Assembly: GCA_047602745.1 (NCBI GenBank)
Contig: JBLKOJ010000004.1
Coordinates: forward strand, 5,183-69,182
Source of the DNA: Candidatus Woesearchaeota archaeon
GTDB lineage: Archaea > Nanobdellota > Nanobdellia > Woesearchaeales > UBA583
DNA: 64,000 nt
Reading direction: 5' to 3'
The translations under genes were made by a program, and so were the position numbers. Of the stretch, positions 1-64,000 are shown one piece after another. How positions within the stretch are numbered: the stretch's first letter is position 1; each line of letters begins with the position of its first letter. Under the pieces are notes generated by a model. That model did no database searches and had not been told where the DNA came from. It was given only the letters and a program-made list of their open reading frames with translations.

Positions 1-127
1 AACCATATTGTAAAATTAAGCCCAAAAGAAGAGCTGCAATCATATTCACATGCAATCCTGGAACAAGTCCTGTAATACAACCACATACAATTCCCAAAAG
101 CATTATCAATATAATTTCAAAGAGCAT
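1..127 (-). CDS. Integral membrane protein, N-terminal fragment (gene runs off left edge); GLxPGLH motif reminiscent of DUF112/TctA-type permeases
   Basis: Own reverse-complement translation from ATG at 125-127: MLFEIILIMLLGIVCGCITGLVPGLHVNMIAALLLGLILQYG. Hydrophobic and open to position 1. Confidence 0.35.
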   Translation of the reverse strand, partial: MLFEIILIMLLGIVCGCITGLVPGLHVNMIAALLLGLILQYG

Positions 128-270
128 AGTAACAAATTAAACTAAGTATTTAAATAATTTTAGATGATACATTTTTGAAAAAAAAGAGGAGAATTGGAGA
201 AAAAAATAAAAGATTTAAAGTATCTAAAAATCAATATATTTTTAAAGCTCCTCCTATATAAAACTAGTAG

Positions 271-2799
271 ATGAAAGAAGGAATTAAAATTACTCCGATG
301 ATGCAACAATTTTTGGACATTAAAGAGCAACATCCTGATTGTATTTTATTTTTTAGAGCAGGAGATTTTTATGAACTCTTTTATGATGATGCTAAAATTT
401 GTTCTGAAATTCTCAATATTACACTTACTAAAAGAGGAGATGTTCCAATGGCAGGAGTTCCTTTTCATAGTGTGAATCCCTATATTAAAAAAGTACTTGA
501 AGCAAATAAAAAAATTGCAATATGTGAACAACTTGAAGACCCTAAACAAGCAAAAGGAGTAGTAAAAAGAGGAGTTACTCAAATTTTAACACCTGGAACC
601 ATTATTGAAGATGAATATTTTTCAACACAAAGTGCAAGTTATATTGCGTGTATTTCTCTTCCTAATTCAAAACAAGAATCATTTGGAATTGTATTATTAG
701 ACGTATCAACAGGAGAATGTATCGGAGGAGAATTTAAAAATTTTAAAGAGATAAAAAATATCCTCTCCTCTCACACACCAAGTGAGATTCTCTACCCCGA
801 ACATCCTTTAAGTTATATCATCTCAAATTATGCTAACGCTCATCAAATTTACTCTTCAAGTATTTCAATTCAAAGATTCCACACTTTATATGCTAAAGAA
901 ATTATTAAAAAACATTTTTCCTCAAAATCTCAATTTAACACTCTTCAACTTCTAGAATTAAAACAACTCACCAAAATTATGCAGGCCCTAGGTGCAGTAT
1001 TATATTATTCAAAAGCACTTAAACATCAAGAACTCAAACATATTGAAGAATTACAACTCTTAGAAGAACACTCAAATGTAGTACTCGAGAGTCTAACTCT
1101 TAAAAATTTAGATATTATTTCAAGTAGTTCAAAAAATCCAAAAGCAACACTACTGCACACCATTGATTTTACTAAAACTCCTCTTGGAAAACGTGAAATT
1201 AAAAAAAGATTAATCTCTCCTCTCAAATCCCTTGAAGCCATTAATCAAAGATTATCATCAGTTGAATTTTTGCATAATTTAGGACTTCAAACACTCGTTG
1301 ATCTTCGAAATCATCTCTCTCACATAGGAGATATTGAAAGAATTTATACCCGAATTTCATCTCAAATCGCAAGTCCTAAAGATTTAAAATCACTTCAAAT
1401 AAGTCTTGAATATACGTTTGAAATTATATCGTATCTCCACTCAAAAACAAACCCTACAACTCTTCCATTTTTCAATTCAATTCCTCAAAAAGTACAAGAT
1501 TGTATTTCACATCTTCAAAATTCTATTGTTGATGAACCTCCCTCACATATTAGAGAATCAGGATATATTAAACAAGGATATAATACTTCGCGTGATGAAC
1601 TTGAACAACTCTCAGTTAATTCATCTACATACTTAACTCAAATTGAAGCAAGACTTAAACAAGAATCTCAAATTACAAATTTAAAAATAAAATATAATAA
1701 AATTTTTGGATATTATATTGAAATTCCAAAATCCCAAGAGGATAAAGTTACTCCTGAATTTATGTTAAAACAGACTCTTGTTAATGCTAATAGATACACC
1801 ACAGCAGAACTTAAAGAAAAAGAGCAACTCATTTTAGGAGCAAAAGAAAAACTCACACTTTTAGAACAAGAATTATATACCCAACTACTTCAAAAACTTC
1901 AAGAATATTTACCATCATTAAAAGATATTATAGCTCAAATTAAATCTCTTGATGTTGCTCAAAGTACTTCATATCTAGCACGATATTATAATTATACTAA
2001 ACCTCAATTTACAACCAATAATACTACTTGTGTAGAAGAAGGAAGAAATCCTATTATTGAGAGATTTGTAAATGAATTTGTAAGTAATGATTATATATTT
2101 GAAGAACAAGACTATTGTAAAATTATTACTGGTCCAAATATGGCTGGAAAATCAACATTTTTAAGACAAGTAGCACTTATTTCAATTCTTGCACAATGTG
2201 GGTTTTATGTTCCTGCAACAAATGCCCAATTAAAAATTTATGACTCCATATTTACAAGAATTGGTGCTCAAGATAATTTATCAGAGAATGAGAGTACATT
2301 TATGGTTGAAATGACTGAAAGTGCTCACATACTACAACACGCAACAACAAATTCACTTATTATTTTAGATGAAATAGGAAGAGGAACTTCCACATATGAT
2401 GGAATGGCAATAGCACAGGCAATTATTGAAGATATTGCACAAAAGCATATTCACACACTCTTTGCAACACATTATCACGAACTTAATGAATTGGAAAATA
2501 ATTTTCAGAGTATTTGTAACTATCATGTAGAAGTTGAAGAATTAGATGATACTATTACATTTTTACATAAAATTCAAAAAGGAGGAGTTGATAATTCATA
2601 TGGAATTCACGTGGCAAAGCTTGCTAAAATGCCCAAATCTGTCTTAGATAGGGCAGAAGAAATATTGAAGAATTTAACTTTAAATTTAGACTCTTCTATG
2701 AAATCACAAACTTCAAAATTATTATCAAAAAATCTAAGAAAAGAAAATAATTTTACTGATGAAGAAAAATCTGAGAATAAACTTCAACGGTTTTTATAA
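271..2799 (+). CDS. mutS: DNA mismatch repair protein MutS (bacterial type)
   Basis: 842 aa. N-terminal MutS-I block TPMMQQFLDIKEQHPDCILFFRAGDFYELFYDDA, Walker A GPNMAGKSTFLRQ, DEIGRGTSTYDG, FATHYHEL. Confidence 0.95.
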   Translation: MKEGIKITPMMQQFLDIKEQHPDCILFFRAGDFYELFYDDAKICSEILNITLTKRGDVPMAGVPFHSVNPYIKKVLEANKKIAICEQLEDPKQAKGVVKRGVTQILTPGTIIEDEYFSTQSASYIACISLPNSKQESFGIVLLDVSTGECIGGEFKNFKEIKNILSSHTPSEILYPEHPLSYIISNYANAHQIYSSSISIQRFHTLYAKEIIKKHFSSKSQFNTLQLLELKQLTKIMQALGAVLYYSKALKHQELKHIEELQLLEEHSNVVLESLTLKNLDIISSSSKNPKATLLHTIDFTKTPLGKREIKKRLISPLKSLEAINQRLSSVEFLHNLGLQTLVDLRNHLSHIGDIERIYTRISSQIASPKDLKSLQISLEYTFEIISYLHSKTNPTTLPFFNSIPQKVQDCISHLQNSIVDEPPSHIRESGYIKQGYNTSRDELEQLSVNSSTYLTQIEARLKQESQITNLKIKYNKIFGYYIEIPKSQEDKVTPEFMLKQTLVNANRYTTAELKEKEQLILGAKEKLTLLEQELYTQLLQKLQEYLPSLKDIIAQIKSLDVAQSTSYLARYYNYTKPQFTTNNTTCVEEGRNPIIERFVNEFVSNDYIFEEQDYCKIITGPNMAGKSTFLRQVALISILAQCGFYVPATNAQLKIYDSIFTRIGAQDNLSENESTFMVEMTESAHILQHATTNSLIILDEIGRGTSTYDGMAIAQAIIEDIAQKHIHTLFATHYHELNELENNFQSICNYHVEVEELDDTITFLHKIQKGGVDNSYGIHVAKLAKMPKSVLDRAEEILKNLTLNLDSSMKSQTSKLLSKNLRKENNFTDEEKSENKLQRFL

Positions 2800-2861
2800 T
2801 TTTTTTATATAATTATAGAAAATTTAAGGTATCTTTTTAAATTTATATCAACATAAATATA

Positions 2862-3176
2862 TTGATGAATAAAAAAGGGAGAAAAAAGGTTCAAAAAAAA
2901 TTAGCTTCTGATGCAATAAATACATATTTTAATGCTCTTGAGTTTCTTGATAATACTCTTAAAGAAAAGTATGAATCTAAATATATTAAACAAATAATTA
3001 AACTCCAAACAAGTTTTACAATAAAACTTGAAAAAAATCAAAAACTTAAAATTTGTAAAAAATGTTTCACATATCAAAATTCTCAAACACAACAAATTAG
3101 ATTTAATTCACAACTTAAAACTAAAGAATATTTGTGTAAAAATTGTGGAGATATTAGAAGATTTAAATATAAATAA
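2862..3176 (+). CDS. rnp4: RNase P protein component 4 (Rpr2/Rpp21 family zinc ribbon)
   Basis: 104 aa, basic N-terminus and helical part, then two CxxC pairs (CKKC ... CKNCG) as in archaeal Rpp21. Confidence 0.6.
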   Translation: MMNKKGRKKVQKKLASDAINTYFNALEFLDNTLKEKYESKYIKQIIKLQTSFTIKLEKNQKLKICKKCFTYQNSQTQQIRFNSQLKTKEYLCKNCGDIRRFKYK

Positions 3177-3215
3177 TCGTAATATAGACTTTGGCACTAA
3201 ATCTTATATTAAGTT

Positions 3216-3437
3216 TTATTTATAGACTCTATCAAGTTCTTGATTCATTCTTCTTAAAATAAAATTAATCTCTTCTTGAGTATAATTTAATTCTTGTAAT
3301 GATTCTAATAGTGTTTTTCCATCTTCTGCAACTTTTTCAAGTCCAAAATGATGTTTATGTGATAAATCTCTAAGAGCTGGAAATTCATTAAGAATCTCAG
3401 TAGTTTCATGATTAAGTGTAAAATACGAACTTACCAT
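3216..3437 (-). CDS. Small hypothetical protein (73 aa)
   Basis: ORF only. Acidic, helical-looking, no recognisable motif. Confidence 0.3.
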   Translation of the reverse strand: MVSSYFTLNHETTEILNEFPALRDLSHKHHFGLEKVAEDGKTLLESLQELNYTQEEINFILRRMNQELDRVYK

Positions 3438-3600
3438 ATTTATGTTTAAATTAGTTAGTTCTTAATAAGTTTTAGTAACCATATGTATATACAGAAAATC
3501 TTATAATATTTTCAAAAAAGTTAGATATTACAATTAAAAATCGAAAAAAATAAATTTTGATTATTTATCATTTAAGTACATTAAATATCTTGAACAAAAC

Positions 3601-4851
3601 TTAAATTTTTTGTAAGTAATAAAAACCATCTTTCAAATCCTCATCTTTATGCATTTGATGTGATTTTGAGGAAATTGTTAGGATTTCAATATAATTGTTT
3701 ACCATTTCATATTGCTCAATTATTTTTTCAATTTGTAAATTTAAATCTAAAATTAATCGTTTAGTTGAATACTCATTACAATTATCAATTTCAAAATTAA
3801 TTTCTTTTAAAGATTTTTCAAACTCAAAAATAAAGTTTTGAACTTCAAGTACTTCTTGTTTGTGTTGCTCTAGTCGTGTATGTAATTCTTCTTTATGGGT
3901 TTGAGATGTTTTTGAAGATATTTCTTTTAAATCTTTATTGAGTTGTTCAATTTTAAAATTTAATGTTAGTTCTTGAGAATTGAGTTGTTCAATATTTTTT
4001 TTGTTTGAAAATATTTGTTTTTTAAGTTTATATTGTTGGTATTCATATGAATTTAATTTAGAATAACATAACAAACCAGCACTTGCTACTGCTTGCCAAA
4101 GAGGAATAAACAATTTTTGCTCATCTGAATTTTCATGTAATTCTTGCAAAGAAAGTTCAATTTCTCTGATTTGATGTTCTAAACGTTGTCTTTTTAATTT
4201 TGAATCTTGTAGTTTTGATATTAGCTTTTGATGTTTTAATTTGAGTGATTCTTGTTTTTTTACATTGATAGTATAATTTTTTTCAAATTGTTCTAATTCT
4301 TCTTCAAATGATGTAATTGAAGAGGTTATTTTCTTTTTTTCTTGCTCCTTTGTCTTTAAATCAATTAAAGTTCTTTCTTTTTTTGTTCGTAGTATGTGTA
4401 ATTCTTCTTCAACTATAGAAGAAATATCACGTATTTGAGTATCTAACTGTAAATCTTCAAATGAAAGAATAAATGGTTTTAATTTTGAACTCGATTTTAA
4501 TGGAAAATTATTATTATAATGAGATTTAATTGCCTTAAATACCTCATTTGATGACTTAATGTGTTCATATTGCTCTTTTTTCCTAGAAACAAGTCTATTA
4601 ATAGGAGTAAAACTAAATTCATATAAATTCGTTAAGGGAACAGTAATAATTGGATAAAATTCTATAGTTCTAAGTTCTTCAAAAATTTTAAAGAATTCAT
4701 TTTTATATTTTACAACATCATTAAATGATTTAAATGAAATATTTTTAATTAATTCTAGTTGTTCAGATTTATACGAAAAAATAGTTATAATTTCTTTATG
4801 AGAGTTAAATTTAACTTTATTATGTACAAAAAACTCAGTTGTTGATAACAT
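3601..4851 (-). CDS. Hypothetical long coiled-coil protein with globular N-terminal ~130 aa and one central hydrophobic patch
   Basis: 416 aa. Heptad-like K/E/Q/L-rich sequence over ~270 aa, hydrophobic LFIPLWQAVASAGLLCY in the middle. No family recognised. Confidence 0.5.
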   Translation of the reverse strand: MLSTTEFFVHNKVKFNSHKEIITIFSYKSEQLELIKNISFKSFNDVVKYKNEFFKIFEELRTIEFYPIITVPLTNLYEFSFTPINRLVSRKKEQYEHIKSSNEVFKAIKSHYNNNFPLKSSSKLKPFILSFEDLQLDTQIRDISSIVEEELHILRTKKERTLIDLKTKEQEKKKITSSITSFEEELEQFEKNYTINVKKQESLKLKHQKLISKLQDSKLKRQRLEHQIREIELSLQELHENSDEQKLFIPLWQAVASAGLLCYSKLNSYEYQQYKLKKQIFSNKKNIEQLNSQELTLNFKIEQLNKDLKEISSKTSQTHKEELHTRLEQHKQEVLEVQNFIFEFEKSLKEINFEIDNCNEYSTKRLILDLNLQIEKIIEQYEMVNNYIEILTISSKSHQMHKDEDLKDGFYYLQKI

Positions 4852-4889
4852 ATATTAATTACTATATAATTAAAATTGTTTAAATTATG

Positions 4890-4908
4890 TTGTCACGAGC
4901 GATGACAA
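4890..4908. promoter_or_regulatory. GC-containing inverted repeat (TTGTCA-N7-TGACAA) just upstream of a TATA box in a divergent promoter region
   Basis: ttgtcacgagcgatgacaa read directly. 6-bp arms, 7-nt spacer, located 9 nt 5' of TTTATAAA at 4917. Confidence 0.25.
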
Positions 4909-4916
4909 ATAGATAT

Positions 4917-4924
4917 GTTTATAA
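4917..4924 (+). promoter_or_regulatory. Archaeal TATA box (TTTATAAA) for the 4951 start
   Basis: Octamer centre ~30 nt upstream of ATG 4951. 16-nt core agatatgtttataaat is identical to the one at 8888-8903. Confidence 0.45.
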
Positions 4925-4950
4925 ATGTACAAAACATATATTACATAATT

Positions 4951-5643
4951 ATGGGAGTTCTTGCAGATACACTTGAAGATAAAATGTCTAAAGCTTTGTA
5001 TGAAGTAACACATGATGAAGTTGATACTTCTAAATCTAATTCTTTTTCGAAAATATTATTAACATATGGTAAATATGCAGCAGTTCCTCTTGCTTTATAT
5101 GGTATGTATAAAAAATATAGTGCAGTAAGTTCATTTTTAGAACCAGATAACACAAACTCAACTCTTTCTCCAGTGCAAGGGGGATTAGAATCAAGAATTA
5201 CTTCGGGTCAAACTCAACAACAAGAAGAATCATTTATGAAGTCACCCACTGCTCAAACTGCATTATATGGACTTAAAATTATGGTTGGGGCATATCTTGC
5301 ATTAGGAGGATATCAACGGCTTAAAGCAGCTAGAGAATATTATTTAAACGAAGTTGATAATTTTGATATGGGAGAAGAACATTTATGTGGTCTTGCATAT
5401 GCTCTCACATATGGAGAAGCACCTCCTTCAAATGTAAAAATTCTTAAAAAAACTGGTGCTTTTAACGCAGTATATAAAACATTAAAAACATTAAAAATTG
5501 ATAGACTTGATAATACTCAACTTGGAAGTTGGGCAATTGTATCATTATTATCAATGGGAGAACAAGTGGGAGATAGAATGGGAGAAGAAGTAGGAGGAGG
5601 ATTATTTAAAAAAGCAAAATCAAGTATGGGAAAATCTAAATAA
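4951..5643 (+). CDS. Hypothetical protein (ORF-track start 4915 lies inside the TATA box; ATG 4951 preferred)
   Basis: ORF 4915..5643. MGVLADTLEDK... Gly/Ala-rich amphipathic segments, no family recognised. Confidence 0.45.
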   Translation: MGVLADTLEDKMSKALYEVTHDEVDTSKSNSFSKILLTYGKYAAVPLALYGMYKKYSAVSSFLEPDNTNSTLSPVQGGLESRITSGQTQQQEESFMKSPTAQTALYGLKIMVGAYLALGGYQRLKAAREYYLNEVDNFDMGEEHLCGLAYALTYGEAPPSNVKILKKTGAFNAVYKTLKTLKIDRLDNTQLGSWAIVSLLSMGEQVGDRMGEEVGGGLFKKAKSSMGKSK

Positions 5644-5694
5644 GCTCCAAATTCAACATCTCCATACCAAGAGCAGTAGATTAAATTAGATTGT

Positions 5695-5750
5695 ATGTGA
5701 GGGACGGGATTTGTGCGGAAAAATCAAAGATAAGAGACACTCACCTTGTT
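5695..5750 (-). pseudogene. Degenerate partial copy of the tRNA-Leu 3' half
   Basis: 19-nt exact repeat atgtgagggacgggatttg (5695-5713 = 5851-5869) plus a shared gagacac block. The T-stem 5' strand is missing, so it cannot fold. Confidence 0.35.
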
Positions 5751-5851
5751 CGTTCTTTTATATCAAAATTTCATTTTGATTATTTTTTGCACCAAAGGAA
5801 CTGCGTTCAAATCCTAGAACATCTTGATAATAATTTAGATTTATAAAAATA

Positions 5852-5936
5852 TGTGAGGGACGGGATTTGAACCCGCGAACTCTAATGAGACACCCCCCTC
5901 AAGGGTGCGCCTTTGACCGGACTTGGCAACCCTCAC
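5852..5936 (-). tRNA. tRNA-Leu (anticodon GAG), class II with long variable arm
   Basis: Hand fold: acceptor GTGAGGG/CCCTCAC, 3-bp D stem, anticodon stem CACCC/GGGTG with loop TTGAGGG, variable arm CTC-ATTA-GAG, T arm GCGGG-TTCAAAT-CCCGT, discriminator A. No encoded CCA. Confidence 0.9.
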
Positions 5937-6011
5937 AAAAAAATCGATAAGCCACTCCTACTCTAATAAAAATAAATAAGTATTTAAAAATTCATTGGGT
6001 TTATTGTTATA

Positions 6012-7157
6012 ATGAATACTCAAATTATAGAAGAAGATATTGTAATTTCTCTTCAAACTACTAAAGAAATTGATTTTTCAAAAGAAAATGTTCTTGTTAC
6101 AAAAGATATGGGAACATTTTATAATCCTATTATGAAAATTCACAGAGATATTTCACTTCTTGTTCTTAAACATTACTTTTCAACGTTTAGAAGACCTATT
6201 TCATTTTGTGATCCTATGGTTGCAAGTGGTATAAGAGAAGCTCGCTATTTACAACAAATGCCCGAATTATTTTCAAAATTATATGTGGGAGATATTTCTC
6301 AAAAAGCACTTGACAATTGCAAAGAAACGTTTGAGAAAAATTCAATTTCACAAGAAAAAGTAACGTTTTTTAATTGCAAAGCACAAGAATTACTCTATAG
6401 ACTACATTTTGATTGTATTGAAATTGACCCTTTTGGAAGTCCTGCTCCGTTTCTTGATGCTGCTATTAGTCAAACAAATCATAACGGATTATTGTGTGTT
6501 ACTGCAACTGATACAGCATCATTATGTGGAGTATATCCTAAAAAAGCTCTAAGAAGATATAATTTATATATTCACAAAACCCTATGCTTTGATGAATTAG
6601 GACTTAGAGGACTTATAGGGTATTGTCAAAGAATTGCTGGAAAATTTGATAAAACTCTACATGTTGAAATAAGTTTTGTATACGGACATTTTTATAGAAT
6701 TTTTTTTAGAGTAGAAGAGAGTTCTCAAAAATCACTTGAATGTATAAAATCTCACAAATTTATTTCGTATGATAGAATTTCCCAATTTATCCAACCCCAT
6801 GACTTTAATGAGAAAGAGAGAATAGGTCCAATTTATACAGGAAAATTAAATAATAAAGAATTAGTTAGAAAATGTATTGAAGATATCTCAATTATTCAAG
6901 ATTTGAAAAAAGTTGAAAAACTCTTGACTTCACTACAAAATGAAGTGGAGAGCCTTGGATATTATGATATTCATAAGTTACAAAGTTATTGTAAAATTTC
7001 ACAAGGGATTAGATTTAATACATTATTTGAATATTTAAATAGAGATTCAATTACTTCCTCTCTTTCACATTGTAATTCAAGAGGCCTTAAAACAACTCTA
7101 AGTTTTGATGAATTAATAAAATTGATAGGAGAATTGAAAGAGGTGAAGAATTTCTAA
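6012..7157 (+). CDS. trm1: tRNA (guanine26-N2)-dimethyltransferase Trm1
   Basis: 381 aa. FYNPIMKIHRDIS, ASGIREARY, IEIDPFGSPAPFLDAAI, CVTATDTASLCG blocks typical of Trm1. Confidence 0.85.
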   Translation: MNTQIIEEDIVISLQTTKEIDFSKENVLVTKDMGTFYNPIMKIHRDISLLVLKHYFSTFRRPISFCDPMVASGIREARYLQQMPELFSKLYVGDISQKALDNCKETFEKNSISQEKVTFFNCKAQELLYRLHFDCIEIDPFGSPAPFLDAAISQTNHNGLLCVTATDTASLCGVYPKKALRRYNLYIHKTLCFDELGLRGLIGYCQRIAGKFDKTLHVEISFVYGHFYRIFFRVEESSQKSLECIKSHKFISYDRISQFIQPHDFNEKERIGPIYTGKLNNKELVRKCIEDISIIQDLKKVEKLLTSLQNEVESLGYYDIHKLQSYCKISQGIRFNTLFEYLNRDSITSSLSHCNSRGLKTTLSFDELIKLIGELKEVKNF

Positions 7158-7479
7158 GTCATTTAAAATAAGAAAAATTTATAACTTCTCAAAATAATCT
7201 AACTAAGTATCAAATTTAAAACAAAAACTCAAATACAAATCAATACTAATTATGTGAAAGATTAATCCAAGTATGTAGTTTAGGAGAAAGTATTGATAGG
7301 TATCAATTAATTAAAGGAGAAATTATTAACAGATTATATCTCTTGTTCTCTTTAATATTTCAATTATTAAGTACTAAATCATCTAAATTAATCTTAGAGC
7401 TAAGAAAAAAGTTTAGGACAGTTTAATGGGAGAAAATATTACAATTAGTAAGAAAAATTGACAGTTAAGAATAAATTTT

Positions 7480-8475
7480 TTAATTCATTTCAAACCATTC
7501 AAATTCAAACTCTGCGTTTGTACATAAACTTCTAATCTCTTCTTCAAACATTTGTTTGAAATTTGCTTCTTCACAAATAAGAGTCATAAAAAATTCATCA
7601 CTATACGTATTTTTAATTGCTCTAATAATATGCTGATGTTTTGAAATATAGAGTTTTAATTGCTCTAATTTTTCAGTTGGTAAATATCCACATTTCATAA
7701 TTAGAGCGTATTGTAAAAATCCAAGTTTTGAAAAATTAATTACGGGTTCAAATCTCTCAATTAATCCTTGTTGTTTGAGTTTTTCAATTCTATATTTGAC
7801 AGTGTCTGCTGAAACATGTAATTTTTCAGCCATATCCTTGTATTGTACTCTTCCATCTGCACTAAGTAACTCTAATAACTCTTTATCGGTATCATCAATT
7901 TTAAAGTTCATCTCCACATTTTTAATCGTTTGAAAGTCATCTTGAATGGAGTCTTGAAATACACTTTCAAGTAAAATTTCCCTTTGTGCTTCTTTAATAG
8001 GATTTGCTGAGAGTATAGTGTAATATTTAGCAAGAACTTCTGAGAAAATTTCTAAAATTTCTGCAAGTTTAGTTTGAAATTCTTCCACATTTAACGCATA
8101 TAATTTCACAATTAAATCCCAACCTTCATTTGATTTTAATATCCAAACTAAATATTTATTTCCAATTGTATTTTTAATAAATTGTTCTTTTGAAATTACA
8201 TCTTCAAGTTTTAATTTAAGTAAAATAACATATTCTTGATAACTTCCGCTCCCTTCTCTAAGTTTTGGAACAAATTTTACAATTAAATTCTCTTTTACAA
8301 GTCGTTTAATTCTATAATTAATAATCTCTCTTCCTAAATCAATATCTTTTGAAATACTTGCACTTGTTTTTCTTCCATCGTTTAATAATTCTTTTAAAAT
8401 AAGTTTATCTTTTTCAGTAAGAATTGAAGGTAAATTAGAAGAATTATTATTATTTGAGGAATTTTCCTTTGTCAT
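7480..8475 (-). CDS. Lrp/AsnC-family transcriptional regulator, tandem duplicated (two HTH + two ligand-like domains)
   Basis: Two HTH_AsnC-like segments: DKLILKELLNDGRKTSASISKDIDLGREIINYRIKRLVKENLI and DKELLELLSADGRVQYKDMAEKLHVSADTVKYRIEKLKQQGLI. Confidence 0.7.
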   Translation of the reverse strand: MTKENSSNNNNSSNLPSILTEKDKLILKELLNDGRKTSASISKDIDLGREIINYRIKRLVKENLIVKFVPKLREGSGSYQEYVILLKLKLEDVISKEQFIKNTIGNKYLVWILKSNEGWDLIVKLYALNVEEFQTKLAEILEIFSEVLAKYYTILSANPIKEAQREILLESVFQDSIQDDFQTIKNVEMNFKIDDTDKELLELLSADGRVQYKDMAEKLHVSADTVKYRIEKLKQQGLIERFEPVINFSKLGFLQYALIMKCGYLPTEKLEQLKLYISKHQHIIRAIKNTYSDEFFMTLICEEANFKQMFEEEIRSLCTNAEFEFEWFEMN

Positions 8476-8514
8476 AATAATATTTAAGAAATATAAATTT
8501 ATAAATATATCTTC
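8466..8514. repeat. Direct repeat copy A (promoter + start-codon context of the Lrp-like gene)
   Basis: Hand-aligned 36 nt (8479-8514 vs 8827-8862, 2 mismatches, 25 nt exact). Weaker similarity extends to 8466/8814. Confidence 0.6.
8498..8505 (-). promoter_or_regulatory. TATA box (TTTATAAA) of the Lrp-like gene
   Basis: Palindromic octamer centred 26-27 nt upstream of ATG at 8475. Confidence 0.45.
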
Positions 8515-8517
8515 TTA

Positions 8518-8874
8518 CACTAGATATTTCTTATCATATCCTTTTTGGAGATACATTTTTCTAAGTCGAGGTTTAAAATTTAACCATTTTAATATAATTT
8601 TAGTTTTTATTTGATTAAAATTTGAAGATTCTTTTAAAATATTATTTGAGGAAACTATTTTAAATTGAGGTGGGCGAGGAAGAGTATAAAAATCACAAAT
8701 ATTTAACTCCTCAGTTGAATAAGAGAGTATCTCAATTTTCTCATACTCTGTTGCATTTTTAGAAAATGTAACCGCTAAATCTAAATCTGAGAGTTGAGAA
8801 TATTTTAGAAGAAGATTTGTAAAAACAATATTTAAGAAATATAAATTTATATATATATCATCTCCAAAAATTAA
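8518..8874 (-). pseudogene. Open frame without any canonical start codon (dead ORF); weak SDLDLAV nucleotidyltransferase-like motif
   Basis: Own translation: ...VFTNLLLKYSQLSDLDLAVTFSKNATEYEKIEIL...KPRLRKMYLQKGYDKKYLV*. Where repeat copy A has ATGACAAA, copy B has TTTACAAA. Confidence 0.3.
8814..8862. repeat. Direct repeat copy B
   Basis: See copy A. Spacing 348 bp. Confidence 0.6.
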
Positions 8875-8893
8875 TTACTTCACTTAGAGATAT

Positions 8894-8901
8894 GTTTATA
8901 A
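8894..8901 (+). promoter_or_regulatory. TATA box (TTTATAAA) for the 8925 start
   Basis: Centre 27-28 nt upstream of ATG 8925. Same 16-nt core as at 4911-4926. Confidence 0.45.
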
Positions 8902-8924
8902 ATATCCTTCTCTTATATATAATT

Positions 8925-9239
8925 ATGAATGCAATAAGAGTATTTGTGATGGTTTTAGTGGTTATAATATTTAGTACACAATTAATTTTTTCTTCTCAAG
9001 AATTTGAAACTCAACAAGTGAGTCTTAGCTTTTTTGATGAACATAATGAAATTAATTCTAAATCTAGTGAAGAAGTTGTTTTTTATGATTTATATAATTT
9101 AAAACTTGAACCCGTAAATTCTCAACTATCAGGAATCGAAGGATTTGTTGCAAAAAATTCAGGTTCAACTATTAGTATGATGATAGGATTTTTTGTAATC
9201 GGATTTATTATTTACTTATCATTGACTAAAAAAATTTAA
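8925..9239 (+). CDS. Small secreted/membrane protein (signal-like N-terminus, C-terminal TM helix)
   Basis: ORF 8892..9239. MNAIRVFVMVLVVIIFSTQLIFS leader and C-terminal MMIGFFVIGFIIYLSL. The track start lies inside the TATA box. Confidence 0.4.
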   Translation: MNAIRVFVMVLVVIIFSTQLIFSSQEFETQQVSLSFFDEHNEINSKSSEEVVFYDLYNLKLEPVNSQLSGIEGFVAKNSGSTISMMIGFFVIGFIIYLSLTKKI

Positions 9240-9263
9240 ATACATTATCATAACCTATACAAT

Positions 9264-10004
9264 ATGATAGAAAAATTTATAGAATTCGAATTAAAAAATA
9301 ACAAATTATTTCCAGTATTTATTTATACATTTTTTATATCATCAACATTAGCATTTTTAGCAATTTATTTTAGTATTTCTATGTATCTACTATTTATATT
9401 AATTGCACTTGCTATTGGTTATCCTATTACAAAATTTATTGAGAAAAGTGAAGCAGAGGAATTTATTCACAAATTTAATGAAAAACAACTTCTAAAAAGA
9501 CATTCTCGTGAACTACTCGCTCTTTGGACAATCTTTGGAGCATTTGTTTTAGCCTTTTTTGTGATATTTTCATTTATGCCCTTAAACCAAGTAAATACGT
9601 TTCAAATAGGAATTAGTGGAATTGAAGGAGACGTTGCTTTTCTTCCAAATCTTCTCAATAATTTAGGGATATTTTTCTTAATCTTTATTTTATGTATGAT
9701 TAGTATTGCAGCAATTGTATTTGTTATTCAGTGGAGTGCTATGCTTGTTGCTCAAAGTTTAGTTGTTATTGGGGATTTAGTTCCTACATTAATAAGTGCG
9801 TTATTTATTCTCTCTTCTTCTTTATTACTTGTAGGAGGATATGTACTTGCAGGATTTGCAGGAGTACTATTATCTTTAAGATTTGATATACATGAGAGAA
9901 CATTTAAATCAAAGTATATGGGACAAATTCAAAAAGATGTATTTACATTATTAGGAGTTGGACTCTTACTTGTAGTAGTAGGAGTATTATTACAATTATT
10001 TTAA
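9264..10004 (+). CDS. Multi-pass membrane protein (possibly SpoIIM/DUF95-like)
   Basis: 246 aa with ~6 hydrophobic helices. Family assignment is only an impression. Confidence 0.45.
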   Translation: MIEKFIEFELKNNKLFPVFIYTFFISSTLAFLAIYFSISMYLLFILIALAIGYPITKFIEKSEAEEFIHKFNEKQLLKRHSRELLALWTIFGAFVLAFFVIFSFMPLNQVNTFQIGISGIEGDVAFLPNLLNNLGIFFLIFILCMISIAAIVFVIQWSAMLVAQSLVVIGDLVPTLISALFILSSSLLLVGGYVLAGFAGVLLSLRFDIHERTFKSKYMGQIQKDVFTLLGVGLLLVVVGVLLQLF

Positions 10005-12643
10005 AGAAAATTCTCAATTTTATTTTTATAATCATTTTTTGATTCTGGTCTTGAATAAAATGGAAATCCAACTAACTTAAAGTTTTCTCTCTCAATTTTT
10101 AAAATTGATTTATCAAAATCATCATCACTTAAATTTACTAAAAAATTCTCTTTCCATAAGTCAGACTGAGTTAAATGACTTCCTTTAATTTCAAAAAAAC
10201 ATTGGTATGTTATATTGGAATTAGATTTTTTCACAAAAAGTAAAAAGTCAGGTTGAAACCCATTACCAGTTTCAAAATCGTATACTTTATACACTTCTTC
10301 ATTTCTTAAAAAATAAATTTCATCAAATCCTTTTTGTTTTAGAATTGGAAGCATACTATCATTAAAAAATTTAGTAAACTCTTCTTCTAATTTATTTCCA
10401 TAAAACTTATCTAAAACATACCAATTTTTACTAACTAATTGCTCACTTACTCTTTGAAGCTCAATTTCCCTATCAATATCAATTGATTTATATTTTGGAG
10501 TTGAAAACTCATCTTTAATTTTTGAAAAAGTTAATTTTGTACCTTTATATGGATTATGATATTCTTTTATCTTTGATTCAAATTTTTTAAAAAAACTCTC
10601 AAAAGAATTATAAATTTGTTTAGTAGTTATCATGCTATTTGATGATATTGTAATATATTGTTCTCCGAAAATATCATCTTTAAAAATATCATCTATTGAT
10701 GAAATTTCCAAATATTCTTTTAAATTTTCAAACGTATAAAAATTTGAATTTAATTTTGAAAATACTTTTAATATTACGTGTTTATTATCTTTAAATTTAA
10801 AATCAAGAGAATTTAAACTTTCATCACTATCTGTATTTATTACTTGGTCACTTCCAAATATTTCCTTTTCCTCAGTTATCTGAGAATTAAATGTATATAT
10901 TCTATTAATTTCAGATAAAATTTCCATAATATTTTTCTTTCTCTTATTTGGATTTTCTATTCTTTGATTAATTGCAATTTTATAATTTTTATAAAATGAT
11001 GATTTTTTACGAATTTCATCTTTAATATGAAAACTTCTAGTAATAGTTTTAGGTGTGATTAAACCTTTATTTTTCAATTTATTTTTTAAGTCAGTAATAT
11101 AACTACTTTGATATGTACTATGAAAATGAAACTCCTCTAAAATTCTCAACTCATTTGATTTATCCATATCAAATTTACGCATATATGGGATAGTATCTTT
11201 GTATGAAAAAGGAAAATATCTTACTCCTCTTCCTATAAGTTGAACTTCTGAGACAGTTGATGAACCTGATTTACCTTTATTTGCACCACCTGTATTTTGT
11301 TCATTATATAATCTTACAATATCATATAAATTAAGTACATCCCACCCTTCTTCTAATTTTTTAACAGTAAATATAGCTCTAATAGGATTATATATTTCTT
11401 CAAGTGAATTTAATAATTCATCAATATCTTTTGTAGTTTCCTCTTGTGTTGTTTTAGTATTATCTTTTGAATTTGTAATTATACAATATTTCTCCTGAAA
11501 ATTATTTTGTAAAGAATTAATAATTTGTTGAATTGGTATTGATTTAGATTTAATATAATTTTTAATGGTATCTAATACAGAGATACTATTTAAATCGTCT
11601 AATTCCAAATTATCATCTTCAAAAGATTTCCCTATAAAGTCTAAATCACTAATACATAAATTTGAAATTAATTCTTTAAATTCTTAAAAATCTTTTCTTG
11701 ATTCTTCAATAGTTTTGCTTTTAAATAATATAACAGGTTTTAGATTAATATTATTGTTATTTGCAATTTGTTCTCTGTACCAATTAAATAATAAAGCAGT
11801 TAAAATTCTTGTCTTTTTATCAAAAGAAGCATATAACAAATTAACTTCTTTGGTAAATCCTCTATTTCTAAATTCTTTAAGGTCTAAATCTATAATTTTT
11901 TTATCACCATACTTTTCTTGAACAGACTGCTCATTTGGAACTGTTGCAGTAAATTCAAGTAATACATTTTCATTTTGAAATGAATTATGTAATATTTTTT
12001 TAATAATTAGATACTCCTAACTCTTTTCATCTTCTAATTCAGATTTATTAAGTTTTTTTGTAGAAGCATTTAAATGATGACACTCATCTGAAATCATTAC
12101 TACTTTTTGCTTTGTTAAATTTTCAAGTGTATTAGTATTCTCTCTTGGTTCTTCAATTGATTTTTGAAGTCCTTGAATTGTTGAAAATTGAATTTGAATA
12201 TCATCACTCATTTCATTAAATGAAGTTACTTGTTTAACTCTAACTTTTCTACCATTAATAAGAGTTGATTGTTTAAATAAATATTTTGAAGACGTTGAGT
12301 TACATAAATTATCAATTGTTTTTGAAACTAAATTTTTTTGATTTACAAAAAATAAAAAATTTCTATAACCTTTTTCATAATAGTATAATATTAAACACGC
12401 CATTAATAAAGTCTTTCCAGCACCAGTTGCTAAGTTAAAAAGAAGATGAGTAGGTATTTTTTTAATTTGTTGAATTGCAGGATTGAGTGTATCTTCATTA
12501 TAATATATAAAACGTTTTAATGTTTCTTCTTGATAGTCTCTTAGAGGGAATCGAATATTATTAATTATATTCTCAGAGATTTTCTGATTTTGTAGAAGTC
12601 CCATTATAGATACATTTTTTAATAATTCATTGAGATTATTCAT
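10001..12643 (-). pseudogene. res: Type III restriction enzyme Res subunit (SF2 DEAH helicase + PD-(D/E)xK nuclease), one 881-codon frame interrupted by two in-frame stops
   Basis: NLATGAGKT, DECHH, TAT (LLEFTATVPNE, own translation of the gap), QLIGRGVRY, QPDFLLFV...FEIKG. TAG at 12017-12019 and TAA at 11684-11686 are in frame (2643 nt = 881 codons). Confidence 0.8.
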
Positions 12644-13470
12644 TTTTCTACTACCTTCTTTTTATTTGTTTGATTAAAATAATTATCTTGCGATACTACT
12701 TTTTGCTTAGTCTCTTTTTGTAATTCAAGTCTTGCATTTTTTGCAATATCTCCTCCTTTTTTAGCATCTGCATTTAAATGCTCAAACCCTCTTGAATCAT
12801 TTACTTGGGTAATCTCAGTTGTTGCCCTCTCTCCTAATATTGAAAAAATTAATTCTAAATCAGTCATATGGTCTCTTAAATTTGCTTTTGTTTTTGTAGG
12901 GAAATTTTTAATATTTTTATGTTCATTAATTGATACTTCAAATGTTGCTTTATGAATTTCATTAGTTAAAATTGCAAAATCCTTTGGATTTTCAATTCCT
13001 CTATTTTTCCATTCATCAGTTAACTCTTGTCGTATTGCTATACCTCTTAATCGCTTATCAATCCAATCTTTTGGATATCCTTTTAATTCATAATATTCTT
13101 TTACTCTATCTTGTGCTAATTCAGGATTTTCAATTTCATTTATTCTGTCTTCTCCTAATTGTGCTAACCACATCTTAAAAGGTTCTGCTTTTAATGATGG
13201 TACTGATTGAATAAGTCTAAATGCTCCTTTTGTAGATACACAATTGATTTTTTGTACTCCTCCTTGTGTTTCAATTGAAAGGGGGGTGGCAATTTGCCCC
13301 CACCCTTGTGCAAAACTCTCATCTCTTCTTCTCATATCTTTAAGATAACTTGCAGGATTTTTACTATTAGTTAATACTTCGATGATATCTACTGCAACAT
13401 ACCACCATTCATCATTAAACCAAGTCCTTCTAATTCTTTTATCTTCAAAAACAATAATTTTAGAGTTCAT
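12640..13470 (-). CDS. Bro-N / prophage-antirepressor-like protein (often annotated DinD-like) embedded between mod and res
   Basis: 276 aa. IRRTWFNDEWWYVAVDIIEVLT, PSLKAEPFKMWLAQLGEDRINEIENPELA, KGYPKDWIDKRLRGIAIRQELTDEWKNRG, FAILTNEIHKA, NLRDHMTDLEL. 4-nt overlaps with both neighbours. Confidence 0.7.
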   Translation of the reverse strand: MNSKIIVFEDKRIRRTWFNDEWWYVAVDIIEVLTNSKNPASYLKDMRRRDESFAQGWGQIATPLSIETQGGVQKINCVSTKGAFRLIQSVPSLKAEPFKMWLAQLGEDRINEIENPELAQDRVKEYYELKGYPKDWIDKRLRGIAIRQELTDEWKNRGIENPKDFAILTNEIHKATFEVSINEHKNIKNFPTKTKANLRDHMTDLELIFSILGERATTEITQVNDSRGFEHLNADAKKGGDIAKNARLELQKETKQKVVSQDNYFNQTNKKKVVEK

Positions 13471-15465
13471 TTTTTATTATAAAAATCTTTATTTAATTCA
13501 ATATCTTCTTGTGAAATATTGTATTTACTATCTTCAATTTCTGTTAAATTAACATACATTTGATTTTTATCTAACATTTCAAGACACGATTCTTGTTGTT
13601 CTTGTAAAGAGAGTTGTTTAAATTTTTCTTGTGTAGTTTTTTCTTTAAATTCTTTAATATCGAGATTATAGTTTAAAAAATAATGATGATATAATTCATT
13701 AAATAATGTTAATAGTTCTTCACTTGATTGTGCTTGGAGAATTTTTTCTTTTGCTTCTTCATTATACTTTTTAAGCTCAAAGTAAATAAATTCTCCTCCT
13801 CCTTTCCATTCAACTGCTTTTGAAATTCCAGTTGTATCTCTTTGAATAACATTATTTAATCTTGTTAAGGATAAATCAACTTGATTTTGAATTTGCTCAA
13901 CTCCAATATATTGTCTATTCATTTTATGAGCCACAGCAGCAGTAGTTCCACTTCCAAGATGATAATCAAGAACAATATCTCCCTCTTCTGTTGCTAGTTC
14001 CAAAATTCTTTTAATAAGTTTTTCAGGTTTTTTTTCCATTTTTTAAAGTTATATTTCCTTCTCCTGCAATACCATCCCAACTGATATCTTTCCAAAAATC
14101 ACTTAAAATTTCACTAGGGACTAACTGATTATCTATAATTCTAAGTTTATTTTTTAAGAAAGTAATTGACCTCCCCTTATGAAAATACATATCATCATAA
14201 TTTTCTCTTTTAAGAATATGGATTTGTGAATCTAATTTTGATCTTTCCATATATTCTAAAACTTTTCCTGATGGTTTGTGTACATCCCTAAAACTAATAA
14301 TAGAGTCAGTATTTTTTAAAGAATAAGATTTTAAGAAAATATCTCTATGTTCTTTCCAGCTTTCTCCTAATTCATTTTTTGCTTCTTTCCAATCTTCAAA
14401 ATTAAATTCATCTAAAAATATTTGGTTCAAAGAGATAAATTCCCAATTTTCGGGGCTATCATCAATATTTATTATTTTATAATCATAATTATCTATCCTT
14501 TCAGCTTCTATAAATACTGAATTCATTAATTCTTTGGTTCTTTTTTTACCATATATTAATATATATTCTTTTGTTGTAATAGGGCACAAATTTATGGATT
14601 TAAAACCTGCACTTGTAGAACGTTTAACAGCAACATTTTGAACAAAATTTCTCTCAAATATTTCATCCATTAAAACTTTAAGATATGCTTGTTCATTATC
14701 ATCACATTGGACAGAAATTACTCCATCTTCTCTTAGTAGTTCTTTTGCAATTTCTAATCTGTTTTTCATAAATGTAAGCCAAGTTGAGTGATTAAATCTA
14801 TCGTTGTATCCAAAACTATCACTTCCAGTATTGTAAGGAGGGTCAATGTAGATGAGTTTTACTTTTCCTGCAAATTCTTGTTTTAATGAGTGTAGAGCTA
14901 ATAAATTATTTCCTTTAATAATTAAATTATCTCTAATTAATCCAGTTTCATCTCTATTAAATTGAGTTACTCTCTCTTCCCCTTTTTTAGTAAATTTCTT
15001 AAAATTAGTCAATATTTTATTATCAAATAATCTATCAATCTCATCAGGTGCTAAAATTTCATTATAAAAAATTTCTTTTCGTTTACTCTCTTCTTTATCT
15101 TGTCCACCCTTTAAAACACAATCTTTAAATGGAAAATTTAAAACTACGTGAGATTGCTCGTGAAGATATGTGTTTCCCACTGCTAAACCAATTTTGTTTC
15201 TAAATTTAGTTGAAGAATTTGATAAAAAGTGTTTATCTGAAATAAAATCTAAAAATTTATTTAATTCAAATATATATACATCTTTAATTTTTTTAAAAAA
15301 ATGAGATTTTAAAGTTTCTTCTTGAATTAATAATTCTATTAACTCTTCATCAATTTGTAAAGCTCTCTCTTTAATTTTATTTTTTAATAACTCATCTTTT
15401 TCATCTAAGAATTTAGAATTTGACTTTAATGTAGAAATTAGTTTAGTTTCAAATGATTCACTCAT
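13467..15465 (-). pseudogene. mod: Type III (beta-class) DNA N6-adenine/N4-cytosine methyltransferase Mod, split into 480-aa and 190-aa frames at an A8 tract
   Basis: Motif IV IYIDPPYNTGSD in the N part, KKPEKLIKRIL and motif I DYHLGSGTTAAVA in the C part. 1999 nt, so removing one A gives a 666-codon frame. Confidence 0.8.
14028..14035 (-). repeat. Homopolymeric A8 tract (coding strand) at the mod frameshift point
   Basis: Coding strand AAT GGA AAA AAA ACC TGA versus overlapping ATG GAA AAA AAA CCT GAA. A7 would read NGKKPEKLIKRIL. Confidence 0.85.
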
Positions 15466-15487
15466 ATATTAATAGGTAAAAATTATC

Positions 15488-15495
15488 TTTATAAA
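15488..15495 (-). promoter_or_regulatory. TATA box (TTTATAAA) of the mod operon
   Basis: Centre 26-27 nt upstream of the mod ATG (15465). Confidence 0.45.
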
Positions 15496-15569
15496 TTTAT
15501 TTCTTATTATCAGTAGAAAAGTAATTGAACTCTTCTTAGGATAGATTTAGTTGTTAGAATTAAAAAAAG

Positions 15570-15642
15570 TGAGAACTCTCGGACTTGAACCGAGGACACC
15601 CAGATCTTCAGTCTGGTGCTCTACCAGCTGAGCTAAGCTCTC
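15570..15642 (-). tRNA. tRNA-Phe (anticodon GAA)
   Basis: Hand fold of 73 nt: acceptor GAGAGCT/AGTTCTC (one G-U), D stem GCTC/GAGC, anticodon stem CCAGA/TCTGG with loop CTGAAGA, T arm CTCGG-TTCAAGT-CCGAG. Confidence 0.9.
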
Positions 15643-15713
15643 GTCATTTAATGTAAATTTAAAATTCTTTATAAAATTTATCTTTTTATAAGAAGAGAAT
15701 TGTGTTGAAGAAA

Positions 15714-16997
15714 TTACTCTTTGAAATATTCACTCCTCTCATCAATTCTTCTAAACTCATCTTGAAATAATCCTGCAACATATGAAGAATTTACAATTAT
15801 TAAATTTTCATCATTAAAATACGCACCACTTCTTGTAGGATTCAAAGACCCAAATGCAACATACTTCGAATCAATAATAAATGTTTTATGATGCATCGTA
15901 GCAGTTGTCATCTCTCTTTTAATACTAAAATTATGCTGTAACTCTGAAATTCTTGAACCTTGTGCATTAATTAAACGCCTATCAACTAAACCTGTAACTT
16001 CAACTCCTTCTTCTAACTTATCTAATAATAGATTTTCAACACTCTCTAAGGTCAATACATACGTTGCAAATTGAATTGATTTTTGTGCTAATTGTAATGT
16101 TTCAACTAATCTATCTTCACATCGTTGATGAGGACAAAAGTATACTTGAAAATCTCCTACAATTTCACCCTCTTTTTTAAGTACATATTTCGTATTAAAA
16201 AACTCCAAAGACTCTTTACTAGCTCCAAAATCTCCTCCTCTCATCTCCTCAAATTCTGTAACTAATTCTTGTGCTAGTACTTCATTATCCTGCACAATAA
16301 ATATCACATTATCATTTCTTTGAAGTCCAAAACGAGTAGGATTTGCAGTACCAAGTAATGAATGTTTCTTATCCACAATACAAAATTTATGATGCATCAA
16401 ATTTTGATATCTAGAATCTCTTAAAGAATCATCAGTTAGTTCAATAGAAGTTCCGCTAAATGCTTCAACAAAAGGTCTGTGAGAATAATCTTCTTCAAAT
16501 ACAATTTTAATATCAATTCCTTCTTCATATTTTTCAAGTAATACGTTAGTTAAACTCTCCTCATTAAAATCTTGAATTGCACAAACAATAGACTCCTGTG
16601 CTTGATTAAAAAATTCAACCCAAGCATCTAAACAAGGAAACCCTTCTACATTACAAAAAATAAATTCGAAGTCATCAACAATAACTTCTCTTGTAGGTAT
16701 TTCTTGAACTTGATTTTCAAATCTCTGTTTAAAAAAATCGTCTCTATTTTCAGTAGTACTACTCACATTAGTAGTTTGAGATTGTGAGAGATATTCAATA
16801 GTTTCAAAATAAGAAGAGGTATTGATAAGTTCAAGTCTCTCAACTACCAATAGTCCTATTAAAAAGACTAATACCAACATTGATAAAAATGGATATCTTC
16901 TTGATAACTTTCTCTTTTCCCTTCGAACACTTCTTTTTACGTTTTTTTTCAATTTTTTTTCCATCTTATTAGAAGTTTTATTTGGGCTATTTAACAT
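15714..16997 (-). CDS. Phospholipase D superfamily protein with two HKD motifs, N-terminal membrane anchor (nuclease or phospholipid enzyme)
   Basis: HHKFCIVDKKHSLLGTANPT and HHKTFIIDSKYVAFGSLNPT. Basic N-terminus followed by TM FLSMLVLVFLIGLLVV. Confidence 0.8.
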   Translation of the reverse strand: MLNSPNKTSNKMEKKLKKNVKRSVRREKRKLSRRYPFLSMLVLVFLIGLLVVERLELINTSSYFETIEYLSQSQTTNVSSTTENRDDFFKQRFENQVQEIPTREVIVDDFEFIFCNVEGFPCLDAWVEFFNQAQESIVCAIQDFNEESLTNVLLEKYEEGIDIKIVFEEDYSHRPFVEAFSGTSIELTDDSLRDSRYQNLMHHKFCIVDKKHSLLGTANPTRFGLQRNDNVIFIVQDNEVLAQELVTEFEEMRGGDFGASKESLEFFNTKYVLKKEGEIVGDFQVYFCPHQRCEDRLVETLQLAQKSIQFATYVLTLESVENLLLDKLEEGVEVTGLVDRRLINAQGSRISELQHNFSIKREMTTATMHHKTFIIDSKYVAFGSLNPTRSGAYFNDENLIIVNSSYVAGLFQDEFRRIDERSEYFKE

Positions 16998-17090
16998 ATT
17001 ATTCCAACAAAAAATAAATACATTTAAATAATTATATATTTATTACATAATAATAGGTTCTTATAAAATTTAAATGATACTTTAGCACAA

Positions 17091-17489
17091 ATGAAGCTTC
17101 CAAACATCCTCCAACTCTTAGAACAATACATTTCAAGAGCAGTTCTTATCAAAAGTTCTCTATTATTATTTATTCTCTTCACAGCTACAATTTTATACGC
17201 TGAACAATTTCCCCCAAGTACTATTTCATTTGAAGAATTTAACTCACAACCACTTAAGACTCCTCTTTCTATTGAAGCAAAATTTAATCAATTATACACC
17301 TCACAAGATTTTAGTGTTATTGGACTATACTCAAATACTACAAATTTAACAATTACAGCAATTCTTCAAAGCAATAGTTCAGAACTTAGAACTCAAAATA
17401 TTAATCAAATATATCTTTTTACAGGAAAAGTTTCAACATATAGAGGAGAAAAACAATTAGATATTTATTCTATACAAACTATTGATTGA
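17091..17489 (+). CDS. Small membrane-anchored protein, possible OB-fold C-terminus
   Basis: 132 aa. TM LIKSSLLLFILFTATILYA, C-terminal YLFTGKVSTYRGEKQLDIYSIQ resembles OB-fold (tRNA_anti-like) ends. Confidence 0.3.
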   Translation: MKLPNILQLLEQYISRAVLIKSSLLLFILFTATILYAEQFPPSTISFEEFNSQPLKTPLSIEAKFNQLYTSQDFSVIGLYSNTTNLTITAILQSNSSELRTQNINQIYLFTGKVSTYRGEKQLDIYSIQTID

Positions 17490-17709
17490 ATAACTTCTCC
17501 TTTAATTTTTCAGTTCTAAATCTTCGAGTTGAATCATCGGGTTTATATTTAAGAGGAATTTTTTTAATAGAATTTTCAGAAGATAAGGTATATTGTTTTG
17601 TCTGAGGATTAAAAAATATTTCTGTTTTCATAATATATTTAATTTCGTATTGTTTATAAAATTAATTTGAAATTTTTTATTTTGAAGTTCTATACTTTGA
17701 TTTTTTATT

Positions 17710-18534
17710 CTAATTTTTTATTCTAATTTCATCTCCTTCAATGTAGACAATATTTTGTACAATCATCTTCTCTATAATTTCATCATAATTTTGATAATAT
17801 TTCAAACACTCTTGTTTTGCTTTTTCAATTGAACAACACGAAGCATGTAAACACTCTTTTACAATAAAACTTCTAATATAACGAGAACTTCCCACAAATT
17901 TACTTTGATGGCCCAATGATTTAACTCCACTTTTTAAAGCAGTTAGCTTCAACGCTCCATAATCCATAAGAGCATTATTCCAATCTCTTCCTTTTCCCTT
18001 TGGGACTATCTGCTGAGCAGTTTCTTCTAATTCTTTGGTACTCATACTCTCACTTGCAAATCCTTCATAAATTAATATTCTTCTAATATTAGTATCAACC
18101 ACTCCAATATCTTGATTAAATGCAAATGCACAAATAGCACTTGCAACATATGAACCCACACCTTTGAGTTTCTCTAAGTCGTCTTTTGAAGTAGGATATT
18201 CACCATTAAATTTTTCTAAAATTTGAGTGCAAGCTTCTTTAAAATGTAATACCCGTGAATTATATCCTAAACCTTGCCAGTGTTGTAATAATTTTTCATT
18301 TTTTGCGTTAACTACATCTTTTAAAGTTGGATATGTTTCAATCCAGGTAGTAAAATATTTCTCAACTCTATTCACTTGTGTTTGAGAGAGCATAATTTCA
18401 CTAATATGAATATGGTACGGGTTTGTAGTTTGTCTAAATGACAAATTATGTCTTCCTTCTTTTTCATAAAATTCTAGTATTTTTTGCTGAAATTGTTGAA
18501 TTTTAGAAGATGAAATTTCTTGAACTACTCGCAT
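17710..18534 (-). CDS. mutY: MutY-like A/G-specific adenine DNA glycosylase (HhH-GPD), without the Fe-S cluster cysteines
   Basis: ISEIMLSQTQVNRV, WQGLGYNSR, LKGVGSYVASAI, GVVDTNIRRIL align with MutY blocks. No C-x6-C-x2-C-x5-C after MDYGA. Confidence 0.75.
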   Translation of the reverse strand: MRVVQEISSSKIQQFQQKILEFYEKEGRHNLSFRQTTNPYHIHISEIMLSQTQVNRVEKYFTTWIETYPTLKDVVNAKNEKLLQHWQGLGYNSRVLHFKEACTQILEKFNGEYPTSKDDLEKLKGVGSYVASAICAFAFNQDIGVVDTNIRRILIYEGFASESMSTKELEETAQQIVPKGKGRDWNNALMDYGALKLTALKSGVKSLGHQSKFVGSSRYIRSFIVKECLHASCCSIEKAKQECLKYYQNYDEIIEKMIVQNIVYIEGDEIRIKN

Positions 18535-18650
18535 ATACTATTTAGGAAAATTCTCATTGATAAATCTTTTCATTATTTAGGAGGAAACCTAGAAAATAAT
18601 TTTAACTAATATGCAATATTCAAGTATTGCTTTGCAATACTTAGAGGCTT

Positions 18651-20138
18651 CTAGTAAATGTAAGGAAAATCATCTTTTAAATGTTCAAGTGCATATTTAA
18701 TTTTAACCTCACTCTCACTATATAACTCAAACAATATATCTCCTTTTTGTATTTTGTCTCCTACTTTTTTTTTAATTATTAATCCCGCAGTTGGTGTAGT
18801 TGGAGCACCTACAATAAATGCAAGTTTTGAAATAGCCTTATTTTTAATTCCTTGTACAATTCCATCATGTCTGGCTATAATCTCCTCCCCATAAGTAGGA
18901 AATTCAGGTAACTGTTTATACCCTTGTGCTTTTCTAATTTGCTCAAACACTTCAAATCCTCTTCCACTTCTTAATAGTTTTAAAGCTAAATCATATCCTT
19001 TTCCTTTTACACACACTTTTGCAAGTTCAAAGATTTTACCTGTTAACACAAGTGCTTTCTCCATTAAATCTTTTGGAGCATCAGGAGAATTACTCAACAC
19101 TGCAAGCACATCTAATGCTTCAAAATACGGACCTACTCCAAAACCAATGGGTTGTGAACCATTAGTTATCTCAACACTTATGGTAAGTCCAATTGCTTCT
19201 CCTACTACTTCAAAACGTTTTTTTAATCGTTTAGCTTTACTTAAACTCTCAACTTTAGTTTGAGGACCATACGGAATATCAATTAACACATGTGTTGAAC
19301 CTGCAGATTTTTTTTTAGATAAAATACTTGCAATCATTTGATCTTCTGTATCAATATGAAGTGGGTGTTCTACTCTAATAATCATATCATCAGCAGGAGA
19401 TAAATCTAATGCACCACCCCACGCAAGACATCCTCCTACATTTTTTACAATATGATACATATCATCTAAATTTAGTTCCACATTTGCAAGCACCTCCATA
19501 GTATCAGCAGTCCCCGCAGGAGAAGTAATCGAACGTGAAGATGTTTTAGGAATTGTGAGTCCACCTGCAATAATTAACGGAATTGCAAGCATAGTTGTTC
19601 TATTATTTGGAACTCCTCCAATACAGTGCTTATCAACTATAATAGGTCTATTTACATTTGAAAATTCTAAATGTTTTCCACAATCAACCATTGCTTGAGT
19701 AAATGCAATCACTTCAGCGTCAGTGAGCTTATGTACTGAACATGCTAGGACAAAATATGTAGTTTCAACTTTACTATATGAATTATTTATAATATCTTCT
19801 AAAATCTCTAAAAAATGAGAATGTTCAAGTCTAATTTTATTTTCAAATTTAAGTCTCACATATTCAATAGATTTAGGTTTAGGAGCAGGATATATCATCA
19901 CTCCTCTTGAATATGCGCTTTGATTTAATTTAGCAGCTGCTTTTGAATTAAGCCCAATAGTATGAGAAGTATATGTTTTATCAACTTCAACATCACAAAT
20001 TAGTTTGGTATGCTTATCTTTTGTCTCAACTACTATTTTATCTCCTCCAACTACTTTAAGCATCTCAGCTACTTCTTGATTAATAATTGCGTGAAGTTCA
20101 TCTCCTGAATCAATATCTAATACTTTTACAGTAAACAT
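18651..20138 (-). CDS. deoA: AMP phosphorylase (archaeal thymidine phosphorylase family)
   Basis: 495 aa. Extra N-terminal domain MFTVKVLDIDSG..., DKHCIGGVPNNRTT, SSRSITSPAGTADTME blocks of the pyrimidine-nucleoside phosphorylase family. Confidence 0.8.
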   Translation of the reverse strand: MFTVKVLDIDSGDELHAIINQEVAEMLKVVGGDKIVVETKDKHTKLICDVEVDKTYTSHTIGLNSKAAAKLNQSAYSRGVMIYPAPKPKSIEYVRLKFENKIRLEHSHFLEILEDIINNSYSKVETTYFVLACSVHKLTDAEVIAFTQAMVDCGKHLEFSNVNRPIIVDKHCIGGVPNNRTTMLAIPLIIAGGLTIPKTSSRSITSPAGTADTMEVLANVELNLDDMYHIVKNVGGCLAWGGALDLSPADDMIIRVEHPLHIDTEDQMIASILSKKKSAGSTHVLIDIPYGPQTKVESLSKAKRLKKRFEVVGEAIGLTISVEITNGSQPIGFGVGPYFEALDVLAVLSNSPDAPKDLMEKALVLTGKIFELAKVCVKGKGYDLALKLLRSGRGFEVFEQIRKAQGYKQLPEFPTYGEEIIARHDGIVQGIKNKAISKLAFIVGAPTTPTAGLIIKKKVGDKIQKGDILFELYSESEVKIKYALEHLKDDFPYIY

Positions 20139-20262
20139 ATCTATTTTAAAGAAAATCTATTTTTAAATTTCCTTTATCTCTTAGAAGTTGAGAGTGGAAC
20201 TCTATGATAAAATTCTTCTATACAATCAAAGCATTAATAAATTAACAATTCTTTTTTTTTGT

Positions 20263-20940
20263 ATGAATTCACAAACATCTACTAATTCCAATTCATTTTC
20301 TAACTATCTTGATATTTCATATTGGTTTAATCCTCAAATTTTAGCTGATATCAAAACATTACAGCAACAATTCTCAAACGCACGACCGTATGAGCATATT
20401 TCAATTCAAAATATCCTAAAAGAAGAACTTGCAAAAGAATTAGAACAAGCATTATTTAGTTTGGACTATGAAGAATTTGATATTGATTTATATCATTTCT
20501 TTAAAACTCTTGATTTTAAATATGTCACCAATTTACCTGAAATATTACAGCAATTTCACACATTTATCTTTCAACCTCAAACAATTCAATGGTTTGAACA
20601 ACTTACTTCAACTCCTCTTAATACTTCACACAAAGGAGATTTACACTCCATTTTATTACAACATACACATTACTTATTATGTCACGATGATCAAGTTGAT
20701 CAGAGAAGTATTGCATTTATTATTAACTTATCTCACGATTTCTCAAAAGAGGATGGAGGAGCACTTGAAATTTTTGGACATAATACAAACAATGAACCAA
20801 CAAATCCTCAAAATACAATTATTCCAGAATTTAATCAATTAAATATATTTAAAGTAAGTCCTATCTCATTTCATCAAATTAATGAAGTAGAAGCAAAAGA
20901 TAAAAATAGACTCTCAATTAGTGGGTGGTATTACAAATGA
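20263..20940 (+). CDS. 2OG-Fe(II) oxygenase, Tpa1/OGFOD1-like catalytic domain (prolyl hydroxylase type)
   Basis: HxD in LLCHDDQVD, SIAFIINLSHDFSKEDGGALEIF, distal His FHQINEV, RLSISGWY. Track start 20188 is TTG, so ATG 20263 is preferred. Confidence 0.6.
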   Translation: MNSQTSTNSNSFSNYLDISYWFNPQILADIKTLQQQFSNARPYEHISIQNILKEELAKELEQALFSLDYEEFDIDLYHFFKTLDFKYVTNLPEILQQFHTFIFQPQTIQWFEQLTSTPLNTSHKGDLHSILLQHTHYLLCHDDQVDQRSIAFIINLSHDFSKEDGGALEIFGHNTNNEPTNPQNTIIPEFNQLNIFKVSPISFHQINEVEAKDKNRLSISGWYYK

Positions 20941-21578
20941 AACAACATATTCAACAGCTCTACAAAACAGAAGAATTTTTTGAACAAGCACAACAATTTT
21001 TTAATCAAGAAGGATTTATTCAACTCCAAGAATTTTTCAATTCAAAAGAAAAAGAAGTAAAAGATTGTTTTAGTACATTTTTAAACATTGATGACAATAT
21101 ATTTGAAGAAAAATATTCTCCTCTTATTCATAGAAAATTTGAGATGAGTCCACAGAATATACCACTTTCAATATTAGAATGTATTGAGTTTTTTAAAAGT
21201 AAAACCTTTGAAGAATATCTTGAACAACTCACAGGATTTAGTATTCAACATACAAAAACAAGTATTTCTAAATTTAAACATAAATGCTTTGAACTTATTC
21301 ATGACTCTAAACTCACTGACTCAATGCTCATTGATGTCTACTTTTTTATTTCAAAAGATGACTTTGAACAAGAAGAAGGAGGACATAAAGTATATACCAC
21401 ATTTGATGAAGAACTGTTTTATATTCAACCAACTTCAAATACTCTAACATGTGTATTTAGAGATGAAGAACTTAGAATATATACTAAATATATCAATTCT
21501 CTTGCAAAAAATAAAGAATATATTCAAATTCACTCTACTTTTGAAATATTGGGAACTTTAGAGGAAGATTTAGTATAA
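20937..21578 (+). CDS. Second double-stranded beta-helix domain protein, non-catalytic (Tpa1/Ofd1 C-terminal-domain-like)
   Basis: ATGA overlap with the upstream stop. ELIHDSKLTDSMLIDVYFFISKDDFEQEEGGHKVY mirrors the upstream domain but lacks HxD. Confidence 0.45.
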   Translation: MKQHIQQLYKTEEFFEQAQQFFNQEGFIQLQEFFNSKEKEVKDCFSTFLNIDDNIFEEKYSPLIHRKFEMSPQNIPLSILECIEFFKSKTFEEYLEQLTGFSIQHTKTSISKFKHKCFELIHDSKLTDSMLIDVYFFISKDDFEQEEGGHKVYTTFDEELFYIQPTSNTLTCVFRDEELRIYTKYINSLAKNKEYIQIHSTFEILGTLEEDLV

Positions 21579-21633
21579 ATTTTCAATTTTTATTACCAAT
21601 TAAGTTTATTAATAAATTTGTATTTTATATACT

Positions 21634-22704
21634 ATGTATTCAATACCAAAAGTTTTCACTTCTAAACATTATGCTGACAATTGTATCTTAGCAATGGAAG
21701 AATTTGCACTTAAAAAAAGAGATGAAATTACTAAAAGATGGAGCGTCTCTGTTCAAGCTAAGCAAAATTTAAAAGGAGAGGAAATAATATTTAACAAAAG
21801 AAAAGACTTAGAAATTGAAAAAATTCGTTTTATTAACAAAAAAGGATTTCAAATACTTCAAAATGTAATTAAACAATTTCCAATACCTCAGAAAATGCCT
21901 CCAGTATACCAAGAATTACTCTCAACATCGGGAACTTCATTAAAAGAATATGAACAAGCACTTAAAACTATAAAACAAATTCAAACTAACTTAGATATGC
22001 TATGTTCTCAGTATTTACGTAAAGTCCAGTATGCAAAAGGACATAACACCTTAAGATTTCAATTCAAAAAATTTATGGGTAAATATAATTCATACTTTAC
22101 AAAAGAAGAACAAGCCTTTAAAACACTTCAACAAGTGTCTGAGTTTTTATCTAAACTTCCTACATTTAAAGATATTTTCACCACTGCAATTGCAGGATTT
22201 CCAAATGTTGGTAAATCAACACTAATGAAAAAAATTACTAATAGTGATGTTGAAATTCAAAATTATCCCTTTACTACAAAAGGATTAATGTTTGGATATA
22301 TTTATCTTAATGATGTTCCTCTCGTTCAATTTATTGATACACCTGGACTTTTAGGAAGAACTAAATCTAATGCAATTGAACAAAGAGCTCAGATAATTAT
22401 TCAACAATTTGCAAATCAACTCATATTTGTACTTGACTTGACAACAAGTTGTGGATATACTGTTGACTCACAAATAAAATTACTTAAAGAAACAATAAAA
22501 TTAGAAAAGCCACTTGTAATTTATATTTCAAAAACAGATTTATTTGAAGAAGATGAAAAAGAAGAGTTTGAAGCAATTAAAAAGCAATTTAAAAAAATTA
22601 AAATGTTTACAGATTCACAAGAATTAACTAGGTATATAGAAGAAGAGGAGAAGAAAACCCAAAAACTAAATATGAATTCTATTCCAACATTAAAGTTTAA
22701 TTAA
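21634..22704 (+). CDS. NOG1-family ribosome-biogenesis GTPase (archaeal)
   Basis: Helical N-domain (~185 aa), then G1 GFPNVGKST, FTTKG, G3 DTPGLL, and ISKTD at the G4 position. Confidence 0.7.
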   Translation: MYSIPKVFTSKHYADNCILAMEEFALKKRDEITKRWSVSVQAKQNLKGEEIIFNKRKDLEIEKIRFINKKGFQILQNVIKQFPIPQKMPPVYQELLSTSGTSLKEYEQALKTIKQIQTNLDMLCSQYLRKVQYAKGHNTLRFQFKKFMGKYNSYFTKEEQAFKTLQQVSEFLSKLPTFKDIFTTAIAGFPNVGKSTLMKKITNSDVEIQNYPFTTKGLMFGYIYLNDVPLVQFIDTPGLLGRTKSNAIEQRAQIIIQQFANQLIFVLDLTTSCGYTVDSQIKLLKETIKLEKPLVIYISKTDLFEEDEKEEFEAIKKQFKKIKMFTDSQELTRYIEEEEKKTQKLNMNSIPTLKFN

Positions 22705-22742
22705 TATTTCTAAAATATTTTAAATATAATTTTCACATTTAT

Positions 22743-23903
22743 TTAATCAATAATTTTTCCGATAAGTAAATTTTGAGGTTGTGAAGAAATACTCAAACTT
22801 TGAGTTGAAAAAGCCTCCTCTTGTGCATTTACATATACTTTATGCTCATTAGAATTATCAAGTACAAATACAACATGATACCACTTGCCACCTGTAAATT
22901 TATCTGTTTTTGATTTAATTTCAAACTCAATATTTCCGCCTCCATCAAATGTATAAAATCCAACTCTTCCTGTCTCTTGAATATTAAATCCAATACCATA
23001 GTTTGAATTATCTGATAGAGCAAAAAAGAATGCATCTGTTGAAGAGTCTAATGTTTTTTTAGGCTTAAACCAAAATGAAGTAGTTGTACGTTGATTCATT
23101 TCGAAATTTTCAATGGTCACAAATTGGTCCTCCTCAAAATCTAATCCTGCAAGTAAAATTCCTTTTCTTGAAGTTGGGGTATTACTATCAAAGCTAGCCG
23201 TACTTCCTAGGATGAAATTATATGTCTTAGTATCATCAAGGCCCGTTTGACTCATTGAATCAAATGTTAAGATTAAATTTTCAATATTTGAAAGAGTTGA
23301 AAATACTCTAATATTTGAATCAAATTCTGAGAAAACTATATCTGATGAGCCAAGCTCAATTTGACTCTCAATATTTTCCCCACCAACTTCACTTTGAGAA
23401 ATTCTACTTACTCTTCTAAAATTATCATCTTTAAAATTTAGATTATTTAATTCAAACTGATATTTTTTACCAGAACAAGAAATCAATGTCAAAATAGAAT
23501 TAGAATTAGACACATTGGAACTTATAAAAATTCTTCCTTGTCTTTCTCTATTGAGTATCTTATGAGTATTAGACAAAAATTCTACAGGAGAGTAATCTTT
23601 GTGAGTTGATACTATAAAATTATTATCTATAAAAATATCAAAACAAATTGAATTTCCTGACATTGTCTGAAAGTTTCTATCTCCAGCATTTTCAAACTCT
23701 AAGACCAATTTTCCATATTGACTTACAAGTCCTTCAAGTTGAATTTCCTCTTCAATAATTGACAATAATCTATCTATCCCTTCACGTTGTATCTTATCTT
23801 GGTCAAGAACTTGTGATGAATACATCGTAATTGTGCCAATCATTGCTCCAATTGTTATAAATACTGTCAAAGAGAATGCTATTATAGTTCCAAATCCTGC
23901 CAT
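22743..23903 (-). CDS. Pilin/FlaF-like protein with C-terminal LamG (concanavalin-like lectin) domain
   Basis: N-terminus MAGFGTIIAFSLTVFITIGAMIG. C-terminal SFWFKPKK...GKWYHVVFVLDNSNEHKVYVNAQE typical of Laminin_G_3. Confidence 0.6.
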   Translation of the reverse strand: MAGFGTIIAFSLTVFITIGAMIGTITMYSSQVLDQDKIQREGIDRLLSIIEEEIQLEGLVSQYGKLVLEFENAGDRNFQTMSGNSICFDIFIDNNFIVSTHKDYSPVEFLSNTHKILNRERQGRIFISSNVSNSNSILTLISCSGKKYQFELNNLNFKDDNFRRVSRISQSEVGGENIESQIELGSSDIVFSEFDSNIRVFSTLSNIENLILTFDSMSQTGLDDTKTYNFILGSTASFDSNTPTSRKGILLAGLDFEEDQFVTIENFEMNQRTTTSFWFKPKKTLDSSTDAFFFALSDNSNYGIGFNIQETGRVGFYTFDGGGNIEFEIKSKTDKFTGGKWYHVVFVLDNSNEHKVYVNAQEEAFSTQSLSISSQPQNLLIGKIID

Positions 23904-23923
23904 TTTATATTGTTCAAAATATC

Positions 23924-24412
23924 TTAGTCAACATTAAAATTTCTTTTAATGATATTTCCAAACTCAGTTACAATAATTACTTCGTGAGTTCCAGGACTTA
24001 ACTGAGTTGGAAATACAACTCTAATTGTATCTTGCAAGTCCATTACTTGAATTGGAGAGTTAGTATTTGCATTTAGAGTTTCTAAGTTTTTTTTAAATTC
24101 TTGATTTATGAAAAAATTTAGTAGATTAGTATCTAGAGTAGTTTTTCCCACATTTCTTACAAAAATAACTACCTCTTCTTGTTCGGGTTCGTAAAATACG
24201 TTTGAAATTATTAACTGTGTTTGAACTTTTTTTAAAATTAAATCTTGTTGTGTAGTTAAACTATCTTGACTTTGGGTTACGAATTGTTGAAAAGCAATAA
24301 TTACTCCTAAAGAAACTCCAATTACTGCTATAAATAAAATAAGAGCTGAAATTGCATCTCCAGCTCCTTTTTTTAAAATTTTTGATGGAAAAATTTTTTT
24401 TATAATAATCAT
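23924..24412 (-). CDS. Archaeal class III signal peptide (type IV pilin / FlaG-like) protein
   Basis: KKGAGDAISALILFIAVIGVSLGVIIAF N-terminus, 162 aa. Confidence 0.5.
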   Translation of the reverse strand: MIIIKKIFPSKILKKGAGDAISALILFIAVIGVSLGVIIAFQQFVTQSQDSLTTQQDLILKKVQTQLIISNVFYEPEQEEVVIFVRNVGKTTLDTNLLNFFINQEFKKNLETLNANTNSPIQVMDLQDTIRVVFPTQLSPGTHEVIIVTEFGNIIKRNFNVD

Positions 24413-24566
24413 TTAAATAAACATAAAGAAATATATTTTATAAAATTAAGTTATGATTTGAAAGAGAATAAACTATAATATTCATTTTAATTCTTTATTA
24501 TATTTTGAACTTTTAATTTTTTGAATTCATAAAAATAAAAATTGTTTTCTAAAATTATTATAATGT

Positions 24567-25061
24567 TTAAAAAATAATTTGTTTTTCAGCACCTGAGTTA
24601 TGTACTATTAATAGATTATTAGAATTTGAGAAATTATCAAAAATAATTTGTACTTCAAAATCTTCAAATGGAGTAATTAATTTATACTTAATTGGTGATA
24701 AATTAGAATCTAAAAATTCAATATTAGAGCTCTTAATAAAATTTGAATTAATAAAAAAAGAAAACTCATTAACTAAAAATTGAGTTGAACCAATATTTCT
24801 AATTCTCAGAGTTAAATTAGATTGAGCTTTACTAATTTCTAAAATTTCAAAATTCTGATTTCTACTCTCAATTGATGTAATATAATTTGATGATAATTGC
24901 TCCTGCGTAACTAGAACTGAATTTTGATAATTTGAAAACATAATAACACCTATGATAGTTAATGAAGAAAATAAGACTAATACAACAATTGCTTCAGAAA
25001 ATGCAATTTTTGATTTAAAATACTTTGAGATTTTTCTATAATTACAAAAAATTTTATTCAT
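24567..25061 (-). CDS. Archaeal class III signal peptide (type IV pilin / FlaG-like) protein
   Basis: KSKIAFSEAIVVLVLFSSLTIIGVIMF N-terminus, 164 aa. Confidence 0.45.
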   Translation of the reverse strand: MNKIFCNYRKISKYFKSKIAFSEAIVVLVLFSSLTIIGVIMFSNYQNSVLVTQEQLSSNYITSIESRNQNFEILEISKAQSNLTLRIRNIGSTQFLVNEFSFFINSNFIKSSNIEFLDSNLSPIKYKLITPFEDFEVQIIFDNFSNSNNLLIVHNSGAEKQIIF

Positions 25062-25218
25062 ACAATAGTTTGTTTAAGAGTAAAAAATTTATAAATTTTC
25101 TTCATTCAAAAAGAATTATAAATAGAATTTTTCAAATTAAATTTCATTATTATTATTTTTCAAAATTCTATTTCTCAAATACGTAATACTTAAAAACTTA
25201 ACGTAACCATACATATGT

Positions 25219-26556
25219 ATGTCAACATTTACATTTGCTCATTTAGCAGATATTCATTTAGGTTCATTTAGAGAACAAAAACTCAAAAATTTACAAATCA
25301 ATCAATTTATTAAAACAATTGATGAAATTTGTACTGATTCATATGATTTTGTAGTGATAAGTGGAGATATATTTAATGTTCCCCTTCCTCCTCTTGAATA
25401 TATTGAACTTGTAATTGAACAGATGAAAAGATTACAAGAACTCAATATTAAAGTATTCGTAATTGGAGGTTCACATGATTACTCTTTAACACATAAAAGT
25501 TTTATTCAAATCTTAGACTCTGTAGGAATTTGGAGAGATGTTGGAAAGTGGAGAAGTATTGACTCACAAACGATTGAGCTTATCCCCACTACATTTTCTC
25601 TTGAAGAGATAAACATTGAAATTTGTGGAGTGTTAGGGAAAAAAAATGGGTTAGACTCTAAAATATATGAAAAACTAATTTCAACAAATAAGGATATAAA
25701 AAAAATTACTTCTAGGAAAAATAATCATAAGACTTACTCCATATTTATGTTTCACTCAACTATCAAAGAACTATTACAATCAACTCAGCATAAACAAATT
25801 CCTTGTTCATACTCTTCCTCAATTCTTCCAAAAGAATTTAATTATTATGCCGGAGGACATATCCACTATCCAAATTCTATTTCATATGAAGATAATTCAA
25901 TACTTGCATATTCAGGACCTATTTTTCCAAACAGTTTTAGTGAATTTAAAGATTCATTTTCAGGATTTTATAAAGTAATTGTTGATACTCAAACTCTTAA
26001 ACAGACAAGTGAATATGTCAAACTTCCTTTAATTAACATTATTGAATGTTCTATTGATTGTGAAAATAAATTACAAAGTGAAGTAGGGCAACTCATAGAA
26101 GAGAGAATCGCTCTTTTAGAACAACACAATTCCATTAAAGATTCAATGGTATTATTTGAATTATTTGGTGAATTAAATGAGGTTTCAAAATCTCTGCCAA
26201 TTGACACATATATTTCTAAATTATACAATATGGGCGCATATATTATTTTAAAAAATACCCTTCAACTCACGTCTAAAAAAATTACTCATACTCACAAACC
26301 CGCATCGTTTTCAACTGCACAAGAATTGGAGGCTAGTATTTCCAAAAAAATATTTAATTCAAATCCTAGAAATGATGAACTCATAAGAAACCAAGATGTA
26401 GATTTTAACTTGCTAGTTGAGTGTTCAAAAGTTCTTCTTGAACTTGATACAAAAAAACAAGAAGAAGAAACAAATTATCATTATGAAGAAAGAGTTGTAA
26501 AACAAATCCATACTATTTTAAATGAGTATTTATCTATTACATTTAAGAGGAATTAA
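25219..26556 (+). CDS. mre11: Mre11/SbcD-like metallophosphoesterase nuclease
   Basis: ADIHLG, ISGDIFN, IGGSHD, MFHS, GGHIH motifs in canonical order. The C-terminal half is unassignable. No Rad50 adjacent. Confidence 0.65.
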   Translation: MSTFTFAHLADIHLGSFREQKLKNLQINQFIKTIDEICTDSYDFVVISGDIFNVPLPPLEYIELVIEQMKRLQELNIKVFVIGGSHDYSLTHKSFIQILDSVGIWRDVGKWRSIDSQTIELIPTTFSLEEINIEICGVLGKKNGLDSKIYEKLISTNKDIKKITSRKNNHKTYSIFMFHSTIKELLQSTQHKQIPCSYSSSILPKEFNYYAGGHIHYPNSISYEDNSILAYSGPIFPNSFSEFKDSFSGFYKVIVDTQTLKQTSEYVKLPLINIIECSIDCENKLQSEVGQLIEERIALLEQHNSIKDSMVLFELFGELNEVSKSLPIDTYISKLYNMGAYIILKNTLQLTSKKITHTHKPASFSTAQELEASISKKIFNSNPRNDELIRNQDVDFNLLVECSKVLLELDTKKQEEETNYHYEERVVKQIHTILNEYLSITFKRN

Positions 26557-26655
26557 ACTAAATATTTACTTGAATATAATATTAGTAATTATAATATATA
26601 ATTATAATACATAATATAAAAAAAACAATTAAGAACTTATAAAAATAAAAAACAA

Positions 26656-27912
26656 ATGATAACAAAACAATTTCAACATACTACTCATAGCATCATTTTA
26701 GAAATTAAAACTATTGGGATAATTGATAAAACAGATATTATTGGAACATTGTATAAACAACTCAGTAATGTTCTTACAAAATCTGCAAATTTTGAAGAAT
26801 TAGTAAAAACGGGTAAAATTGGAAACTTAGAAATTTCAATTAAAACTTATAAAGGAAATTCAAAAGCACAATGTATTATTCCAACAAATTTAGATATTCA
26901 AAATGTGTGTTTACTTGCTGCAAAATGTGAACAAATTACTAAGATAGGGCATACTAAAGGAGAAATTCGGGTACTTAATATTATACATACACAAGAAGAT
27001 ATTGAAAATCAAATTCATAAAAGAGCACAAGAACTTGAAGAAAAATTTTTTAAAAATACTATCATACCAGAAACTTCTTCTGATTCTTCTAAAAAATCAA
27101 CATCTAAAACTATAAATACAAAAACCTTAACTTCTCAAAAAAAATCTCAGCAAGAAGTTATAGAATTAATTCCTAATTGTTATTCAACTCCAAATATTGA
27201 ACTAGAAAAGGTTTTATTATTTGTTGAAGGAAGAAGTGATGTGAGACATTTAGTATATCATGGATTTACTAATATTATCTCAGTGAATGGTTCTCATTTA
27301 GATATTTTGCAGATTAAAAAATTGCCCTGGTTTAAAGAAAAAATTGTATACCTCGTATTAGATGGAGATTCATCTGCTCAAAAAATAGCTCAGCAACTTC
27401 AGGAACATTTTACATTTGAACAAGTAATTTTTGCTCCTAATAATAAAGAAATTACTGAATTAAAAAAATATGAACTTAATAGAATTTTAAAAAGAACTCA
27501 AAAGATAAACAATAAAAATGAGAATACTCACAATAAAGATATTTCTAAAAAAGATGGAGAAAATAAAATTTTAAGTGAAGAAGAAACTGAAAAACAATAT
27601 TTTACTAAAGAAGAATATTTTGTAATTGAAAATTATCTTCAAGCAGTAGAAGGAAAAGGAAGAGTTGTCGGATTTGATGAAGGACTTGGTTTGTTATTTG
27701 ATATCCCTCTTCAAAATTTTAAAGAAACTTCTCTTGAAAATGTATACCTTTTAATAATTGACGCATTATTTGAAAACTCTTTGTCTAAAAAAATCAATTC
27801 CCAAATTAAACAAACTCAACTCTCTTGTATTATAGCAAGAGGAATTCCAACTCCTCTTAAAAATATTAAGATAATTTCTTTTAATGAATTTAAAGCATCT
27901 GTGGAGGGGTAG
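26656..27912 (+). CDS. dnaG: Archaeal DnaG-type primase (Toprim domain)
   Basis: Toprim LLFVEGRSDVRHLVYHGFTNIISVNG and LVLDGDSSAQKIAQQL. Size and layout match archaeal DnaG. Confidence 0.6.
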   Translation: MITKQFQHTTHSIILEIKTIGIIDKTDIIGTLYKQLSNVLTKSANFEELVKTGKIGNLEISIKTYKGNSKAQCIIPTNLDIQNVCLLAAKCEQITKIGHTKGEIRVLNIIHTQEDIENQIHKRAQELEEKFFKNTIIPETSSDSSKKSTSKTINTKTLTSQKKSQQEVIELIPNCYSTPNIELEKVLLFVEGRSDVRHLVYHGFTNIISVNGSHLDILQIKKLPWFKEKIVYLVLDGDSSAQKIAQQLQEHFTFEQVIFAPNNKEITELKKYELNRILKRTQKINNKNENTHNKDISKKDGENKILSEEETEKQYFTKEEYFVIENYLQAVEGKGRVVGFDEGLGLLFDIPLQNFKETSLENVYLLIIDALFENSLSKKINSQIKQTQLSCIIARGIPTPLKNIKIISFNEFKASVEG

Positions 27913-28068
27913 AAATATTGAGAGAAAAGTCATTTTGGGAGATTTTTAAAACCTCTTCTTAAAACTCCTAGATTTGCAAAAGTGCTTCATTTCTATAACT
28001 CTTTTTAATAAAGATAATTTTTCTTCTTCATTATCTTTTTAAACTACTGATAACTTCTTATCTATATA

Positions 28069-28593
28069 ATGTTAAATGAAGAACAAGTTTTTGTAAGTTT
28101 ATCAAGACTCCCAGTAGTTATTGGACAAGAAGGTACTACAAGAAAACTTATTGAGAGTAAATTTGAAGTAAACCTTGAAATTGATTCTAAAAGTGGGGAA
28201 ATAATAATTAAAGGAGAAGACTCATCAAAAAGATATATTACATCATTAGTATTACAAGCAATTAATTATGGTTTCTCACCTGAAAATGCACTATTTTTAG
28301 AAGATGAGTTTAATGTGCTTGATGTTATTGATGTTAAAAAAAGCATAAGGGATTCACATAGACTTAAAGTGGTGATGGGAAGAATTATTGGACAAGAAGG
28401 TAAGACTAGAAAATTAATTGAAGAAATTACTTTGTGTAAGGTAACAATTAAAGATAATTTTGTAGCAGTAATTGGAAAATTTGAAAATGTACAGCTAGTT
28501 CATGAAGCACTGGGGATGCTTATTAAAGGTGCAAGCCATAAAAGTTTTTATGGATATTTAGAGAGAAATAAAGTGTCACAATTTGAATTTTAA
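28069..28593 (+). CDS. KH-domain RNA-binding protein (archaeal Dim2/Pno1-like)
   Basis: Two KH cores VIGQEGTTRKLIE and IIGQEGKTRKLIE, 174 aa. Confidence 0.7.
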   Translation: MLNEEQVFVSLSRLPVVIGQEGTTRKLIESKFEVNLEIDSKSGEIIIKGEDSSKRYITSLVLQAINYGFSPENALFLEDEFNVLDVIDVKKSIRDSHRLKVVMGRIIGQEGKTRKLIEEITLCKVTIKDNFVAVIGKFENVQLVHEALGMLIKGASHKSFYGYLERNKVSQFEF

Positions 28594-28679
28594 ATTTTTA
28601 ATAAAATATTAATATTTGTATAATATGTCAATAATAAAACAAATTTTTTACTTAATCAATTTTGCAGAATTTAGAAATA

Positions 28680-28687
28680 TTTATAAA
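28680..28687 (+). promoter_or_regulatory. TATA box (TTTATAAA) upstream of EF-1 alpha
   Basis: aaatatttataaaact, ~70 nt upstream of ATG 28758, implying a ~45-nt leader. Confidence 0.4.
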
Positions 28688-28757
28688 ACTCGTCCCATTT
28701 ATGAATAAGTATAGAGAGTAATCTCTGTTGTAATGAAATTACGAAAATCAATTAAAA

Positions 28758-30032
28758 ATGGCAAGTAATAAAGAACACTTTAATGTAGTATTCATTGGAC
28801 ACGTTGACCACGGAAAATCAACAACAGTTGGAAGATTGTTATTTGATGCTGGTAGAGTAGATGAACAAACAATGAGAAAACTAAAAGAAGAAGCTGCTGC
28901 TAATGGAAAAGCAGGATTTGAATTTGCTTATGTTATGGATAACTTAGGAGAAGAAAGAAAAAGAGGAGTAACTATCGACTTATCTCACAAAAAATTCGAA
29001 TCAGAAAAGTATGAATTTACTATTATTGATGCACCAGGTCACGCTGACTTTATTAAAAACATGATTACAGGAGTATCACAAGCTGACGCAGCTGTATTAG
29101 TTGTAGCATGTACTGATGGTGTTAACGCACAAACAAAAGAACACGCATATTTATCCAAAGTATTTGGAATTGACCAATTAATCGTTGCGGTTAATAAGAT
29201 GGATATGAGAGAGTATTCAGAGAGCAGATTTAATGAAATTAAAGATGAAGTTAATGCATTAGTTGGGAAGTTAGGGTTCAAGTCAATTAGATTTATTCCA
29301 ATTTCAGCTTTAATGGGAGAAAATATTACTAAAAAATCAGATAATATGTCTTGGTATACTGATGCTCCTCTATTAGATTTATTAAATTCCTATGAACCTG
29401 CTAATAGACCTACAGATTTACCTTTAAGAGTACCTCTGCAAGATGTATATGCAATTAAAGGAATTGGTTTAGTGCCAGTAGGAAAAGTTGAAACAGGATT
29501 ATTAAAACCTAACACAAAAGTTGTAGCTGTACCAGCTAAAACAGGAACTGGAATGGCTGGAGAAATAAAAGATGTAGAAATGCACCATGAGAAAGTAAAA
29601 GAGGCACCTCCTGGATTCAATGTAGGTTTCTCAGTTAAAGGATTTAACAAAGGAGATTTAGCTAAAGGAGACGTTATTGGAACACCCGATGCTCCACCTT
29701 CATTAGTTCAAGAATTCACTGGACAAATTATGGTTTTAAACCACCCAAGTGTAATTACTGTAGGATATTCACCAGTATTTCATATCCACACAGCTCAAGT
29801 TTCATGTAGAGTAACTGAGATTGTTAAAAAGTTATCTCCTGAAGTTCAAGATAATCCAGATTTTATTAGAAATGGGGATGCAGCTTTAGTTAAATTTACA
29901 CCTCTTAAAGCAGTAGTTATTGAAAAAAGAGATGAGTTGCCTCAACTAGCAAGATTTGCGATTAGAGATAGTGGTAAAACAGTAGCAGCAGGACAATGTA
30001 TGGACTCAGTTAAAAAGCCATTAAAATTATAG
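28758..30032 (+). CDS. tuf: Translation elongation factor EF-1 alpha
   Basis: GHVDHGKST, DAPGHADF, NKMD, SAL and full-length similarity to aEF-1 alpha. Visibly less AT-rich than its surroundings. Confidence 0.97.
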   Translation: MASNKEHFNVVFIGHVDHGKSTTVGRLLFDAGRVDEQTMRKLKEEAAANGKAGFEFAYVMDNLGEERKRGVTIDLSHKKFESEKYEFTIIDAPGHADFIKNMITGVSQADAAVLVVACTDGVNAQTKEHAYLSKVFGIDQLIVAVNKMDMREYSESRFNEIKDEVNALVGKLGFKSIRFIPISALMGENITKKSDNMSWYTDAPLLDLLNSYEPANRPTDLPLRVPLQDVYAIKGIGLVPVGKVETGLLKPNTKVVAVPAKTGTGMAGEIKDVEMHHEKVKEAPPGFNVGFSVKGFNKGDLAKGDVIGTPDAPPSLVQEFTGQIMVLNHPSVITVGYSPVFHIHTAQVSCRVTEIVKKLSPEVQDNPDFIRNGDAALVKFTPLKAVVIEKRDELPQLARFAIRDSGKTVAAGQCMDSVKKPLKL

Positions 30033-30049
30033 ATAACTAATTTTAAAAA

Positions 30050-30364
30050 ATGGCACAACAACAATATTTACGAATTAAGCTTGTTGGAGATAATATCTCT
30101 AACTTGAATTCATTTGTGGAAGAAATTTCAGCTATTTGTGATAAATTAGGGGTAATTATGAAAGGACCAATTCCTATGCCTACAAAAAAGTTGAAGGTTA
30201 CCGCAAGAAAGTCTCCTTGTGGAGATGGTAAGGCATCATTTGAAAAATATCAAATGAGAATCCATAAAAGACTTTTGGATGTTCAAATTAATGACAGAGT
30301 AATTAGAATGATTATGAAAGTTCCAATTCCAACGGGTCTAAATATTGAATTAAAAGTAATTTAA
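30050..30364 (+). CDS. rps10: 30S ribosomal protein S10 (uS10)
   Basis: RIKLVG...GPIPMPTKKLKVTARKSPCGDG...YQMRIHKRLLDV. The tuf-rps10 pairing is conserved in archaea. Confidence 0.9.
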   Translation: MAQQQYLRIKLVGDNISNLNSFVEEISAICDKLGVIMKGPIPMPTKKLKVTARKSPCGDGKASFEKYQMRIHKRLLDVQINDRVIRMIMKVPIPTGLNIELKVI

Positions 30365-30476
30365 ATCTATTTTTTTAATGTTATATAAGTTCTACTCAAA
30401 ATAACTTAGTTTTATGTTTACTTTAAAATTTATTATTTATAATACTTCACACTGACTTGTTATATAGTTCAAAACC

Positions 30477-30484
30477 TTTATAAA
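30477..30484 (+). promoter_or_regulatory. TATA box (TTTATAAA) of rpoN
   Basis: Centre 25-26 nt upstream of ATG 30506, so probably leaderless. Confidence 0.45.
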
Positions 30485-30505
30485 CACAATTATATTACTA
30501 AAAAT

Positions 30506-30694
30506 ATGATAATACCCGTTAGATGTTTTTCGTGTGGTAATGTGATTGGTTCCTCTTGGGAATCCTACCAAAAAATGATTTCAGAAGGAAAAAGTAAAAA
30601 AGAAGCACTAGACACTTTAAAAATTAAAAAATATTGTTGTAGAGGAGCAATTATGTCACATGTTGAAATGATTAATACTATAGGACAATATTAA
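30506..30694 (+). CDS. rpoN: DNA-directed RNA polymerase subunit N (Rpo10)
   Basis: MIIPVRCFSCGNVIG...YCCRGAIMSHVEMI, 62 aa. Confidence 0.9.
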   Translation: MIIPVRCFSCGNVIGSSWESYQKMISEGKSKKEALDTLKIKKYCCRGAIMSHVEMINTIGQY

Positions 30695-30758
30695 TTTTTA
30701 TTAATATTATTTTAATTTTAAGGTACTTATTTAAATTAAAGATAATTTTCATACATAT

Positions 30759-32009
30759 ATGAATACAAACTCCCCTAATTCTCTTAAATCTAAACTATTA
30801 CCAAATATCCCACAAAATCTTCATAGTTTAGTTCCAAGATCATTTGAAAGTATTGGTTCAATTGGGATTATAGAAATCCCTAAAGAACTTAAAGAATTTG
30901 AAATTATAATTGGAACAACTCTTCTTAAATCAAATCCTCAACTTCAAACTATTGTTAAAAAAGCAAGTTTTCATGAAGGAGAATTTCGAACACAACAATT
31001 TACATGTATTGTAGGAGTGAATAATACTATTACTCAATATAGAGAGAATGGAGTTCTCATTGAGCTTGATATTAATGAAGTCTATTTTTCAACAAAACTC
31101 TCAACTGAGAGAGAAATCATTACTAAAAGAGTAAAAGAAAACTCTAATGAATTAGTTTTATTTTCAGGAGCTGGTCCTTACTCGTTTGTTATTTCAAAAC
31201 AACAACCAAATATTTCAAGAATTACCTCAATTGAACTTAATCCTCAAGGTCATTTGTATGCTCTAAAAAATATTGAACATAATAAGAGTAATTTGAAAAA
31301 GTCCTTAATTTTTAAAAATATTCAACGAATTTGCAAAGAATACTCAATTCCTCTATATGAAAAAAAAATTCTAAAATCATTAAATGAATTAATATATAAT
31401 TTTAGTAATTGTGATGTAAATTCTTATGCTCCTCTTCTTAGTTTAAGTACATCTCCTTTTCCTAGCTCCAATTCTTTAAGTATTTCCTCAATATCTTATA
31501 AAGAGATTTTTGAACTTTCTAAATCAAATAACTATGGTAATACTGCTACTTATTATGTTGATTTAAATGAATTAAAAGAAGAAGAAAAAATAAAATACTT
31601 ATTTTTACTAATTTGTAATCCTAAGTATATCATTTTTAATATCAAAGTTGGCTCTTCAATATATTCAATTCAAACTTCTCTTGAAAAAAATTATTTTCTT
31701 CAATTACTCACCACTTCAAAATCAGTTGATGAAATCATAAAATATAATTCAATATATATGCCCCTTCCTAAAACAGCAATTGAATTTTTATCACACGCAT
31801 TGACATTATGCAGTAAAGGAGGAATTATTTATCTATATTGTTTTTTAAAAGAAGAAGAATTAGAAAATTACTCAAATGATACAATTAAAAAAATTTATGC
31901 CATTGGTGAAGAGGAGAATACTAATTTAAAAATTTTACAAATACGAAAAGTAGGACAATCTGCTCCAAGGATGTATAGGAGTTGCATTGAAATCCAAAAA
32001 TTAGACTGA
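30759..32009 (+). CDS. trm5: tRNA (guanine37-N1)-methyltransferase Trm5 family (Met-10+ like) with large internal insertions
   Basis: FESIGSIGIIEIP, YRENGVLIELDINEVYFSTKLSTER, LFSGAGPYS, IELNP, IYMPLPKTAIEFL, GGIIYLYCF. Confidence 0.6.
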   Translation: MNTNSPNSLKSKLLPNIPQNLHSLVPRSFESIGSIGIIEIPKELKEFEIIIGTTLLKSNPQLQTIVKKASFHEGEFRTQQFTCIVGVNNTITQYRENGVLIELDINEVYFSTKLSTEREIITKRVKENSNELVLFSGAGPYSFVISKQQPNISRITSIELNPQGHLYALKNIEHNKSNLKKSLIFKNIQRICKEYSIPLYEKKILKSLNELIYNFSNCDVNSYAPLLSLSTSPFPSSNSLSISSISYKEIFELSKSNNYGNTATYYVDLNELKEEEKIKYLFLLICNPKYIIFNIKVGSSIYSIQTSLEKNYFLQLLTTSKSVDEIIKYNSIYMPLPKTAIEFLSHALTLCSKGGIIYLYCFLKEEELENYSNDTIKKIYAIGEEENTNLKILQIRKVGQSAPRMYRSCIEIQKLD

Positions 32010-32033
32010 AGCTTATAAATAAATTGAATAAAA

Positions 32034-33125
32034 CTATGAAGTTGAGCTAAATCGTTGATAATTTTCTCTTAATTGGTTATGATAATTATTCTTCATATAA
32101 TTCACCCCATTGTACCTATACGCAACAGTTTCCCAGTTCGTATTTGAACTTTGTAATTCTCTAAGTAATGTTGAATCTGTGAGTATAAAATTTAACATGG
32201 CTCTTACTTGCTCTGCTTCACTTGACATTGCTTCATAAAACTCATCAATTGAAGAATATCCAGCTCTTTTATAATTAAATCCCATTACTTGGCCAACTCC
32301 AAAACTTGAAGAATATATAGCTCTTTGAGAATTATCATTATATGCACTTTTAAACGCTTGATAATTAGTTTCATGAGTAATAGTTGAAAATCCACTTTCT
32401 TCATCAATAGTACAAGGAACTCTAGGAGAAGATTGCAGTGGAAAATCTTCTCCCCTATTTGGATCATTATAAATATGACATTCAAATCTTACAGTGGGAT
32501 GATCATTACCTAAAAAAGGATTTCCTTTACTCTCAATTTCAACAAACGCTTGAAGTTTAGCAAGTTCAATATCGTGCTCTTTTGAGAGTTCAACTAACAT
32601 TTCATTAAATGAGTTATCACTTACTCGACTCTGTTCTTCCCTTATTTCTCCCTCTCCTATTATTCCACCAATAGAGTTTGGAGGTTTTTCCAATTCTTTA
32701 ATTTCTTCGAATGCTTTATCTTTTTGATCCAAATATGCATTCATAACACATGTACAATGTTCATCCTCAATACTTTTACATCTTGATTCTTTTTCTATAT
32801 ATAATTTAACATCTTGATACAATTCAAATTCTTGAGAGGAAGAATCACAACGATATCTTGAATTTTCAGGTAATCTATCGAATTCACTCTCTTCACAATA
32901 TACTTGCCTATATTGTTGAAATCCAACTGACCTACATTCTTGCTCAGCTCCTTCAACTTGAAGAACTTGATAAGAAGTAAATAATTGGCCTATTGGACCT
33001 GAAACTAATATTATTAAAACAATAAAAAATAAAAAAAATATAATAATTCTTTGAACCGGAAGTCCTCCCTGAGCTTTTTTAATATAGTTAAAAAAATTAT
33101 TCATTTTATCCTCTAATTGAATCAA
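32034..33125 (-). CDS. Membrane-anchored N-acetylmuramidase (DUF3380/endolysin-type murein hydrolase) with Cys-rich ectodomain
   Basis: TM IIIFFLFFIVLIILVSG. FVEIESKGNPF, VRFECHIY, SSFGVGQVMGFNYKRAGY, SEAEQVRAMLNFI, VAYRYNGVNYMKNNYHNQL. Confidence 0.7.
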   Translation of the reverse strand: MIQLEDKMNNFFNYIKKAQGGLPVQRIIIFFLFFIVLIILVSGPIGQLFTSYQVLQVEGAEQECRSVGFQQYRQVYCEESEFDRLPENSRYRCDSSSQEFELYQDVKLYIEKESRCKSIEDEHCTCVMNAYLDQKDKAFEEIKELEKPPNSIGGIIGEGEIREEQSRVSDNSFNEMLVELSKEHDIELAKLQAFVEIESKGNPFLGNDHPTVRFECHIYNDPNRGEDFPLQSSPRVPCTIDEESGFSTITHETNYQAFKSAYNDNSQRAIYSSSFGVGQVMGFNYKRAGYSSIDEFYEAMSSEAEQVRAMLNFILTDSTLLRELQSSNTNWETVAYRYNGVNYMKNNYHNQLRENYQRFSSTS

Positions 33126-34632
33126 CAGGAGTATAATATTTAGCAGTACTGTTTTTTGAAATTACTTCAAATTCTAAATCTTCAAAATGAATATCTCCTA
33201 AAATTCCTTTAGAGTTCACTAACTCAAATCCTAAAATTCTCGTATCTCCTTTTTCAAATCTTTTAAATTCCCAAATTAATTTATACTTATTTGAGCCTTT
33301 AAGTACTTTAGTAGGAGGAGTAATAGAAAAAGACTCATCCTTAACATGCAGATATGAGGGCATTTTAAATGTCACTCGTAATGTGTCAATTTCTTCACTT
33401 CTAATATTTTCAAAACCAACTTTAACTTTAAAACTTTTAATTCCTTCGTGCTTTACTTTTTTTATATGTTCAAAATCTATTTCAACAGCTAAAGGATTTT
33501 TATACTTAAAATATACTTTAATTAATGAAATGATTACTACAATAAATAGTAAAACTAATATAATCCCATATCTAATCTCATATGCAAACTCAGAAGTTTC
33601 ACTTGGCTCAACTTGAATTTGAAAAATATAATTGGTTCCATCTCTTACATAGGGAGTATTTGATACGAAAAAAAACCGTTCATACCATTGGAATTCTCTT
33701 TCAACTGTATGCAATGAGCGAGTGTTTCCAATATTTGTTACTTCAATCTTCTCTCCAATAGACCATATATTTGTGAATGTATTCTCATTAATTTCTAATC
33801 TTTCAAACTCTAAAATTTCAACTGAGTCTCTTAACTTCCATTGTTGACTTCTACCATATTCTCCCTCCAAACTTACTCTTACAATTCTGTCATAATTTCC
33901 GGGTTTAATTATCTCGGGAATTGAGAAACTAATATCTATTACATCTCTTAGATATGAAAAATTTAATTCTTTAGTTTCAAGTTCTACTTCTCCTATCTGC
34001 TTAGATATTTTAACTTTCGTAATTTGTTTACTTTCATCTAAGTTTTGAGCCGAAACTCTAAGAGAATTTTCAAATTCTGGAGACATCCTGGTTGTAGAAG
34101 GCTCAATTGAAAAATCGACAGGTAAATTCATAGGTGCATATACCTCAAGCCTATAGACAACTTCTAGTGTATCTTCATCTTCTAAAGGGTTTATAAAAAT
34201 TGGAAAATTAAAAACTCCAAAAAATTCATCATCTAGAACAAACTTGCTCAGTCCTTGACTATCAACAATTCTAGTATACCCCAGATTTTGGGGAACCAAC
34301 ACTAAAAATTTAATTTCTTTTCTTTCGTGGGGGTTTAATGTTATTTGAGGATTTTCAACTAAAACTTCCCAATTTAGAGTTGGATTAATTGAAATATTAA
34401 AATCTTGTTGAGCATCTAATTTATTAACAATAGTAAAAGAAAACTCGACTTCTTCTCTATTTGTTGAAATAATAGTGTTTATATTTTCTTGAGTAATAAA
34501 TGAATATGTATTTTGATTATATTGTTGAAAAGTTGAAAAACTTACTATTTGAGATAATAATATACCTAGTATAATTAATAATTGTAAAGATTTAATAATT
34601 AAATATTTCAATTTAAAAATCTGAGTTTTCAT
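33106..34632 (-). CDS. Large surface protein: signal peptide, beta-rich ectodomain, TM helix, ~130-aa C-terminal tail
   Basis: ORF 33106..34674, internal ATG 34632 gives MKTQIFKLKYLIIKSLQLLIILGILLSQIVSFS. TM YGIILVLLFIVVIISLIKVYF near residue 375. Confidence 0.5.
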   Translation of the reverse strand: MKTQIFKLKYLIIKSLQLLIILGILLSQIVSFSTFQQYNQNTYSFITQENINTIISTNREEVEFSFTIVNKLDAQQDFNISINPTLNWEVLVENPQITLNPHERKEIKFLVLVPQNLGYTRIVDSQGLSKFVLDDEFFGVFNFPIFINPLEDEDTLEVVYRLEVYAPMNLPVDFSIEPSTTRMSPEFENSLRVSAQNLDESKQITKVKISKQIGEVELETKELNFSYLRDVIDISFSIPEIIKPGNYDRIVRVSLEGEYGRSQQWKLRDSVEILEFERLEINENTFTNIWSIGEKIEVTNIGNTRSLHTVEREFQWYERFFFVSNTPYVRDGTNYIFQIQVEPSETSEFAYEIRYGIILVLLFIVVIISLIKVYFKYKNPLAVEIDFEHIKKVKHEGIKSFKVKVGFENIRSEEIDTLRVTFKMPSYLHVKDESFSITPPTKVLKGSNKYKLIWEFKRFEKGDTRILGFELVNSKGILGDIHFEDLEFEVISKNSTAKYYTPVDSIRG

Positions 34633-35596
34633 CTGATTCTTCCTCTTTTTTAGATTTAATTTTTTTAATTTCATCCTTTAATCCAAGTTTAGTGATTATC
34701 TCTTTATATCTATTTCTAATTGTAACTTCAGTAACACCACTTACTTCTGAGATATCTCTTTGAGTTCTTCTCTCTCCTTCTAAGAGTCCTGCAATATAGA
34801 GCGCAGCAGCAGCAATTCCTATAGGTCCTCTGCCAGAAGTTAAATCAAGAGTTAAAGCTTTAGATAAAATTTCAACCCCCCTTGATTGTGTCTCAGGACC
34901 GTAATTTAATACACTTGCAAATCTAGAGATATAATCAACAGGATTAGATGGTAAAATTTTAATTTTAAGTTCTCTTGTGATATATCTATATGACCTCCCA
35001 ATTTCTTTTTTATCAATTCCACTTGCCTCACTAATTTCATCGAGTGTCCTAGGGATATTTTGTCTTCTACACGCAGCATATACAACACCTGCGACTACAC
35101 TTTCAATTGAACGCCCTCTTACTAAATTTTTTTGAACTGCTTCAGTATAAATTTTTCCTGCCTCTTCTTCAATAGAAGTTGGTAAATTCAAATATGATGC
35201 GAGCCGTCTCAATTCTCCAAGAGCAATTTTTAAGTTCTTCTCCATTACAGTTGAGAGTCTTTTTTGCCACCTTTTTAATCTTTGAAGCTTATATCGTTGT
35301 TTTTTGTCTAATGAAAATGAATCACTCTCTGAACCTATAGATGTTCCAAGACCCATATCAAACTTAGTATATGTGGTTGGAGCTCCCGTTCTTCTCATCT
35401 CAGAACCTTCACTCTCTTCAAAATCCCTCCATTCTTTTCCTAGAGAAATATTTCTACCATCAATTACAAGACCACAAGATCTACAAATAATCTCTCCTTT
35501 GTCTTTATTATTATATAAATTACTACTTCCACATTCAGGACACTTTCTAACATTATCTCCTACCATTTTACGTAAATCTATGTACTTTATGACCAA
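34613..35596 (-). CDS. tfb: Transcription initiation factor B (TFB)
   Basis: Zn ribbon CPECGS...CRSCGLVI, B-finger region, two cyclin repeats (VAGVVYAACR..., GIAAAALYIAG...), 327 aa. Confidence 0.95.
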   Translation of the reverse strand: MVIKYIDLRKMVGDNVRKCPECGSSNLYNNKDKGEIICRSCGLVIDGRNISLGKEWRDFEESEGSEMRRTGAPTTYTKFDMGLGTSIGSESDSFSLDKKQRYKLQRLKRWQKRLSTVMEKNLKIALGELRRLASYLNLPTSIEEEAGKIYTEAVQKNLVRGRSIESVVAGVVYAACRRQNIPRTLDEISEASGIDKKEIGRSYRYITRELKIKILPSNPVDYISRFASVLNYGPETQSRGVEILSKALTLDLTSGRGPIGIAAAALYIAGLLEGERRTQRDISEVSGVTEVTIRNRYKEIITKLGLKDEIKKIKSKKEEESDENSDF

Positions 35597-35758
35597 AAAG
35601 TTTTTAAAAGTATGTAATCTCTTAAGAGTTGCTTTTTAGTTTTAAAAAAGAATAAATTAAAATTATAAATAAATAATCTCTCAATAAATTAAATTATTAA
35701 AACTCCTCTTTGAAATGGTGACAAAACATTAAATCGTTAATTTTTTCATATAATATAT

Positions 35759-37063
35759 ATGAAAATCATATTTCACGGTGCTGCACAAGAAGTTGGTAAA
35801 AGTTGTATTGAAATTATCTCCCGAGGAAGAAGATATTTATTAGACGCAGGAGTTAAATTTGTTCACGGAGGAGTTGAATATCCAAAATATTTAGATAAAG
35901 TAAGTGAGTTAGATGCAATTTTCCTCTCTCACGCCCATATGGATCATTGCGGAGCTCTTCCAATGCTTGAACACAAACGATTAAAATGCCCTATTTATTG
36001 TACTAAAATGACATGGGATATTGCAAATATTTTACTTGAAGACGGATTTCATTTAGAAAAATTACGTTCAATTCATCCTGCATATTCAGTAAGAGATGTA
36101 CGAGCAGTTAAAGATGATGTAAATTTAGTGAGATATTCTAAATGGTATGAAACTAAAGATAGAAAAGTTAAATTTCAATACATTAATGCAGGACATATCC
36201 CTGGAAGTGCATCTATTTTACTTGAAATAGAAGAAAAGCGAGTATTATATGCTGCTGACATTAATACTGAAGAAACACTTCTTATGCAACCAAGTTTACT
36301 TGAAAAATTAGAATTTGATAAGCCAATTGATGTGCTTATTACTGAAAATACCTATGGAAATAGATTACATCCTAATAAGACAGATGTGCAAGAAGGATTT
36401 ATAAAATCAGTTATGAGTGGAATTGAAGGAGAGGGGTCAGTATTACTTCCAGTGTTTGGAGTTGGACGTTCACAAGAAATCTTAATTCTACTAAGTAAAT
36501 TACCAAAAAACATCCCGATTTATTTAGATGGTTCTGCAAGAATTCTTACTAAATTTATCTATCAATCAAGTGATCCATTTATCAACAATAAAGATATTTT
36601 AGAAAATATGTTTAAACGAGTACATTTAGTAAAACATCCTAATGAAAGAGCAAAAATTGCAAAACAAAAAGGAGTCGTTATTCTCACAACTTCAGGAATG
36701 CTTCAAGGGGGTCCAAGTGTTGGATATGCTGAGATGATGATAAACGATAAAAATAATTTTATAATCTTAAGTGGATTTCAAGCCAATGGAACTAATGGAA
36801 GAAGTATTTTTGAAGATCATATATTTTATAATCATCACCAAAGGTTTAAAGTACACGCTCACGTGAGAAAGTTTGACTTTTCAGCTCATATTGGACAAGA
36901 TGGAATTCATAAAGTGATGAAAAATCTAAAAGCAAAATATATTCTTCTTCAACACGGTGATATAGATGCACTTGAGGCTGTAAAACAATGGGGAGATAGG
37001 CACAAAGACGAAGTTCCTTCAGATGTAATAATTCCTAGAATAGGGGAAGAGCTGGAGTTTTAA
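35759..37063 (+). CDS. Beta-CASP metallo-beta-lactamase RNase (aCPSF2-like, no KH domains)
   Basis: LSHAHMDHCGALP, NAGHIPGSA, later acidic/His beta-CASP motifs (DFSAH, LQHGD), 434 aa. Confidence 0.75.
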   Translation: MKIIFHGAAQEVGKSCIEIISRGRRYLLDAGVKFVHGGVEYPKYLDKVSELDAIFLSHAHMDHCGALPMLEHKRLKCPIYCTKMTWDIANILLEDGFHLEKLRSIHPAYSVRDVRAVKDDVNLVRYSKWYETKDRKVKFQYINAGHIPGSASILLEIEEKRVLYAADINTEETLLMQPSLLEKLEFDKPIDVLITENTYGNRLHPNKTDVQEGFIKSVMSGIEGEGSVLLPVFGVGRSQEILILLSKLPKNIPIYLDGSARILTKFIYQSSDPFINNKDILENMFKRVHLVKHPNERAKIAKQKGVVILTTSGMLQGGPSVGYAEMMINDKNNFIILSGFQANGTNGRSIFEDHIFYNHHQRFKVHAHVRKFDFSAHIGQDGIHKVMKNLKAKYILLQHGDIDALEAVKQWGDRHKDEVPSDVIIPRIGEELEF

Positions 37064-37068
37064 TTGTT

Positions 37069-37668
37069 TTAAAAATTCGTTACATATTTAACTGTGGGTT
37101 TTTTTGAAGATTTTGTTAAAAGTAATGGACTTTGATTATCAGGTATCATAATTATTTTTGGAAATGTATAATTTACTCTTTGAAATTCTGTTCTAAGTCC
37201 ATTTAATCTTTTTATAGTTGAGGTGAATGGAGTTATAATATGACTTATAGGAGTTCTAAAATCATCTAGATTCTTATTTCTACGACCTTTCAAAAAATCT
37301 AAAACTCTTTGATCATCATTTACTAAGTCTATATCTATGCAAAGAGTTTTATTGTTTGAATTTTGCATATAAGCTGGAGAGTACAGTTGATTTGACTTAT
37401 TTTCTATTAATTGAGTTCTTCTGCGACTTAACCCTATCATAGTAGAGCCTTCAATCCCATAAAGATAACTACGATTATTAATACCAAATTTGTCTAAAAA
37501 AGTATTTTGTACTGAATATTCTATTAAACTTGGGTGTATGTATGTATGAGCGTTAGTTACAGGTAACTTATTTGTTCTAAGTTGTTCTGTAGAAAATCCC
37601 CAACTTCTTAATCTATCTTTTAAATTATCTTTATGAATTTTTTGAAAATTAGAATTTCTTCTACTCAT
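37069..37668 (-). CDS. Hypothetical basic protein
   Basis: ORF only (199 aa). No motif recognised. Confidence 0.4.
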   Translation of the reverse strand: MSRRNSNFQKIHKDNLKDRLRSWGFSTEQLRTNKLPVTNAHTYIHPSLIEYSVQNTFLDKFGINNRSYLYGIEGSTMIGLSRRRTQLIENKSNQLYSPAYMQNSNNKTLCIDIDLVNDDQRVLDFLKGRRNKNLDDFRTPISHIITPFTSTIKRLNGLRTEFQRVNYTFPKIIMIPDNQSPLLLTKSSKKPTVKYVTNF

Positions 37669-37817
37669 TTAATCTTTTAACTCAATAGTAGTATTTAAAT
37701 TACTTTTAGATGTTATTCGTATTTCACTACATATGTTTTAAATATTTTATTAGTTGAAAGTTTATTTTTAAGTTTTAGTGAAATAAATTTAAAAAATATA
37801 TAGTGTTAATTTAAGGT

Positions 37818-38705
37818 ATGGTAATTAAAAAACACCAAGAAAAAACTACTAAAGATACTAAAAGCTCTCATAAAAATCATAAAAGAGAGCCCATTAGAAC
37901 TAGCTCTTCTTCAAATGCTAAAAAAACTGATACTCGCCTGAAAAGAACATCATCTAAAAAATCAATTAATCCTAGTCAAATTCAAGTATTAATTGGAGCA
38001 GCAGTTGTTGGATTATTAGTAATTATTTTAGTAATTGTAGTTGGTTTGGCATTTACATCAAACGGTAATGGAGAAGAAATTCATGAAGATATTAATATGC
38101 CCGAAGTAATTCCTGAGACTCCAATTACTTCAGAAGAAGATTTAGAAGTTGAAAATGATTTTGATCCTCTAACACCTATACTAAATATTAATGGAGAGGA
38201 AGTATTAGCTCAAGATGTAGCCGTTGTTCAAATGCAACTTCAACAACAAGGATTTGAAATTAATGAACAACAAGCACTTGAGCAAATAATTACAAATACA
38301 GTTTTACTTCAAGCAGTTCAAGAACAAAATTTTGTAATAACTAACGAAGAAGCGGAAGAGGAATTAATCCAACTTCTTTCAACCCAGGGATTCACTATAG
38401 ATGATTTAAAACTTGATTTGGAAGAACAAGGGGTTTCATATGAAGCAACTCTTGAGGATTTTAAAGAAAGAATTGCAGTAGATAGATTTTTAGAGCAAAA
38501 TATTGATATCAGTTCAGTTGAAGTAACACAAGAAGAAGTTGAAGAGTTTTATGCTATGTATTCTATGCAGATGGGAGAACAAACCCTGCCTTTTGAGGAG
38601 ATTGAACTTCAAATTGTGGCACAAATTGAACAAGAAAAAATTGGAGAACTTCAAAATCAATTTATCAATGTATTAGTAGAAGAAGCAGATATTGAATTTT
38701 ATTAA
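37818..38705 (+). CDS. Membrane-anchored acidic protein, SurA-N/PpiD-like chaperone domain (no PPIase domain seen)
   Basis: Basic N-tail, TM VLIGAAVVGLLVIILVIVVGLAF, then NINGEEVLAQDV...QIITNTVLLQAV resembling SurA N-terminal domains. Confidence 0.35.
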   Translation: MVIKKHQEKTTKDTKSSHKNHKREPIRTSSSSNAKKTDTRLKRTSSKKSINPSQIQVLIGAAVVGLLVIILVIVVGLAFTSNGNGEEIHEDINMPEVIPETPITSEEDLEVENDFDPLTPILNINGEEVLAQDVAVVQMQLQQQGFEINEQQALEQIITNTVLLQAVQEQNFVITNEEAEEELIQLLSTQGFTIDDLKLDLEEQGVSYEATLEDFKERIAVDRFLEQNIDISSVEVTQEEVEEFYAMYSMQMGEQTLPFEEIELQIVAQIEQEKIGELQNQFINVLVEEADIEFY

Positions 38706-39306
38706 TATTAATTCATATTTGGTCAATTTATTAATTAAATTATAAATTTTGAGAGATTGATAGAAATGAATATTTTTAGAATTTATTTATTAAACTATTA
38801 TAAATTATAAATTTAGCAGTGATAACTACTCAGAAGTATTAGCTTTAAAATGATATGTTTTTTTCTAGGTCTTATTATTTATTTCTCTTATTCTTTTTAT
38901 TTTTAAAATTTACCTTTAAGTTTAAAACTTTCATATTTAAAAAAATTTTTAAATAAGCACTATTAATATTATTATAAGTGTTGTTGTAATTTTTTTCGTT
39001 TTATATTTTTTTTTATAAAATTTAGAGGTGAGTTTTATGAAAATTAAAAGTCAAATATGAGATCTTTAAAAAATATTCAGAAAATCTCCTTGAATGAATT
39101 CTACTTGAGAAAACTTATTTGGTATCAATAATTAACTAGGGGCAGTAAGATTGTTTTTTATTGATTTAACAATTATTAATGTATAATTTCAAAATTTTTA
39201 CTTATAAATTCTCTCTTCGTCATCAAGATATAATTTTGTTTTAAAAATTGTAGTACTAAAAATTTATAAAATATATTTTTTTGAGGTAAATATTGGTGGT
39301 AATACA

Positions 39307-39933
39307 ATGAAAAAATTATTTTTCTTAATTCTAAATTTATTTAGAAAACAAAAAGAATTCTCCTTGGGGTTATATGGACCTCCAAATGCGGGAAAATCGA
39401 CTCTTGCAAATACAATCATTAAAGATATTTTAGGAGAAGATGCAAAAATTACATTTTCAACTTCAGAAGTTGAGCACGAAACCAGAAGTGTTCAAAAAGT
39501 GGAAGAACTAACATTGGAAAGAGCTTCTAAAAAAATTAACTTTGCCCTTGTTGATACTCCAGGAATTGCAACTAAAATTGATTTTGAAGATTTTATAAAA
39601 AAAGGTATGAAAAAACAAGATGCTAAAGATAGAGCAAGAGAAGCTACTCAAGGCGTAATTGAAAGCATCAGATGGGTTGAAAAAGTTGATTGTGTTTTAG
39701 TTGTATTAGATGCAACTATAAATCCATACTCTCAAGTAAATATAACTCTTATAGGTAATTTAGTTGCAAAGGATAAAAAAATAATTATTGTAGCAAATAA
39801 AATTGATTTGAAAAATGCAAGTGTTGATAAAATTAAACTCGTATTTGCAGATTATCCTATAGTAGGTGTTAGTGCTAAAACAGGAGACAATTTAGAAGAA
39901 TTATATAGGGAGGTATTTAAGCAATTAAATTAA
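39307..39933 (+). CDS. Small GTP-binding protein (Era/EngB-like G domain only)
   Basis: G1 GPPNAGKST, G3 DTPGI, G4 NKID, G5 SAKTG, 208 aa. Confidence 0.7.
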   Translation: MKKLFFLILNLFRKQKEFSLGLYGPPNAGKSTLANTIIKDILGEDAKITFSTSEVEHETRSVQKVEELTLERASKKINFALVDTPGIATKIDFEDFIKKGMKKQDAKDRAREATQGVIESIRWVEKVDCVLVVLDATINPYSQVNITLIGNLVAKDKKIIIVANKIDLKNASVDKIKLVFADYPIVGVSAKTGDNLEELYREVFKQLN

Positions 39934-39938
39934 TTAAA

Positions 39939-40301
39939 ATGGATGTGAAAATTATTTCAAATTCGATTATCTCTTCTTTAGATTCAACTAAAAAAATTGA
40001 TAAAATCTATAAAATGGTTAAAGATGGGAGTTTAGTTATTTTAGAAGGAAGATTAACAAACGAGGAAGAACTCGCTCTTACATCTAAAAGTTTAAAACAT
40101 GTTAGTGAAACATTTAGTGGAATTGATATTGCTTTTTTAAATGTTAAACAAAACTCTTCATTTTTTGATAAACTTAGATTTAAGGTTGCAACGTTTTTAC
40201 TAAAATATGAAGTAGGGATTACTGTGATTGGGCCTTCTAAAAAAGTAAAAGAATTAAAAATGAATCCTGAGCAAATAGAAATCTTACTCTTCAGTCAATA
40301 A
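39939..40301 (+). CDS. Small conserved-looking partner of the GTPase (possibly DUF2073-like)
   Basis: Starts 6 nt after the GTPase stop, 120 aa. Family name is from memory only. Confidence 0.3.
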   Translation: MDVKIISNSIISSLDSTKKIDKIYKMVKDGSLVILEGRLTNEEELALTSKSLKHVSETFSGIDIAFLNVKQNSSFFDKLRFKVATFLLKYEVGITVIGPSKKVKELKMNPEQIEILLFSQ

Positions 40302-40421
40302 ATTTTTAAAAAATATTTTCAAATTTTATCTAACAATGAGATCTGAATAATATTTATTAGATTAGTTTAATTAAATTAAATGAGTATATTTAAAAATTCA
40401 AACTTCTTAGTTTAACATAAA

Positions 40422-41150
40422 GTGGTTCTAAAAAATAAGACTAAAAAAAACCAAGGTAATGATGAAGAGAAATCTACTTCTAAGATTCCTCAAAAAGTGT
40501 CAAAAGAAAATAAAATTATTAAAGCCAAAGATAAAAATGAAGAAGAAAAAGAGGGAATTAGGGAGTATTTAATTATATTTGGGGGTGCTTTATTATTTTT
40601 TATAATTATTTACTTTGCATTTGAATATTTTGATGATAGAGAGCAGAAGACTTCTTTTAGTATTTATAATGAGATGGGTATTTTAGATAAAGGATTTATT
40701 TATCAAACCAGAACTTTTGGTGGTGCTCAAGCAAATGTTGAGTTTGCACTTGATAGAAAAACTTTAGAGGAATTTAATTTTAGGCAAGATGTAACTAATG
40801 ATTGGTTCAAATTAAATACTAATATTAGAATTGCAACTCCTGATATTTTAGAAAATAGGACTGAGAATGCATTACTTATCAAAACTAGCGGCAAGTTTGC
40901 TTCTTTTTTAACCCACATCCAAGGAATTAGACTTAATGAATTTAGTTTTTTCACAATAAATAATTTAACCAGTTGTAAGCAGTCAAGTGAGAATAACTCA
41001 TTAATTATTTATAATTATATAGCTGGCGAAATTGGAGTTATAATTCCTGAGGAATTCCCTCACTGTGTATTAATTAATGCTAATTTTACGGCTGTTGATT
41101 TTACAAAAGCAGTAGATAAAATAATGTTTGATACAATTATTAGTGGTTAA
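40422..41150 (+). CDS. Membrane-anchored hypothetical protein
   Basis: Lys/Glu-rich N-tail, one TM LIIFGGALLFFIIIYFAF, ~170-aa ectodomain. Confidence 0.4.
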   Translation: MVLKNKTKKNQGNDEEKSTSKIPQKVSKENKIIKAKDKNEEEKEGIREYLIIFGGALLFFIIIYFAFEYFDDREQKTSFSIYNEMGILDKGFIYQTRTFGGAQANVEFALDRKTLEEFNFRQDVTNDWFKLNTNIRIATPDILENRTENALLIKTSGKFASFLTHIQGIRLNEFSFFTINNLTSCKQSSENNSLIIYNYIAGEIGVIIPEEFPHCVLINANFTAVDFTKAVDKIMFDTIISG

Positions 41151-41243
41151 TATAATTTTATGAGAATATATTTTTAGAAATTTTATTTTATCTCCTTTGA
41201 AATAGTTATATAATATTTTATAATTGTTTAATTAGATTAAACT

Positions 41244-43157
41244 ATGGACATTAGATACAAAATTGCAAAGCAGATTGTTTCTTTTACACAAAAAGAATAT
41301 GATGATTTATTCTCTTATGTACTTACTAATCAAAAAGGAGATTGCATTATACAATCTCTAGAAGATTCAAAATGCAAATCGTTTGGATTTTTTAAAAGAG
41401 ATAATGAAAAACACACATTAATTAAAATCATTGACTGGTTTGGAACAAAGCAATTCACAACCAAAAATATAGAGATTCAAGAATATTCAATTACTAAAGA
41501 ATTTTCTTCACCATATTATGAGAATGAAGATAGTGTTATTGGATTTGAAAAAATTACAATCTCTCCTAATGGGGGATTTATTTTTGAGACAAATGTTGAT
41601 TCTAATATAATTGTAGATTTAGATATTCGATATTTTTCTGACTTTTCTAAATTTGGAAAAGAATATAAAATATATCAGGAGGAGGGAATTTTATTTATTG
41701 AATTTATTAAAAAGAATGAAAATTCAAATGAAGAAGATTTAAAAGTTTATATTGGAATTAAGACTCAAAACCTAATTTTTAAAGAAATTCAACAGTGGAT
41801 TGAAAAAGAGTATTCATATGATGCTTTAAGAGGAATAGACTCAAAAGAATTTATATTTAGAGCACTTGAAATTGAAATTCAAAATGTTCATAAAAAAATT
41901 CATATAGGATATTCAACAACAAAAGAGGAAGTTTATGAACAACTTATCATAATGGATAATTTTGAACATATTATTGAAGAAGTTGAAAGAGGAATTGATG
42001 AAGAGAGTTTTGGAAAGACAATTTCTCAGACACCTCTTAGTATGCAAACTCAATTAGGTTATGATATTGCCAAAAGAAAAATTTTTGATTTTTTAGTTAG
42101 AGATTCAAAGTTAAATGCTCCTTCAATTATTGCGGGGTACCCTTGGTTTTATCAAGAATGGAGTAGGGATGAAGTTTTTTCCTTACGTGGATTCTTAGAG
42201 GTTGGAGAAACTAAACTAGTCCATAACAAATTAATTGAGTTTTGTAATTTAATAAATGAAAAAGGTGATTTTCCCAGATTACTTCATCAAAAAGGGTCAT
42301 TAAATAGTATTGATGCTCCTCTCCTACTTGCTAAAAGAATTGAAGATTATATTTTTTATGTCGATAAAAAAGAAGGACTTGTAGATCTCCTTCAAGATGG
42401 TACTATTGAATTGTTTTATCAAAGTCTACTTAAAATATTTAATGGAGTTATGAAACACAGATGGAACTCTGAAAAAGAACTTCTTGAAATTGAAAAAGGA
42501 GATTGGTGGAGAGATACTATTGATTGGGTTAAATCACCTCTTGCACTTCAAGTGTCTATGTTAAATACTATCTCAACATTAGCGATTTTATCTAAAATAC
42601 TTGAATACACAACTAAATGTGAAGAATTTTTAGATTTTGAAAATGATTTTAAACTTCATATTAAAGAACTTTATTTCAAGAATAATATATTAGTTGATGA
42701 ACCCGATACACTAACTATTACTTGTGATGTGTTTTTAGCCTACTATCATTATCCAAGTCTATGTTCTCAAGAGGAATGGAAAATTATTTTTAGAAAAACC
42801 CTCTCACATCTATACTTGAGCTGGGGAGGAATTTCATCTCTTTCAAAACATGACTCTAGATTCCAACAAAACTACACTGGTGGAAATGATATTAGCTATC
42901 ACCAAGGAGATTCTTGGTATTTTATGAATGCAATTTGTACAATGTGTTTGTACCATTGTGACAAAGATGAATTTAAACAAGAAATTACTACAATTTCAAG
43001 TTCTCTAACTAAACAGCTATTATTTAAAGGAGCGTTTGGACATATTGCAGAAGTAAGTTCAGCAAGTAAACAAGAAACTAGAGGATGTATAGCTCAAACT
43101 TGGTCACTAGCGTTATATATAGAAATGATGCATTTAATTTATGGAATTGAAAAATAA
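41244..43157 (+). CDS. Glycogen debranching enzyme, archaeal type (amylo-alpha-1,6-glucosidase, GDE_C)
   Basis: IAGYPWFYQEWSRDEVFSLRGFL and SYHQGDSWYFMN blocks, 637 aa. Confidence 0.75.
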   Translation: MDIRYKIAKQIVSFTQKEYDDLFSYVLTNQKGDCIIQSLEDSKCKSFGFFKRDNEKHTLIKIIDWFGTKQFTTKNIEIQEYSITKEFSSPYYENEDSVIGFEKITISPNGGFIFETNVDSNIIVDLDIRYFSDFSKFGKEYKIYQEEGILFIEFIKKNENSNEEDLKVYIGIKTQNLIFKEIQQWIEKEYSYDALRGIDSKEFIFRALEIEIQNVHKKIHIGYSTTKEEVYEQLIIMDNFEHIIEEVERGIDEESFGKTISQTPLSMQTQLGYDIAKRKIFDFLVRDSKLNAPSIIAGYPWFYQEWSRDEVFSLRGFLEVGETKLVHNKLIEFCNLINEKGDFPRLLHQKGSLNSIDAPLLLAKRIEDYIFYVDKKEGLVDLLQDGTIELFYQSLLKIFNGVMKHRWNSEKELLEIEKGDWWRDTIDWVKSPLALQVSMLNTISTLAILSKILEYTTKCEEFLDFENDFKLHIKELYFKNNILVDEPDTLTITCDVFLAYYHYPSLCSQEEWKIIFRKTLSHLYLSWGGISSLSKHDSRFQQNYTGGNDISYHQGDSWYFMNAICTMCLYHCDKDEFKQEITTISSSLTKQLLFKGAFGHIAEVSSASKQETRGCIAQTWSLALYIEMMHLIYGIEK

Positions 43158-43245
43158 AAGATTGCTATATACAACTTACTTTTTTTACAATAGTCTCTAA
43201 TTAGGAGTTAATAAAATATTAATAATTTATTTTCAAATTAAACAT

Positions 43246-43713
43246 ATGGAAGAATATTTCGTTGAGGAAAAAACAATGTATGATAGAATATTAGACTTTC
43301 TGGTATTTCTTTCAGTGTTTATGGTGACGATATTTCTAATTTTAGAAATATTTCAAATTGTAGATGGCCTTACGCAAGTCTATTTATGGTTTAGTGGGGT
43401 TGTTCTAGTAATCTTCTCTTTAGATTTAATTAGAATTAAACAAAGACATGATACTTGGAAAGAATTTTTCCATGATGCATGGTTAGACATTTTAGCTACA
43501 ATCCCTTTTGAGTTAATTGCTTTGGCCTTTGCAAATATAGACCCTAGAACAGCAAGTCAATTAGCAATATTGAAATGGTTTAGAGTTACAAGATTAAGTA
43601 GAACAGGACAATTACAAAAAGTTACTAGAACTTCTAAAGTTACAAGACAGTTTAAAGCAGCTGCTCATATGAAAGATGAAACTGAGAATTATAAAGAAAA
43701 AAACAGAGTTTAA
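43246..43713 (+). CDS. Voltage-sensor-domain-only protein (Ion_trans S1-S4 without pore)
   Basis: Three hydrophobic helices plus S4-like WFRVTRLSRTGQLQKVTRTSKVTR (Arg every third residue), S3-like DILATIPFELI. Stops after S4. Confidence 0.5.
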   Translation: MEEYFVEEKTMYDRILDFLVFLSVFMVTIFLILEIFQIVDGLTQVYLWFSGVVLVIFSLDLIRIKQRHDTWKEFFHDAWLDILATIPFELIALAFANIDPRTASQLAILKWFRVTRLSRTGQLQKVTRTSKVTRQFKAAAHMKDETENYKEKNRV

Positions 43714-43792
43714 TAAAACTCGAATTTTTTGAATTAGTTACAAATATAACTTATTCTAGTTGTATATTCTAATTAAAAAACTAAATAATAAT

Positions 43793-45748
43793 TTATTTTC
43801 TCTTAAACATTTTCTCAAAATCTTTAAAAGAATATTCAATAATAATTGGTCTTCCATGTGGACAATTGAAAGGTTCTTCTAATCGCTTTAATTTTGCAAT
43901 TAGTTCATGCATTTGTGAGATAGTAAGTTCATCTCCTGCCCTAATTGAGGACTTACAGGAGAGAATTGCTAAATGTTCTATAATATGAGAGTGTATGTAG
44001 TCTTTAGAATTTTTAATGAATTCAAAAGTTGATGAAAGTGTAAATTGTTCTAATAAGCTTTTGATAATACTTATTTCAAGGCATTTTCCTTTCAAATCAA
44101 ATGGAAGGGCTCTTACAATGAGTTCTTTTTCTTTTAATATTTCAATATCAAAACCTAACATTTCTAAAATATCTTGAATTTCGCTAAATATCAGCTCTTC
44201 TTCTTTAGATATTTGCAATAATAAAGGTTTTAATAATTGCTGATTTTGGGTTGAACGGAACTCCTCATTTGTGTAATATTGTTTAAACAGTTCAAAATAA
44301 AATTTCTCTTCTACTACGTGTTGGTCTATAATAAGTAGCCCTTGTTTAACTTCAACTAAAATAAAGGTTTTATGTAGTTGACCTAGAATTCGGTATTGGT
44401 CGAAATATTCTTGAAGTGGACTATGGGGGATTTCTTTTAAATTTGTGATTTCTTTTAATGATATAAGAGGAGTTTTAACTGTTGTAGAGGGTATTTTTTC
44501 TTGTTTAGAATTTAAAATGTTCTCATGTGGATAAGAAGATTGCCTATATTCTTCTTGTAATTTACCTTTTTGAGAAGAAAATTCTTTTTGAAAATCTTTT
44601 GAGAAATAAGATTTTTCCTGACATGAGTCTTTTTGATAGCTTTTATTTTGAGTATTACTATTTTGATTATCAAAAGAATTTATAGTAGAGTTTATACTGT
44701 TAAGTTGGGAATTCTTAAAAGTATCGATTTTCTGATTTTCAGGAATTTTTCCTTTTTTAGTTAGTATATAAGATTGAAACATTTTTTGAATTCCTTTACT
44801 AATTTGTTCAAATACAACTGCTTCTTGCTCAAATTTAATTTCTTGCTTTGAAGGGTGAATATTTACATCTATAAGCTCGGGGTCTATAATGATATTTAAT
44901 ACATACATTGGAAATCTTCCTAAATGAATATTTGTTCCAATTCCTTGAAATACGGCTTTATGAATTAATTGTGACTCAATGGGTCTTGAATTTACATACA
45001 CGTATTCATGAACTCTAGTTGAATAATTTATATCGTTTGGATTTACCATAAAACCTGAAATAATAAAAAAAGAAGAACTAATTTCGATAGGAAATAATTC
45101 AATACTTGAATTTATATCTAATACCTCTTTTGAATTTTCAATAAGATTTTTATGAGGAGTTTTTTTGAATATATTTTTAGAATTATTGTATAAAGAGATT
45201 TGTAAATAAGGTTGTATTAAACTTATCTGCTTTATAATTTTTATAATTTCTTTGAGCTCATATTGAGGATTTTTAAGATATTTTTTTCGAGCAGGAACAT
45301 TGTAAAATAATTCCTCAATAATAATTGTAGTTCCATTATTATGGGCTACTTTTCTAATATCTAATTGAGGAGTTGAAATTTGATATGCATATTCCTGCGT
45401 TTTTGGTTTAGACTGAAGTGTTACTTTTGCAACTGAAAATATAGAAGCTAATGCTTCTCCTCTAAATCCCATTGTTGAAATATTGTATAGGTCATCAAAT
45501 GAGGAGATTTTTGAAGTTGCATGTCTTTTTGGTGCTAAATGCAAATCTTCTTTTAAAATTCCAATTCCATTATCTTTTACAACTATTTTTTCAATACCAC
45601 TTTGAATAAGTTCAATTTCAATATTTGTTGCATGAGCATCAAGTGCATTTTCTACAAGTTCTTTGATTAACGAAGCAGGGTTCTGAATTACTTCTCCAGC
45701 AGCTATTTGGTTACAAAGTTCTTGAGATAATTTTTTAATTCTATTCAT
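43793..45748 (-). CDS. mutL: DNA mismatch repair protein MutL
   Basis: GHKL ATPase blocks IAAGEVI, ELVENALDA, VKDNGIGI, GFRGEAL. C-terminal dimerisation/endonuclease region, 651 aa. Confidence 0.93.
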   Translation of the reverse strand: MNRIKKLSQELCNQIAAGEVIQNPASLIKELVENALDAHATNIEIELIQSGIEKIVVKDNGIGILKEDLHLAPKRHATSKISSFDDLYNISTMGFRGEALASIFSVAKVTLQSKPKTQEYAYQISTPQLDIRKVAHNNGTTIIIEELFYNVPARKKYLKNPQYELKEIIKIIKQISLIQPYLQISLYNNSKNIFKKTPHKNLIENSKEVLDINSSIELFPIEISSSFFIISGFMVNPNDINYSTRVHEYVYVNSRPIESQLIHKAVFQGIGTNIHLGRFPMYVLNIIIDPELIDVNIHPSKQEIKFEQEAVVFEQISKGIQKMFQSYILTKKGKIPENQKIDTFKNSQLNSINSTINSFDNQNSNTQNKSYQKDSCQEKSYFSKDFQKEFSSQKGKLQEEYRQSSYPHENILNSKQEKIPSTTVKTPLISLKEITNLKEIPHSPLQEYFDQYRILGQLHKTFILVEVKQGLLIIDQHVVEEKFYFELFKQYYTNEEFRSTQNQQLLKPLLLQISKEEELIFSEIQDILEMLGFDIEILKEKELIVRALPFDLKGKCLEISIIKSLLEQFTLSSTFEFIKNSKDYIHSHIIEHLAILSCKSSIRAGDELTISQMHELIAKLKRLEEPFNCPHGRPIIIEYSFKDFEKMFKRK

Positions 45749-45894
45749 ATTATAATAATATGATTATTCTTTTTTAATATTTTTTAAAAAATTACAATTT
45801 AAATAAAACATATTAATTTAATTATGGAATTCTTTTCATATGGAATCTATTTAATTTCCAATCGGGTTTACTTTTTACTTCTGAGATGAAAAGC

Positions 45895-45902
45895 TTTAAA
45901 TA
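45895..45902 (+). promoter_or_regulatory. TATA-like box (TTTAAATA) for the 45925 start
   Basis: Centre 26-27 nt upstream of ATG 45925. Confidence 0.35.
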
Positions 45903-45924
45903 TATACTTCCACTAAATATATCT

Positions 45925-46290
45925 ATGAGCTCAGAAAATGTCGAACTTCCAATTATTACATTTAATTCTTTGTATAATATTTTAAGAGAAGAGGAGAAAA
46001 CAGCCACACTTAATATTCTTCCCAATCATTTTTTTAAAGCAGTAGAATTATTTTTACAAGAGAAAAAAATTGAGTCTTCAAAAACACAATCAACAATAAA
46101 GCAAAAAAATATGTATTATAATTCTATTAAAATGTATCAAAAACTTTTAAAAGTAAGAGGGAAAAAAATAGCTATATTAGCAATTGATACTCTTAATTCT
46201 ATTCAAAGAGAAGAAGAATTAGAAGAGAATGAAGTCGAACTTAAAAAAAAAGTAATAGATTTATTTAAAAAAACATACAATTATAAATAA
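45925..46290 (+). CDS. GINS-like replication protein (alpha-helical A-domain only)
   Basis: ITFNSLYNILREEEKTATLNILPNHFFKAVELFLQEK resembles the archaeal Gins N-terminal pattern. The ORF-track start 45886 precedes the TATA-like box. Confidence 0.4.
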   Translation: MSSENVELPIITFNSLYNILREEEKTATLNILPNHFFKAVELFLQEKKIESSKTQSTIKQKNMYYNSIKMYQKLLKVRGKKIAILAIDTLNSIQREEELEENEVELKKKVIDLFKKTYNYK

Positions 46291-46326
46291 TTTAAATCTT
46301 AATTAATACAGTAACATAAATTTAAA

Positions 46327-47385
46327 ATGTCATTACAACGTTATACTAAAAATGCTGAAAAAAATTTTATTTTAGCTCTTACTGCTTTATTTTTATTTTT
46401 AACTTTTTTAGTAATTGCAGACATATTACAAGTATTAATTTTAAGTATCATCTTAGCATATTTTTTATATCCTCTTTATATTGGATTTCTTGCAAGATTT
46501 TCTTCAAAAAGTGCAAGTTCGATACTTACTCTTACGTGCGCAACATTAGGATTTTTCTTACCTTTGATGTTTTTATTTTATTTTATTATTTTAAGAATGG
46601 GGTTATTAGTATTAGATTATAGAGAATATGTGGAGAATCCTGAGTTATTAAATGAATTTTTAGTAACTGCTCTTTTTCAAATTACAAATTCAAAAATATT
46701 TGAATCTTTTGATATTTCAGGACTAGTAATTTCTTTGGTTCAATTTATAGGGAATTGGGTTCAAGGACTTATTGAGTCAATTCCATTAATTTTATTGAAT
46801 TTTTTTATTATTCTTTTTGTAACATATTATTTACTTATTTACTCAAAAGAAATTTTTGAGTCATTAAATGACTATCTGCCTCTAACACGAAGAAAACAAG
46901 ATGAGATTTTTAGAAATATTTCGAAAAATATTCAGGTATTATTTAGAGGGTATTTTTTAACTGGACTTATTCAAACTGCTGTGGCAGCTATTGGGTATAT
47001 TGTATTAGATTTGATTTACGGATTTCCAAATTTACTCATTATTATTTTTTTAACCTTAATTGTAAGTTTAGTGCCATATTTAGGAACACCAATGATTTGG
47101 GTTCCTATGAGCATATATTATTTTATAATAGATCTCCCCGAGGCTGGAACTTTATTATTTATTTATGGACTCACAGTGATTTCATTAATTGACAATTTTA
47201 TAAGACCAATTTTAATGAGTCATAAAGAGACCACCCCTCCGCCTTTGGTATTTGTAGGATTTGTAGGAGGAATTTTTGCATTTGGAATTATTGGACTTAT
47301 TATTGGACCTATTATTATTTCCATTTCAATGGTACTATTAAAATTCATTAGAGAAGAATATACGGTGTTGGATGAGAGTAAATAA
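46327..47385 (+). CDS. AI-2E family transporter (PerM/UPF0118)
   Basis: ~8 TM. LVPYLGTPMIWVPMSIYYFI and LIDNFIRPILMS family blocks. Confidence 0.7.
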   Translation: MSLQRYTKNAEKNFILALTALFLFLTFLVIADILQVLILSIILAYFLYPLYIGFLARFSSKSASSILTLTCATLGFFLPLMFLFYFIILRMGLLVLDYREYVENPELLNEFLVTALFQITNSKIFESFDISGLVISLVQFIGNWVQGLIESIPLILLNFFIILFVTYYLLIYSKEIFESLNDYLPLTRRKQDEIFRNISKNIQVLFRGYFLTGLIQTAVAAIGYIVLDLIYGFPNLLIIIFLTLIVSLVPYLGTPMIWVPMSIYYFIIDLPEAGTLLFIYGLTVISLIDNFIRPILMSHKETTPPPLVFVGFVGGIFAFGIIGLIIGPIIISISMVLLKFIREEYTVLDESK

Positions 47386-47432
47386 AAAATTCAATTAAAT
47401 GAAGAACTTAGAGAAAAAATTAAAACAATACT

Positions 47433-47798
47433 ATGATTAAAATTCCTGAAATTAACGAGATTTTGTATAATAAATTTATCTTAAACATCTCCTTAAATAA
47501 GTCAATTTTGAATTTTTGGACAAAACCCAAAAAGAAAAACATTTATAGAAAAACTAATTTATTTATATTCATACTTAGGGATATGGGTTCATTAAGAATT
47601 TTCTATTGGGGTGGGACTCTTGGATTTTTTCTTGCTTTAATTTCGGTAATTGGTTTAATTCTATTGCCTATTGTCGTTATTTTATATTGGTTATTTGATA
47701 AAAACAAACCAAAAACACAAAATTATCAAATAAATAAAATTTATTATTTTATCTGGAAATATTATTTTATTCATAAATATTTTCTTTCTTATATTTAG
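47433..47798 (+). CDS. Hypothetical small membrane protein (start uncertain)
   Basis: ORF only. One or two hydrophobic helices (GGTLGFFLALISVIGLILLPIVVILYWLF). Confidence 0.3.
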   Translation: MIKIPEINEILYNKFILNISLNKSILNFWTKPKKKNIYRKTNLFIFILRDMGSLRIFYWGGTLGFFLALISVIGLILLPIVVILYWLFDKNKPKTQNYQINKIYYFIWKYYFIHKYFLSYI

Positions 47799-47831
47799 GT
47801 TTTTAATAATTAATAGATTATAAAGTAAGTT

Positions 47832-48386
47832 TTATTGGTATTTCATTATACATCTAGTACAAATATATACTTCTCTTCCTTTATATGTTCCTTTTAAAAG
47901 TGGGAGTTTATCTTCTGTAATAGAGCAATTAAAACAAATTTTAATATCGTTTCCTTTTTTATTTGAAGTAGGTTTAAATGTTTCTTGTAATTGCAGATTT
48001 TCGTGTTGTTTCATACTCTCTTTTACGTGATCTGGAGCAGTATCGCTATCATGTACAATAAATCCCATCTCCTCTCGTACTTCCATTGAAACTTTATCGG
48101 GAGTCCATCTAGGTTCAAATGTTAATTCTACATCACACTCATCAATCTCCTCCACATTAGTTGCAGCTTCTTCTACCATTGCTTGAATATACTCAGCAGT
48201 GGGACATGTAGGAGAAGTTAAAGTCATTAAAATGTGACATGAATTAAGTGAAGTTAATGAAATTTTGTAAATTAATCCTAAATCATAAATATTAATAGGA
48301 ATTTCTGGGTCATACACTTCTTCAAGTTGAGAAATAATTTTCTCTTGCACTCTTTTTTCGTATTCTTTTGAAATTTCTTCACTCAT
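47832..48386 (-). CDS. DUF59 (SufT/MIP18-like Fe-S assembly) protein with C-terminal zinc ribbon
   Basis: VYDPEIPINIYDLGLIY and TLTSPTCPTAEYI. C-terminal CFNC...CTRC. Confidence 0.7.
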   Translation of the reverse strand: MSEEISKEYEKRVQEKIISQLEEVYDPEIPINIYDLGLIYKISLTSLNSCHILMTLTSPTCPTAEYIQAMVEEAATNVEEIDECDVELTFEPRWTPDKVSMEVREEMGFIVHDSDTAPDHVKESMKQHENLQLQETFKPTSNKKGNDIKICFNCSITEDKLPLLKGTYKGREVYICTRCIMKYQ

Positions 48387-48455
48387 ACATATGTTATGAT
48401 GAGTATTTTTTTAAATCTTGGTACTTATAATATTATTAACTATTAGAACTTCAAT

Positions 48456-49013
48456 TTAACATTGAAATCTAAAATCAATTGTTCTTCCATCTTGAATTAC
48501 ACATCTATTTCTTGGACTTGTAAGAGTTGCTCCTTCTCTTAGGGGGATTATATCATAAATCATAAATTCATTAGCAAGAGAGATATTCTCTTGAGTGATA
48601 CTTAGATATTCAAAATTTCTAGGTCCATTAAATAAAATAATACTATTCTCTTCTACTCCTAAATTATTAAGTAAGTTTGCTAGATTTGGGTCTATCAAAG
48701 TATTGTCATATTTGTAAATATAACAGAGTTGTGTTATCTGAGGAATTGAAATTGAAACGGTCTCAAGTCTTCCTCGTTGAGATTGTTCTAAGCATATTGA
48801 AGTTCTTTGTTCAAGAGATATTCTTAATTCATCAAGTTCTCTATCATTAATTTCTTGACTTGCCCCAATTACTGCATTATATCCATATACTAAAATCCAA
48901 ATAAACAAAACGAGCATTAATATGGCAAAAAGTGCTTGAGAAGTAAATTGTGATTTTTTAGACCTATTGAATTGTAATTTGTTCAAACATAGATGTATTT
49001 GTTGTTTTTTCAT
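48456..49013 (-). CDS. Membrane-anchored hypothetical, possible class III signal peptide protein
   Basis: RSKKSQFTSQALFAILMLVLFIWILVYGY N-terminus, 185 aa. Confidence 0.35.
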   Translation of the reverse strand: MKKQQIHLCLNKLQFNRSKKSQFTSQALFAILMLVLFIWILVYGYNAVIGASQEINDRELDELRISLEQRTSICLEQSQRGRLETVSISIPQITQLCYIYKYDNTLIDPNLANLLNNLGVEENSIILFNGPRNFEYLSITQENISLANEFMIYDIIPLREGATLTSPRNRCVIQDGRTIDFRFQC

Positions 49014-49060
49014 ATATATATTTCAACTCCTCTATTTAAGAATAATCTTGTTGAGAAATA

Positions 49061-49068
49061 TTTATAAA
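49061..49068 (+). promoter_or_regulatory. TATA box (TTTATAAA) of the rpl1-rplP0-rpl12 operon
   Basis: ~122 nt upstream of ATG 49190, implying a ~95-nt leader. Confidence 0.4.
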
Positions 49069-49189
49069 CATTTGGTAATTTGTATAAGTAACGCATTATC
49101 TTCGCGTTAGACTATACCTATTATCATTTAATAGCTATAGAAGAAGTTTATATTAAATTATAAAATTTTATTACTAAAATTATTCAAAA

Positions 49190-49840
49190 ATGAATACTAA
49201 AAATGTTGTTGAAAAAATTAAAGAATTAAGAGAGTTGACTCCAAAAAGAAAGTTCACACAATCTCTTGATTTAATTGTTAATCTGCAACAAATTGATTTG
49301 AAAAAACCAGAACATAAAGTTGATATTGGAATTACACTTACAACTCCTATTAAATCAAAACCTCTTAAAATTTGTGCAATTGTTGATAAAACAATGAAAC
49401 AAGCTGAAGATGTATTTGATCATGTATTATATGGTGATGATATGGTTTCTATGAAAGGAGATATGAAAAAAATTCGTTCTATTACACACAAATTTGATAA
49501 GTTTGTTGTGCAATCAAGTTTTATGCCTCAATTCGCTCAAGTATTTGGACGATTTTTAGGCCCGATGAATAAAATGCCTTCTCCGAAGTTAGGAATGGTT
49601 CTTACAGATAAAACTCCCCTTCAACCACTATATAATAAATTACAACATACTGTACATTTACAAACTCGTAAAAATCTGGTTCTTCAATCATCAATTGGAG
49701 CAGAAAATGAGAGTGATGAAGAACTAGCTGAGAAAATAGTTCAAATTCACCAAGCTCTAGTTCAACATTTGGTGAATAGAGAAAATAACATTAATAATAT
49801 AGGAATTAAATTTACGATGGGTAAATTGGTGGTGTTATAA
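49190..49840 (+). CDS. rpl1: 50S ribosomal protein L1 (uL1)
   Basis: 216 aa. FTQSLDLIVNL..., typical uL1 layout and operon position. Confidence 0.9.
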   Translation: MNTKNVVEKIKELRELTPKRKFTQSLDLIVNLQQIDLKKPEHKVDIGITLTTPIKSKPLKICAIVDKTMKQAEDVFDHVLYGDDMVSMKGDMKKIRSITHKFDKFVVQSSFMPQFAQVFGRFLGPMNKMPSPKLGMVLTDKTPLQPLYNKLQHTVHLQTRKNLVLQSSIGAENESDEELAEKIVQIHQALVQHLVNRENNINNIGIKFTMGKLVVL

Positions 49841-49842
49841 AA

Positions 49843-50853
49843 ATGGAACTTGAAAATTATAATCCTAAAATTAATGCAAGAAATCAAGATTTTGCAAAAA
49901 GAATTAGATATCTTGCACAAAAATACTCAATTATTGGTATTTTAGATGTTGAAGGACTTCCAGCACCACAGTTCCAAAGAATTAGAGCATCAATTAAAAA
50001 AAATGCACAAGTTCTAATTGTTAAGAAGAATTTAATTTCATTAGTTTGTTCAGAACTTGAATCAAAGTTTCCAACAATTAGTGGATTAAATAATTATTCA
50101 AACGGAGTAGTAGGATTAATTTTTACAAATTCAAACCCGTTTACTATGTTTAAAACAGTGCAAAAAAATAAATCTTCAGCCCCTGCAAAAGCGGGTTCAA
50201 TAGCACCAAAAGATATTGTAGTTCCAGCGGGTCCAACTGGATTTGCACCCGGTCCTATTATTGGTGAGTTGGGAGCTATGAAAATTAAAGCAGGAATTAA
50301 TGCTGGTAAAGTTGAGATTAAAGAAGATGCAATTGTTGCAAAAGAAGGAGATGAGATTTCAGCTAAACTTGCAGAAATTTTAACTCGTTTAGGAATTGAG
50401 CCTATGGAAGTTGGTTTAAATATTAAAGCAATTTACGAAGAGGGTACTATTTATAACAGAGGTATTTTAGAAGTTGATGAAGAAGCAATTTTAGCCGATC
50501 TTAAAGAAGAAGCTTCAAGAGCGTACTTTTTATCAATTGGTCTTGAATACTATACAAGTGAAAATATAGAATACTTTGTTGGTAAATCAGCTAGAGACTC
50601 ATTAGGTTTAGGGATAAGTGTTGCATATCCAGCAGCTGAGACAATTAATCAGTTACTTGGAAAAGCAAATTCACAAATGGTAGGAGTAGCATCAACTCTG
50701 CCTAGTGAGCTACAACCTGCTGGTTTAGTTGTTGCACAACAACCAGTTGCTTCTCAAGCAAATGAAGGAACAAATCAATCTTCTTCTACTTCGCAAGAAG
50801 CACCAAAAGAAGAAGAAAAAGACACCTCAGCAGGACTTGCTGATTTGTTTTAA
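49843..50853 (+). CDS. rplP0: 50S ribosomal protein L10 / acidic protein P0 (uL10)
   Basis: 336 aa. Ends with the stalk tail EEEKDTSAGLADLF. Confidence 0.9.
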   Translation: MELENYNPKINARNQDFAKRIRYLAQKYSIIGILDVEGLPAPQFQRIRASIKKNAQVLIVKKNLISLVCSELESKFPTISGLNNYSNGVVGLIFTNSNPFTMFKTVQKNKSSAPAKAGSIAPKDIVVPAGPTGFAPGPIIGELGAMKIKAGINAGKVEIKEDAIVAKEGDEISAKLAEILTRLGIEPMEVGLNIKAIYEEGTIYNRGILEVDEEAILADLKEEASRAYFLSIGLEYYTSENIEYFVGKSARDSLGLGISVAYPAAETINQLLGKANSQMVGVASTLPSELQPAGLVVAQQPVASQANEGTNQSSSTSQEAPKEEEKDTSAGLADLF

Positions 50854-50901
50854 ATGTAATAAAATACATTTATAAAATTATACATGTTATATTAATTAAA
50901 A

Positions 50902-51204
50902 ATGGAATATATTTATGCAGTTATGCTTTTAAATAAAGCGGGAAAAGATGTTACAGAAGAAAATATTACGGCAGTTCTTAAAGCTGCTGGAGTTGAAGTA
51001 GACTTAGCTAAAGCAAAGTCATTAGTTGCAGCTCTTGATGGAGTAGATATTGAAGAAGTTATTGCGAACTCAGCTGTTGCAGCCCCTGTAACTACAGCTG
51101 GTGCAGTAGCTGCTGCTCCTGCTACTCAAGAAGTAGCAAAAGAAGAAAAAAAAGAAGAGAAACCAGCTGTTGATGCAGCAGCAGGACTAGGAGATTTGTT
51201 TTAA
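50902..51204 (+). CDS. rpl12: 50S ribosomal stalk protein P1 (L12)
   Basis: [22 protein letters not shown]..., Ala-rich hinge, tail [16 protein letters not shown]. Confidence 0.9.
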
Positions 51205-51292
51205 ATTTCCTACATAATTTAAACCTAAAAGTTATATTATTTTTATCAAGTTAGCTTTCTTAAAAAAAGATACATTACATAATAGATTAAAA

Positions 51293-52267
51293 ATGGAAAA
51301 AAAGGCAATTCACGAAGAATTGATTTCAGTTCAAAATAAAATCAAAGATTTAAAAAAGGATTTTTTTGAAAAGAAGAAAATTAAAGAAGAATTTTTCACA
51401 GCTGGTGAAGAATTTAGTGAACAAATTAATTCTCTATACGAAGAAGTTAAACAAATAGAAGCAGAGAATAATTTGGATGAGATTAACTTAGAATTAGAAA
51501 ATCATAAAAAAGAGTATGAAGAAGTTAAAACTCAATATGAAAATCTTAAACAAGTATTTGAAGAAACTCTTGATAAAGTTAAATCAAAAAAAAAAACTTC
51601 AAGGCCCAATGATACTACTAATTCTGCAGGAGACTTAAAAGTTAGAAGAATTTCTCCTCAGAAAGCTCAAAAACAACTTGAAGCGCTAGAACATAAAGTT
51701 CAAACTCAAGTATTAAGCTTAGATAAAGAGGCTGAAATTTCAAAAGAAATTAGTGAATTAAAAGAAGTAGCAAGTGCTGCTCTAAAAAAAGAGAATAAAA
51801 CTACTACACTTCCTCAAAAAATTGAAGGAGATAATTCTCTTGAATCTCAAGAATTCAAGTCTATTAAAAAAGAATACTATGATATTCGTAAAAAATATAA
51901 TTCAATTGAAAAAAAGATAAGATTTTTGTATAAACAAATTAGGCTTATTAGTAAAGATAAGAAACAAAAATATAAAGAAATTGATAAGTTAAGAGATAAT
52001 AAGAAACAAGCATTTGAAGAATTTAGAGAACATAAAAAGACATATGTAGAATTAAGTAAAAATTTAAAAAATTTATTTAAAGAAGAGGAAAGAATTCTTG
52101 AAGAACTTGGAGAAGATGCTCCTTCTAAAAAAAAAAGAAAAAAAATGTCTAGTAAAACAAACTCTTTTGATAATTCTAAAAAACAGAAAAAATTTGAAGA
52201 CCAATTAATGAAAAAAGGAATGACTCTTACAACTGAAGATTTACTTTCTTTTCAAAAAAGAAATTAA
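51293..52267 (+). CDS. Lys/Glu-rich coiled-coil protein (archaeal COG1340-like impression)
   Basis: 324 aa, almost entirely heptad-like charged sequence. Confidence 0.45.
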   Translation: MEKKAIHEELISVQNKIKDLKKDFFEKKKIKEEFFTAGEEFSEQINSLYEEVKQIEAENNLDEINLELENHKKEYEEVKTQYENLKQVFEETLDKVKSKKKTSRPNDTTNSAGDLKVRRISPQKAQKQLEALEHKVQTQVLSLDKEAEISKEISELKEVASAALKKENKTTTLPQKIEGDNSLESQEFKSIKKEYYDIRKKYNSIEKKIRFLYKQIRLISKDKKQKYKEIDKLRDNKKQAFEEFREHKKTYVELSKNLKNLFKEEERILEELGEDAPSKKKRKKMSSKTNSFDNSKKQKKFEDQLMKKGMTLTTEDLLSFQKRN

Positions 52268-52538
52268 TCTTTTAAAATTTGAAAATTAAATATTATAGAT
52301 TATTTAAAATTTATTTATACATTAAATATTTGTTAATTTTTTTTAGTTTTTTTAATTTAGAAGTTATCAAATCAAAAGTTATTTCAATTTTTGTTTCTTA
52401 TGGAATAATTGAATAAATGAGGTATTTTATTTTTATAACTTTGCAATTAAAATTTAATTTATTTTCTAAGAATGAATTATTAAAGATAAATATATTAAAA
52501 TACCAATCTTAATAAATAATTAAAAATTAATACTAGAT

Positions 52539-53600
52539 ATGATTGTTCTTGGAATCGAATGTACTGCACATACTTTTGGTGTTGGAATTATTAAAAGTGA
52601 TTCTAAAGAAGTGTTGGTTAATTTGAAAAATATATACTCATCTCAAAATTCTGGAATGGATCCTCGTGAACTTACTAAATATCATGTAATTAATTTTAAT
52701 TCTACTCTTAAAGAAGCATTTGATGAATTTAAAAAACTTAAATTTTCTATAAAAAAAATTGATTTAATTGCATTTTCTCAAGGACCAGGGCTTGGAAATT
52801 CTCTAAAGGTTGGTTGTTTAGTTGCAAAAACTTTGAGTAAAAAACTTAAAATTCCTCTTATAGGAGTAAATCATATTCAATCACATTATGAAATAGGAAA
52901 AATGATTAGTGGATTTGAAAATCCACTTTTTGTAAATATTACTGGAGTTAATTCTCAAGTAGCAGGAGTGAATAAAGAAGGTATTTATGTAGTGTATGGA
53001 GAAACTGAAGATTTAGGTCTTGGAAATTGTCTAGATGCTTGTGCAAGAATTATGGGCCTAGGATTTCCTGGCGGGCCTATTATTGATAATTATGCACAGT
53101 TTGGAAAAGAATTTTTTGACATCCCTTATACTGTTAAAGGAATGAATGTGGCATTTTCAGGAGTCGTAAATTTTGTAAAACAGCGAATGAAAGAATTTGA
53201 AACTAAAGATGGGCTTGTTAAACTTTCAAAAGATAAAAATAAACACTATGACTCAAAGGAGCAATTAATATATGACTTATCTTATTCATTAGTAGAAAAT
53301 TGCTTTGCGATGATTCAGGAAGTAGCTAAAAGGGCATTATGTTATACAGGTCAAAAAGAACTTGTACTCGTGGGAGGGGTTGCCTCATCAAAAAGATTTT
53401 GTGAGATGACAACACTAATGTGTAAGAGTATTGGAGTTAAGTATACAACAACTCCTCTTGCTTTGTGCATGGATAATGGTGCGATGATTGCTTGGCTTGG
53501 TTATTTAAGAGCAAATAATGCATCAACTGATATATCATATTCACAACCTAAACCATATATTACAGTTGAGGAAGAGCCCTTTGTAAAATATAGACACTAA
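52539..53600 (+). CDS. kae1: tRNA N6-adenosine threonylcarbamoyltransferase Kae1 (no Bud32 fusion)
   Basis: VLGIECTAHTFGVGI, AFSQGPGLGNSL, GVNHIQSH, LVGGVASS. Confidence 0.88.
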   Translation: MIVLGIECTAHTFGVGIIKSDSKEVLVNLKNIYSSQNSGMDPRELTKYHVINFNSTLKEAFDEFKKLKFSIKKIDLIAFSQGPGLGNSLKVGCLVAKTLSKKLKIPLIGVNHIQSHYEIGKMISGFENPLFVNITGVNSQVAGVNKEGIYVVYGETEDLGLGNCLDACARIMGLGFPGGPIIDNYAQFGKEFFDIPYTVKGMNVAFSGVVNFVKQRMKEFETKDGLVKLSKDKNKHYDSKEQLIYDLSYSLVENCFAMIQEVAKRALCYTGQKELVLVGGVASSKRFCEMTTLMCKSIGVKYTTTPLALCMDNGAMIAWLGYLRANNASTDISYSQPKPYITVEEEPFVKYRH

Positions 53601-53823
53601 AAATAATTTTTTAGATTAAAACTATCTTTTTTGATAAAAATGTTATTTTATAATAATATTACAATATATTAAAAATAATATTAAATATATTTTAATGTAT
53701 GAGAAAAAAAATTCAAAGATACTTAATTTTTGTAAGTGTAAGTAGCATAATTTGGATTTTCTTAGCAATAATAATTTACAACAGAGTAATTGTTTGAAAG
53801 TATTAAATGTATCATATAGAAAA

Positions 53824-54471
53824 ATGGAGTCGAAAAAAAAAATTGCAATTATCATGCTTGGTGCACCAGGTTCGGGAAAAGGAACTCAGGGTAAATTACT
53901 TGAAAATAAAACAGGATTTAAAAGATATGTGATGAGTGATTTAATTAAAAAAGAACTCACTCCTGGAACTGATTTACATAAAAAAGTATTTAAAGAGGGT
54001 ATTTTATTAAGTGACTCTCACATTTTTAAAATTTTCAGATCAAACTTCAAATCAGAAAATGATATTATATTAGATGGAACTCCTAGAACATTAGATCAAG
54101 CATATTGGCTATATGGTTTTTTAAAAAATCATCATTATACAATTAAGCTTATTTTTCTTAATGTTGATGAATCACAACTTATTTCAAGAATAACCTCTAG
54201 ATACTACTGTCCTAATTGTCATACTTTATATAATACACATATAAAAAATTTAATGCCTAAACAAGAAGGGACTTGTGATAAAGACGGAGAAATTCTTATT
54301 CAAAGAGATGACGACACACCCGAAGTGTTTAAAGAAAGATTAGAAATCTTTAATCAAGTCAAAGAAGTAATCTTAAATGTTTATAAAGCTGAAATTTTAG
54401 AAGTAAATGGAGATGAAGATATAGATACCGTTTCTAAAGAAATAATTAGAAAAATAATTCTGCATAGATAA
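53824..54471 (+). CDS. adk: Adenylate kinase, bacterial long type with Zn-lid
   Basis: P-loop GAPGSGKGTQ, lid CPNC...CDKDG..QRDDD. Track start 53752 adds an implausible 24-aa extension. Confidence 0.88.
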   Translation: MESKKKIAIIMLGAPGSGKGTQGKLLENKTGFKRYVMSDLIKKELTPGTDLHKKVFKEGILLSDSHIFKIFRSNFKSENDIILDGTPRTLDQAYWLYGFLKNHHYTIKLIFLNVDESQLISRITSRYYCPNCHTLYNTHIKNLMPKQEGTCDKDGEILIQRDDDTPEVFKERLEIFNQVKEVILNVYKAEILEVNGDEDIDTVSKEIIRKIILHR

Positions 54472-54543
54472 TTTATTTCAAATATATAGACAATAATAAA
54501 TTTTCTTTTATTATCAAAATATTAATTTTAATTGAAAAATATT

Positions 54544-55155
54544 TCATGCAAATACAAATATAATTATATTTTCACTAACTTGAGGTATAAATACAGACAA
54601 TATTGTTAGAGCGATTCCTGCTATTAATAAAGGAATTAACAAGACCATCATTGATTGAGCAAATGAATATTTATATATTGTTGAAATGATATAAAACATA
54701 ATTACTAGAAAATATATCACAAATATTGTAAACAATAAAACTCCAAAAGCTATTGAAGCAGTAGTAATTACTGCAATTCCATATAAAATTGGAGCATAGG
54801 CAATTGCCGAATGAAATCCTGTTGAAAGTAAGGGTCTTACGTGATTTTTAGTATTTACAAGTTCGGCCATAAGACCAAATAACGAATAAATAGCATAAAC
54901 TATAATATTAAATGCAAATGGATACATTAATAATAACCCCATTAAAACAGGCATATTTAACAATCTATCTTCTACATATATTTGTCCACCCATGGCAACA
55001 ATTACTAAAAAGCACACTAAAACTACCATATAGTTGACAAAAAGAGTACTTAAAAAAATATCTTCTAGACTCTTTTCTTTTGAAACTCTTCTAATTACTT
55101 GCTTATCAAAGCTAAGTATCTTTAATCCATCAATTAACGCGTGTATAATATACAT
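54544..55155 (-). CDS. Multi-pass membrane protein (Yip1-domain-like impression)
   Basis: 203 aa, five hydrophobic helices after a short soluble N-terminus. Confidence 0.4.
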   Translation of the reverse strand: MYIIHALIDGLKILSFDKQVIRRVSKEKSLEDIFLSTLFVNYMVVLVCFLVIVAMGGQIYVEDRLLNMPVLMGLLLMYPFAFNIIVYAIYSLFGLMAELVNTKNHVRPLLSTGFHSAIAYAPILYGIAVITTASIAFGVLLFTIFVIYFLVIMFYIISTIYKYSFAQSMMVLLIPLLIAGIALTILSVFIPQVSENIIIFVFA

Positions 55156-55460
55156 AATTTATTAAAATTTATGTTATATAAAATATTTAGTTATTCTTAT
55201 AAAGTTATAAAAATTAAAAATTAATTAAATTGATTTAATTTTATGAGATCTTAAAATAATTTATTATGAATCTCATTATGATAGTATATACTACTTAACT
55301 AGTCAAATCTAAATTGTATACAAATTTAATAAAGATTTATTTTTAATTTTTTGTATATAATTCATTTTACTAACTATCTTATTTTTAGTTAATTTTAAAA
55401 TTTTTTTATCTTAACTGGATATTCTCAATAAAGTTCTATTCTTTTTATCTCAATTCTTGA

Positions 55461-55757
55461 AACTCCAACAGCAGAAATGCAGATAGGGTAGAATTGAGAT
55501 TTAATTTAATAAAAGAAGAAGTGGAAGAGTGTAGTAAAGGAGTTGAAAAAAAAGTAATAGAAAATATTACAAAAGAACTTTTTGACGTGTTATATTGCGT
55601 ATATGGAACAATATTAGAATACAGACCTCAAGATGTAATGGAGGAGATATTTTAAGAAGTACACAAATCTCAAATGAGTAAATAGTATTGAGATAAGAAG
55701 ATGATTAAGGGAGATGAATGTAGAGAAGCTGTTGTTTCAAAATTTTTTAAAAGATAA
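55461..55757 (+). pseudogene. MazG-like NTP pyrophosphohydrolase remnant with three in-frame stops and no start
   Basis: Own translation: ..ADRVELRFNLIKEEVEECSKG..ITKELFDVLYCVYGTILEYRPQDVMEEIF*EVHKSQMSK*Y*DKKMIKGD.. (TAA 55653, TAG 55683, TGA 55689). EExxE and ExxD motifs. Confidence 0.5.
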
Positions 55758-55788
55758 TTTTAAGAATTAAATTAAGAATGAGTCTAAT

Positions 55789-56061
55789 TTAGTCCTCTCT
55801 TTCTTTGTAAAGTGTAAATACAAACCCCTTTTTAGTTACAATTTGAGCATTAATTCTCATTGCAAGTTCTTGAGCTTGTTGAGTTAAAGAATCTGAATTA
55901 GTTGCAGCGTGAGATTTTATTTTTGCAAGTTCATATTTTTCAAAGTATATTTTTAATTCTTGAATAAATTCAGGAGTAATTCCATTTTTTCCAATGAAGA
56001 ATTGGGGTTTTAATGTTTCACTTGCTCTTCTAAGTTCTTTTTTATCTTGAGATGTTATCAT
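55789..56061 (-). CDS. CRM-domain RNA-binding protein (YhbY family)
   Basis: LRRASETLKPQFFIGKNGITPEFIQELKIYFEKYELAKIK, 90 aa. Confidence 0.75.
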   Translation of the reverse strand: MITSQDKKELRRASETLKPQFFIGKNGITPEFIQELKIYFEKYELAKIKSHAATNSDSLTQQAQELAMRINAQIVTKKGFVFTLYKERED

Positions 56062-56158
56062 AGTATATATAATATAGAGAGTTTTAAAAATGTAGTGGGG
56101 ATTTACTTAATAATTTAAACAAGAATTTATATTAATAAAAGTTTTATATCATAATTTA

Positions 56159-56887
56159 ATGTCAAAAGAGAATAAAGACAATATTAGAAAATATATCTTA
56201 ACAAATAAGGATTCTTATTCAAAGGAAGCCATAATTAATGAGTTGCTTCGTAGCGGACGTGACAGAGAAGAAGTTAATGAAGTCATTGAACAAGTATACA
56301 ATCTGAGTGATAATTTGAATTCAAATACTAAAAAAGGAAACTATAAGTGGTTAATAATTGTAATAGTAACGATTGTTTTATTGGTAGTTTCAATTCCTAT
56401 TATCATATTTTTAGTTGGAGTGTTTATGTTTTCTCAAGTTGATTTTGAGTCTTTACAACCTCAAATGCTAGAATTAAGTAATAATTTAAGAGCTGATATT
56501 GAGAATTCTATTGCTCTGAGTTCTAGTCAACAAATAGTAATTTCTTTTTATTATTATGGAGATAGAATGATTGAAATGCATCATAATTCTACAGAATCTT
56601 TTGAAACACAAGTATCAACTATAACTATTTTTGATGAAAAGTCTTACGAGGAGGTTTCTCAATGTTATGCAATTGAAGTAAAAAATATAGATACTCAAAT
56701 GGATTCTCTAACAACACAACCTATTACAATTATTGCTGGACAGCGAGTAGAGGTCAGATTTCAATGTGAATTAAATAAGTTTAGTTCAGATGATTTAATC
56801 ATCGGTAATGTAAGAATATTTTTTTTAAATTCTAGAACTGGAATCTTATCTACTAGTAATGGAAATATAAGAATTCGTTCAAATTAG
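56159..56887 (+). CDS. Membrane-anchored hypothetical protein
   Basis: Soluble N-domain, TM WLIIVIVTIVLLVVSIPIIIFLVGVFMF, ~150-aa beta-looking ectodomain. Confidence 0.4.
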   Translation: MSKENKDNIRKYILTNKDSYSKEAIINELLRSGRDREEVNEVIEQVYNLSDNLNSNTKKGNYKWLIIVIVTIVLLVVSIPIIIFLVGVFMFSQVDFESLQPQMLELSNNLRADIENSIALSSSQQIVISFYYYGDRMIEMHHNSTESFETQVSTITIFDEKSYEEVSQCYAIEVKNIDTQMDSLTTQPITIIAGQRVEVRFQCELNKFSSDDLIIGNVRIFFLNSRTGILSTSNGNIRIRSN

Positions 56888-57009
56888 AATTTTTGTATAA
56901 TTCAATTTTTCGATTATTTTTTACATTATTTAATTTTTAGTTATTACTCTTTATATTATATAATTTAGAATAAAAATATATTTATAAATTTTAAAGTGCA
57001 TTAATTAAT

Positions 57010-57399
57010 ATGGAACAAGATGTTTTTTTAAGTGAGTTATTTCTTTTAGCAAAGCAACTAGATTTAGATTTTGTTATATTATTTGGTTTAAGAGCTATAT
57101 CTCAATTTTCTCAAAATAGTGATTATGATATTGCATATTTCAAATCTCATCAGACAAGAGAAGAGAGAAAAAAAATCTATAATTCATTTCAAGAAATATT
57201 TAAAGATACTAAGTTTGATTGTGTAGATGTTTCACAAGATATTGAACCTTGATTATTATTTGATATATTCTACAAAGGGACAATTCTATATCTTAAAGAT
57301 AAAAAAATGTTTGATACATTTAAAGATAAAGTACTATTTTATTATCAAAATTCAAAGAGATTATTTGAATCATATAGAGAGCATCATTTGCAGTTTTGA
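57010..57399 (+). pseudogene. Minimal nucleotidyltransferase (MNT antitoxin-like) with in-frame TGA at 57250-57252
   Basis: ILFGLRAISQFSQNSDYDIAY (GS..DxD-like). The frame continues after TGA as LLFDIFYKGTILYLKDKK...REHHLQF* and ends in a TTGA overlap with the next ORF. Confidence 0.55.
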
Positions 57400-57677
57400 G
57401 TAAATTTATTGAAGAGATAATTGAAATATTGGTTATTATTAATAATGAATTGTTAAAAGTAAAAAGAGAATTTTCAGGAACGAGTCATTTTTTATTTAAG
57501 GAAATAATTTTAACATATAAATTAAAACTAAGAGAAACACTATTTGAGAAATATGCAGCATATACACGAGTTAGAAATATTGTAGTTTATGAATATGCAA
57601 CACATGTGGAGGAGAGTAATTTGAAGATTTTAAAGAGTTCTTATGTTAGTATTTTTAATATCTTGAAATTATTTTAG
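57396..57677 (+). CDS. DUF86/HEPN-like partner of the MNT, motif degenerate
   Basis: TTG start overlapping the MNT stop. TRVRNIVVYEY where DUF86 has RNxxxHxY (His replaced by Tyr), only 93 aa. Confidence 0.4.
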   Translation: MSKFIEEIIEILVIINNELLKVKREFSGTSHFLFKEIILTYKLKLRETLFEKYAAYTRVRNIVVYEYATHVEESNLKILKSSYVSIFNILKLF

Positions 57678-57892
57678 AAATAATTAAATAAATATTTTAA
57701 CTTTTATAATATACTTTTGAGTTTAGTTCTATTTATTTCACTACAAAGTTTTATAAATATATTAATCATACTTTATAATTAGAATACGTTTAAGATGCGT
57801 TTTTATTTTTTATAGTTGGTCTCTAGAAATAGGAAAAAGCATATAGCTAATTTTAGTTCGCATTTTAAAGTATTGATTTTAAACGTTGAAAA

Positions 57893-59233
57893 ATGGTAAC
57901 ATTATATACATTAGGAGGAGTGAATGAAGTTGGAAGAAACATGTTCGCCTTTGAATTTGAAGAAGAAATCATTATTTGTGATATGGGACTTGAGCTTTCA
58001 AACTTAATTGCTCACAATGATGCAGTTGATAAAATGGCTCTAGATGAAATTGTGGAGAAAGGAATCGTTGCAGACCCAAGTCTACTTAAAGGTAAAGAAG
58101 AGAAAGTTAAAGCAATTATCATCTCGCATGCTCATTTAGATCATGTAGGTGGAGTGCAATATATGGCCTCAATGTTTCCAAATGCATCGATTTACGGAAC
58201 TCCTTATACTATTGAAGTTTTAAAAGTGTTAATGAAGTCTCAAATGACTGTAAGAGAAACTTTAAAAAATAAATTTATTAAAGTAAATGCTAACTCTTCA
58301 TTTGAAACTCCAGCTGGAATGAAAATTGAGTTTGTGAACGTAACTCATTCAACACCACAATCAGCAATAGTTGCAATGCACGCTCCTGAAGGAATTGTTC
58401 TATATGCTATGGATTTTAAGTTTGATAATAGGCCTGCTCTTGGACAAAGAACTAATTATGAAAGACTTAAACAACTTGATAAAATGGGCATTAAACTTAT
58501 GATTGCAGACTCTGTTCGTTCAAATAATAAAAGAAAGACCTTATCAGAAATTGTAGTAAAAGAGATGTTAAGAGATGTATTTATTGAAACTGATATTGTA
58601 GATACACAAGGAGTAATTATTACTACATTTGCAAGTCATATTACAAGACTTAAATCAATTATGGAATTAACTCAAGAGTTAGGTAGAAAAATCGTATTTT
58701 TAGGAAGGTCAATTTCTAAATATGCAAGAGCTGCTAAAAATGCTGGAATTATTGATTTTAAAGCAAAGGGAGTTGAAATTGCTGAGAGTCCTGCTGAAGT
58801 AAATAAATGGCTAGATATTATTAATAAGAGTAAAAAAGATTATATTGTTGTATGTACAGGTCATCAAGGAGAAGATAATGCAGTACTTTCAAAAATTGCA
58901 GAAGGAAGAACTCCATTTGAATTAAAAGAAGATGATAAGGTGATTTTTTCTTCAGAAGTAATTCCTACTCAAATTAATATTGAAGCTTCACAGATATTGC
59001 AAAGTAAACTTGAAGCTTATAATTGTAAAATTTACAGAGATATTCACGTATCTGGTCATGCATCAAGAGAAGATCATAGAGATATGCTAAACATGGTACA
59101 TCCAAAGTATTTAATTCCAGCCCATGCTCCTGTTGTACTTAAAGAAGGAATTGTAGAAGTAGCTCAAGAAATGGGATATGAGTTAGGTAAAAACTTATTA
59201 TTATTAGAAGATCAACAAAAAAGAGAATTTTAA
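57893..59233 (+). CDS. rnj: RNase J (archaeal beta-CASP metallo-beta-lactamase ribonuclease)
   Basis: LGGVNEVGRNM, IISHAHLDHVGG, VTHSTPQS, HVSGHASRED, 446 aa. Confidence 0.8.
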   Translation: MVTLYTLGGVNEVGRNMFAFEFEEEIIICDMGLELSNLIAHNDAVDKMALDEIVEKGIVADPSLLKGKEEKVKAIIISHAHLDHVGGVQYMASMFPNASIYGTPYTIEVLKVLMKSQMTVRETLKNKFIKVNANSSFETPAGMKIEFVNVTHSTPQSAIVAMHAPEGIVLYAMDFKFDNRPALGQRTNYERLKQLDKMGIKLMIADSVRSNNKRKTLSEIVVKEMLRDVFIETDIVDTQGVIITTFASHITRLKSIMELTQELGRKIVFLGRSISKYARAAKNAGIIDFKAKGVEIAESPAEVNKWLDIINKSKKDYIVVCTGHQGEDNAVLSKIAEGRTPFELKEDDKVIFSSEVIPTQINIEASQILQSKLEAYNCKIYRDIHVSGHASREDHRDMLNMVHPKYLIPAHAPVVLKEGIVEVAQEMGYELGKNLLLLEDQQKREF

Positions 59234-59300
59234 TATTGTCTTAATAATTTAGATTTTACTTTTTCAAAAGTTTTTTAAAAAATTAATTATTTATTTTTAT

Positions 59301-59891
59301 ATGGTAGTACATAATTCTGAGTTTGATAAATCTTTGAAAAATTTGCCTAAACATGCTCTTGTTGTTGATAGAATGAGTGGTTTAGAAGAAATTGCAAGTC
59401 GTGAATTTAACTTAGTTATATTTCCAAGAGAATATTGTGAAGATAGAGCAGATTTTGCAAATTTAGTAAACCCTTCAGTAGTTCGTGGTTGCGGACATTC
59501 AGCTTATATTAACTTATCCAATTCTCCTGATCATCGGGCAAAAAAATCATTTTTAGAGGATTTTGATTTTTTAACAAAACTCATTGATAGACTACAAGAA
59601 GATACGAGAGTTATTTATCAACCTACAAATAAAATACATGAAGGCTTTTGGCATCAAGACCCAGGGTTTACAATTAATTATACGCTTGTTGGACCTGGTG
59701 GATTATGGTCTCCCAATGATAATATCAAAAACGGTAAGCCAATTGACTTAAACTTAGTTAGACAATTTGGGACACAGCATATAGCAATTTATAAGGGAGA
59801 AGGAGATGACAATCCTGCGGGGCCTTTATTTCATTCTCCTCCAATTAGAAAAATTCCTGAAAAACGCATATTAATGCAATTGTATGAATGA
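59301..59891 (+). CDS. Hypothetical protein
   Basis: 196-aa ORF with ordinary composition. No family recognised with confidence. Confidence 0.4.
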   Translation: MVVHNSEFDKSLKNLPKHALVVDRMSGLEEIASREFNLVIFPREYCEDRADFANLVNPSVVRGCGHSAYINLSNSPDHRAKKSFLEDFDFLTKLIDRLQEDTRVIYQPTNKIHEGFWHQDPGFTINYTLVGPGGLWSPNDNIKNGKPIDLNLVRQFGTQHIAIYKGEGDDNPAGPLFHSPPIRKIPEKRILMQLYE

Positions 59892-60100
59892 TAAATAAAA
59901 CTAAAAGTTATTTCATTCTAAAACTAAGTTATGCATTATTTAATTTACTAATTTTGTGGTATTGTCTGATTTTGAGATTATTTGAATTATCTTTAATTAG
60001 AGTTATATTTTTCAATTTTTATGTTAAGATTTGAATTTATTAATGAATATTTTTAAGTAATGATATCAATTTAACTAATTATTTGTATACAAACCATTTA

Positions 60101-60292
60101 CTATTTTTTTGAAATAATATATTTAAATAAAGAGATGAGAATAATAATTCCTGCAACTATAAATAATATCCAGGAAGGAATAAAAATTTCAATAGTTGTG
60201 ATATTAAATATATTTAATATGAAAATTGCAAGTAAGATTAGTCCTACAATAATTCCTGTAAAGATTAAGAAGAGTTGAATTGTTTTATTCAT
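60101..60292 (-). CDS. Small two-helix membrane protein
   Basis: 63 aa, two hydrophobic helices. ORF only. Confidence 0.3.
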   Translation of the reverse strand: MNKTIQLFLIFTGIIVGLILLAIFILNIFNITTIEIFIPSWILFIVAGIIILISLFKYIISKK

Positions 60293-60356
60293 AATATCTT
60301 TAATAAATATAGATTTAAAAACATACGTTTAAATATATTGATTTTACTATTTTAAT

Positions 60357-61136
60357 ATGAATAATAAAATAAAAAATATTATCGATAGTTTTCTAAAAGA
60401 TTGGATTGTTAAAGATGAAGTTGAAGTAATATTTATTTGTGGAAGTTATGTAATAGGAAATCCTACTTCTTATAGTGATATTGATATTTATATAGTTACA
60501 AATGATTCTCAAAAAATAAGAGAAAGGGGAAATAAGATAATAGATGGAGTATTGATTGAGTATTTTGTAAATCCTCCTCTTCAAGTTGAGAATTATATGC
60601 AAGATGAATTTAATTCTAATACTCAAATTACTGCTCATATGATTGTAACAGGAGAAATATATTATCAAAAAAATAGTCTTTTAGTTGAAAATTTGAAAAA
60701 TAAAGCTCATGAATATTTGAATACTAACTTTAAAGAATTATCTAAAACATATATTGAAGTGTTAAAGTATGGATTGTGGGATGGGTTTGATAATTTACAA
60801 GAAGCATTTAAAAGAGGAGAAAAAACATTTGAAATGAGTTTTAACACATTTGTATATTCAAATTTATATGTTACTTATTCTAAATCTCTTAGGCTTCCAG
60901 TTATAAGTAGTGAGAGGGTTGAGAGATACTTAACTCAAAAGAGTTATAGAAATAAATATAGAGTGAAGGAATTTACAGATACATATTTTAAAGATGAGTT
61001 TTTGAAACTCTTTGAGTTAAATACTTATTCTCAGAAAATGGATACTCTTAAAGAACTAGTTCAATACGTAATTGAGCAAATGGAGGGATTAGAGTTAAAT
61101 GGATTTAAAATAGAATCAGAATTAGACTTAAAATAA
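60357..61136 (+). CDS. Pol-beta superfamily nucleotidyltransferase, KNTase/ANT(4')-like architecture
   Basis: FICGSYVIGNPTSYSDIDIYIV (GS-x9-DxD), then a helical C-domain. 259 aa, similar in size to kanamycin nucleotidyltransferase. Confidence 0.55.
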   Translation: MNNKIKNIIDSFLKDWIVKDEVEVIFICGSYVIGNPTSYSDIDIYIVTNDSQKIRERGNKIIDGVLIEYFVNPPLQVENYMQDEFNSNTQITAHMIVTGEIYYQKNSLLVENLKNKAHEYLNTNFKELSKTYIEVLKYGLWDGFDNLQEAFKRGEKTFEMSFNTFVYSNLYVTYSKSLRLPVISSERVERYLTQKSYRNKYRVKEFTDTYFKDEFLKLFELNTYSQKMDTLKELVQYVIEQMEGLELNGFKIESELDLK

Positions 61137-61165
61137 AAACTAATAATTAGTTACTATAAAAAAAT

Positions 61166-61567
61166 TTAGGAGACAATAATTTCTCCTACCATTCCTTCTG
61201 CTGCGTGATTTCCTACACTACATAAGAATTCAAATGTTCCTGCTTCATCAAATGTAACTGTAAAACTATCAGTTTCTCCCTCACTAATTATTTCAGTTCC
61301 AACTCCTAATTCGGGAATTACGAAATCATGAGTTCCTCGAGTATTTGTAAATACAAATTCTACAGTTTCTCCTTGTTGAACTTCAATGAGGCTTGGATTA
61401 AATTCTCTTCCAAATCCTTCAACTTCAATGACTCTTACTGCCTGTTCAATAATTTGTTCATTTTGAGTTTGTTCTTCCTCTATTTCTTGAGTTACTTCTT
61501 GCGCTTCTTGACAACCTGCAAAAATAAGAGCAAGTGATAGTAGTAAAAGAGTTATAATTTTTTTCAT
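61166..61567 (-). CDS. Cupredoxin (plastocyanin/halocyanin-like blue copper lipoprotein)
   Basis: Lipobox LIFAGC. Ligands H in GTHDF and C-x4-H-x4-M in FLCSVGNHAAEGM. Confidence 0.8.
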   Translation of the reverse strand: MKKIITLLLLSLALIFAGCQEAQEVTQEIEEEQTQNEQIIEQAVRVIEVEGFGREFNPSLIEVQQGETVEFVFTNTRGTHDFVIPELGVGTEIISEGETDSFTVTFDEAGTFEFLCSVGNHAAEGMVGEIIVS

Positions 61568-61708
61568 TTTTTAATATTGATTTTTTTAATTGATAAAAAT
61601 ACTTGTAAATAAGAGTAGTAAACCCTTAATAGTTTAGATAAATATTTTCACTTATAAAAATCTTTTGATAAAATAAATTCATCGGATAAAATAATTATTT
61701 TAAAATTT

Positions 61709-61921
61709 TTAGTTATTTTTATCTTTGAAATACATTCTTATGGCAACATATGCAATGATAAAGTTTAGAATAAAAATTAATGAAGAAAATATAATGTTGA
61801 AGAATAGAGATGTTGTAGGCTCAAGTTGTAATAAAAATCTTGTCAATAAGAAAAAAAGAGAAGTGCTGAGAATTGTTAAAATTGCTATTAGTATGATAAA
61901 AAATCTTTTTTGAAAATTCAT
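61709..61921 (-). CDS. Small membrane protein
   Basis: 70 aa, two hydrophobic helices. The opposite-strand ORF 61725..61913 is judged a shadow. Confidence 0.3.
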   Translation of the reverse strand: MNFQKRFFIILIAILTILSTSLFFLLTRFLLQLEPTTSLFFNIIFSSLIFILNFIIAYVAIRMYFKDKNN

Positions 61922-61960
61922 AATTATTCTATTAATATGTTATATTTTTAAAATTAAGTT

Positions 61961-62260
61961 TTAATCAACTGTGAAGAGTTGACTGTCGTGATCTACATTA
62001 AATAATCCTCCTCTTGCACCAGCATCAAGCCATCCATGAGCATAATTAAGAGCAGCAAATGCTGTAACTATTTCTCCTTTTTCTTTGAAATGATGAGCAT
62101 CATCAATATAATTTTTAGCCATCTCTAAAAAATCAAGAGCCATTGTATGAAGATGGGTTCCTGTTGGAGCTACAATTTTCACTTTATTATATGCTCGTGT
62201 TGAAACATCAAAATATTTCTCTAATTTCTCGTCTGTAACTTCTCTATCCATTTTCATCAT
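61961..62260 (-). CDS. DUF357-family archaeal protein
   Basis: AKNYIDDAHHFKEKGEIVTAFAALNYAHGWLDAGARGG pattern recalled for DUF357. Sits next to aIF-2 beta. Confidence 0.5.
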   Translation of the reverse strand: MMKMDREVTDEKLEKYFDVSTRAYNKVKIVAPTGTHLHTMALDFLEMAKNYIDDAHHFKEKGEIVTAFAALNYAHGWLDAGARGGLFNVDHDSQLFTVD

Positions 62261-62278
62261 AAATATGGTTTAAAATTA

Positions 62279-62689
62279 TTAAATTTGTGGGATTTTTTCT
62301 TCATGTCCACAAGCTTTACACTTGATCTTTAAATTATTATCTAAAAGTTCAGTATCAGGACTTTTACAATAGCTACATTCAACATATTGATTAAAATATG
62401 CATGAATTCCTTTATTGAGCATAGCAGGTTGAAATTTAGAAAAGAGTGTTACTTCTCCTCTATTGTTTATTTCTCCTCTAACTCCTACAAACTTAATTAT
62501 AAATCTATACATATGAGCACTATCTCTATTAAGTTGCTTAGAAATATCTATGAAATTATTAATAGTAGTTCTTGTTTTTATAACTCTTCCTTTGACTAGT
62601 GGAATTTCAAATCGTTGTTTTTTAGTAAGGACTTTAGGTAATTCATTATAACACTGAGTAAGTAATTCTTCATATTTAGAATTTTCCAT
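62279..62689 (-). CDS. eif2b: Translation initiation factor aIF-2 beta subunit
   Basis: YEELLTQCYNELP, RFEIP, C-terminal zinc ribbon CSYCKSPDT...CKACG, 136 aa. Confidence 0.9.
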   Translation of the reverse strand: MENSKYEELLTQCYNELPKVLTKKQRFEIPLVKGRVIKTRTTINNFIDISKQLNRDSAHMYRFIIKFVGVRGEINNRGEVTLFSKFQPAMLNKGIHAYFNQYVECSYCKSPDTELLDNNLKIKCKACGHEEKIPQI

Positions 62690-62759
62690 AAAAAAACAAA
62701 GAATTTAGTTTTTATAAACATTTACACACTTTATTTAATAATAGGTGTAGATATTTAGC

Positions 62760-64000
62760 TTAATCGTGTCCAATATGACCTACAGCCTGAGCTTGTCTAA
62801 TTCCTCCTTTAAAATAGTTTGCTTGTGAGTTATATGAACAAGGAGACGAATCTGGACAAAGTTCACTATTAAATTGTATGTATTGACCTTCTTGATTAAC
62901 TCGTGCTCCTCTTTCATCAAACATATCGCCTGAAGCTGTTACATACACTTTTTGGTCATCATTAATTACTTTAACTCTAAAATTAACTTCACCAATTCTA
63001 CAGTGTCTTAAATTTGAAACTTGGCAGTTATTTGCACCCCATTCGCCTTGAACAGTAGGGACTGGAGAAGGGATAGGAGAATTTATTTCATTTTCAATGT
63101 ATCCTAAAAGAAGACGGATTTCTTCTTCTAAATCTTTAATTATAATTTCAGAAGCCCGAATTTCAGATACACTCTCTTCTTCTTGTGTTATCCTTTGCAT
63201 TACTTCGTGCATTTGTTCAATAGCTTGTTGAGGAGTAATTTGTTCATTATCATTTTCATCAATTAGTTCTTCTCTTTGAAACTGATTATATAATTCTAAA
63301 ATATGTGCATCAGTTGGTTCAACATCATAGAATTGTAAGAATCCACTCACATCAATCTCTTGGGAATTTTGTAGAGAGTCTACATAATCATTAATTATTT
63401 GAGGTAGTGAATCGGGTTCAAAATTATTTCGAAGCGTTAAACCATTGATATGTTGAATACTTCCTAGAGAAGGATTATTTGGGTCAGTATGAGTACTTAT
63501 TACAGTTAATTTATTATCTTCACTCATAAACCCTGTTTGGATAATTCTTTCTTTTGTACTAATAAATACTACTCTTTCATTTTCAGTTAGGGACTCAATT
63601 TCAACAGAACTGGGATCTGAAATTTCATTAACTTCAATAGTTCTTTCATCTAAATTATTGATTTCAATCCCCAAATAGTGGTCGTTTGAAACCCAAACAT
63701 CTAAAGTAGGTTCGCCCAAATCATTTTCTGATTCAATAATACAATTTCCTGATTCTCCACACCCGACTGAGGGTGTTGCAATAGTCGTATCTTGCTCAGT
63801 TGAATATGCTTGAATAGAATTTCCATTTTGATCAAAATATCTAATATCTCCATTTAGCCCATAATTCCCATTTTGAAGAAGAGTGTATCTACCCGAACTT
63901 AAAACTTTATCTCCACTATCGGTCTCAATTGGAGAATTTAATACTTCTACAAATTGTTCATTCTGACTATCTCTTCCAATAATCATATCATCACCTCTAA
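62760..64000 (-). CDS. Large hypothetical (probably surface) protein, 5' end likely beyond the window
   Basis: The frame stays open upstream of the track ATG (63986) to the window edge (..RGDDMIIGRD..). No signal peptide at that Met. Cys-containing C-terminal region. Confidence 0.5.
   Translation of the reverse strand, partial: RGDDMIIGRDSQNEQFVEVLNSPIETDSGDKVLSSGRYTLLQNGNYGLNGDIRYFDQNGNSIQAYSTEQDTTIATPSVGCGESGNCIIESENDLGEPTLDVWVSNDHYLGIEINNLDERTIEVNEISDPSSVEIESLTENERVVFISTKERIIQTGFMSEDNKLTVISTHTDPNNPSLGSIQHINGLTLRNNFEPDSLPQIINDYVDSLQNSQEIDVSGFLQFYDVEPTDAHILELYNQFQREELIDENDNEQITPQQAIEQMHEVMQRITQEEESVSEIRASEIIIKDLEEEIRLLLGYIENEINSPIPSPVPTVQGEWGANNCQVSNLRHCRIGEVNFRVKVINDDQKVYVTASGDMFDERGARVNQEGQYIQFNSELCPDSSPCSYNSQANYFKGGIRQAQAVGHIGHD

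Follow-up and report, generated by a model that had tools for sequence, protein, structure and literature searches.

Organization of the Type III mod-res locus

The locus lies within a 64,000-nucleotide stretch of DNA (here called the window) from a Candidatus Woesearchaeota archaeon, a tiny archaeon. On the minus strand, a tRNA-Phe gene is followed by a split mod gene, an open reading frame (ORF) of 276 aa with a Bro-N domain, and res (Table 1). The ORF coordinates give 4-nt overlaps between the 276-aa ORF and both neighbors, at 13467-13470 with mod and at 12640-12643 with res; its start overlaps the mod stop, where ATGA is seen, and its stop overlaps the res start. A preliminary description had recognized here a Type III restriction-modification (R-M) operon with an additional, tightly packed Bro-N gene, and the ORFs, their Pfam matches, and their collinearity with homologues agree with this, as do the overlaps that it had reported. 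The motifs that it quoted are all present in the translations (IYIDPPYNTGSD, DYHLGSGTTAAVA, NLATGAGKT, DECHH, TAT, QLIGRGVRY, and PD...EIK), and the tRNA gene that it had placed about 100 nt upstream was found at nearly that distance. No att-like repeat (a duplicated tRNA 3' end) is present across the whole window. A TATA box had also been proposed 26 nt upstream of mod; the sequence TTTATAAA is indeed there, but it is weak promoter evidence because such sequences are frequent at the G+C content of the window (~26%). A promoter at TTTATAAA would give a leaderless mRNA.

Table 1. Features of the mod-res locus (window coordinates)
Feature	Position	Strand	Basis and remarks
tRNA-Phe (GAA)	15569..15642	-	ARAGORN; 103 nt upstream of mod ATG, same strand as mod
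TATA-box-like sequence TTTATAAA	15488..15495	-	Direct reading; center ~26 nt before mod ATG
Type III mod, N-terminal part, 480 codons	14023..15465	-	PF12564 E 1e-18, PF01555 E 3e-22
A8 homopolymer, +1 frameshift site (one extra A) splitting mod	14028..14035	-	Sequence
Type III mod, C-terminal part, 190 codons	13467..14039	-	PF01555 profile positions 165-218 of 221, E 3.6e-19
Intact 276-aa DinD-family gene (PADLOC PDC-S13, model PDLC04920)	12640..13470	-	PDLC04920 E 5.1e-99
Bro-N domain, residues 13-104	13159..13434	-	Pfam PF02498 E 9.6e-12, above gathering score
All-helical conserved C-terminal domain, residues 105-254	12709..13158	-	PDLC04920 and AF2; common to E. coli DinD
Type III res pseudogene, single 881-codon frame	10001..12643	-	Translation; Pfam ResIII E 3.5e-28 on first 208 aa
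ORF within res, 208 aa	12017..12643	-
In-frame TAG, res codon 209	12017..12019	-	Sequence
In-frame TAA, res codon 320	11684..11686	-	Sequence
ORF within res, 535 aa	10001..11608	-

The N-terminal part of mod carries the TypeIII_RM_meth domain, motif IV (DPPY), and the target-recognition region, and its residues 4 to 479 align with residues 2 to 484 of intact homologues of 663 to 666 aa (57 to 59% identity). A TGA that follows the frameshift ends it prematurely. The C-terminal part, which is read in frame +1 with respect to the N-terminal part, contains motif I of the FxGxG type (DYHLGSGTT), and its residues 3 to 187 align with residues 481 to 663 of an intact homologue. Mod homologues continue uninterrupted over the position of the A8 run (...KKPEKLIKRIL...), and the same 480 + 190 aa split is found in an independent assembly (Logan contig L081 from SRR28154546). 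The run in itself is not special because the window has 34 A/T runs of 8 or more. Together, the two parts display the Type III N-terminal domain and a beta-class N6/N4 methyltransferase in which motif IV precedes motif I, as in Type III Mod proteins. The res frame encodes an SF2 DEAH helicase (motifs I, II, III, and VI) with the PD...EIK motif of a C-terminal PD-(D/E)xK nuclease, as in Type III Res proteins, and the Res proteins of relatives carry HI_1054 domains. The two mod pieces are collinear with the intact Mod homologues, as are the three res pieces with intact Res homologues of 845 to 886 aa.

The locus resembles canonical Type III systems (EcoP15I/EcoP1I type; HI_1054-type Res) in its tightly spaced order of mod then res, in a Mod with PF12564 and PF01555, and in a Res with ResIII helicase motifs and a C-terminal PD-(D/E)xK motif; unlike them, it has an additional gene at the junction, a frameshifted mod, and a res with two nonsense codons. 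In relatives, mod and res are directly adjacent, whereas here one gene separates them. The standard genetic code applies, with TAA, TAG, and TGA serving as ordinary stops in the window. The intact frames of an active enzyme are missing (one +1 frameshift in mod, TAG and TAA in res), and, judged from these lesions, the R-M operon is dead. The 276-aa gene is, as previously noted, the only undamaged gene of the operon, but the separate selection deduced from this is not statistically compelling; three lesions in 4644 bp correspond to 0.54 expected in 831 bp (probability of none, about 0.58), so chance alone would be expected to leave a gene of 0.83 kb intact when 4.6 kb holds just three lesions.

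The embedded DinD-family protein and its predicted fold

The middle gene is a member of the DinD family, with an N-terminal Bro-N domain and a conserved helical C-terminal domain of the DinD type. A profile search for Bro-N, which had been proposed as a check, gave a clear PF02498 match; PDLC04920 spans residues 2 to 272 and thus the full length of the protein, as does phrog_15286 (E 3e-73). The protein has more than 8,000 homologues, some of them labeled "DNA-damage-inducible protein D" by JGI, and its five closest relatives share 73 to 79% identity (BLASTP). Purifying conservation is strong across archaea and bacteria (48 to 80% identity, 50 invariant residues), and the protein retains each of the 50 columns that are invariant in a family alignment of 54 sequences, in which variability peaks within the Bro-N domain and the C-terminal domain is nearly invariant. 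Searches of Pfam, PHROGs, NCBIfam, and PDB recognized only Bro-N and found no enzymatic or toxic effector domain in the 276-aa protein.

PDC-S13 is a published "guilt-by-embedding" phage defense candidate (Payne, Hughes, Fineran & Jackson, bioRxiv 10.1101/2024.01.29.577857), for which PADLOC drew its seed sequences from genes lying inside Type I R-M, BREX, or DISARM operons; the main text of that study does not mention Bro-N or DinD. The reading of this gene family as a defense candidate accords with that catalogue, in which it is listed because of its embedding in defense operons. Like the PDC-S13 seeds, the present gene is embedded in a multigene DNA-targeting defense operon; unlike the published set (Type I R-M, BREX, DISARM, and Hma), its host system is of Type III and, in a further difference from the seeds, is a pseudogene pair. 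No anti-phage experiment on PDC-S13 was found in that study or elsewhere in the literature, nor was any experiment on a PDLC04920-type protein found in the literature.

E. coli K-12 DinD (PcsA, b3645) shares the architecture of Bro-N (residues 10 to 105, E 1.5e-7) followed by the conserved C-terminal domain, and it has nearly the same length (274 versus 276 aa). Both proteins belong to PDC-S13 through different models, PDLC04919 for E. coli DinD and PDLC04920 for the 276-aa protein; the match of E. coli DinD to PDLC04920 is limited to model positions 130 to 259 (E 2.2e-16), and a pairwise BLASTP comparison of the two proteins was not significant (E 0.44). In E. coli, dinD stands alone and is under LexA control, whereas the present gene is archaeal and operon embedded; to our knowledge, archaea have neither LexA nor RecA. 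The E. coli protein is SOS induced and is reported to inhibit RecA by removing it from postsynaptic filaments; damage induction and inhibition of RecA filaments are known solely for E. coli (PMC10602874 and PMC4849656, citing Uranga et al. 2011).

In the AF2 model of the full protein (pLDDT 86), the Bro-N domain forms a beta-hairpin and a winged-helix-like fold (E15-18, E21-25, H26-34, H39-49, H51-60, E61-68, E71-78, H80-89). Foldseek returned six significant PDB matches for this model, and every one is a DdrC chain (E 1e-6 to 4e-5; best, 1.2e-6). With a model of the C-terminal domain alone (pLDDT 86), the top six PDB matches were again DdrC chains (TM 0.48 to 0.63), of which the best had E 1.2e-3 and TM 0.60 to 0.63, and the next non-DdrC match had E 0.6. 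DdrC is the sole significant structural match for both models, and the predicted order of elements in the 276-aa protein is that of DdrC from Deinococcus radiodurans (PDB 7qvb, 7udi, and 8u0g): a beta-hairpin and winged helix in the N-domain and a helical bundle in the C-domain. The relation is structural only, with moderate TM-scores (0.4 to 0.6); sequence similarity to DdrC is undetectable, as a profile of 54 family members gave no hit at E up to 10 in a search of all PDB sequences. DdrC is damage induced, binds nicks and double-strand breaks (PMC11347143), and is described in the DdrC papers as Deinococcus specific and without structural homologues. For DinD-family proteins, binding of nicks and double-strand ends is a predicted activity only.

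Genomic contexts of homologues

We scanned 350 neighbors at 104 homologue loci. The enrichment in R-M loci anticipated for homologues is largely absent in this subfamily. R-M families were rare among the 350 neighbors, with 8 ResIII matches (at least 2 of which are Hef repair helicases) and 2 N6_Mtase/Eco57I matches, and no other DNA-methylase or HsdS family occurred twice among the matches listed; at most about one-tenth of the 104 loci have an R-M-like neighbor. Among 139 distant genes taken as a control, no family of either R-M or toxin-antitoxin genes occurred more than once. About 6 to 10 R-M-like neighbors near the gene compare with at most 1 to 2 in the control, numbers that are too small for a real enrichment test. 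None of the five closest relatives resides in an R-M locus; their surroundings are housekeeping genes, a toxin-antitoxin island, or an ABC-transporter operon, in which a relative at 79% identity is embedded with equally tight spacing. R-M linkage is lacking among most relatives of the DinD-family gene.

Other homologues adjoin MCM or Hef, and many copies lie amid housekeeping or replication and repair genes (MCM, Hef, NrdD, SHMT, and ribosomal proteins). Toxin-antitoxin genes (PemK, PIN, and MNT/HEPN), RhuM, and AIPR are commoner near homologues than in the distant-gene control. A member of the same subfamily lies between cas4 and cas1b in the type I-B CRISPR operon of the Arcobacter cloacae plasmid pACLO, a Type I specificity-subunit model has a match to E. 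coli DinD spanning positions 6 to 267, and DinD-HsdS fusions exist (PMC4996451). The fusions, the PADLOC seeds in defense operons, and the cas4/cas1b member make a functional tie to DNA-cutting systems conceivable.

The family is patchy within the genus: of 41 related genomes of roughly 1 Mb, 20 hold between one and four copies. One Saprospiraceae genome holds at least 14 diverged paralogues that share no flanks and are intact despite their age (64 to 74% DNA identity). In-frame stops occur in 6 of 80 copies, and relatives also carry fragments. Phages and plasmids very seldom carry the family: it was found in 4 of 50,697 phage records, and 72,556 plasmid records gave 10 full-length matches. 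The closest Mod homologues lie in plain mod-res pairs lacking a DinD-family gene, next to the very closest one a MazF/PemK-like ORF occupies the same junction, and no relative genome contains an orthologue of the Mod encoded here. The mod-res junction is best read as a recurrent insertion slot, with the DinD-family gene as an exchangeable passenger there.

Origin and possible function of the embedded gene

We lean, with slightly better than even confidence, toward an autonomous and exchangeable gene for a DdrC-like, DNA-binding DinD protein, carried as a passenger at the mod-res junction and functioning independently of R-M. The Type III operon would have been acquired horizontally and later inactivated by the three lesions, the passenger staying intact. 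The mod promoter would drive expression of the gene by way of the 4-nt overlaps, and the function of the protein would not depend on the R-M enzyme. By analogy with DdrC, its activity is most likely DNA binding, probably of broken or otherwise abnormal DNA, and, by analogy with E. coli DinD, it may modulate the recombinase (RadA in archaea). Such an activity is compatible with repair and with antiviral defense alike. The gene adds a member to a catalogued family of defense candidates whose relatives are mostly outside restriction loci.

A stand-alone antiviral gene, sensing for instance viral DNA ends or replication intermediates and sharing a defense-island slot with the R-M operon, is a tentative alternative to which we give about one chance in four. 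The PDC-S13 listing, the patchy distribution in small genomes, the Saprospiraceae paralogues, the excess of toxin-antitoxin, RhuM, and AIPR neighbors, and the concentration of variability in Bro-N beside a nearly invariant C-terminal domain are consistent with it. However, many copies sit amid housekeeping or replication and repair genes, dinD of E. coli belongs to the SOS genes, its product acting on RecA and having no known defense role, no effector domain was found in the databases searched, and the family is a candidate only, the literature holding no experiment that we could find.

The preliminary description had suggested a second-line effector or sensor coupled to R-M, which would be guarded by, or would sense, the Type III enzyme and act upon its inhibition or upon restriction breaks, as PrrC, the anticodon nuclease of Type I hsd loci, does. 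The overlaps with both R-M genes, the guilt-by-embedding status of the family, the DinD-HsdS fusions, and a predicted DdrC-like fold that would suit the recognition of restriction-made ends argue for such a role, and the gene resembles prrC in being nested between R-M subunit genes. We nevertheless regard this role as improbable: the partner enzyme appears from its sequence to be dead, the nearest mod-res relatives lack the gene, and R-M-like neighbors are as scarce among homologue loci, the five closest included, as described above. PrrC combines an ABC-ATPase with a nuclease domain and, according to the legend of Fig. 6C in Payne et al., is almost exclusively R-M embedded; the 276-aa protein has neither property, its relatives being mostly outside R-M loci, and the analogy fails on the effector side because no toxic or enzymatic domain is detectable.

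Least probable of all, and in our view quite unlikely, is a selfish or neutral insertion that spreads into operon junctions and borrows transcription in the manner of free-standing homing-endonuclease genes, bringing no benefit to the host; junctions of unrelated operons are used (Type III R-M, ABC transporter, between cas4 and cas1, and after MCM), the closest relatives differ in context, and some copies are decayed, but neither the gene nor the scanned neighbors encode a nuclease, integrase, or transposase domain, neither terminal repeats nor duplications of target or tail are seen at the junctions, and old paralogues remain intact under strong purifying conservation.

Organization and decay of the mod-res operon

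The window (G+C content, ~26%) lies on a 69.8-kb contig of an archaeal genome that comprises 1.09 Mb in 56 contigs. Judged by how its closest homologues are named, it would belong to the Woesearchaeota. Its minus-strand ORFs are arranged in the order mod, Bro-N-like ORF (here the middle gene), res, as the preliminary description had proposed; the ORFs and their Pfam matches bear this order out, all of the motifs quoted there are present in the translations, and the upstream tRNA-Phe, the Bro-N profile match, and the 4-nt overlaps of the middle gene with the mod stop and the res start were recovered as well (see the table).

Positions of the operon features and flanking genes in the window
Feature	Positions	Strand	Remarks
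PLD-superfamily protein	15714-16997	-	
tRNA-Phe	15569-15642	-	103 nt before the five collinear ORFs
ORF 1 (mod), 480 aa	14023-15465	-	Pfam TypeIII_RM_meth + N6_N4_Mtase
A8 run in mod	14028-14035		one extra A
ORF 2 (mod), 190 aa	13467-14039	-	Pfam N6_N4_Mtase, C-terminal end
Overlap with mod stop	13467-13470		ATGA
ORF 3 (middle gene), 276 aa	12640-13470	-	Pfam Bro-N, E = 9.6e-12
Overlap with res start	12640-12643		4 nt
ORF 4 (res), 208 aa	12017-12643	-	Pfam ResIII, E = 3.5e-28
TAG in res	12017-12019		
TAA in res	11684-11686		
ORF 5 (res), 535 aa	10001-11608	-	collinear with the other ORFs; third res piece

The mod gene is split by the additional A in its A8 run, and res is a single 881-codon frame interrupted by a TAG and a TAA codon. 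Both mod pieces are collinear with intact Mod homologues (663 to 666 aa, 49 to 59% identity) and all three res pieces with intact Res homologues (845 to 886 aa), so these three lesions are the only visible damage; the inactivation of mod-res looks recent. The same mod split is found in a Logan contig from SRR28154546. The A8 run is not a special feature, as the window contains 34 A/T runs of at least 8. Formally, the split could also stem from a homopolymer sequencing error, from phase variation, or from transcriptional slippage along the A run. An alternative genetic code offers no explanation for the res stops, since the two codons differ and all three stop codons terminate long ORFs in the window.

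The preliminary description had noted that the middle gene is the only undamaged gene of the operon and had seen in this a hint of separate selection. Three lesions in the 4644 bp of mod and res predict, by coordinate arithmetic, 0.54 lesions in the 831 bp of the middle gene, and under equal neutral decay the middle gene would escape all lesions in 58% of cases, so that argument is not statistically compelling. The case for selection lies in the family, whose alignment has 50 invariant columns that are all retained here.

Just past the tRNA-Phe, a membrane-anchored protein of the PLD superfamily with two HKD motifs is encoded; it matches the PADLOC nuclease models DrmC (E = 1e-21) and DpdK (E = 4e-12), which would fit a Nuc-like nuclease, although a lipid enzyme is an alternative.

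Family and predicted fold of the middle gene

The protein of the middle gene is matched over its full length by phrog_15286 (E = 3e-73) and by PDLC04920 (E = 5.1e-99), a model of the PADLOC system PDC-S13; an NCBIfam search gave no match. More than 8000 homologues are present in the protein database, the best of them 63 to 80% identical, and some carry the JGI name "DNA-damage-inducible protein D." The abbreviation PDC denotes a "phage defence candidate," and such models were derived from genes residing within Type I R-M, BREX, or DISARM systems (Payne et al., bioRxiv 10.1101/2024.01.29.577857); the accessible portion of the supplementary-table text names neither PDC-S13 nor Bro-N nor DinD. 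The middle gene is a catalogued embedded-gene candidate. Along the protein, variability peaks in a stretch of the Bro-N domain, and the C-terminal domain shows almost no variation.

Escherichia coli K-12 DinD shares the architecture of the window's protein, with Bro-N at residues 10 to 105 (E = 1.5e-7), but falls under the sister model PDLC04919 (E = 2e-121); only its C-terminal domain matches PDLC04920 (E = 2e-16), and a pairwise BLASTP comparison of the two proteins was not significant. It also matches a Type I specificity-subunit model at positions 6 to 267, which fits the dinD-hsdS fusion of Btr190I (PMC4996451) and a dinD/RhuM gene located between Type I core genes (PMC9881135). Two further papers cite E. 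coli DinD as an inhibitor of RecA filaments (PMC10602874, PMC4849656). On contig C24 (L085:637-1674, minus strand), the window's own genome has another DinD paralogue, 345 aa long and of the classical E. coli type (PDLC04919, E = 3e-87; Bro-N weak), which is solitary and stands beside membrane-protein genes. On the 6.5-kb contig C21 (L086:782-1297 and 1342-2325), adjacent ORF6N-domain and RhuM-family genes both match models of PADLOC PDC-S05, another family known inside Type I R-M operons; no R-M gene lies within the 3.4 kb fetched around them.

An AlphaFold2 model of the window's protein (54 homologues as input; mean pLDDT, 86) consists of a β-hairpin and a winged-helix-like Bro-N domain (residues 15 to 89) followed by an all-helical domain (residues 93 to 254). 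Foldseek returned six significant PDB matches for the full model, all of them chains of Deinococcus radiodurans DdrC (E = 1e-6 to 4e-5, probability 1.0), with low full-model TM-scores of 0.32 to 0.48. Because of these low scores, and because DdrC is a flexible domain-swapped dimer, the C-terminal domain (residues 105 to 276) was modelled alone (pLDDT, 86). DdrC chains again filled the top six places (E = 1e-3 to 7e-2, TM-score 0.48 to 0.63, 144 to 155 columns), and the next match followed at an E value of 0.6 and a TM-score of 0.19. Neither the single protein nor the family profile gave a sequence link to solved structures. DdrC comprises a β-hairpin and winged-helix N-domain and a four-helix-bundle C-domain, binds nicks and double-strand ends specifically, and has "no known structural homologues" according to its structure papers (PMC9303277, PMC11347143); DinD is absent from both, and Bro-N is absent from PMC9303277. 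PDLC04920 matches the D. radiodurans control genome at E values up to 1e-3, not at 1e-20, the gene being ddrC or another Bro-N gene. Since DdrC is treated in its papers as a Deinococcus-specific orphan, a DinD-DdrC link would be new within the literature searched and would end that status. Besides E. coli DinD, the family has thousands of copies in archaea and candidate phyla, and for this large and very conserved group the fold match to DdrC offers a specific hypothesis open to biochemical test, namely, that its members recognise breaks, nicks, or ends in DNA and control the recombinase.

Genomic neighbourhoods of the family

We inspected the 80 best loci (48 to 69% identity) in species-representative genomes of DPANN archaea, Methanoperedens, candidate-phyla bacteria, and others. 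Among 147 immediate neighbours (±1), ResIII was matched four times, twice by Hef (ERCC4) helicases, and no DNA-methylase family occurred twice; 130 second neighbours (±2) yielded two matches each to N6_Mtase, Eco57I, and ResIII. A further 26 loci, comprising 12 relatives of the window's genome and 14 paralogues in two bacterial genomes, added 73 proteins with two ResIII matches and no methylase. The control comprised 139 proteins from the first 80 loci whose genes lie over 6 kb away from the DinD gene; none of the R-M or toxin-antitoxin families was matched twice among them. BLAST clustering of neighbours found no family common to more than 4 of the 80 loci. With 350 proteins from 104 loci set beside this control, R-M linkage is not shown, and the enrichment of homologues in R-M loci considered in the preliminary description did not emerge; the counts are compatible with a slight surplus of accessory genes (PemK, PIN, MNT/HEPN, RhuM, AIPR) around the family gene.

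The five closest relatives (73 to 79% identity by BLASTP) all lie outside R-M loci: one adjoins ribosomal-protein and proteasome genes, one has an aminoacyl-tRNA synthetase region on one side and a P-type ATPase on the other, one is near PolB and GatB, one is in a toxin-antitoxin island, and one is within an ABC-transporter operon, where its junctions are a gap of 6 nt and an overlap of 4 nt. The last context is the most telling. Family genes at L098:3542-4375 (79% identical to the window's) and L001:5905-6738 (69%) are inserted between ABC-transporter ATPase and permease genes with near-zero spacing, that is, embedded in a non-defence operon; other tight junctions are formed with MCM, Hef, GlmS, and a glycosyltransferase. 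Defence operons can nevertheless host the family too: on the Arcobacter cloacae plasmid pACLO (NZ_CP053834.1, L095:5995-6891), a PDLC04920-type gene (E = 2e-135) is flanked by cas4 and cas1b in a type I-B CRISPR-Cas operon.

Only 4 of 50,697 phage records contain a family member, each of them a short metagenomic fragment, and plasmids rarely carry one; "phage antirepressor" is therefore a misleading label. A Saprospiraceae genome (L121 to L132) holds 23 family-model matches, at least 14 of them full length and strongly diverged. These copies do not behave as recent transposition products, being only 64 to 74% identical in DNA with a similarity that stops at the gene borders; they are old, maintained paralogues. 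Some of them stand beside Rep3-type plasmid initiator genes.

Origin at the mod-res junction and proposed role of the middle gene

The middle gene is not ancestral to the window's R-M lineage. In the closest Mod homologues (57 to 59% identity), Res follows directly with no gene between, and in the very nearest relative this position is occupied by a MazF/PemK-like toxin ORF (L087:2270-2677, 135 aa; no antitoxin is called in the locus), which marks the mod-res junction as a slot that took different cargo. An orthologue of the window's Mod was found in 0 of 40 related genomes, and the R-M operon appears to have arrived by horizontal transfer. The passenger's family, by contrast, is often met in relatives of the window: 20 of 41 genomes searched have DinD-family genes (one to four copies each, patchy within the genus).

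No feature explaining the insertion (att repeat, tail duplication, or palindrome) was found. An element integrated at tRNA-Phe was rejected because no copy of the tRNA 3' end exists anywhere in the window and the repeats in the 8- to 17-kb stretch of the window are AT-rich, chance-level matches. A tail-cargo-tail duplication fails because the mod tail and res head align with a score equal to the shuffle mean, and a search of the middle gene for inverted repeats (at least 10 nt, within 40 nt) found none.

The preliminary description had proposed an effector or sensor guarded by the R-M system. That proposal is supported in part, the gene being catalogued among embedded candidates. On balance, the evidence points to an autonomous DinD/DdrC-like DNA-binding protein riding at a recurrent insertion slot and not to an effector under the guard of this R-M system. 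Most of the family is not R-M linked, members also occur in an ABC-transporter operon and by replication and repair genes, and the one in the window persists next to an R-M system that is dead; a defence role is therefore only weakly indicated by embedding alone. On the plainest reading, the middle gene would add to the accessory genes lodged in R-M operons, its family being listed among published candidates already, and its value would lie in caution on reading a defence role from embedding.

As an autonomous DinD/DdrC-like protein, the product of the middle gene would recognise broken DNA and might control a recombinase. A bolder and rather unlikely proposal is that E. coli DinD, Deinococcus DdrC, and the PDC-S13 proteins form one ancient superfamily of broken-DNA sensors or binders, repeatedly plugged into DNA-cutting operons (Type III mod-res, Type I HsdS fusions, cas4-cas1) and also functioning solo, with the gene outliving its host R-M system because break handling is useful or addictive.

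The same genome carries a second Type III-like mod gene on another contig (C48:16882-17394, L106) and, given its open 660-aa frame, may have a working Type III methylase elsewhere.

Follow-up and report, generated by a model that had tools for sequence, protein, structure and literature searches.

A candidate surface-anchored murein hydrolase with exchangeable catalytic domains at a conserved archaeal locus

What use could an archaeon, presumed to make no murein, have for a membrane-anchored N-acetylmuramidase? The question is raised by a 363-aa ORF (S3; 32034–33125, minus strand) in a 64,000-nucleotide stretch of a Candidatus Woesearchaeota contig, here called the window. The annotation itself is already known: a 100% identical NCBI protein from a Woesearchaeota MAG is named 'N-acetylmuramidase domain-containing protein [Candidatus Woesearchaeota archaeon]'. 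The original prediction, made from the DNA letters, placed S3 at the end of a chain of three overlapping minus-strand genes, and all three ORFs are present: tfb (34613–35596; Pfam TFIIB and Zn_Ribbon_TF, NCBIfam PRK00423 at 5.8e-115), which encodes transcription factor B and forms the conserved left flank; P522 (33106–34674), which encodes a conserved ~500-aa membrane protein with two transmembrane (TM) segments and an Ig-like beta-sandwich ectodomain; and S3. The overlaps hold for the longest ORFs, but with the NCBI starts (TTG at 34609–34611 for P522, giving 501 aa; ATG at 33102–33104 for S3, giving 356 aa) the genes abut by 1 nt. Whichever starts are used the packing is operon-like; tfb is probably the promoter-proximal gene of the transcript, with which P522 and S3 would be co-transcribed. 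The notion of a 'tfb-linked module' is not supported: tfb is a syntenic neighbour, like the tRNA methyltransferase gene trm5/tyw2 on the other side (the conserved right flank, convergent with S3; 30759–32009, plus strand; Pfam TRM5-TYW2_MTfase and TYW2_N_2), and gives no sign of functional membership. The S3-trm5 gap measures 24 nt, a space too short for an immunity gene, and none lies beside S3. The archaeal setting is genuine: the window neighbours (EF-1alpha, S10, RpoN, Trm5, TFB and a beta-CASP RNase) are those of an archaeal chromosome, and the genomic context of S3 is housekeeping, not prophage.

The catalytic domain of S3 (aa 187–359; 32049–32567, minus strand) was expected by the original prediction to match the Muramidase/DUF3380 model at residues ~170–360, and it does match PF11860 (E = 5.6e-41, 141 bits against a cut-off of 22.3, profile positions 1–174 of 175). 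The quoted family blocks (FVEIESKGNPF, VRFECHIY, SSFGVGQVMGFNYKRAGY, SEAEQVRAMLNFI and VAYRYNGVNYMKNNYHNQL) are all found in the protein. PHROG endolysin families match at 1e-45 and 9e-39, and PDB sequences at 8.6e-20 (5nm7), 2e-18 (7q4s) and 1.2e-15 (7rum). The domain is modelled with a pLDDT of ~90 and a Foldseek TM of 0.76–0.78 to Pae87, so that structure prediction agrees in giving it the fold of the phage lysins AP3gp15 (5NM7), Pae87 (7Q4S/7Q4T) and LysT84 (7RUM). Four active-site residues, E198 (codon 32532–32534), E215 (32481–32483), H217 (32475–32477) and Y348 (32082–32084; all minus strand), align with Glu29, Glu46, His48 and Tyr174 of Pae87, in which the roles of these residues in PF11860 lysins are experimentally supported (PMC5674055, PMC8972805). 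E198, the Glu of the EIES block that had been proposed as catalytic, also aligns with AP3gp15 Glu101, and E215 with Glu118. With all four described residues present, S3 has the intact active site of a bacterial/phage-type N-acetylmuramidase and is predicted to be enzymatically active.

S3 is 26–33% identical to the PF11860 phage muramidases, among which Salmonella phage 10 Gp110 is also grouped as its closest known kind, but its gene lies on an archaeal chromosome and is not carried by a phage. Where the phage enzymes have PG_binding_1 or no extra domain, S3 has a TM anchor at its N-terminus and a stalk rich in Cys, and it presumably acts from outside its target, whereas they act from within the lysing host. 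The archaeal proteins carry a Cys beside the catalytic-base Glu ([RK]FEC) and usually a second Cys, in contrast to FERH in the phage enzymes; in S3 these clade-specific residues are Cys216 and Cys238 of the catalytic domain. Since the closest phage relatives are only 32–33% identical and the derived [RK]FEC signature is present in 27/27 archaeal slot-3 muramidases, the lateral acquisition that had been envisaged is unlikely to be recent.

How would such an enzyme be held at the cell surface? S3 begins with a short basic tail (aa 1–26; 33048–33125), which ends in KKAQGGLPVQR and is probably cytoplasmic, followed by a signal-anchor helix (aa 27–43, IIIFFLFFIVLIILVSG; 32997–33047) recognized by hydropathy and modelled as a helix. 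The basic N-terminus and single TM helix claimed earlier are borne out by a strongly hydrophobic segment (mean Kyte-Doolittle 3.34 over 17 residues) with 4 K/R before it. Judged by its sequence, it fits an N-in/C-out signal anchor, which would turn the catalytic domain outward; cleavage of the anchor may free a soluble enzyme. A KK[GA]-x-E-L-x-x-x-[KR] or MELxxRK motif recurs ahead of the helix (63 family members tabulated). The adjoining stalk module (aa 44–135; 32721–32996) is defined by conserved Cys and Trp columns in alignments A1, A3 and A5, matches no known family and was poorly modelled by AF2 (pLDDT below 50). The ectodomain contains eight Cys, not the seven first reported: those at 64, 77, 93, 116, 124 and 126 make up the six of the stalk, and the remaining two (216 and 238) belong to the catalytic domain.

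The stalk module is the conserved 'anchor' part of a whole family of proteins encoded at the same position, hereafter slot 3, and what the original prediction missed is that many different murein-hydrolase domains, the muramidase among them, are interchanged on this shared anchor. The gene order tfb, P522, slot-3 gene and convergent trm5 recurs in ~30 loci, among them loci on two complete archaeal chromosomes (CP060218.1 and OZ242164.1); the first three genes are in this order in all loci with enough flank, and trm5 is convergent beside slot 3 in all but two. One family member, L024, adjoins secY instead of trm5. Both tfb and trm5 are as syntenic with S3 as P522 is, yet clearly unrelated to it in function. 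At the P522-linked loci the enzyme end is a Muramidase in 12 cases, SLT or baseplate-lysozyme-like in 5–6, VgrG3-like in 4, M23 in 3, and M15_3 and Amidase_2 in 2 each; that of L004 and L020 has its match in lysozymes of the phage baseplate hub (PHROG 196, about 1e-30). Two loci (L005 and L017) encode the anchor without any catalytic domain, and the anchor may therefore have a murein-independent role. An exhaustive search with the stalk-module profile gave 40 representative clusters, every one matched at its N-terminus. Pfam searches of these representatives gave 30 family matches, 28 to murein hydrolases (Muramidase 18, SLT 4, Amidase_2 2, and Glucosaminidase, M23, M15_3 and VgrG3-like one each) and 2 to the uncharacterized DUF2272; some proteins match two families, so that at least 10 have no Pfam match. 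These at least 10 of 40 anchor-bearing representatives without a recognized domain were counted against the murein reading. From the specificities established for the Pfam families concerned, murein is the sole substrate common to all slot-3 enzyme types, and on this ground it is taken as their common substrate.

Comparison of closely related loci shows allelic replacement at slot 3 with sharp breakpoints. Between the window and L022 (blastn), nucleotide identity is 84% over the 3' end of P522 and the anchor (33195–32635) and about 84% (84.5%) over trm5 (32003–30700), and there is no alignment across the enzyme end from 32634 to 32004. The breakpoint at ~32635 (aa ~164) falls in the linker between stalk and catalytic domain (aa 136–186; 32568–32720). 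Similarly, S3 and another family member (P0002) are 89% identical in the stalk module and just 41.5% in the catalytic domain. Two loci from one metagenome (L034 and L035) have flanks that are 95.3% and 96.7% identical and encode between them a VgrG3-like enzyme in one case and a muramidase in the other. The enzyme types are scattered over the P522 tree (neighbour-joining, without support values). Thus, different wall-cutting enzymes are found on the same kind of anchor, even between strains in one sample.

P522 was described as having a beta-rich ectodomain, a TM helix and a tail, an architecture upheld by its AlphaFold model (mean pLDDT 83; N-terminal helix, sandwiches at 51–367, TM at 370–391 and C-terminal sandwich at 395–515). 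The ectodomain, three beta-sandwich domains (aa 46–369; 33568–34539, minus strand), is the fast-evolving part, with 62, 45, 40 and 26% identity to relatives, as against 86, 78, 77 and 58% for the C-terminal domain after TM2 (aa 392–522; 33109–33501), which is probably cytoplasmic and holds most of the invariant columns of the P522 alignment (A2). No Pfam domain was found in the family among >30 homologues, and structure searches returned generic multi-Ig matches only. The pairing of the muramidase with a large surface protein is consistent across lineages, slot 3 being directly preceded by P522 at all loci examined; this adjacency and the tight spacing suggest that the two may be physically or functionally coupled.

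With moderate confidence we propose that S3 is a polymorphic surface-anchored murein hydrolase that acts on bacterial walls from outside and has no immunity gene. The proposal draws on the domain identity, conserved active site, anchor architecture, conserved synteny and allelic replacement with its breakpoints, which we regard as established; a bacterial target and contact dependence are presumed. The muramidase would be tethered to the outside of the archaeal membrane through its signal-anchor helix and a disulfide-rich stalk of ~130 aa. As the archaeon presumably has no murein of its own, the enzyme would act on the peptidoglycan of bacteria that the cell touches. S3 would be one allele of a hypervariable slot in a Woesearchaeota-type lineage (class Nanoarchaeia), where the anchor stays and homologous recombination within the conserved flanking sequences may exchange the C-terminal catalytic domain. 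Some alleles would cut glycan (muramidase, SLT or baseplate-type lysozyme, VgrG3-like, glucosaminidase), others the MurNAc-L-Ala amide (Amidase_2) or the peptide (M15, M23). The probably symbiotic archaeon could thereby breach a bacterial wall, that of its host or prey, locally at the contact site, in an attack from outside like that of phage virion-associated lysins and of T6SS murein effectors, and allele turnover could follow bacterial wall chemotypes or inhibitors. An immunity gene would not be needed because the producer lacks the murein target. [quoted passage not shown]

Alternatively, the anchored hydrolases might digest free murein debris (necromass), the amino sugars and D/L-amino acids being imported and no living partner attacked. 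A reduced, salvage-oriented genome would suit this (the window has an AMP-phosphorylase-like protein and GDE_C), the tether would keep products near the cell, and the literature casts Woesearchaeota as recyclers of cell components. However, scavenging predicts several complementary hydrolases per genome, whereas the locus holds one of many mutually exclusive alleles, some of them virion or T6SS-type wall-piercing domains; quick replacement between near-identical strains resembles conflict or host-range dynamics more, and muropeptide uptake or catabolism genes were not seen adjoining the locus. We judge this alternative unlikely. Somewhat harder still to credit is a bacteriocin-like weapon, perhaps freed by cleavage of the anchor, that kills neighbours without symbiosis or feeding, as has been shown for zoocin-like hydrolases of halophilic archaea. 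Archaeal peptidoglycan hydrolases do kill bacteria in vitro (PMC12352652), and both the polymorphism, typical of weapon loci, and the missing immunity gene agree with such a use. Yet the archaeal weapons published so far have a patchy distribution with a bias to plasmids and possess domains that bind the cell wall, while slot 3 keeps one place on the chromosome and was filled at all loci of the lineage recovered, and its products have a strongly hydrophobic anchor and no recognized binding domain.

An endogenous role, in which P522 and S3 remodel the cell's own envelope polymer (such as a layer resembling murein or pseudomurein, or a coat of glycoprotein), for instance at division, would account for the core-genome position beside tfb, for an occupied slot and strict synteny across deep divergence within the lineage, for the high conservation of the P522 cytoplasmic domain and for the anchor-only alleles L005 and L017. 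It is nonetheless very improbable: one bond specificity would be expected, but glycosidases, an amidase and D-amino-acid-dependent peptidases swap, even within a population. Pseudomurein contains neither MurNAc nor D-amino acids, wall-synthesis genes were not found among the ORFs scanned in the 64-kb window, and the literature searched contains no report of murein synthesis in Woesearchaeota. Finally, S3 could be suspected of being a phage endolysin, carried by a prophage or a virus of archaea, or of lying on a bacterial contig wrongly binned with the MAG, in view of the PHROG endolysin matches, the homologues in 788 phage records and wrong taxonomic labels on some related contigs. This reading is effectively refuted by the synteny of the locus: archaeal genes flank S3 on one contig and the same locus is on two complete archaeal chromosomes. 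Besides the low identity to phage proteins, the GC content of S3 (0.32) lies within the range of its neighbours (0.27–0.33) and no holin, spanin or virion genes adjoin it. SAR (signal-arrest-release) signals are, moreover, far less hydrophobic than the S3 anchor.

The broader interpretation offered at the outset is thus partly supported, its underlying observation being confirmed. The bacterial association was called unusual, but murein-degrading enzymes and possible bacterial hosts have already been proposed for Woesearchaeota/Pacearchaeota (PMC8204110, PMC9723730, PMC10936187), and Woesearchaeota attacking bacterial murein is a published idea for GH23 enzymes. Those extracellular GH23 proteins (Castelle 2021, fam00969; Vigneron 2022) share with S3 the lineage, the inferred murein substrate and the reading that the archaea associate with bacteria or prey on them; they reach 3,000 aa and carry an SLT/GH23 murein-lytic-transglycosylase domain, as opposed to 363 aa and PF11860. 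The locus logic of a fixed slot with swappable enzyme ends has no description in the literature searched, and the GH23 literature searched likewise lacks the shared anchor and the P522/tfb/trm5 linkage. With the Aciduliprofundum GH25 lysozyme (Metcalf 2014) and the Halogranum zoocin-like M23 'Woldo' (Strock 2025), S3 has in common a bacterial-type hydrolase useless on its producer, and domain shuffling is noted for both groups. Those enzymes, however, are soluble or secreted, have recognized cell-wall-binding domains, occur patchily with a bias towards plasmids or small contigs and were transferred recently, unlike the membrane-anchored S3 in its conserved core-genome locus; as S3 lacks a cell-wall-binding domain, the archaeal-weapon survey excluded it by design.

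Polymorphic toxins (Zhang/Aravind 2012) are broadly similar to the slot-3 family in combining a constant N-terminal trafficking or anchoring part with swappable C-terminal toxic domains. They and T6SS murein effectors (Tae/Tge/VgrG3) also share junction recombination and within-population alleles with slot 3, some of whose enzyme ends belong to the VgrG3 type known from the T6SS. Slot 3 differs in having no downstream immunity gene, orphan cassettes or recognized secretion apparatus, in the intrinsic immunity of a producer without murein and in its place between housekeeping genes. Phage virion-associated lysins (baseplate hub/tail lysozymes) digest murein locally from outside at contact, as proposed for S3, which is tethered to a cellular membrane instead of being part of a virion; the slot-3 alleles L004 and L020 are homologous to domains of these lysins.

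The three minus-strand ORFs of the original prediction were found where it had placed them: tfb at 34613-35596, a 522-aa ORF (P522) at 33106-34674 and the 363-aa muramidase ORF at 32034-33125, in which every motif block quoted for it is present. The proposed overlaps between these genes hold for the longest ORFs, but not with the starts chosen by NCBI (TTG at 34609-34611 for P522, giving the 501-aa model P0008, and ATG at 33102-33104 for the muramidase, giving the 356-aa model P0001), in which case each gene begins 1 nt past the preceding stop codon. The Muramidase/DUF3380 model (PF11860) expected on the 363-aa protein matched residues 187-359, that is, positions 1-174 of the 175 in the profile (141.2 bits against a cut-off of 22.3; E = 5.6e-41), and PHROG endolysin families matched at 1e-45 and 9e-39. 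Sequence matches were also obtained to the solved phage muramidases of this family, AP3gp15 (5NM7; 8.6e-20), Pae87 (7Q4S/7Q4T; 2e-18) and LysT84 (7RUM; 1.2e-15). When an AlphaFold model of the domain (pLDDT ~90) was compared with known structures using Foldseek, the same three were retrieved at E values of ~1e-10 (Pae87: E = 3.5e-10, target TM 0.76-0.78), all remaining matches having E > 2; the model has the lysozyme-like two-lobe fold of the solved members. E198, the glutamate of the EIES block, aligned as anticipated with the catalytic general acid of the family (Glu101 of AP3gp15, where the E101A mutant loses 99.4% of activity, and Glu29 of Pae87). E215, H217 and Y348 align with Glu46, His48 and Tyr174 of Pae87, Glu46 being catalytic according to mutagenesis, and E215 and Y348 are invariant across the archaeal alignment. 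Since the profile match, the structure match and the alignment of the EIES glutamate all agree with the original prediction, the 363-aa protein is, as judged from its sequence and model, an intact member of PF11860, with the MurNAc-GlcNAc bond of murein as its predicted target.

The N-terminal hydrophobic segment of this protein, IIIFFLFFIVLIILVSG, has a mean Kyte-Doolittle value of 3.34; four K/R residues precede it in the tail and none is found in the 20 residues that follow. From this hydrophobicity and K/R distribution we infer an N-in/C-out topology, and the segment fits a signal anchor. The ectodomain contains eight cysteines rather than the seven originally counted. The proteins encoded at the same position (slot 3) in related loci share an N-terminal part, here termed the anchor, in which a short basic tail leads into a strongly hydrophobic helix and then a stalk of ~100 aa that is rich in Cys. 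Alignments of the stalk display conserved Cys and Trp columns; its AF2 model, built on a 7-sequence alignment, has a pLDDT < 50. A prepilin-type (class III) signal peptide and display on a pilus, suggested by a KK[GA]-x-EL motif, were rejected because many members begin with MELxxRK and have in-frame stop codons just upstream; moreover, a [KR][GA] cleavage site directly before the helix is not found in all slot-3 members. Within the catalytic domain, a cysteine (C216, 32478-32480) comes right after the catalytic-base glutamate and is followed by a second one (C238, 32412-32414). The corresponding [RK]FEC motif occurs in 27 of 27 distinct archaeal anchor-linked muramidase domains, and a second cysteine 8-40 residues further on in 23 of the 27. 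Compared with the three solved phage enzymes, which have FERH at this site, such a pair may represent both an extracellular disulfide and a clade marker.

Contigs carrying a homologue of either P522 or the muramidase revealed a recurrent gene order, namely tfb, P522 homologue, slot 3 and convergent trm5, at ~30 archaeal loci. This order, first met in L002 (whose muramidase is 37% identical to that of the window) and then in L004-L007, was found at 14 loci from GTDB species genomes (all assigned Nanoarchaeota/Woesearchaeota MAGs, and including complete chromosomes CP060218.1 and OZ242164.1), at 9 metagenome loci and in 2 of the 3 contexts reached independently via the anchor (L025 and L026). 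The distance from the P522 stop to the slot-3 start ranges from -4 to +81 nt and is mostly < 15 nt. Between the stop codons of the window muramidase and convergent trm5 there are 24 nt, so that no immunity gene is found immediately downstream, and trm5 is also close at most other loci.

Several loci have features of their own. The third context reached via the anchor (L024), on a contig cut upstream of slot 3 and with secY following instead of trm5, codes at 112-2211 for a 699-aa anchor-family member with DUF2272 and SLT domains; both L024 and L022 come from sample ERZ27301260, and L024 represents either a rearranged locus or a further copy from a different place in a genome. In L032, a 334-aa ORF (6581-7585, plus strand) with an N-terminus resembling an archaeal prepilin-type signal peptide (MMRFKKDKTGVSPVVATSLLLVIAVVG) and a fibrinogen-like 'DGGGWIL' motif in its C-terminal part takes the place of trm5 after slot 3. 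Synteny between the window and L004 runs past tfb, through 35759-38705, the same order being kept for a beta-CASP RNase, a ~190-aa ORF (37069-37668) and a SurA_N-like membrane protein (37818-38705). Records titled 'uncultured Methanosarcinales archaeon' (L009, L015 and L017) or 'Bdellovibrionales bacterium' (L019) nevertheless contain a tfb-P522-slot 3-trm5 locus of Woesearchaeota type; these labels probably reflect mis-binning or mislabelling, although that of L019 could alternatively hint at physical co-occurrence.

An identical protein is held by NCBI as 'N-acetylmuramidase domain-containing protein [Candidatus Woesearchaeota archaeon]' on a contig of ~70 kb, on which its neighbours are EF-1alpha, ribosomal protein S10, RpoN, Trm5/TYW2, TFB and a beta-CASP RNase. 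Further large ORFs of the window code for MutS, MutL, an AMP-phosphorylase-like protein, RNase J and a type III R-M methylase. None of the genes adjacent to the muramidase (tfb, P522, trm5, EF-1alpha, S10 and beta-CASP RNase) is a phage gene; the holin, spanin or virion genes of a phage or prophage lysis cassette are not found near it, and the archaeal order is the same in ~30 loci. The GC content is 0.32 for the catalytic segment, 0.33 for tfb and 0.27 for the window. A prophage or contamination origin of the muramidase was therefore rejected on the basis of synteny and composition.

The constant feature of slot 3 is the anchor and not the enzyme. A PF11860 muramidase follows the anchor in the window and in L002, L008, L012, L013, L018, L019, L022, L026, L030, L033 and L035. 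Elsewhere the catalytic end is a domain of the SLT or phage baseplate-hub lysozyme type (L004, L010, L011, L020 and L025; Pfam SLT 6e-5 and 6e-4, PHROG 196 ~1e-30), with an SLT-like motif recognised by eye in L032, a Peptidase_M23 (L006, L021 and L025), a Peptidase_M15_3 (L007 and L016), an Amidase_2 (L015 and L031; 1.2e-21) or a weakly matching VgrG3-like C-terminal domain (1.3e-3 in L014; L027, L029 and L034 via phmmer to the L014 domain), the best E value for the last within the anchor family being 2.8e-6 (Pfam). Two loci, L005 (6530-7036; 168 aa) and L017 (7482-8003; 173 aa), encode anchor and stalk alone; these short genes abut trm5 directly and are not obviously truncated by assembly. 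When an anchor profile (A3) was used in an exhaustive HMMER search of 1.84 billion representative proteins, 40 clusters were obtained at E <= 1e-3, 40 out of 40 being matched at the N-terminus; another profile (A1) gave zero matches at E <= 0.01 in a word-indexed set of 5.8 billion proteins. Eight Pfam families were found on this one shared anchor: the 40 proteins gave 30 family matches, 28 to murein-hydrolase families and 2 to the uncharacterised DUF2272 (Muramidase 18, a share inflated by the use of muramidase-bearing members to build the profile, SLT 4, Amidase_2 2, DUF2272 2, and Glucosaminidase, M23, M15_3 and VgrG3-like one each). Since some of these matches fall on two-domain proteins (e.g. 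DUF2272+SLT, SLT+M23), at least 10 of the 40 have no recognised domain. An additional C-terminal domain of ~170 aa was noticed after the muramidase or SLT-like domain in L008 (7535-9265, aa ~400-576), L004 (6521-8251, aa ~400-576) and P0002, the slot-3 protein of L022 (aa ~400-578). It contains 'GSRRHDFGNAADIY...NCNMHLDIVG' (abridged as 'SRRHDFGNAAD...NMHLD'), which by eye resembles an LAS/M15-type H-x-D...H metallopeptidase motif, and gave no Pfam, PDB or PHROG match.

Comparison of close relatives places the breakpoints at the junction between anchor and enzyme. The window protein and P0002 are 89% identical in the stalk, but only 41.5% in the muramidase domain. An alignment of the window DNA with that of L022 shows 84% identity from the P522 3' end through the anchor (33195-32635) and 84.5% across trm5 (32003-30700), with nothing aligned over 32634-32004, the counterpart of which in L022 is 1,260 nt long and codes for a divergent muramidase plus the additional domain. 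Loci L034 and L035, from one metagenome (Ga0114931), have 95.3% identity in the P522 3' end together with the first ~50 slot-3 codons and 96.7% past the slot-3 stop; between these conserved flanks lies a VgrG3-like domain in L034 and a muramidase in L035. On another contig, L023, tfb and P522 show 85% identity to those of the window, and the slot-3 N-terminus is unrelated. Muramidase, SLT and M23 alleles each occur in non-sister P522 lineages of a neighbour-joining tree without support values. Recent transfer from a sequenced phage was rejected, the best of 788 phage matches being 32-33% identical. Taken together, the breakpoints, the scattered alleles, the shared [RK]FEC motif and this degree of phage identity suggest that the muramidase was acquired long ago and has been passed around by exchange within the lineage since then; they do not point to repeated capture from phages that have been sequenced.

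None of the > 30 P522 homologues (480-517 aa) contains a Pfam domain, a single sub-threshold match to FixG_C (Ig-like) being obtained for P522 itself. Its model (pLDDT 83) consists of an N-terminal helix, three beta-sandwich domains, a TM helix (TM2) and a fourth beta-sandwich domain. Foldseek searches of PDB and BFVD gave generic multi-beta-sandwich matches only (integrins, complement MG domains, ciliary ASH proteins, DUF11 and tail proteins; TM <= 0.22), and assignment of a specific fold was dropped. The domain after TM2 (33109-33501, aa 392-522), which has no known family and no specific fold match and is presumably cytoplasmic, is the most conserved part of P522: it is 86, 78, 77 and 58% identical to that of successively more distant relatives, for which the values in the ectodomain are 62, 45, 40 and 26%. 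Such a contrast is the pattern expected of a fast-evolving, exposed outside and a constrained inside. Most of the residues invariant in the P522 family also lie in this domain, e.g. GFEN, YKLIWEFKRFEKGD and GILGD. Invariable adjacency and tight spacing argue weakly for a functional coupling of P522 to slot 3, since the synteny of tfb and trm5, whose functions plainly have nothing to do with it, is just as strong.

As in polymorphic toxin systems, a constant N-terminal part is joined to interchangeable C-terminal toxic domains, breakpoints fall at the constant/variable junction and alleles differ between close strains (window and L022; L034 and L035). Slot 3 would work like a polymorphic toxin locus, but it differs from one in having no cognate downstream immunity gene. 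At the locus itself there was no sign of dedicated machinery for secretion or delivery (T5/T6/T7SS, Rhs/PrsW and similar).

Murein is the one polymer that contains substrates for muramidases, lytic transglycosylases, MurNAc-L-Ala amidases and the D-amino-acid-dependent M15 and M23 peptidases alike; pseudomurein contains no MurNAc and no D-amino acids. The literature searched yielded no report that Woesearchaeota make murein, and the window ORFs scanned included no wall-synthesis genes. Because murein alone suits all the enzyme ends and neither murein nor wall synthesis came to light, the best-supported reading is that the muramidase is an outward-facing, tethered hydrolase acting on bacterial walls. 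An endogenous role in the archaeon itself is unlikely, and an artefact is excluded. The observation behind the original prediction is confirmed, its interpretation being supported in part. A hydrolase directed at bacterial walls would most plausibly open the wall locally on contact with a bacterial host or prey. Such local breaching is favoured over scavenging of murein and over pure antagonism against bacteria, both of which are live rivals, because the protein is tethered, the enzyme ends are of virion and T6SS type and the alleles are mutually exclusive rather than complementary. For any tethered hydrolase aimed at bacterial walls, diversity of targets or inhibitors would drive the allelic turnover, and the producer would not need an immunity gene. 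A fuller model, which we offer tentatively and think rather doubtful, is that Woesearchaeota-type archaea parasitise bacteria by means of a contact-dependent device for breaching walls, encoded in the core genome and made up of P522 and the slot-3 protein; the fast-evolving, Ig-like ectodomain of P522 would bind or scaffold the interface, the conserved cytoplasmic domain of P522 would couple the device to the interior and the interchangeable hydrolase would set the wall chemotypes, and thus the hosts, that can be opened. If this were true, the history of an arms race between archaeon and bacterium could be read from allele turnover in populations, and slot-3 alleles would serve as genomic markers from which to predict the bacteria that host uncultured DPANN.

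The family assignment of the window gene is already in NCBI, and the lineage has already been discussed for such enzymes: murein-degrading enzymes in Woesearchaeota/Pacearchaeota, and the idea that these archaea have bacterial hosts or prey, have been published for large GH23 proteins (PMC8204110, PMC9723730, PMC10936187). The giant murein transglycosylases of family fam00969 (Castelle 2021) from these lineages are very large, extracellular SLT/GH23 proteins, whereas the window protein has 363 aa, belongs to PF11860 and has no SLT domain; an SLT domain is also present on some other slot-3 alleles. A 2025 survey (Strock et al., PMC12352652) described bactericidal modular archaeal peptidoglycan hydrolases, the genes of which are patchy and plasmid-biased. 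A recognised cell-wall-binding domain was required there in addition to a catalytic one, whereas in the window protein Pfam finds only the Muramidase domain. What is new, as a variation on known kinds, is the locus architecture behind the window gene, not the gene alone. In the searchable literature, we found no description of a slot that is fixed in the core genome and whose products share a membrane anchor, of interchangeable murein-hydrolase domains with breakpoints at the anchor/enzyme junction, of alleles within a population or of an invariable link to an uncharacterised Ig-repeat membrane protein. The slot is present in every recovered locus of the lineage, including two complete chromosomes, and its enzymes are a small, easily expressed family at a fixed, easily found position between tfb/P522 and trm5. 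Metagenomes allow the alleles of the slot to be typed and correlated with the bacteria that occur alongside them, which makes testable the question of whether DPANN live on bacteria rather than archaea, which has so far rested on scattered gene annotations. The 2025 finding of bactericidal hydrolases is extended to chromosomal, membrane-anchored proteins lacking a cell-wall-binding domain, a class excluded by the design of that survey. Domain swapping like that of polymorphic toxins is met in a setting in which no immunity gene would be needed, and there is now a clear context in which to study two so far uncharacterised protein families, the anchor module and P522.

Other ORFs of the window also deserve mention. 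A full-length bacterial-type MutS (domains I-V; 271-2799, plus strand) and a MutL (43793-45748, minus strand) are encoded in what is a small archaeal genome; 'hybrid' bacterial gene content has been reported for DPANN, and these two genes fit it. The 535-aa ORF at 10001-11608 (minus strand) gave no Pfam match at E <= 0.001. An AMP/pyrimidine-nucleoside-phosphorylase-like protein (18651-20138, minus strand) and an amylo-alpha-1,6-glucosidase (GDE_C) protein (41244-43157, plus strand) fit a salvage or scavenging lifestyle.
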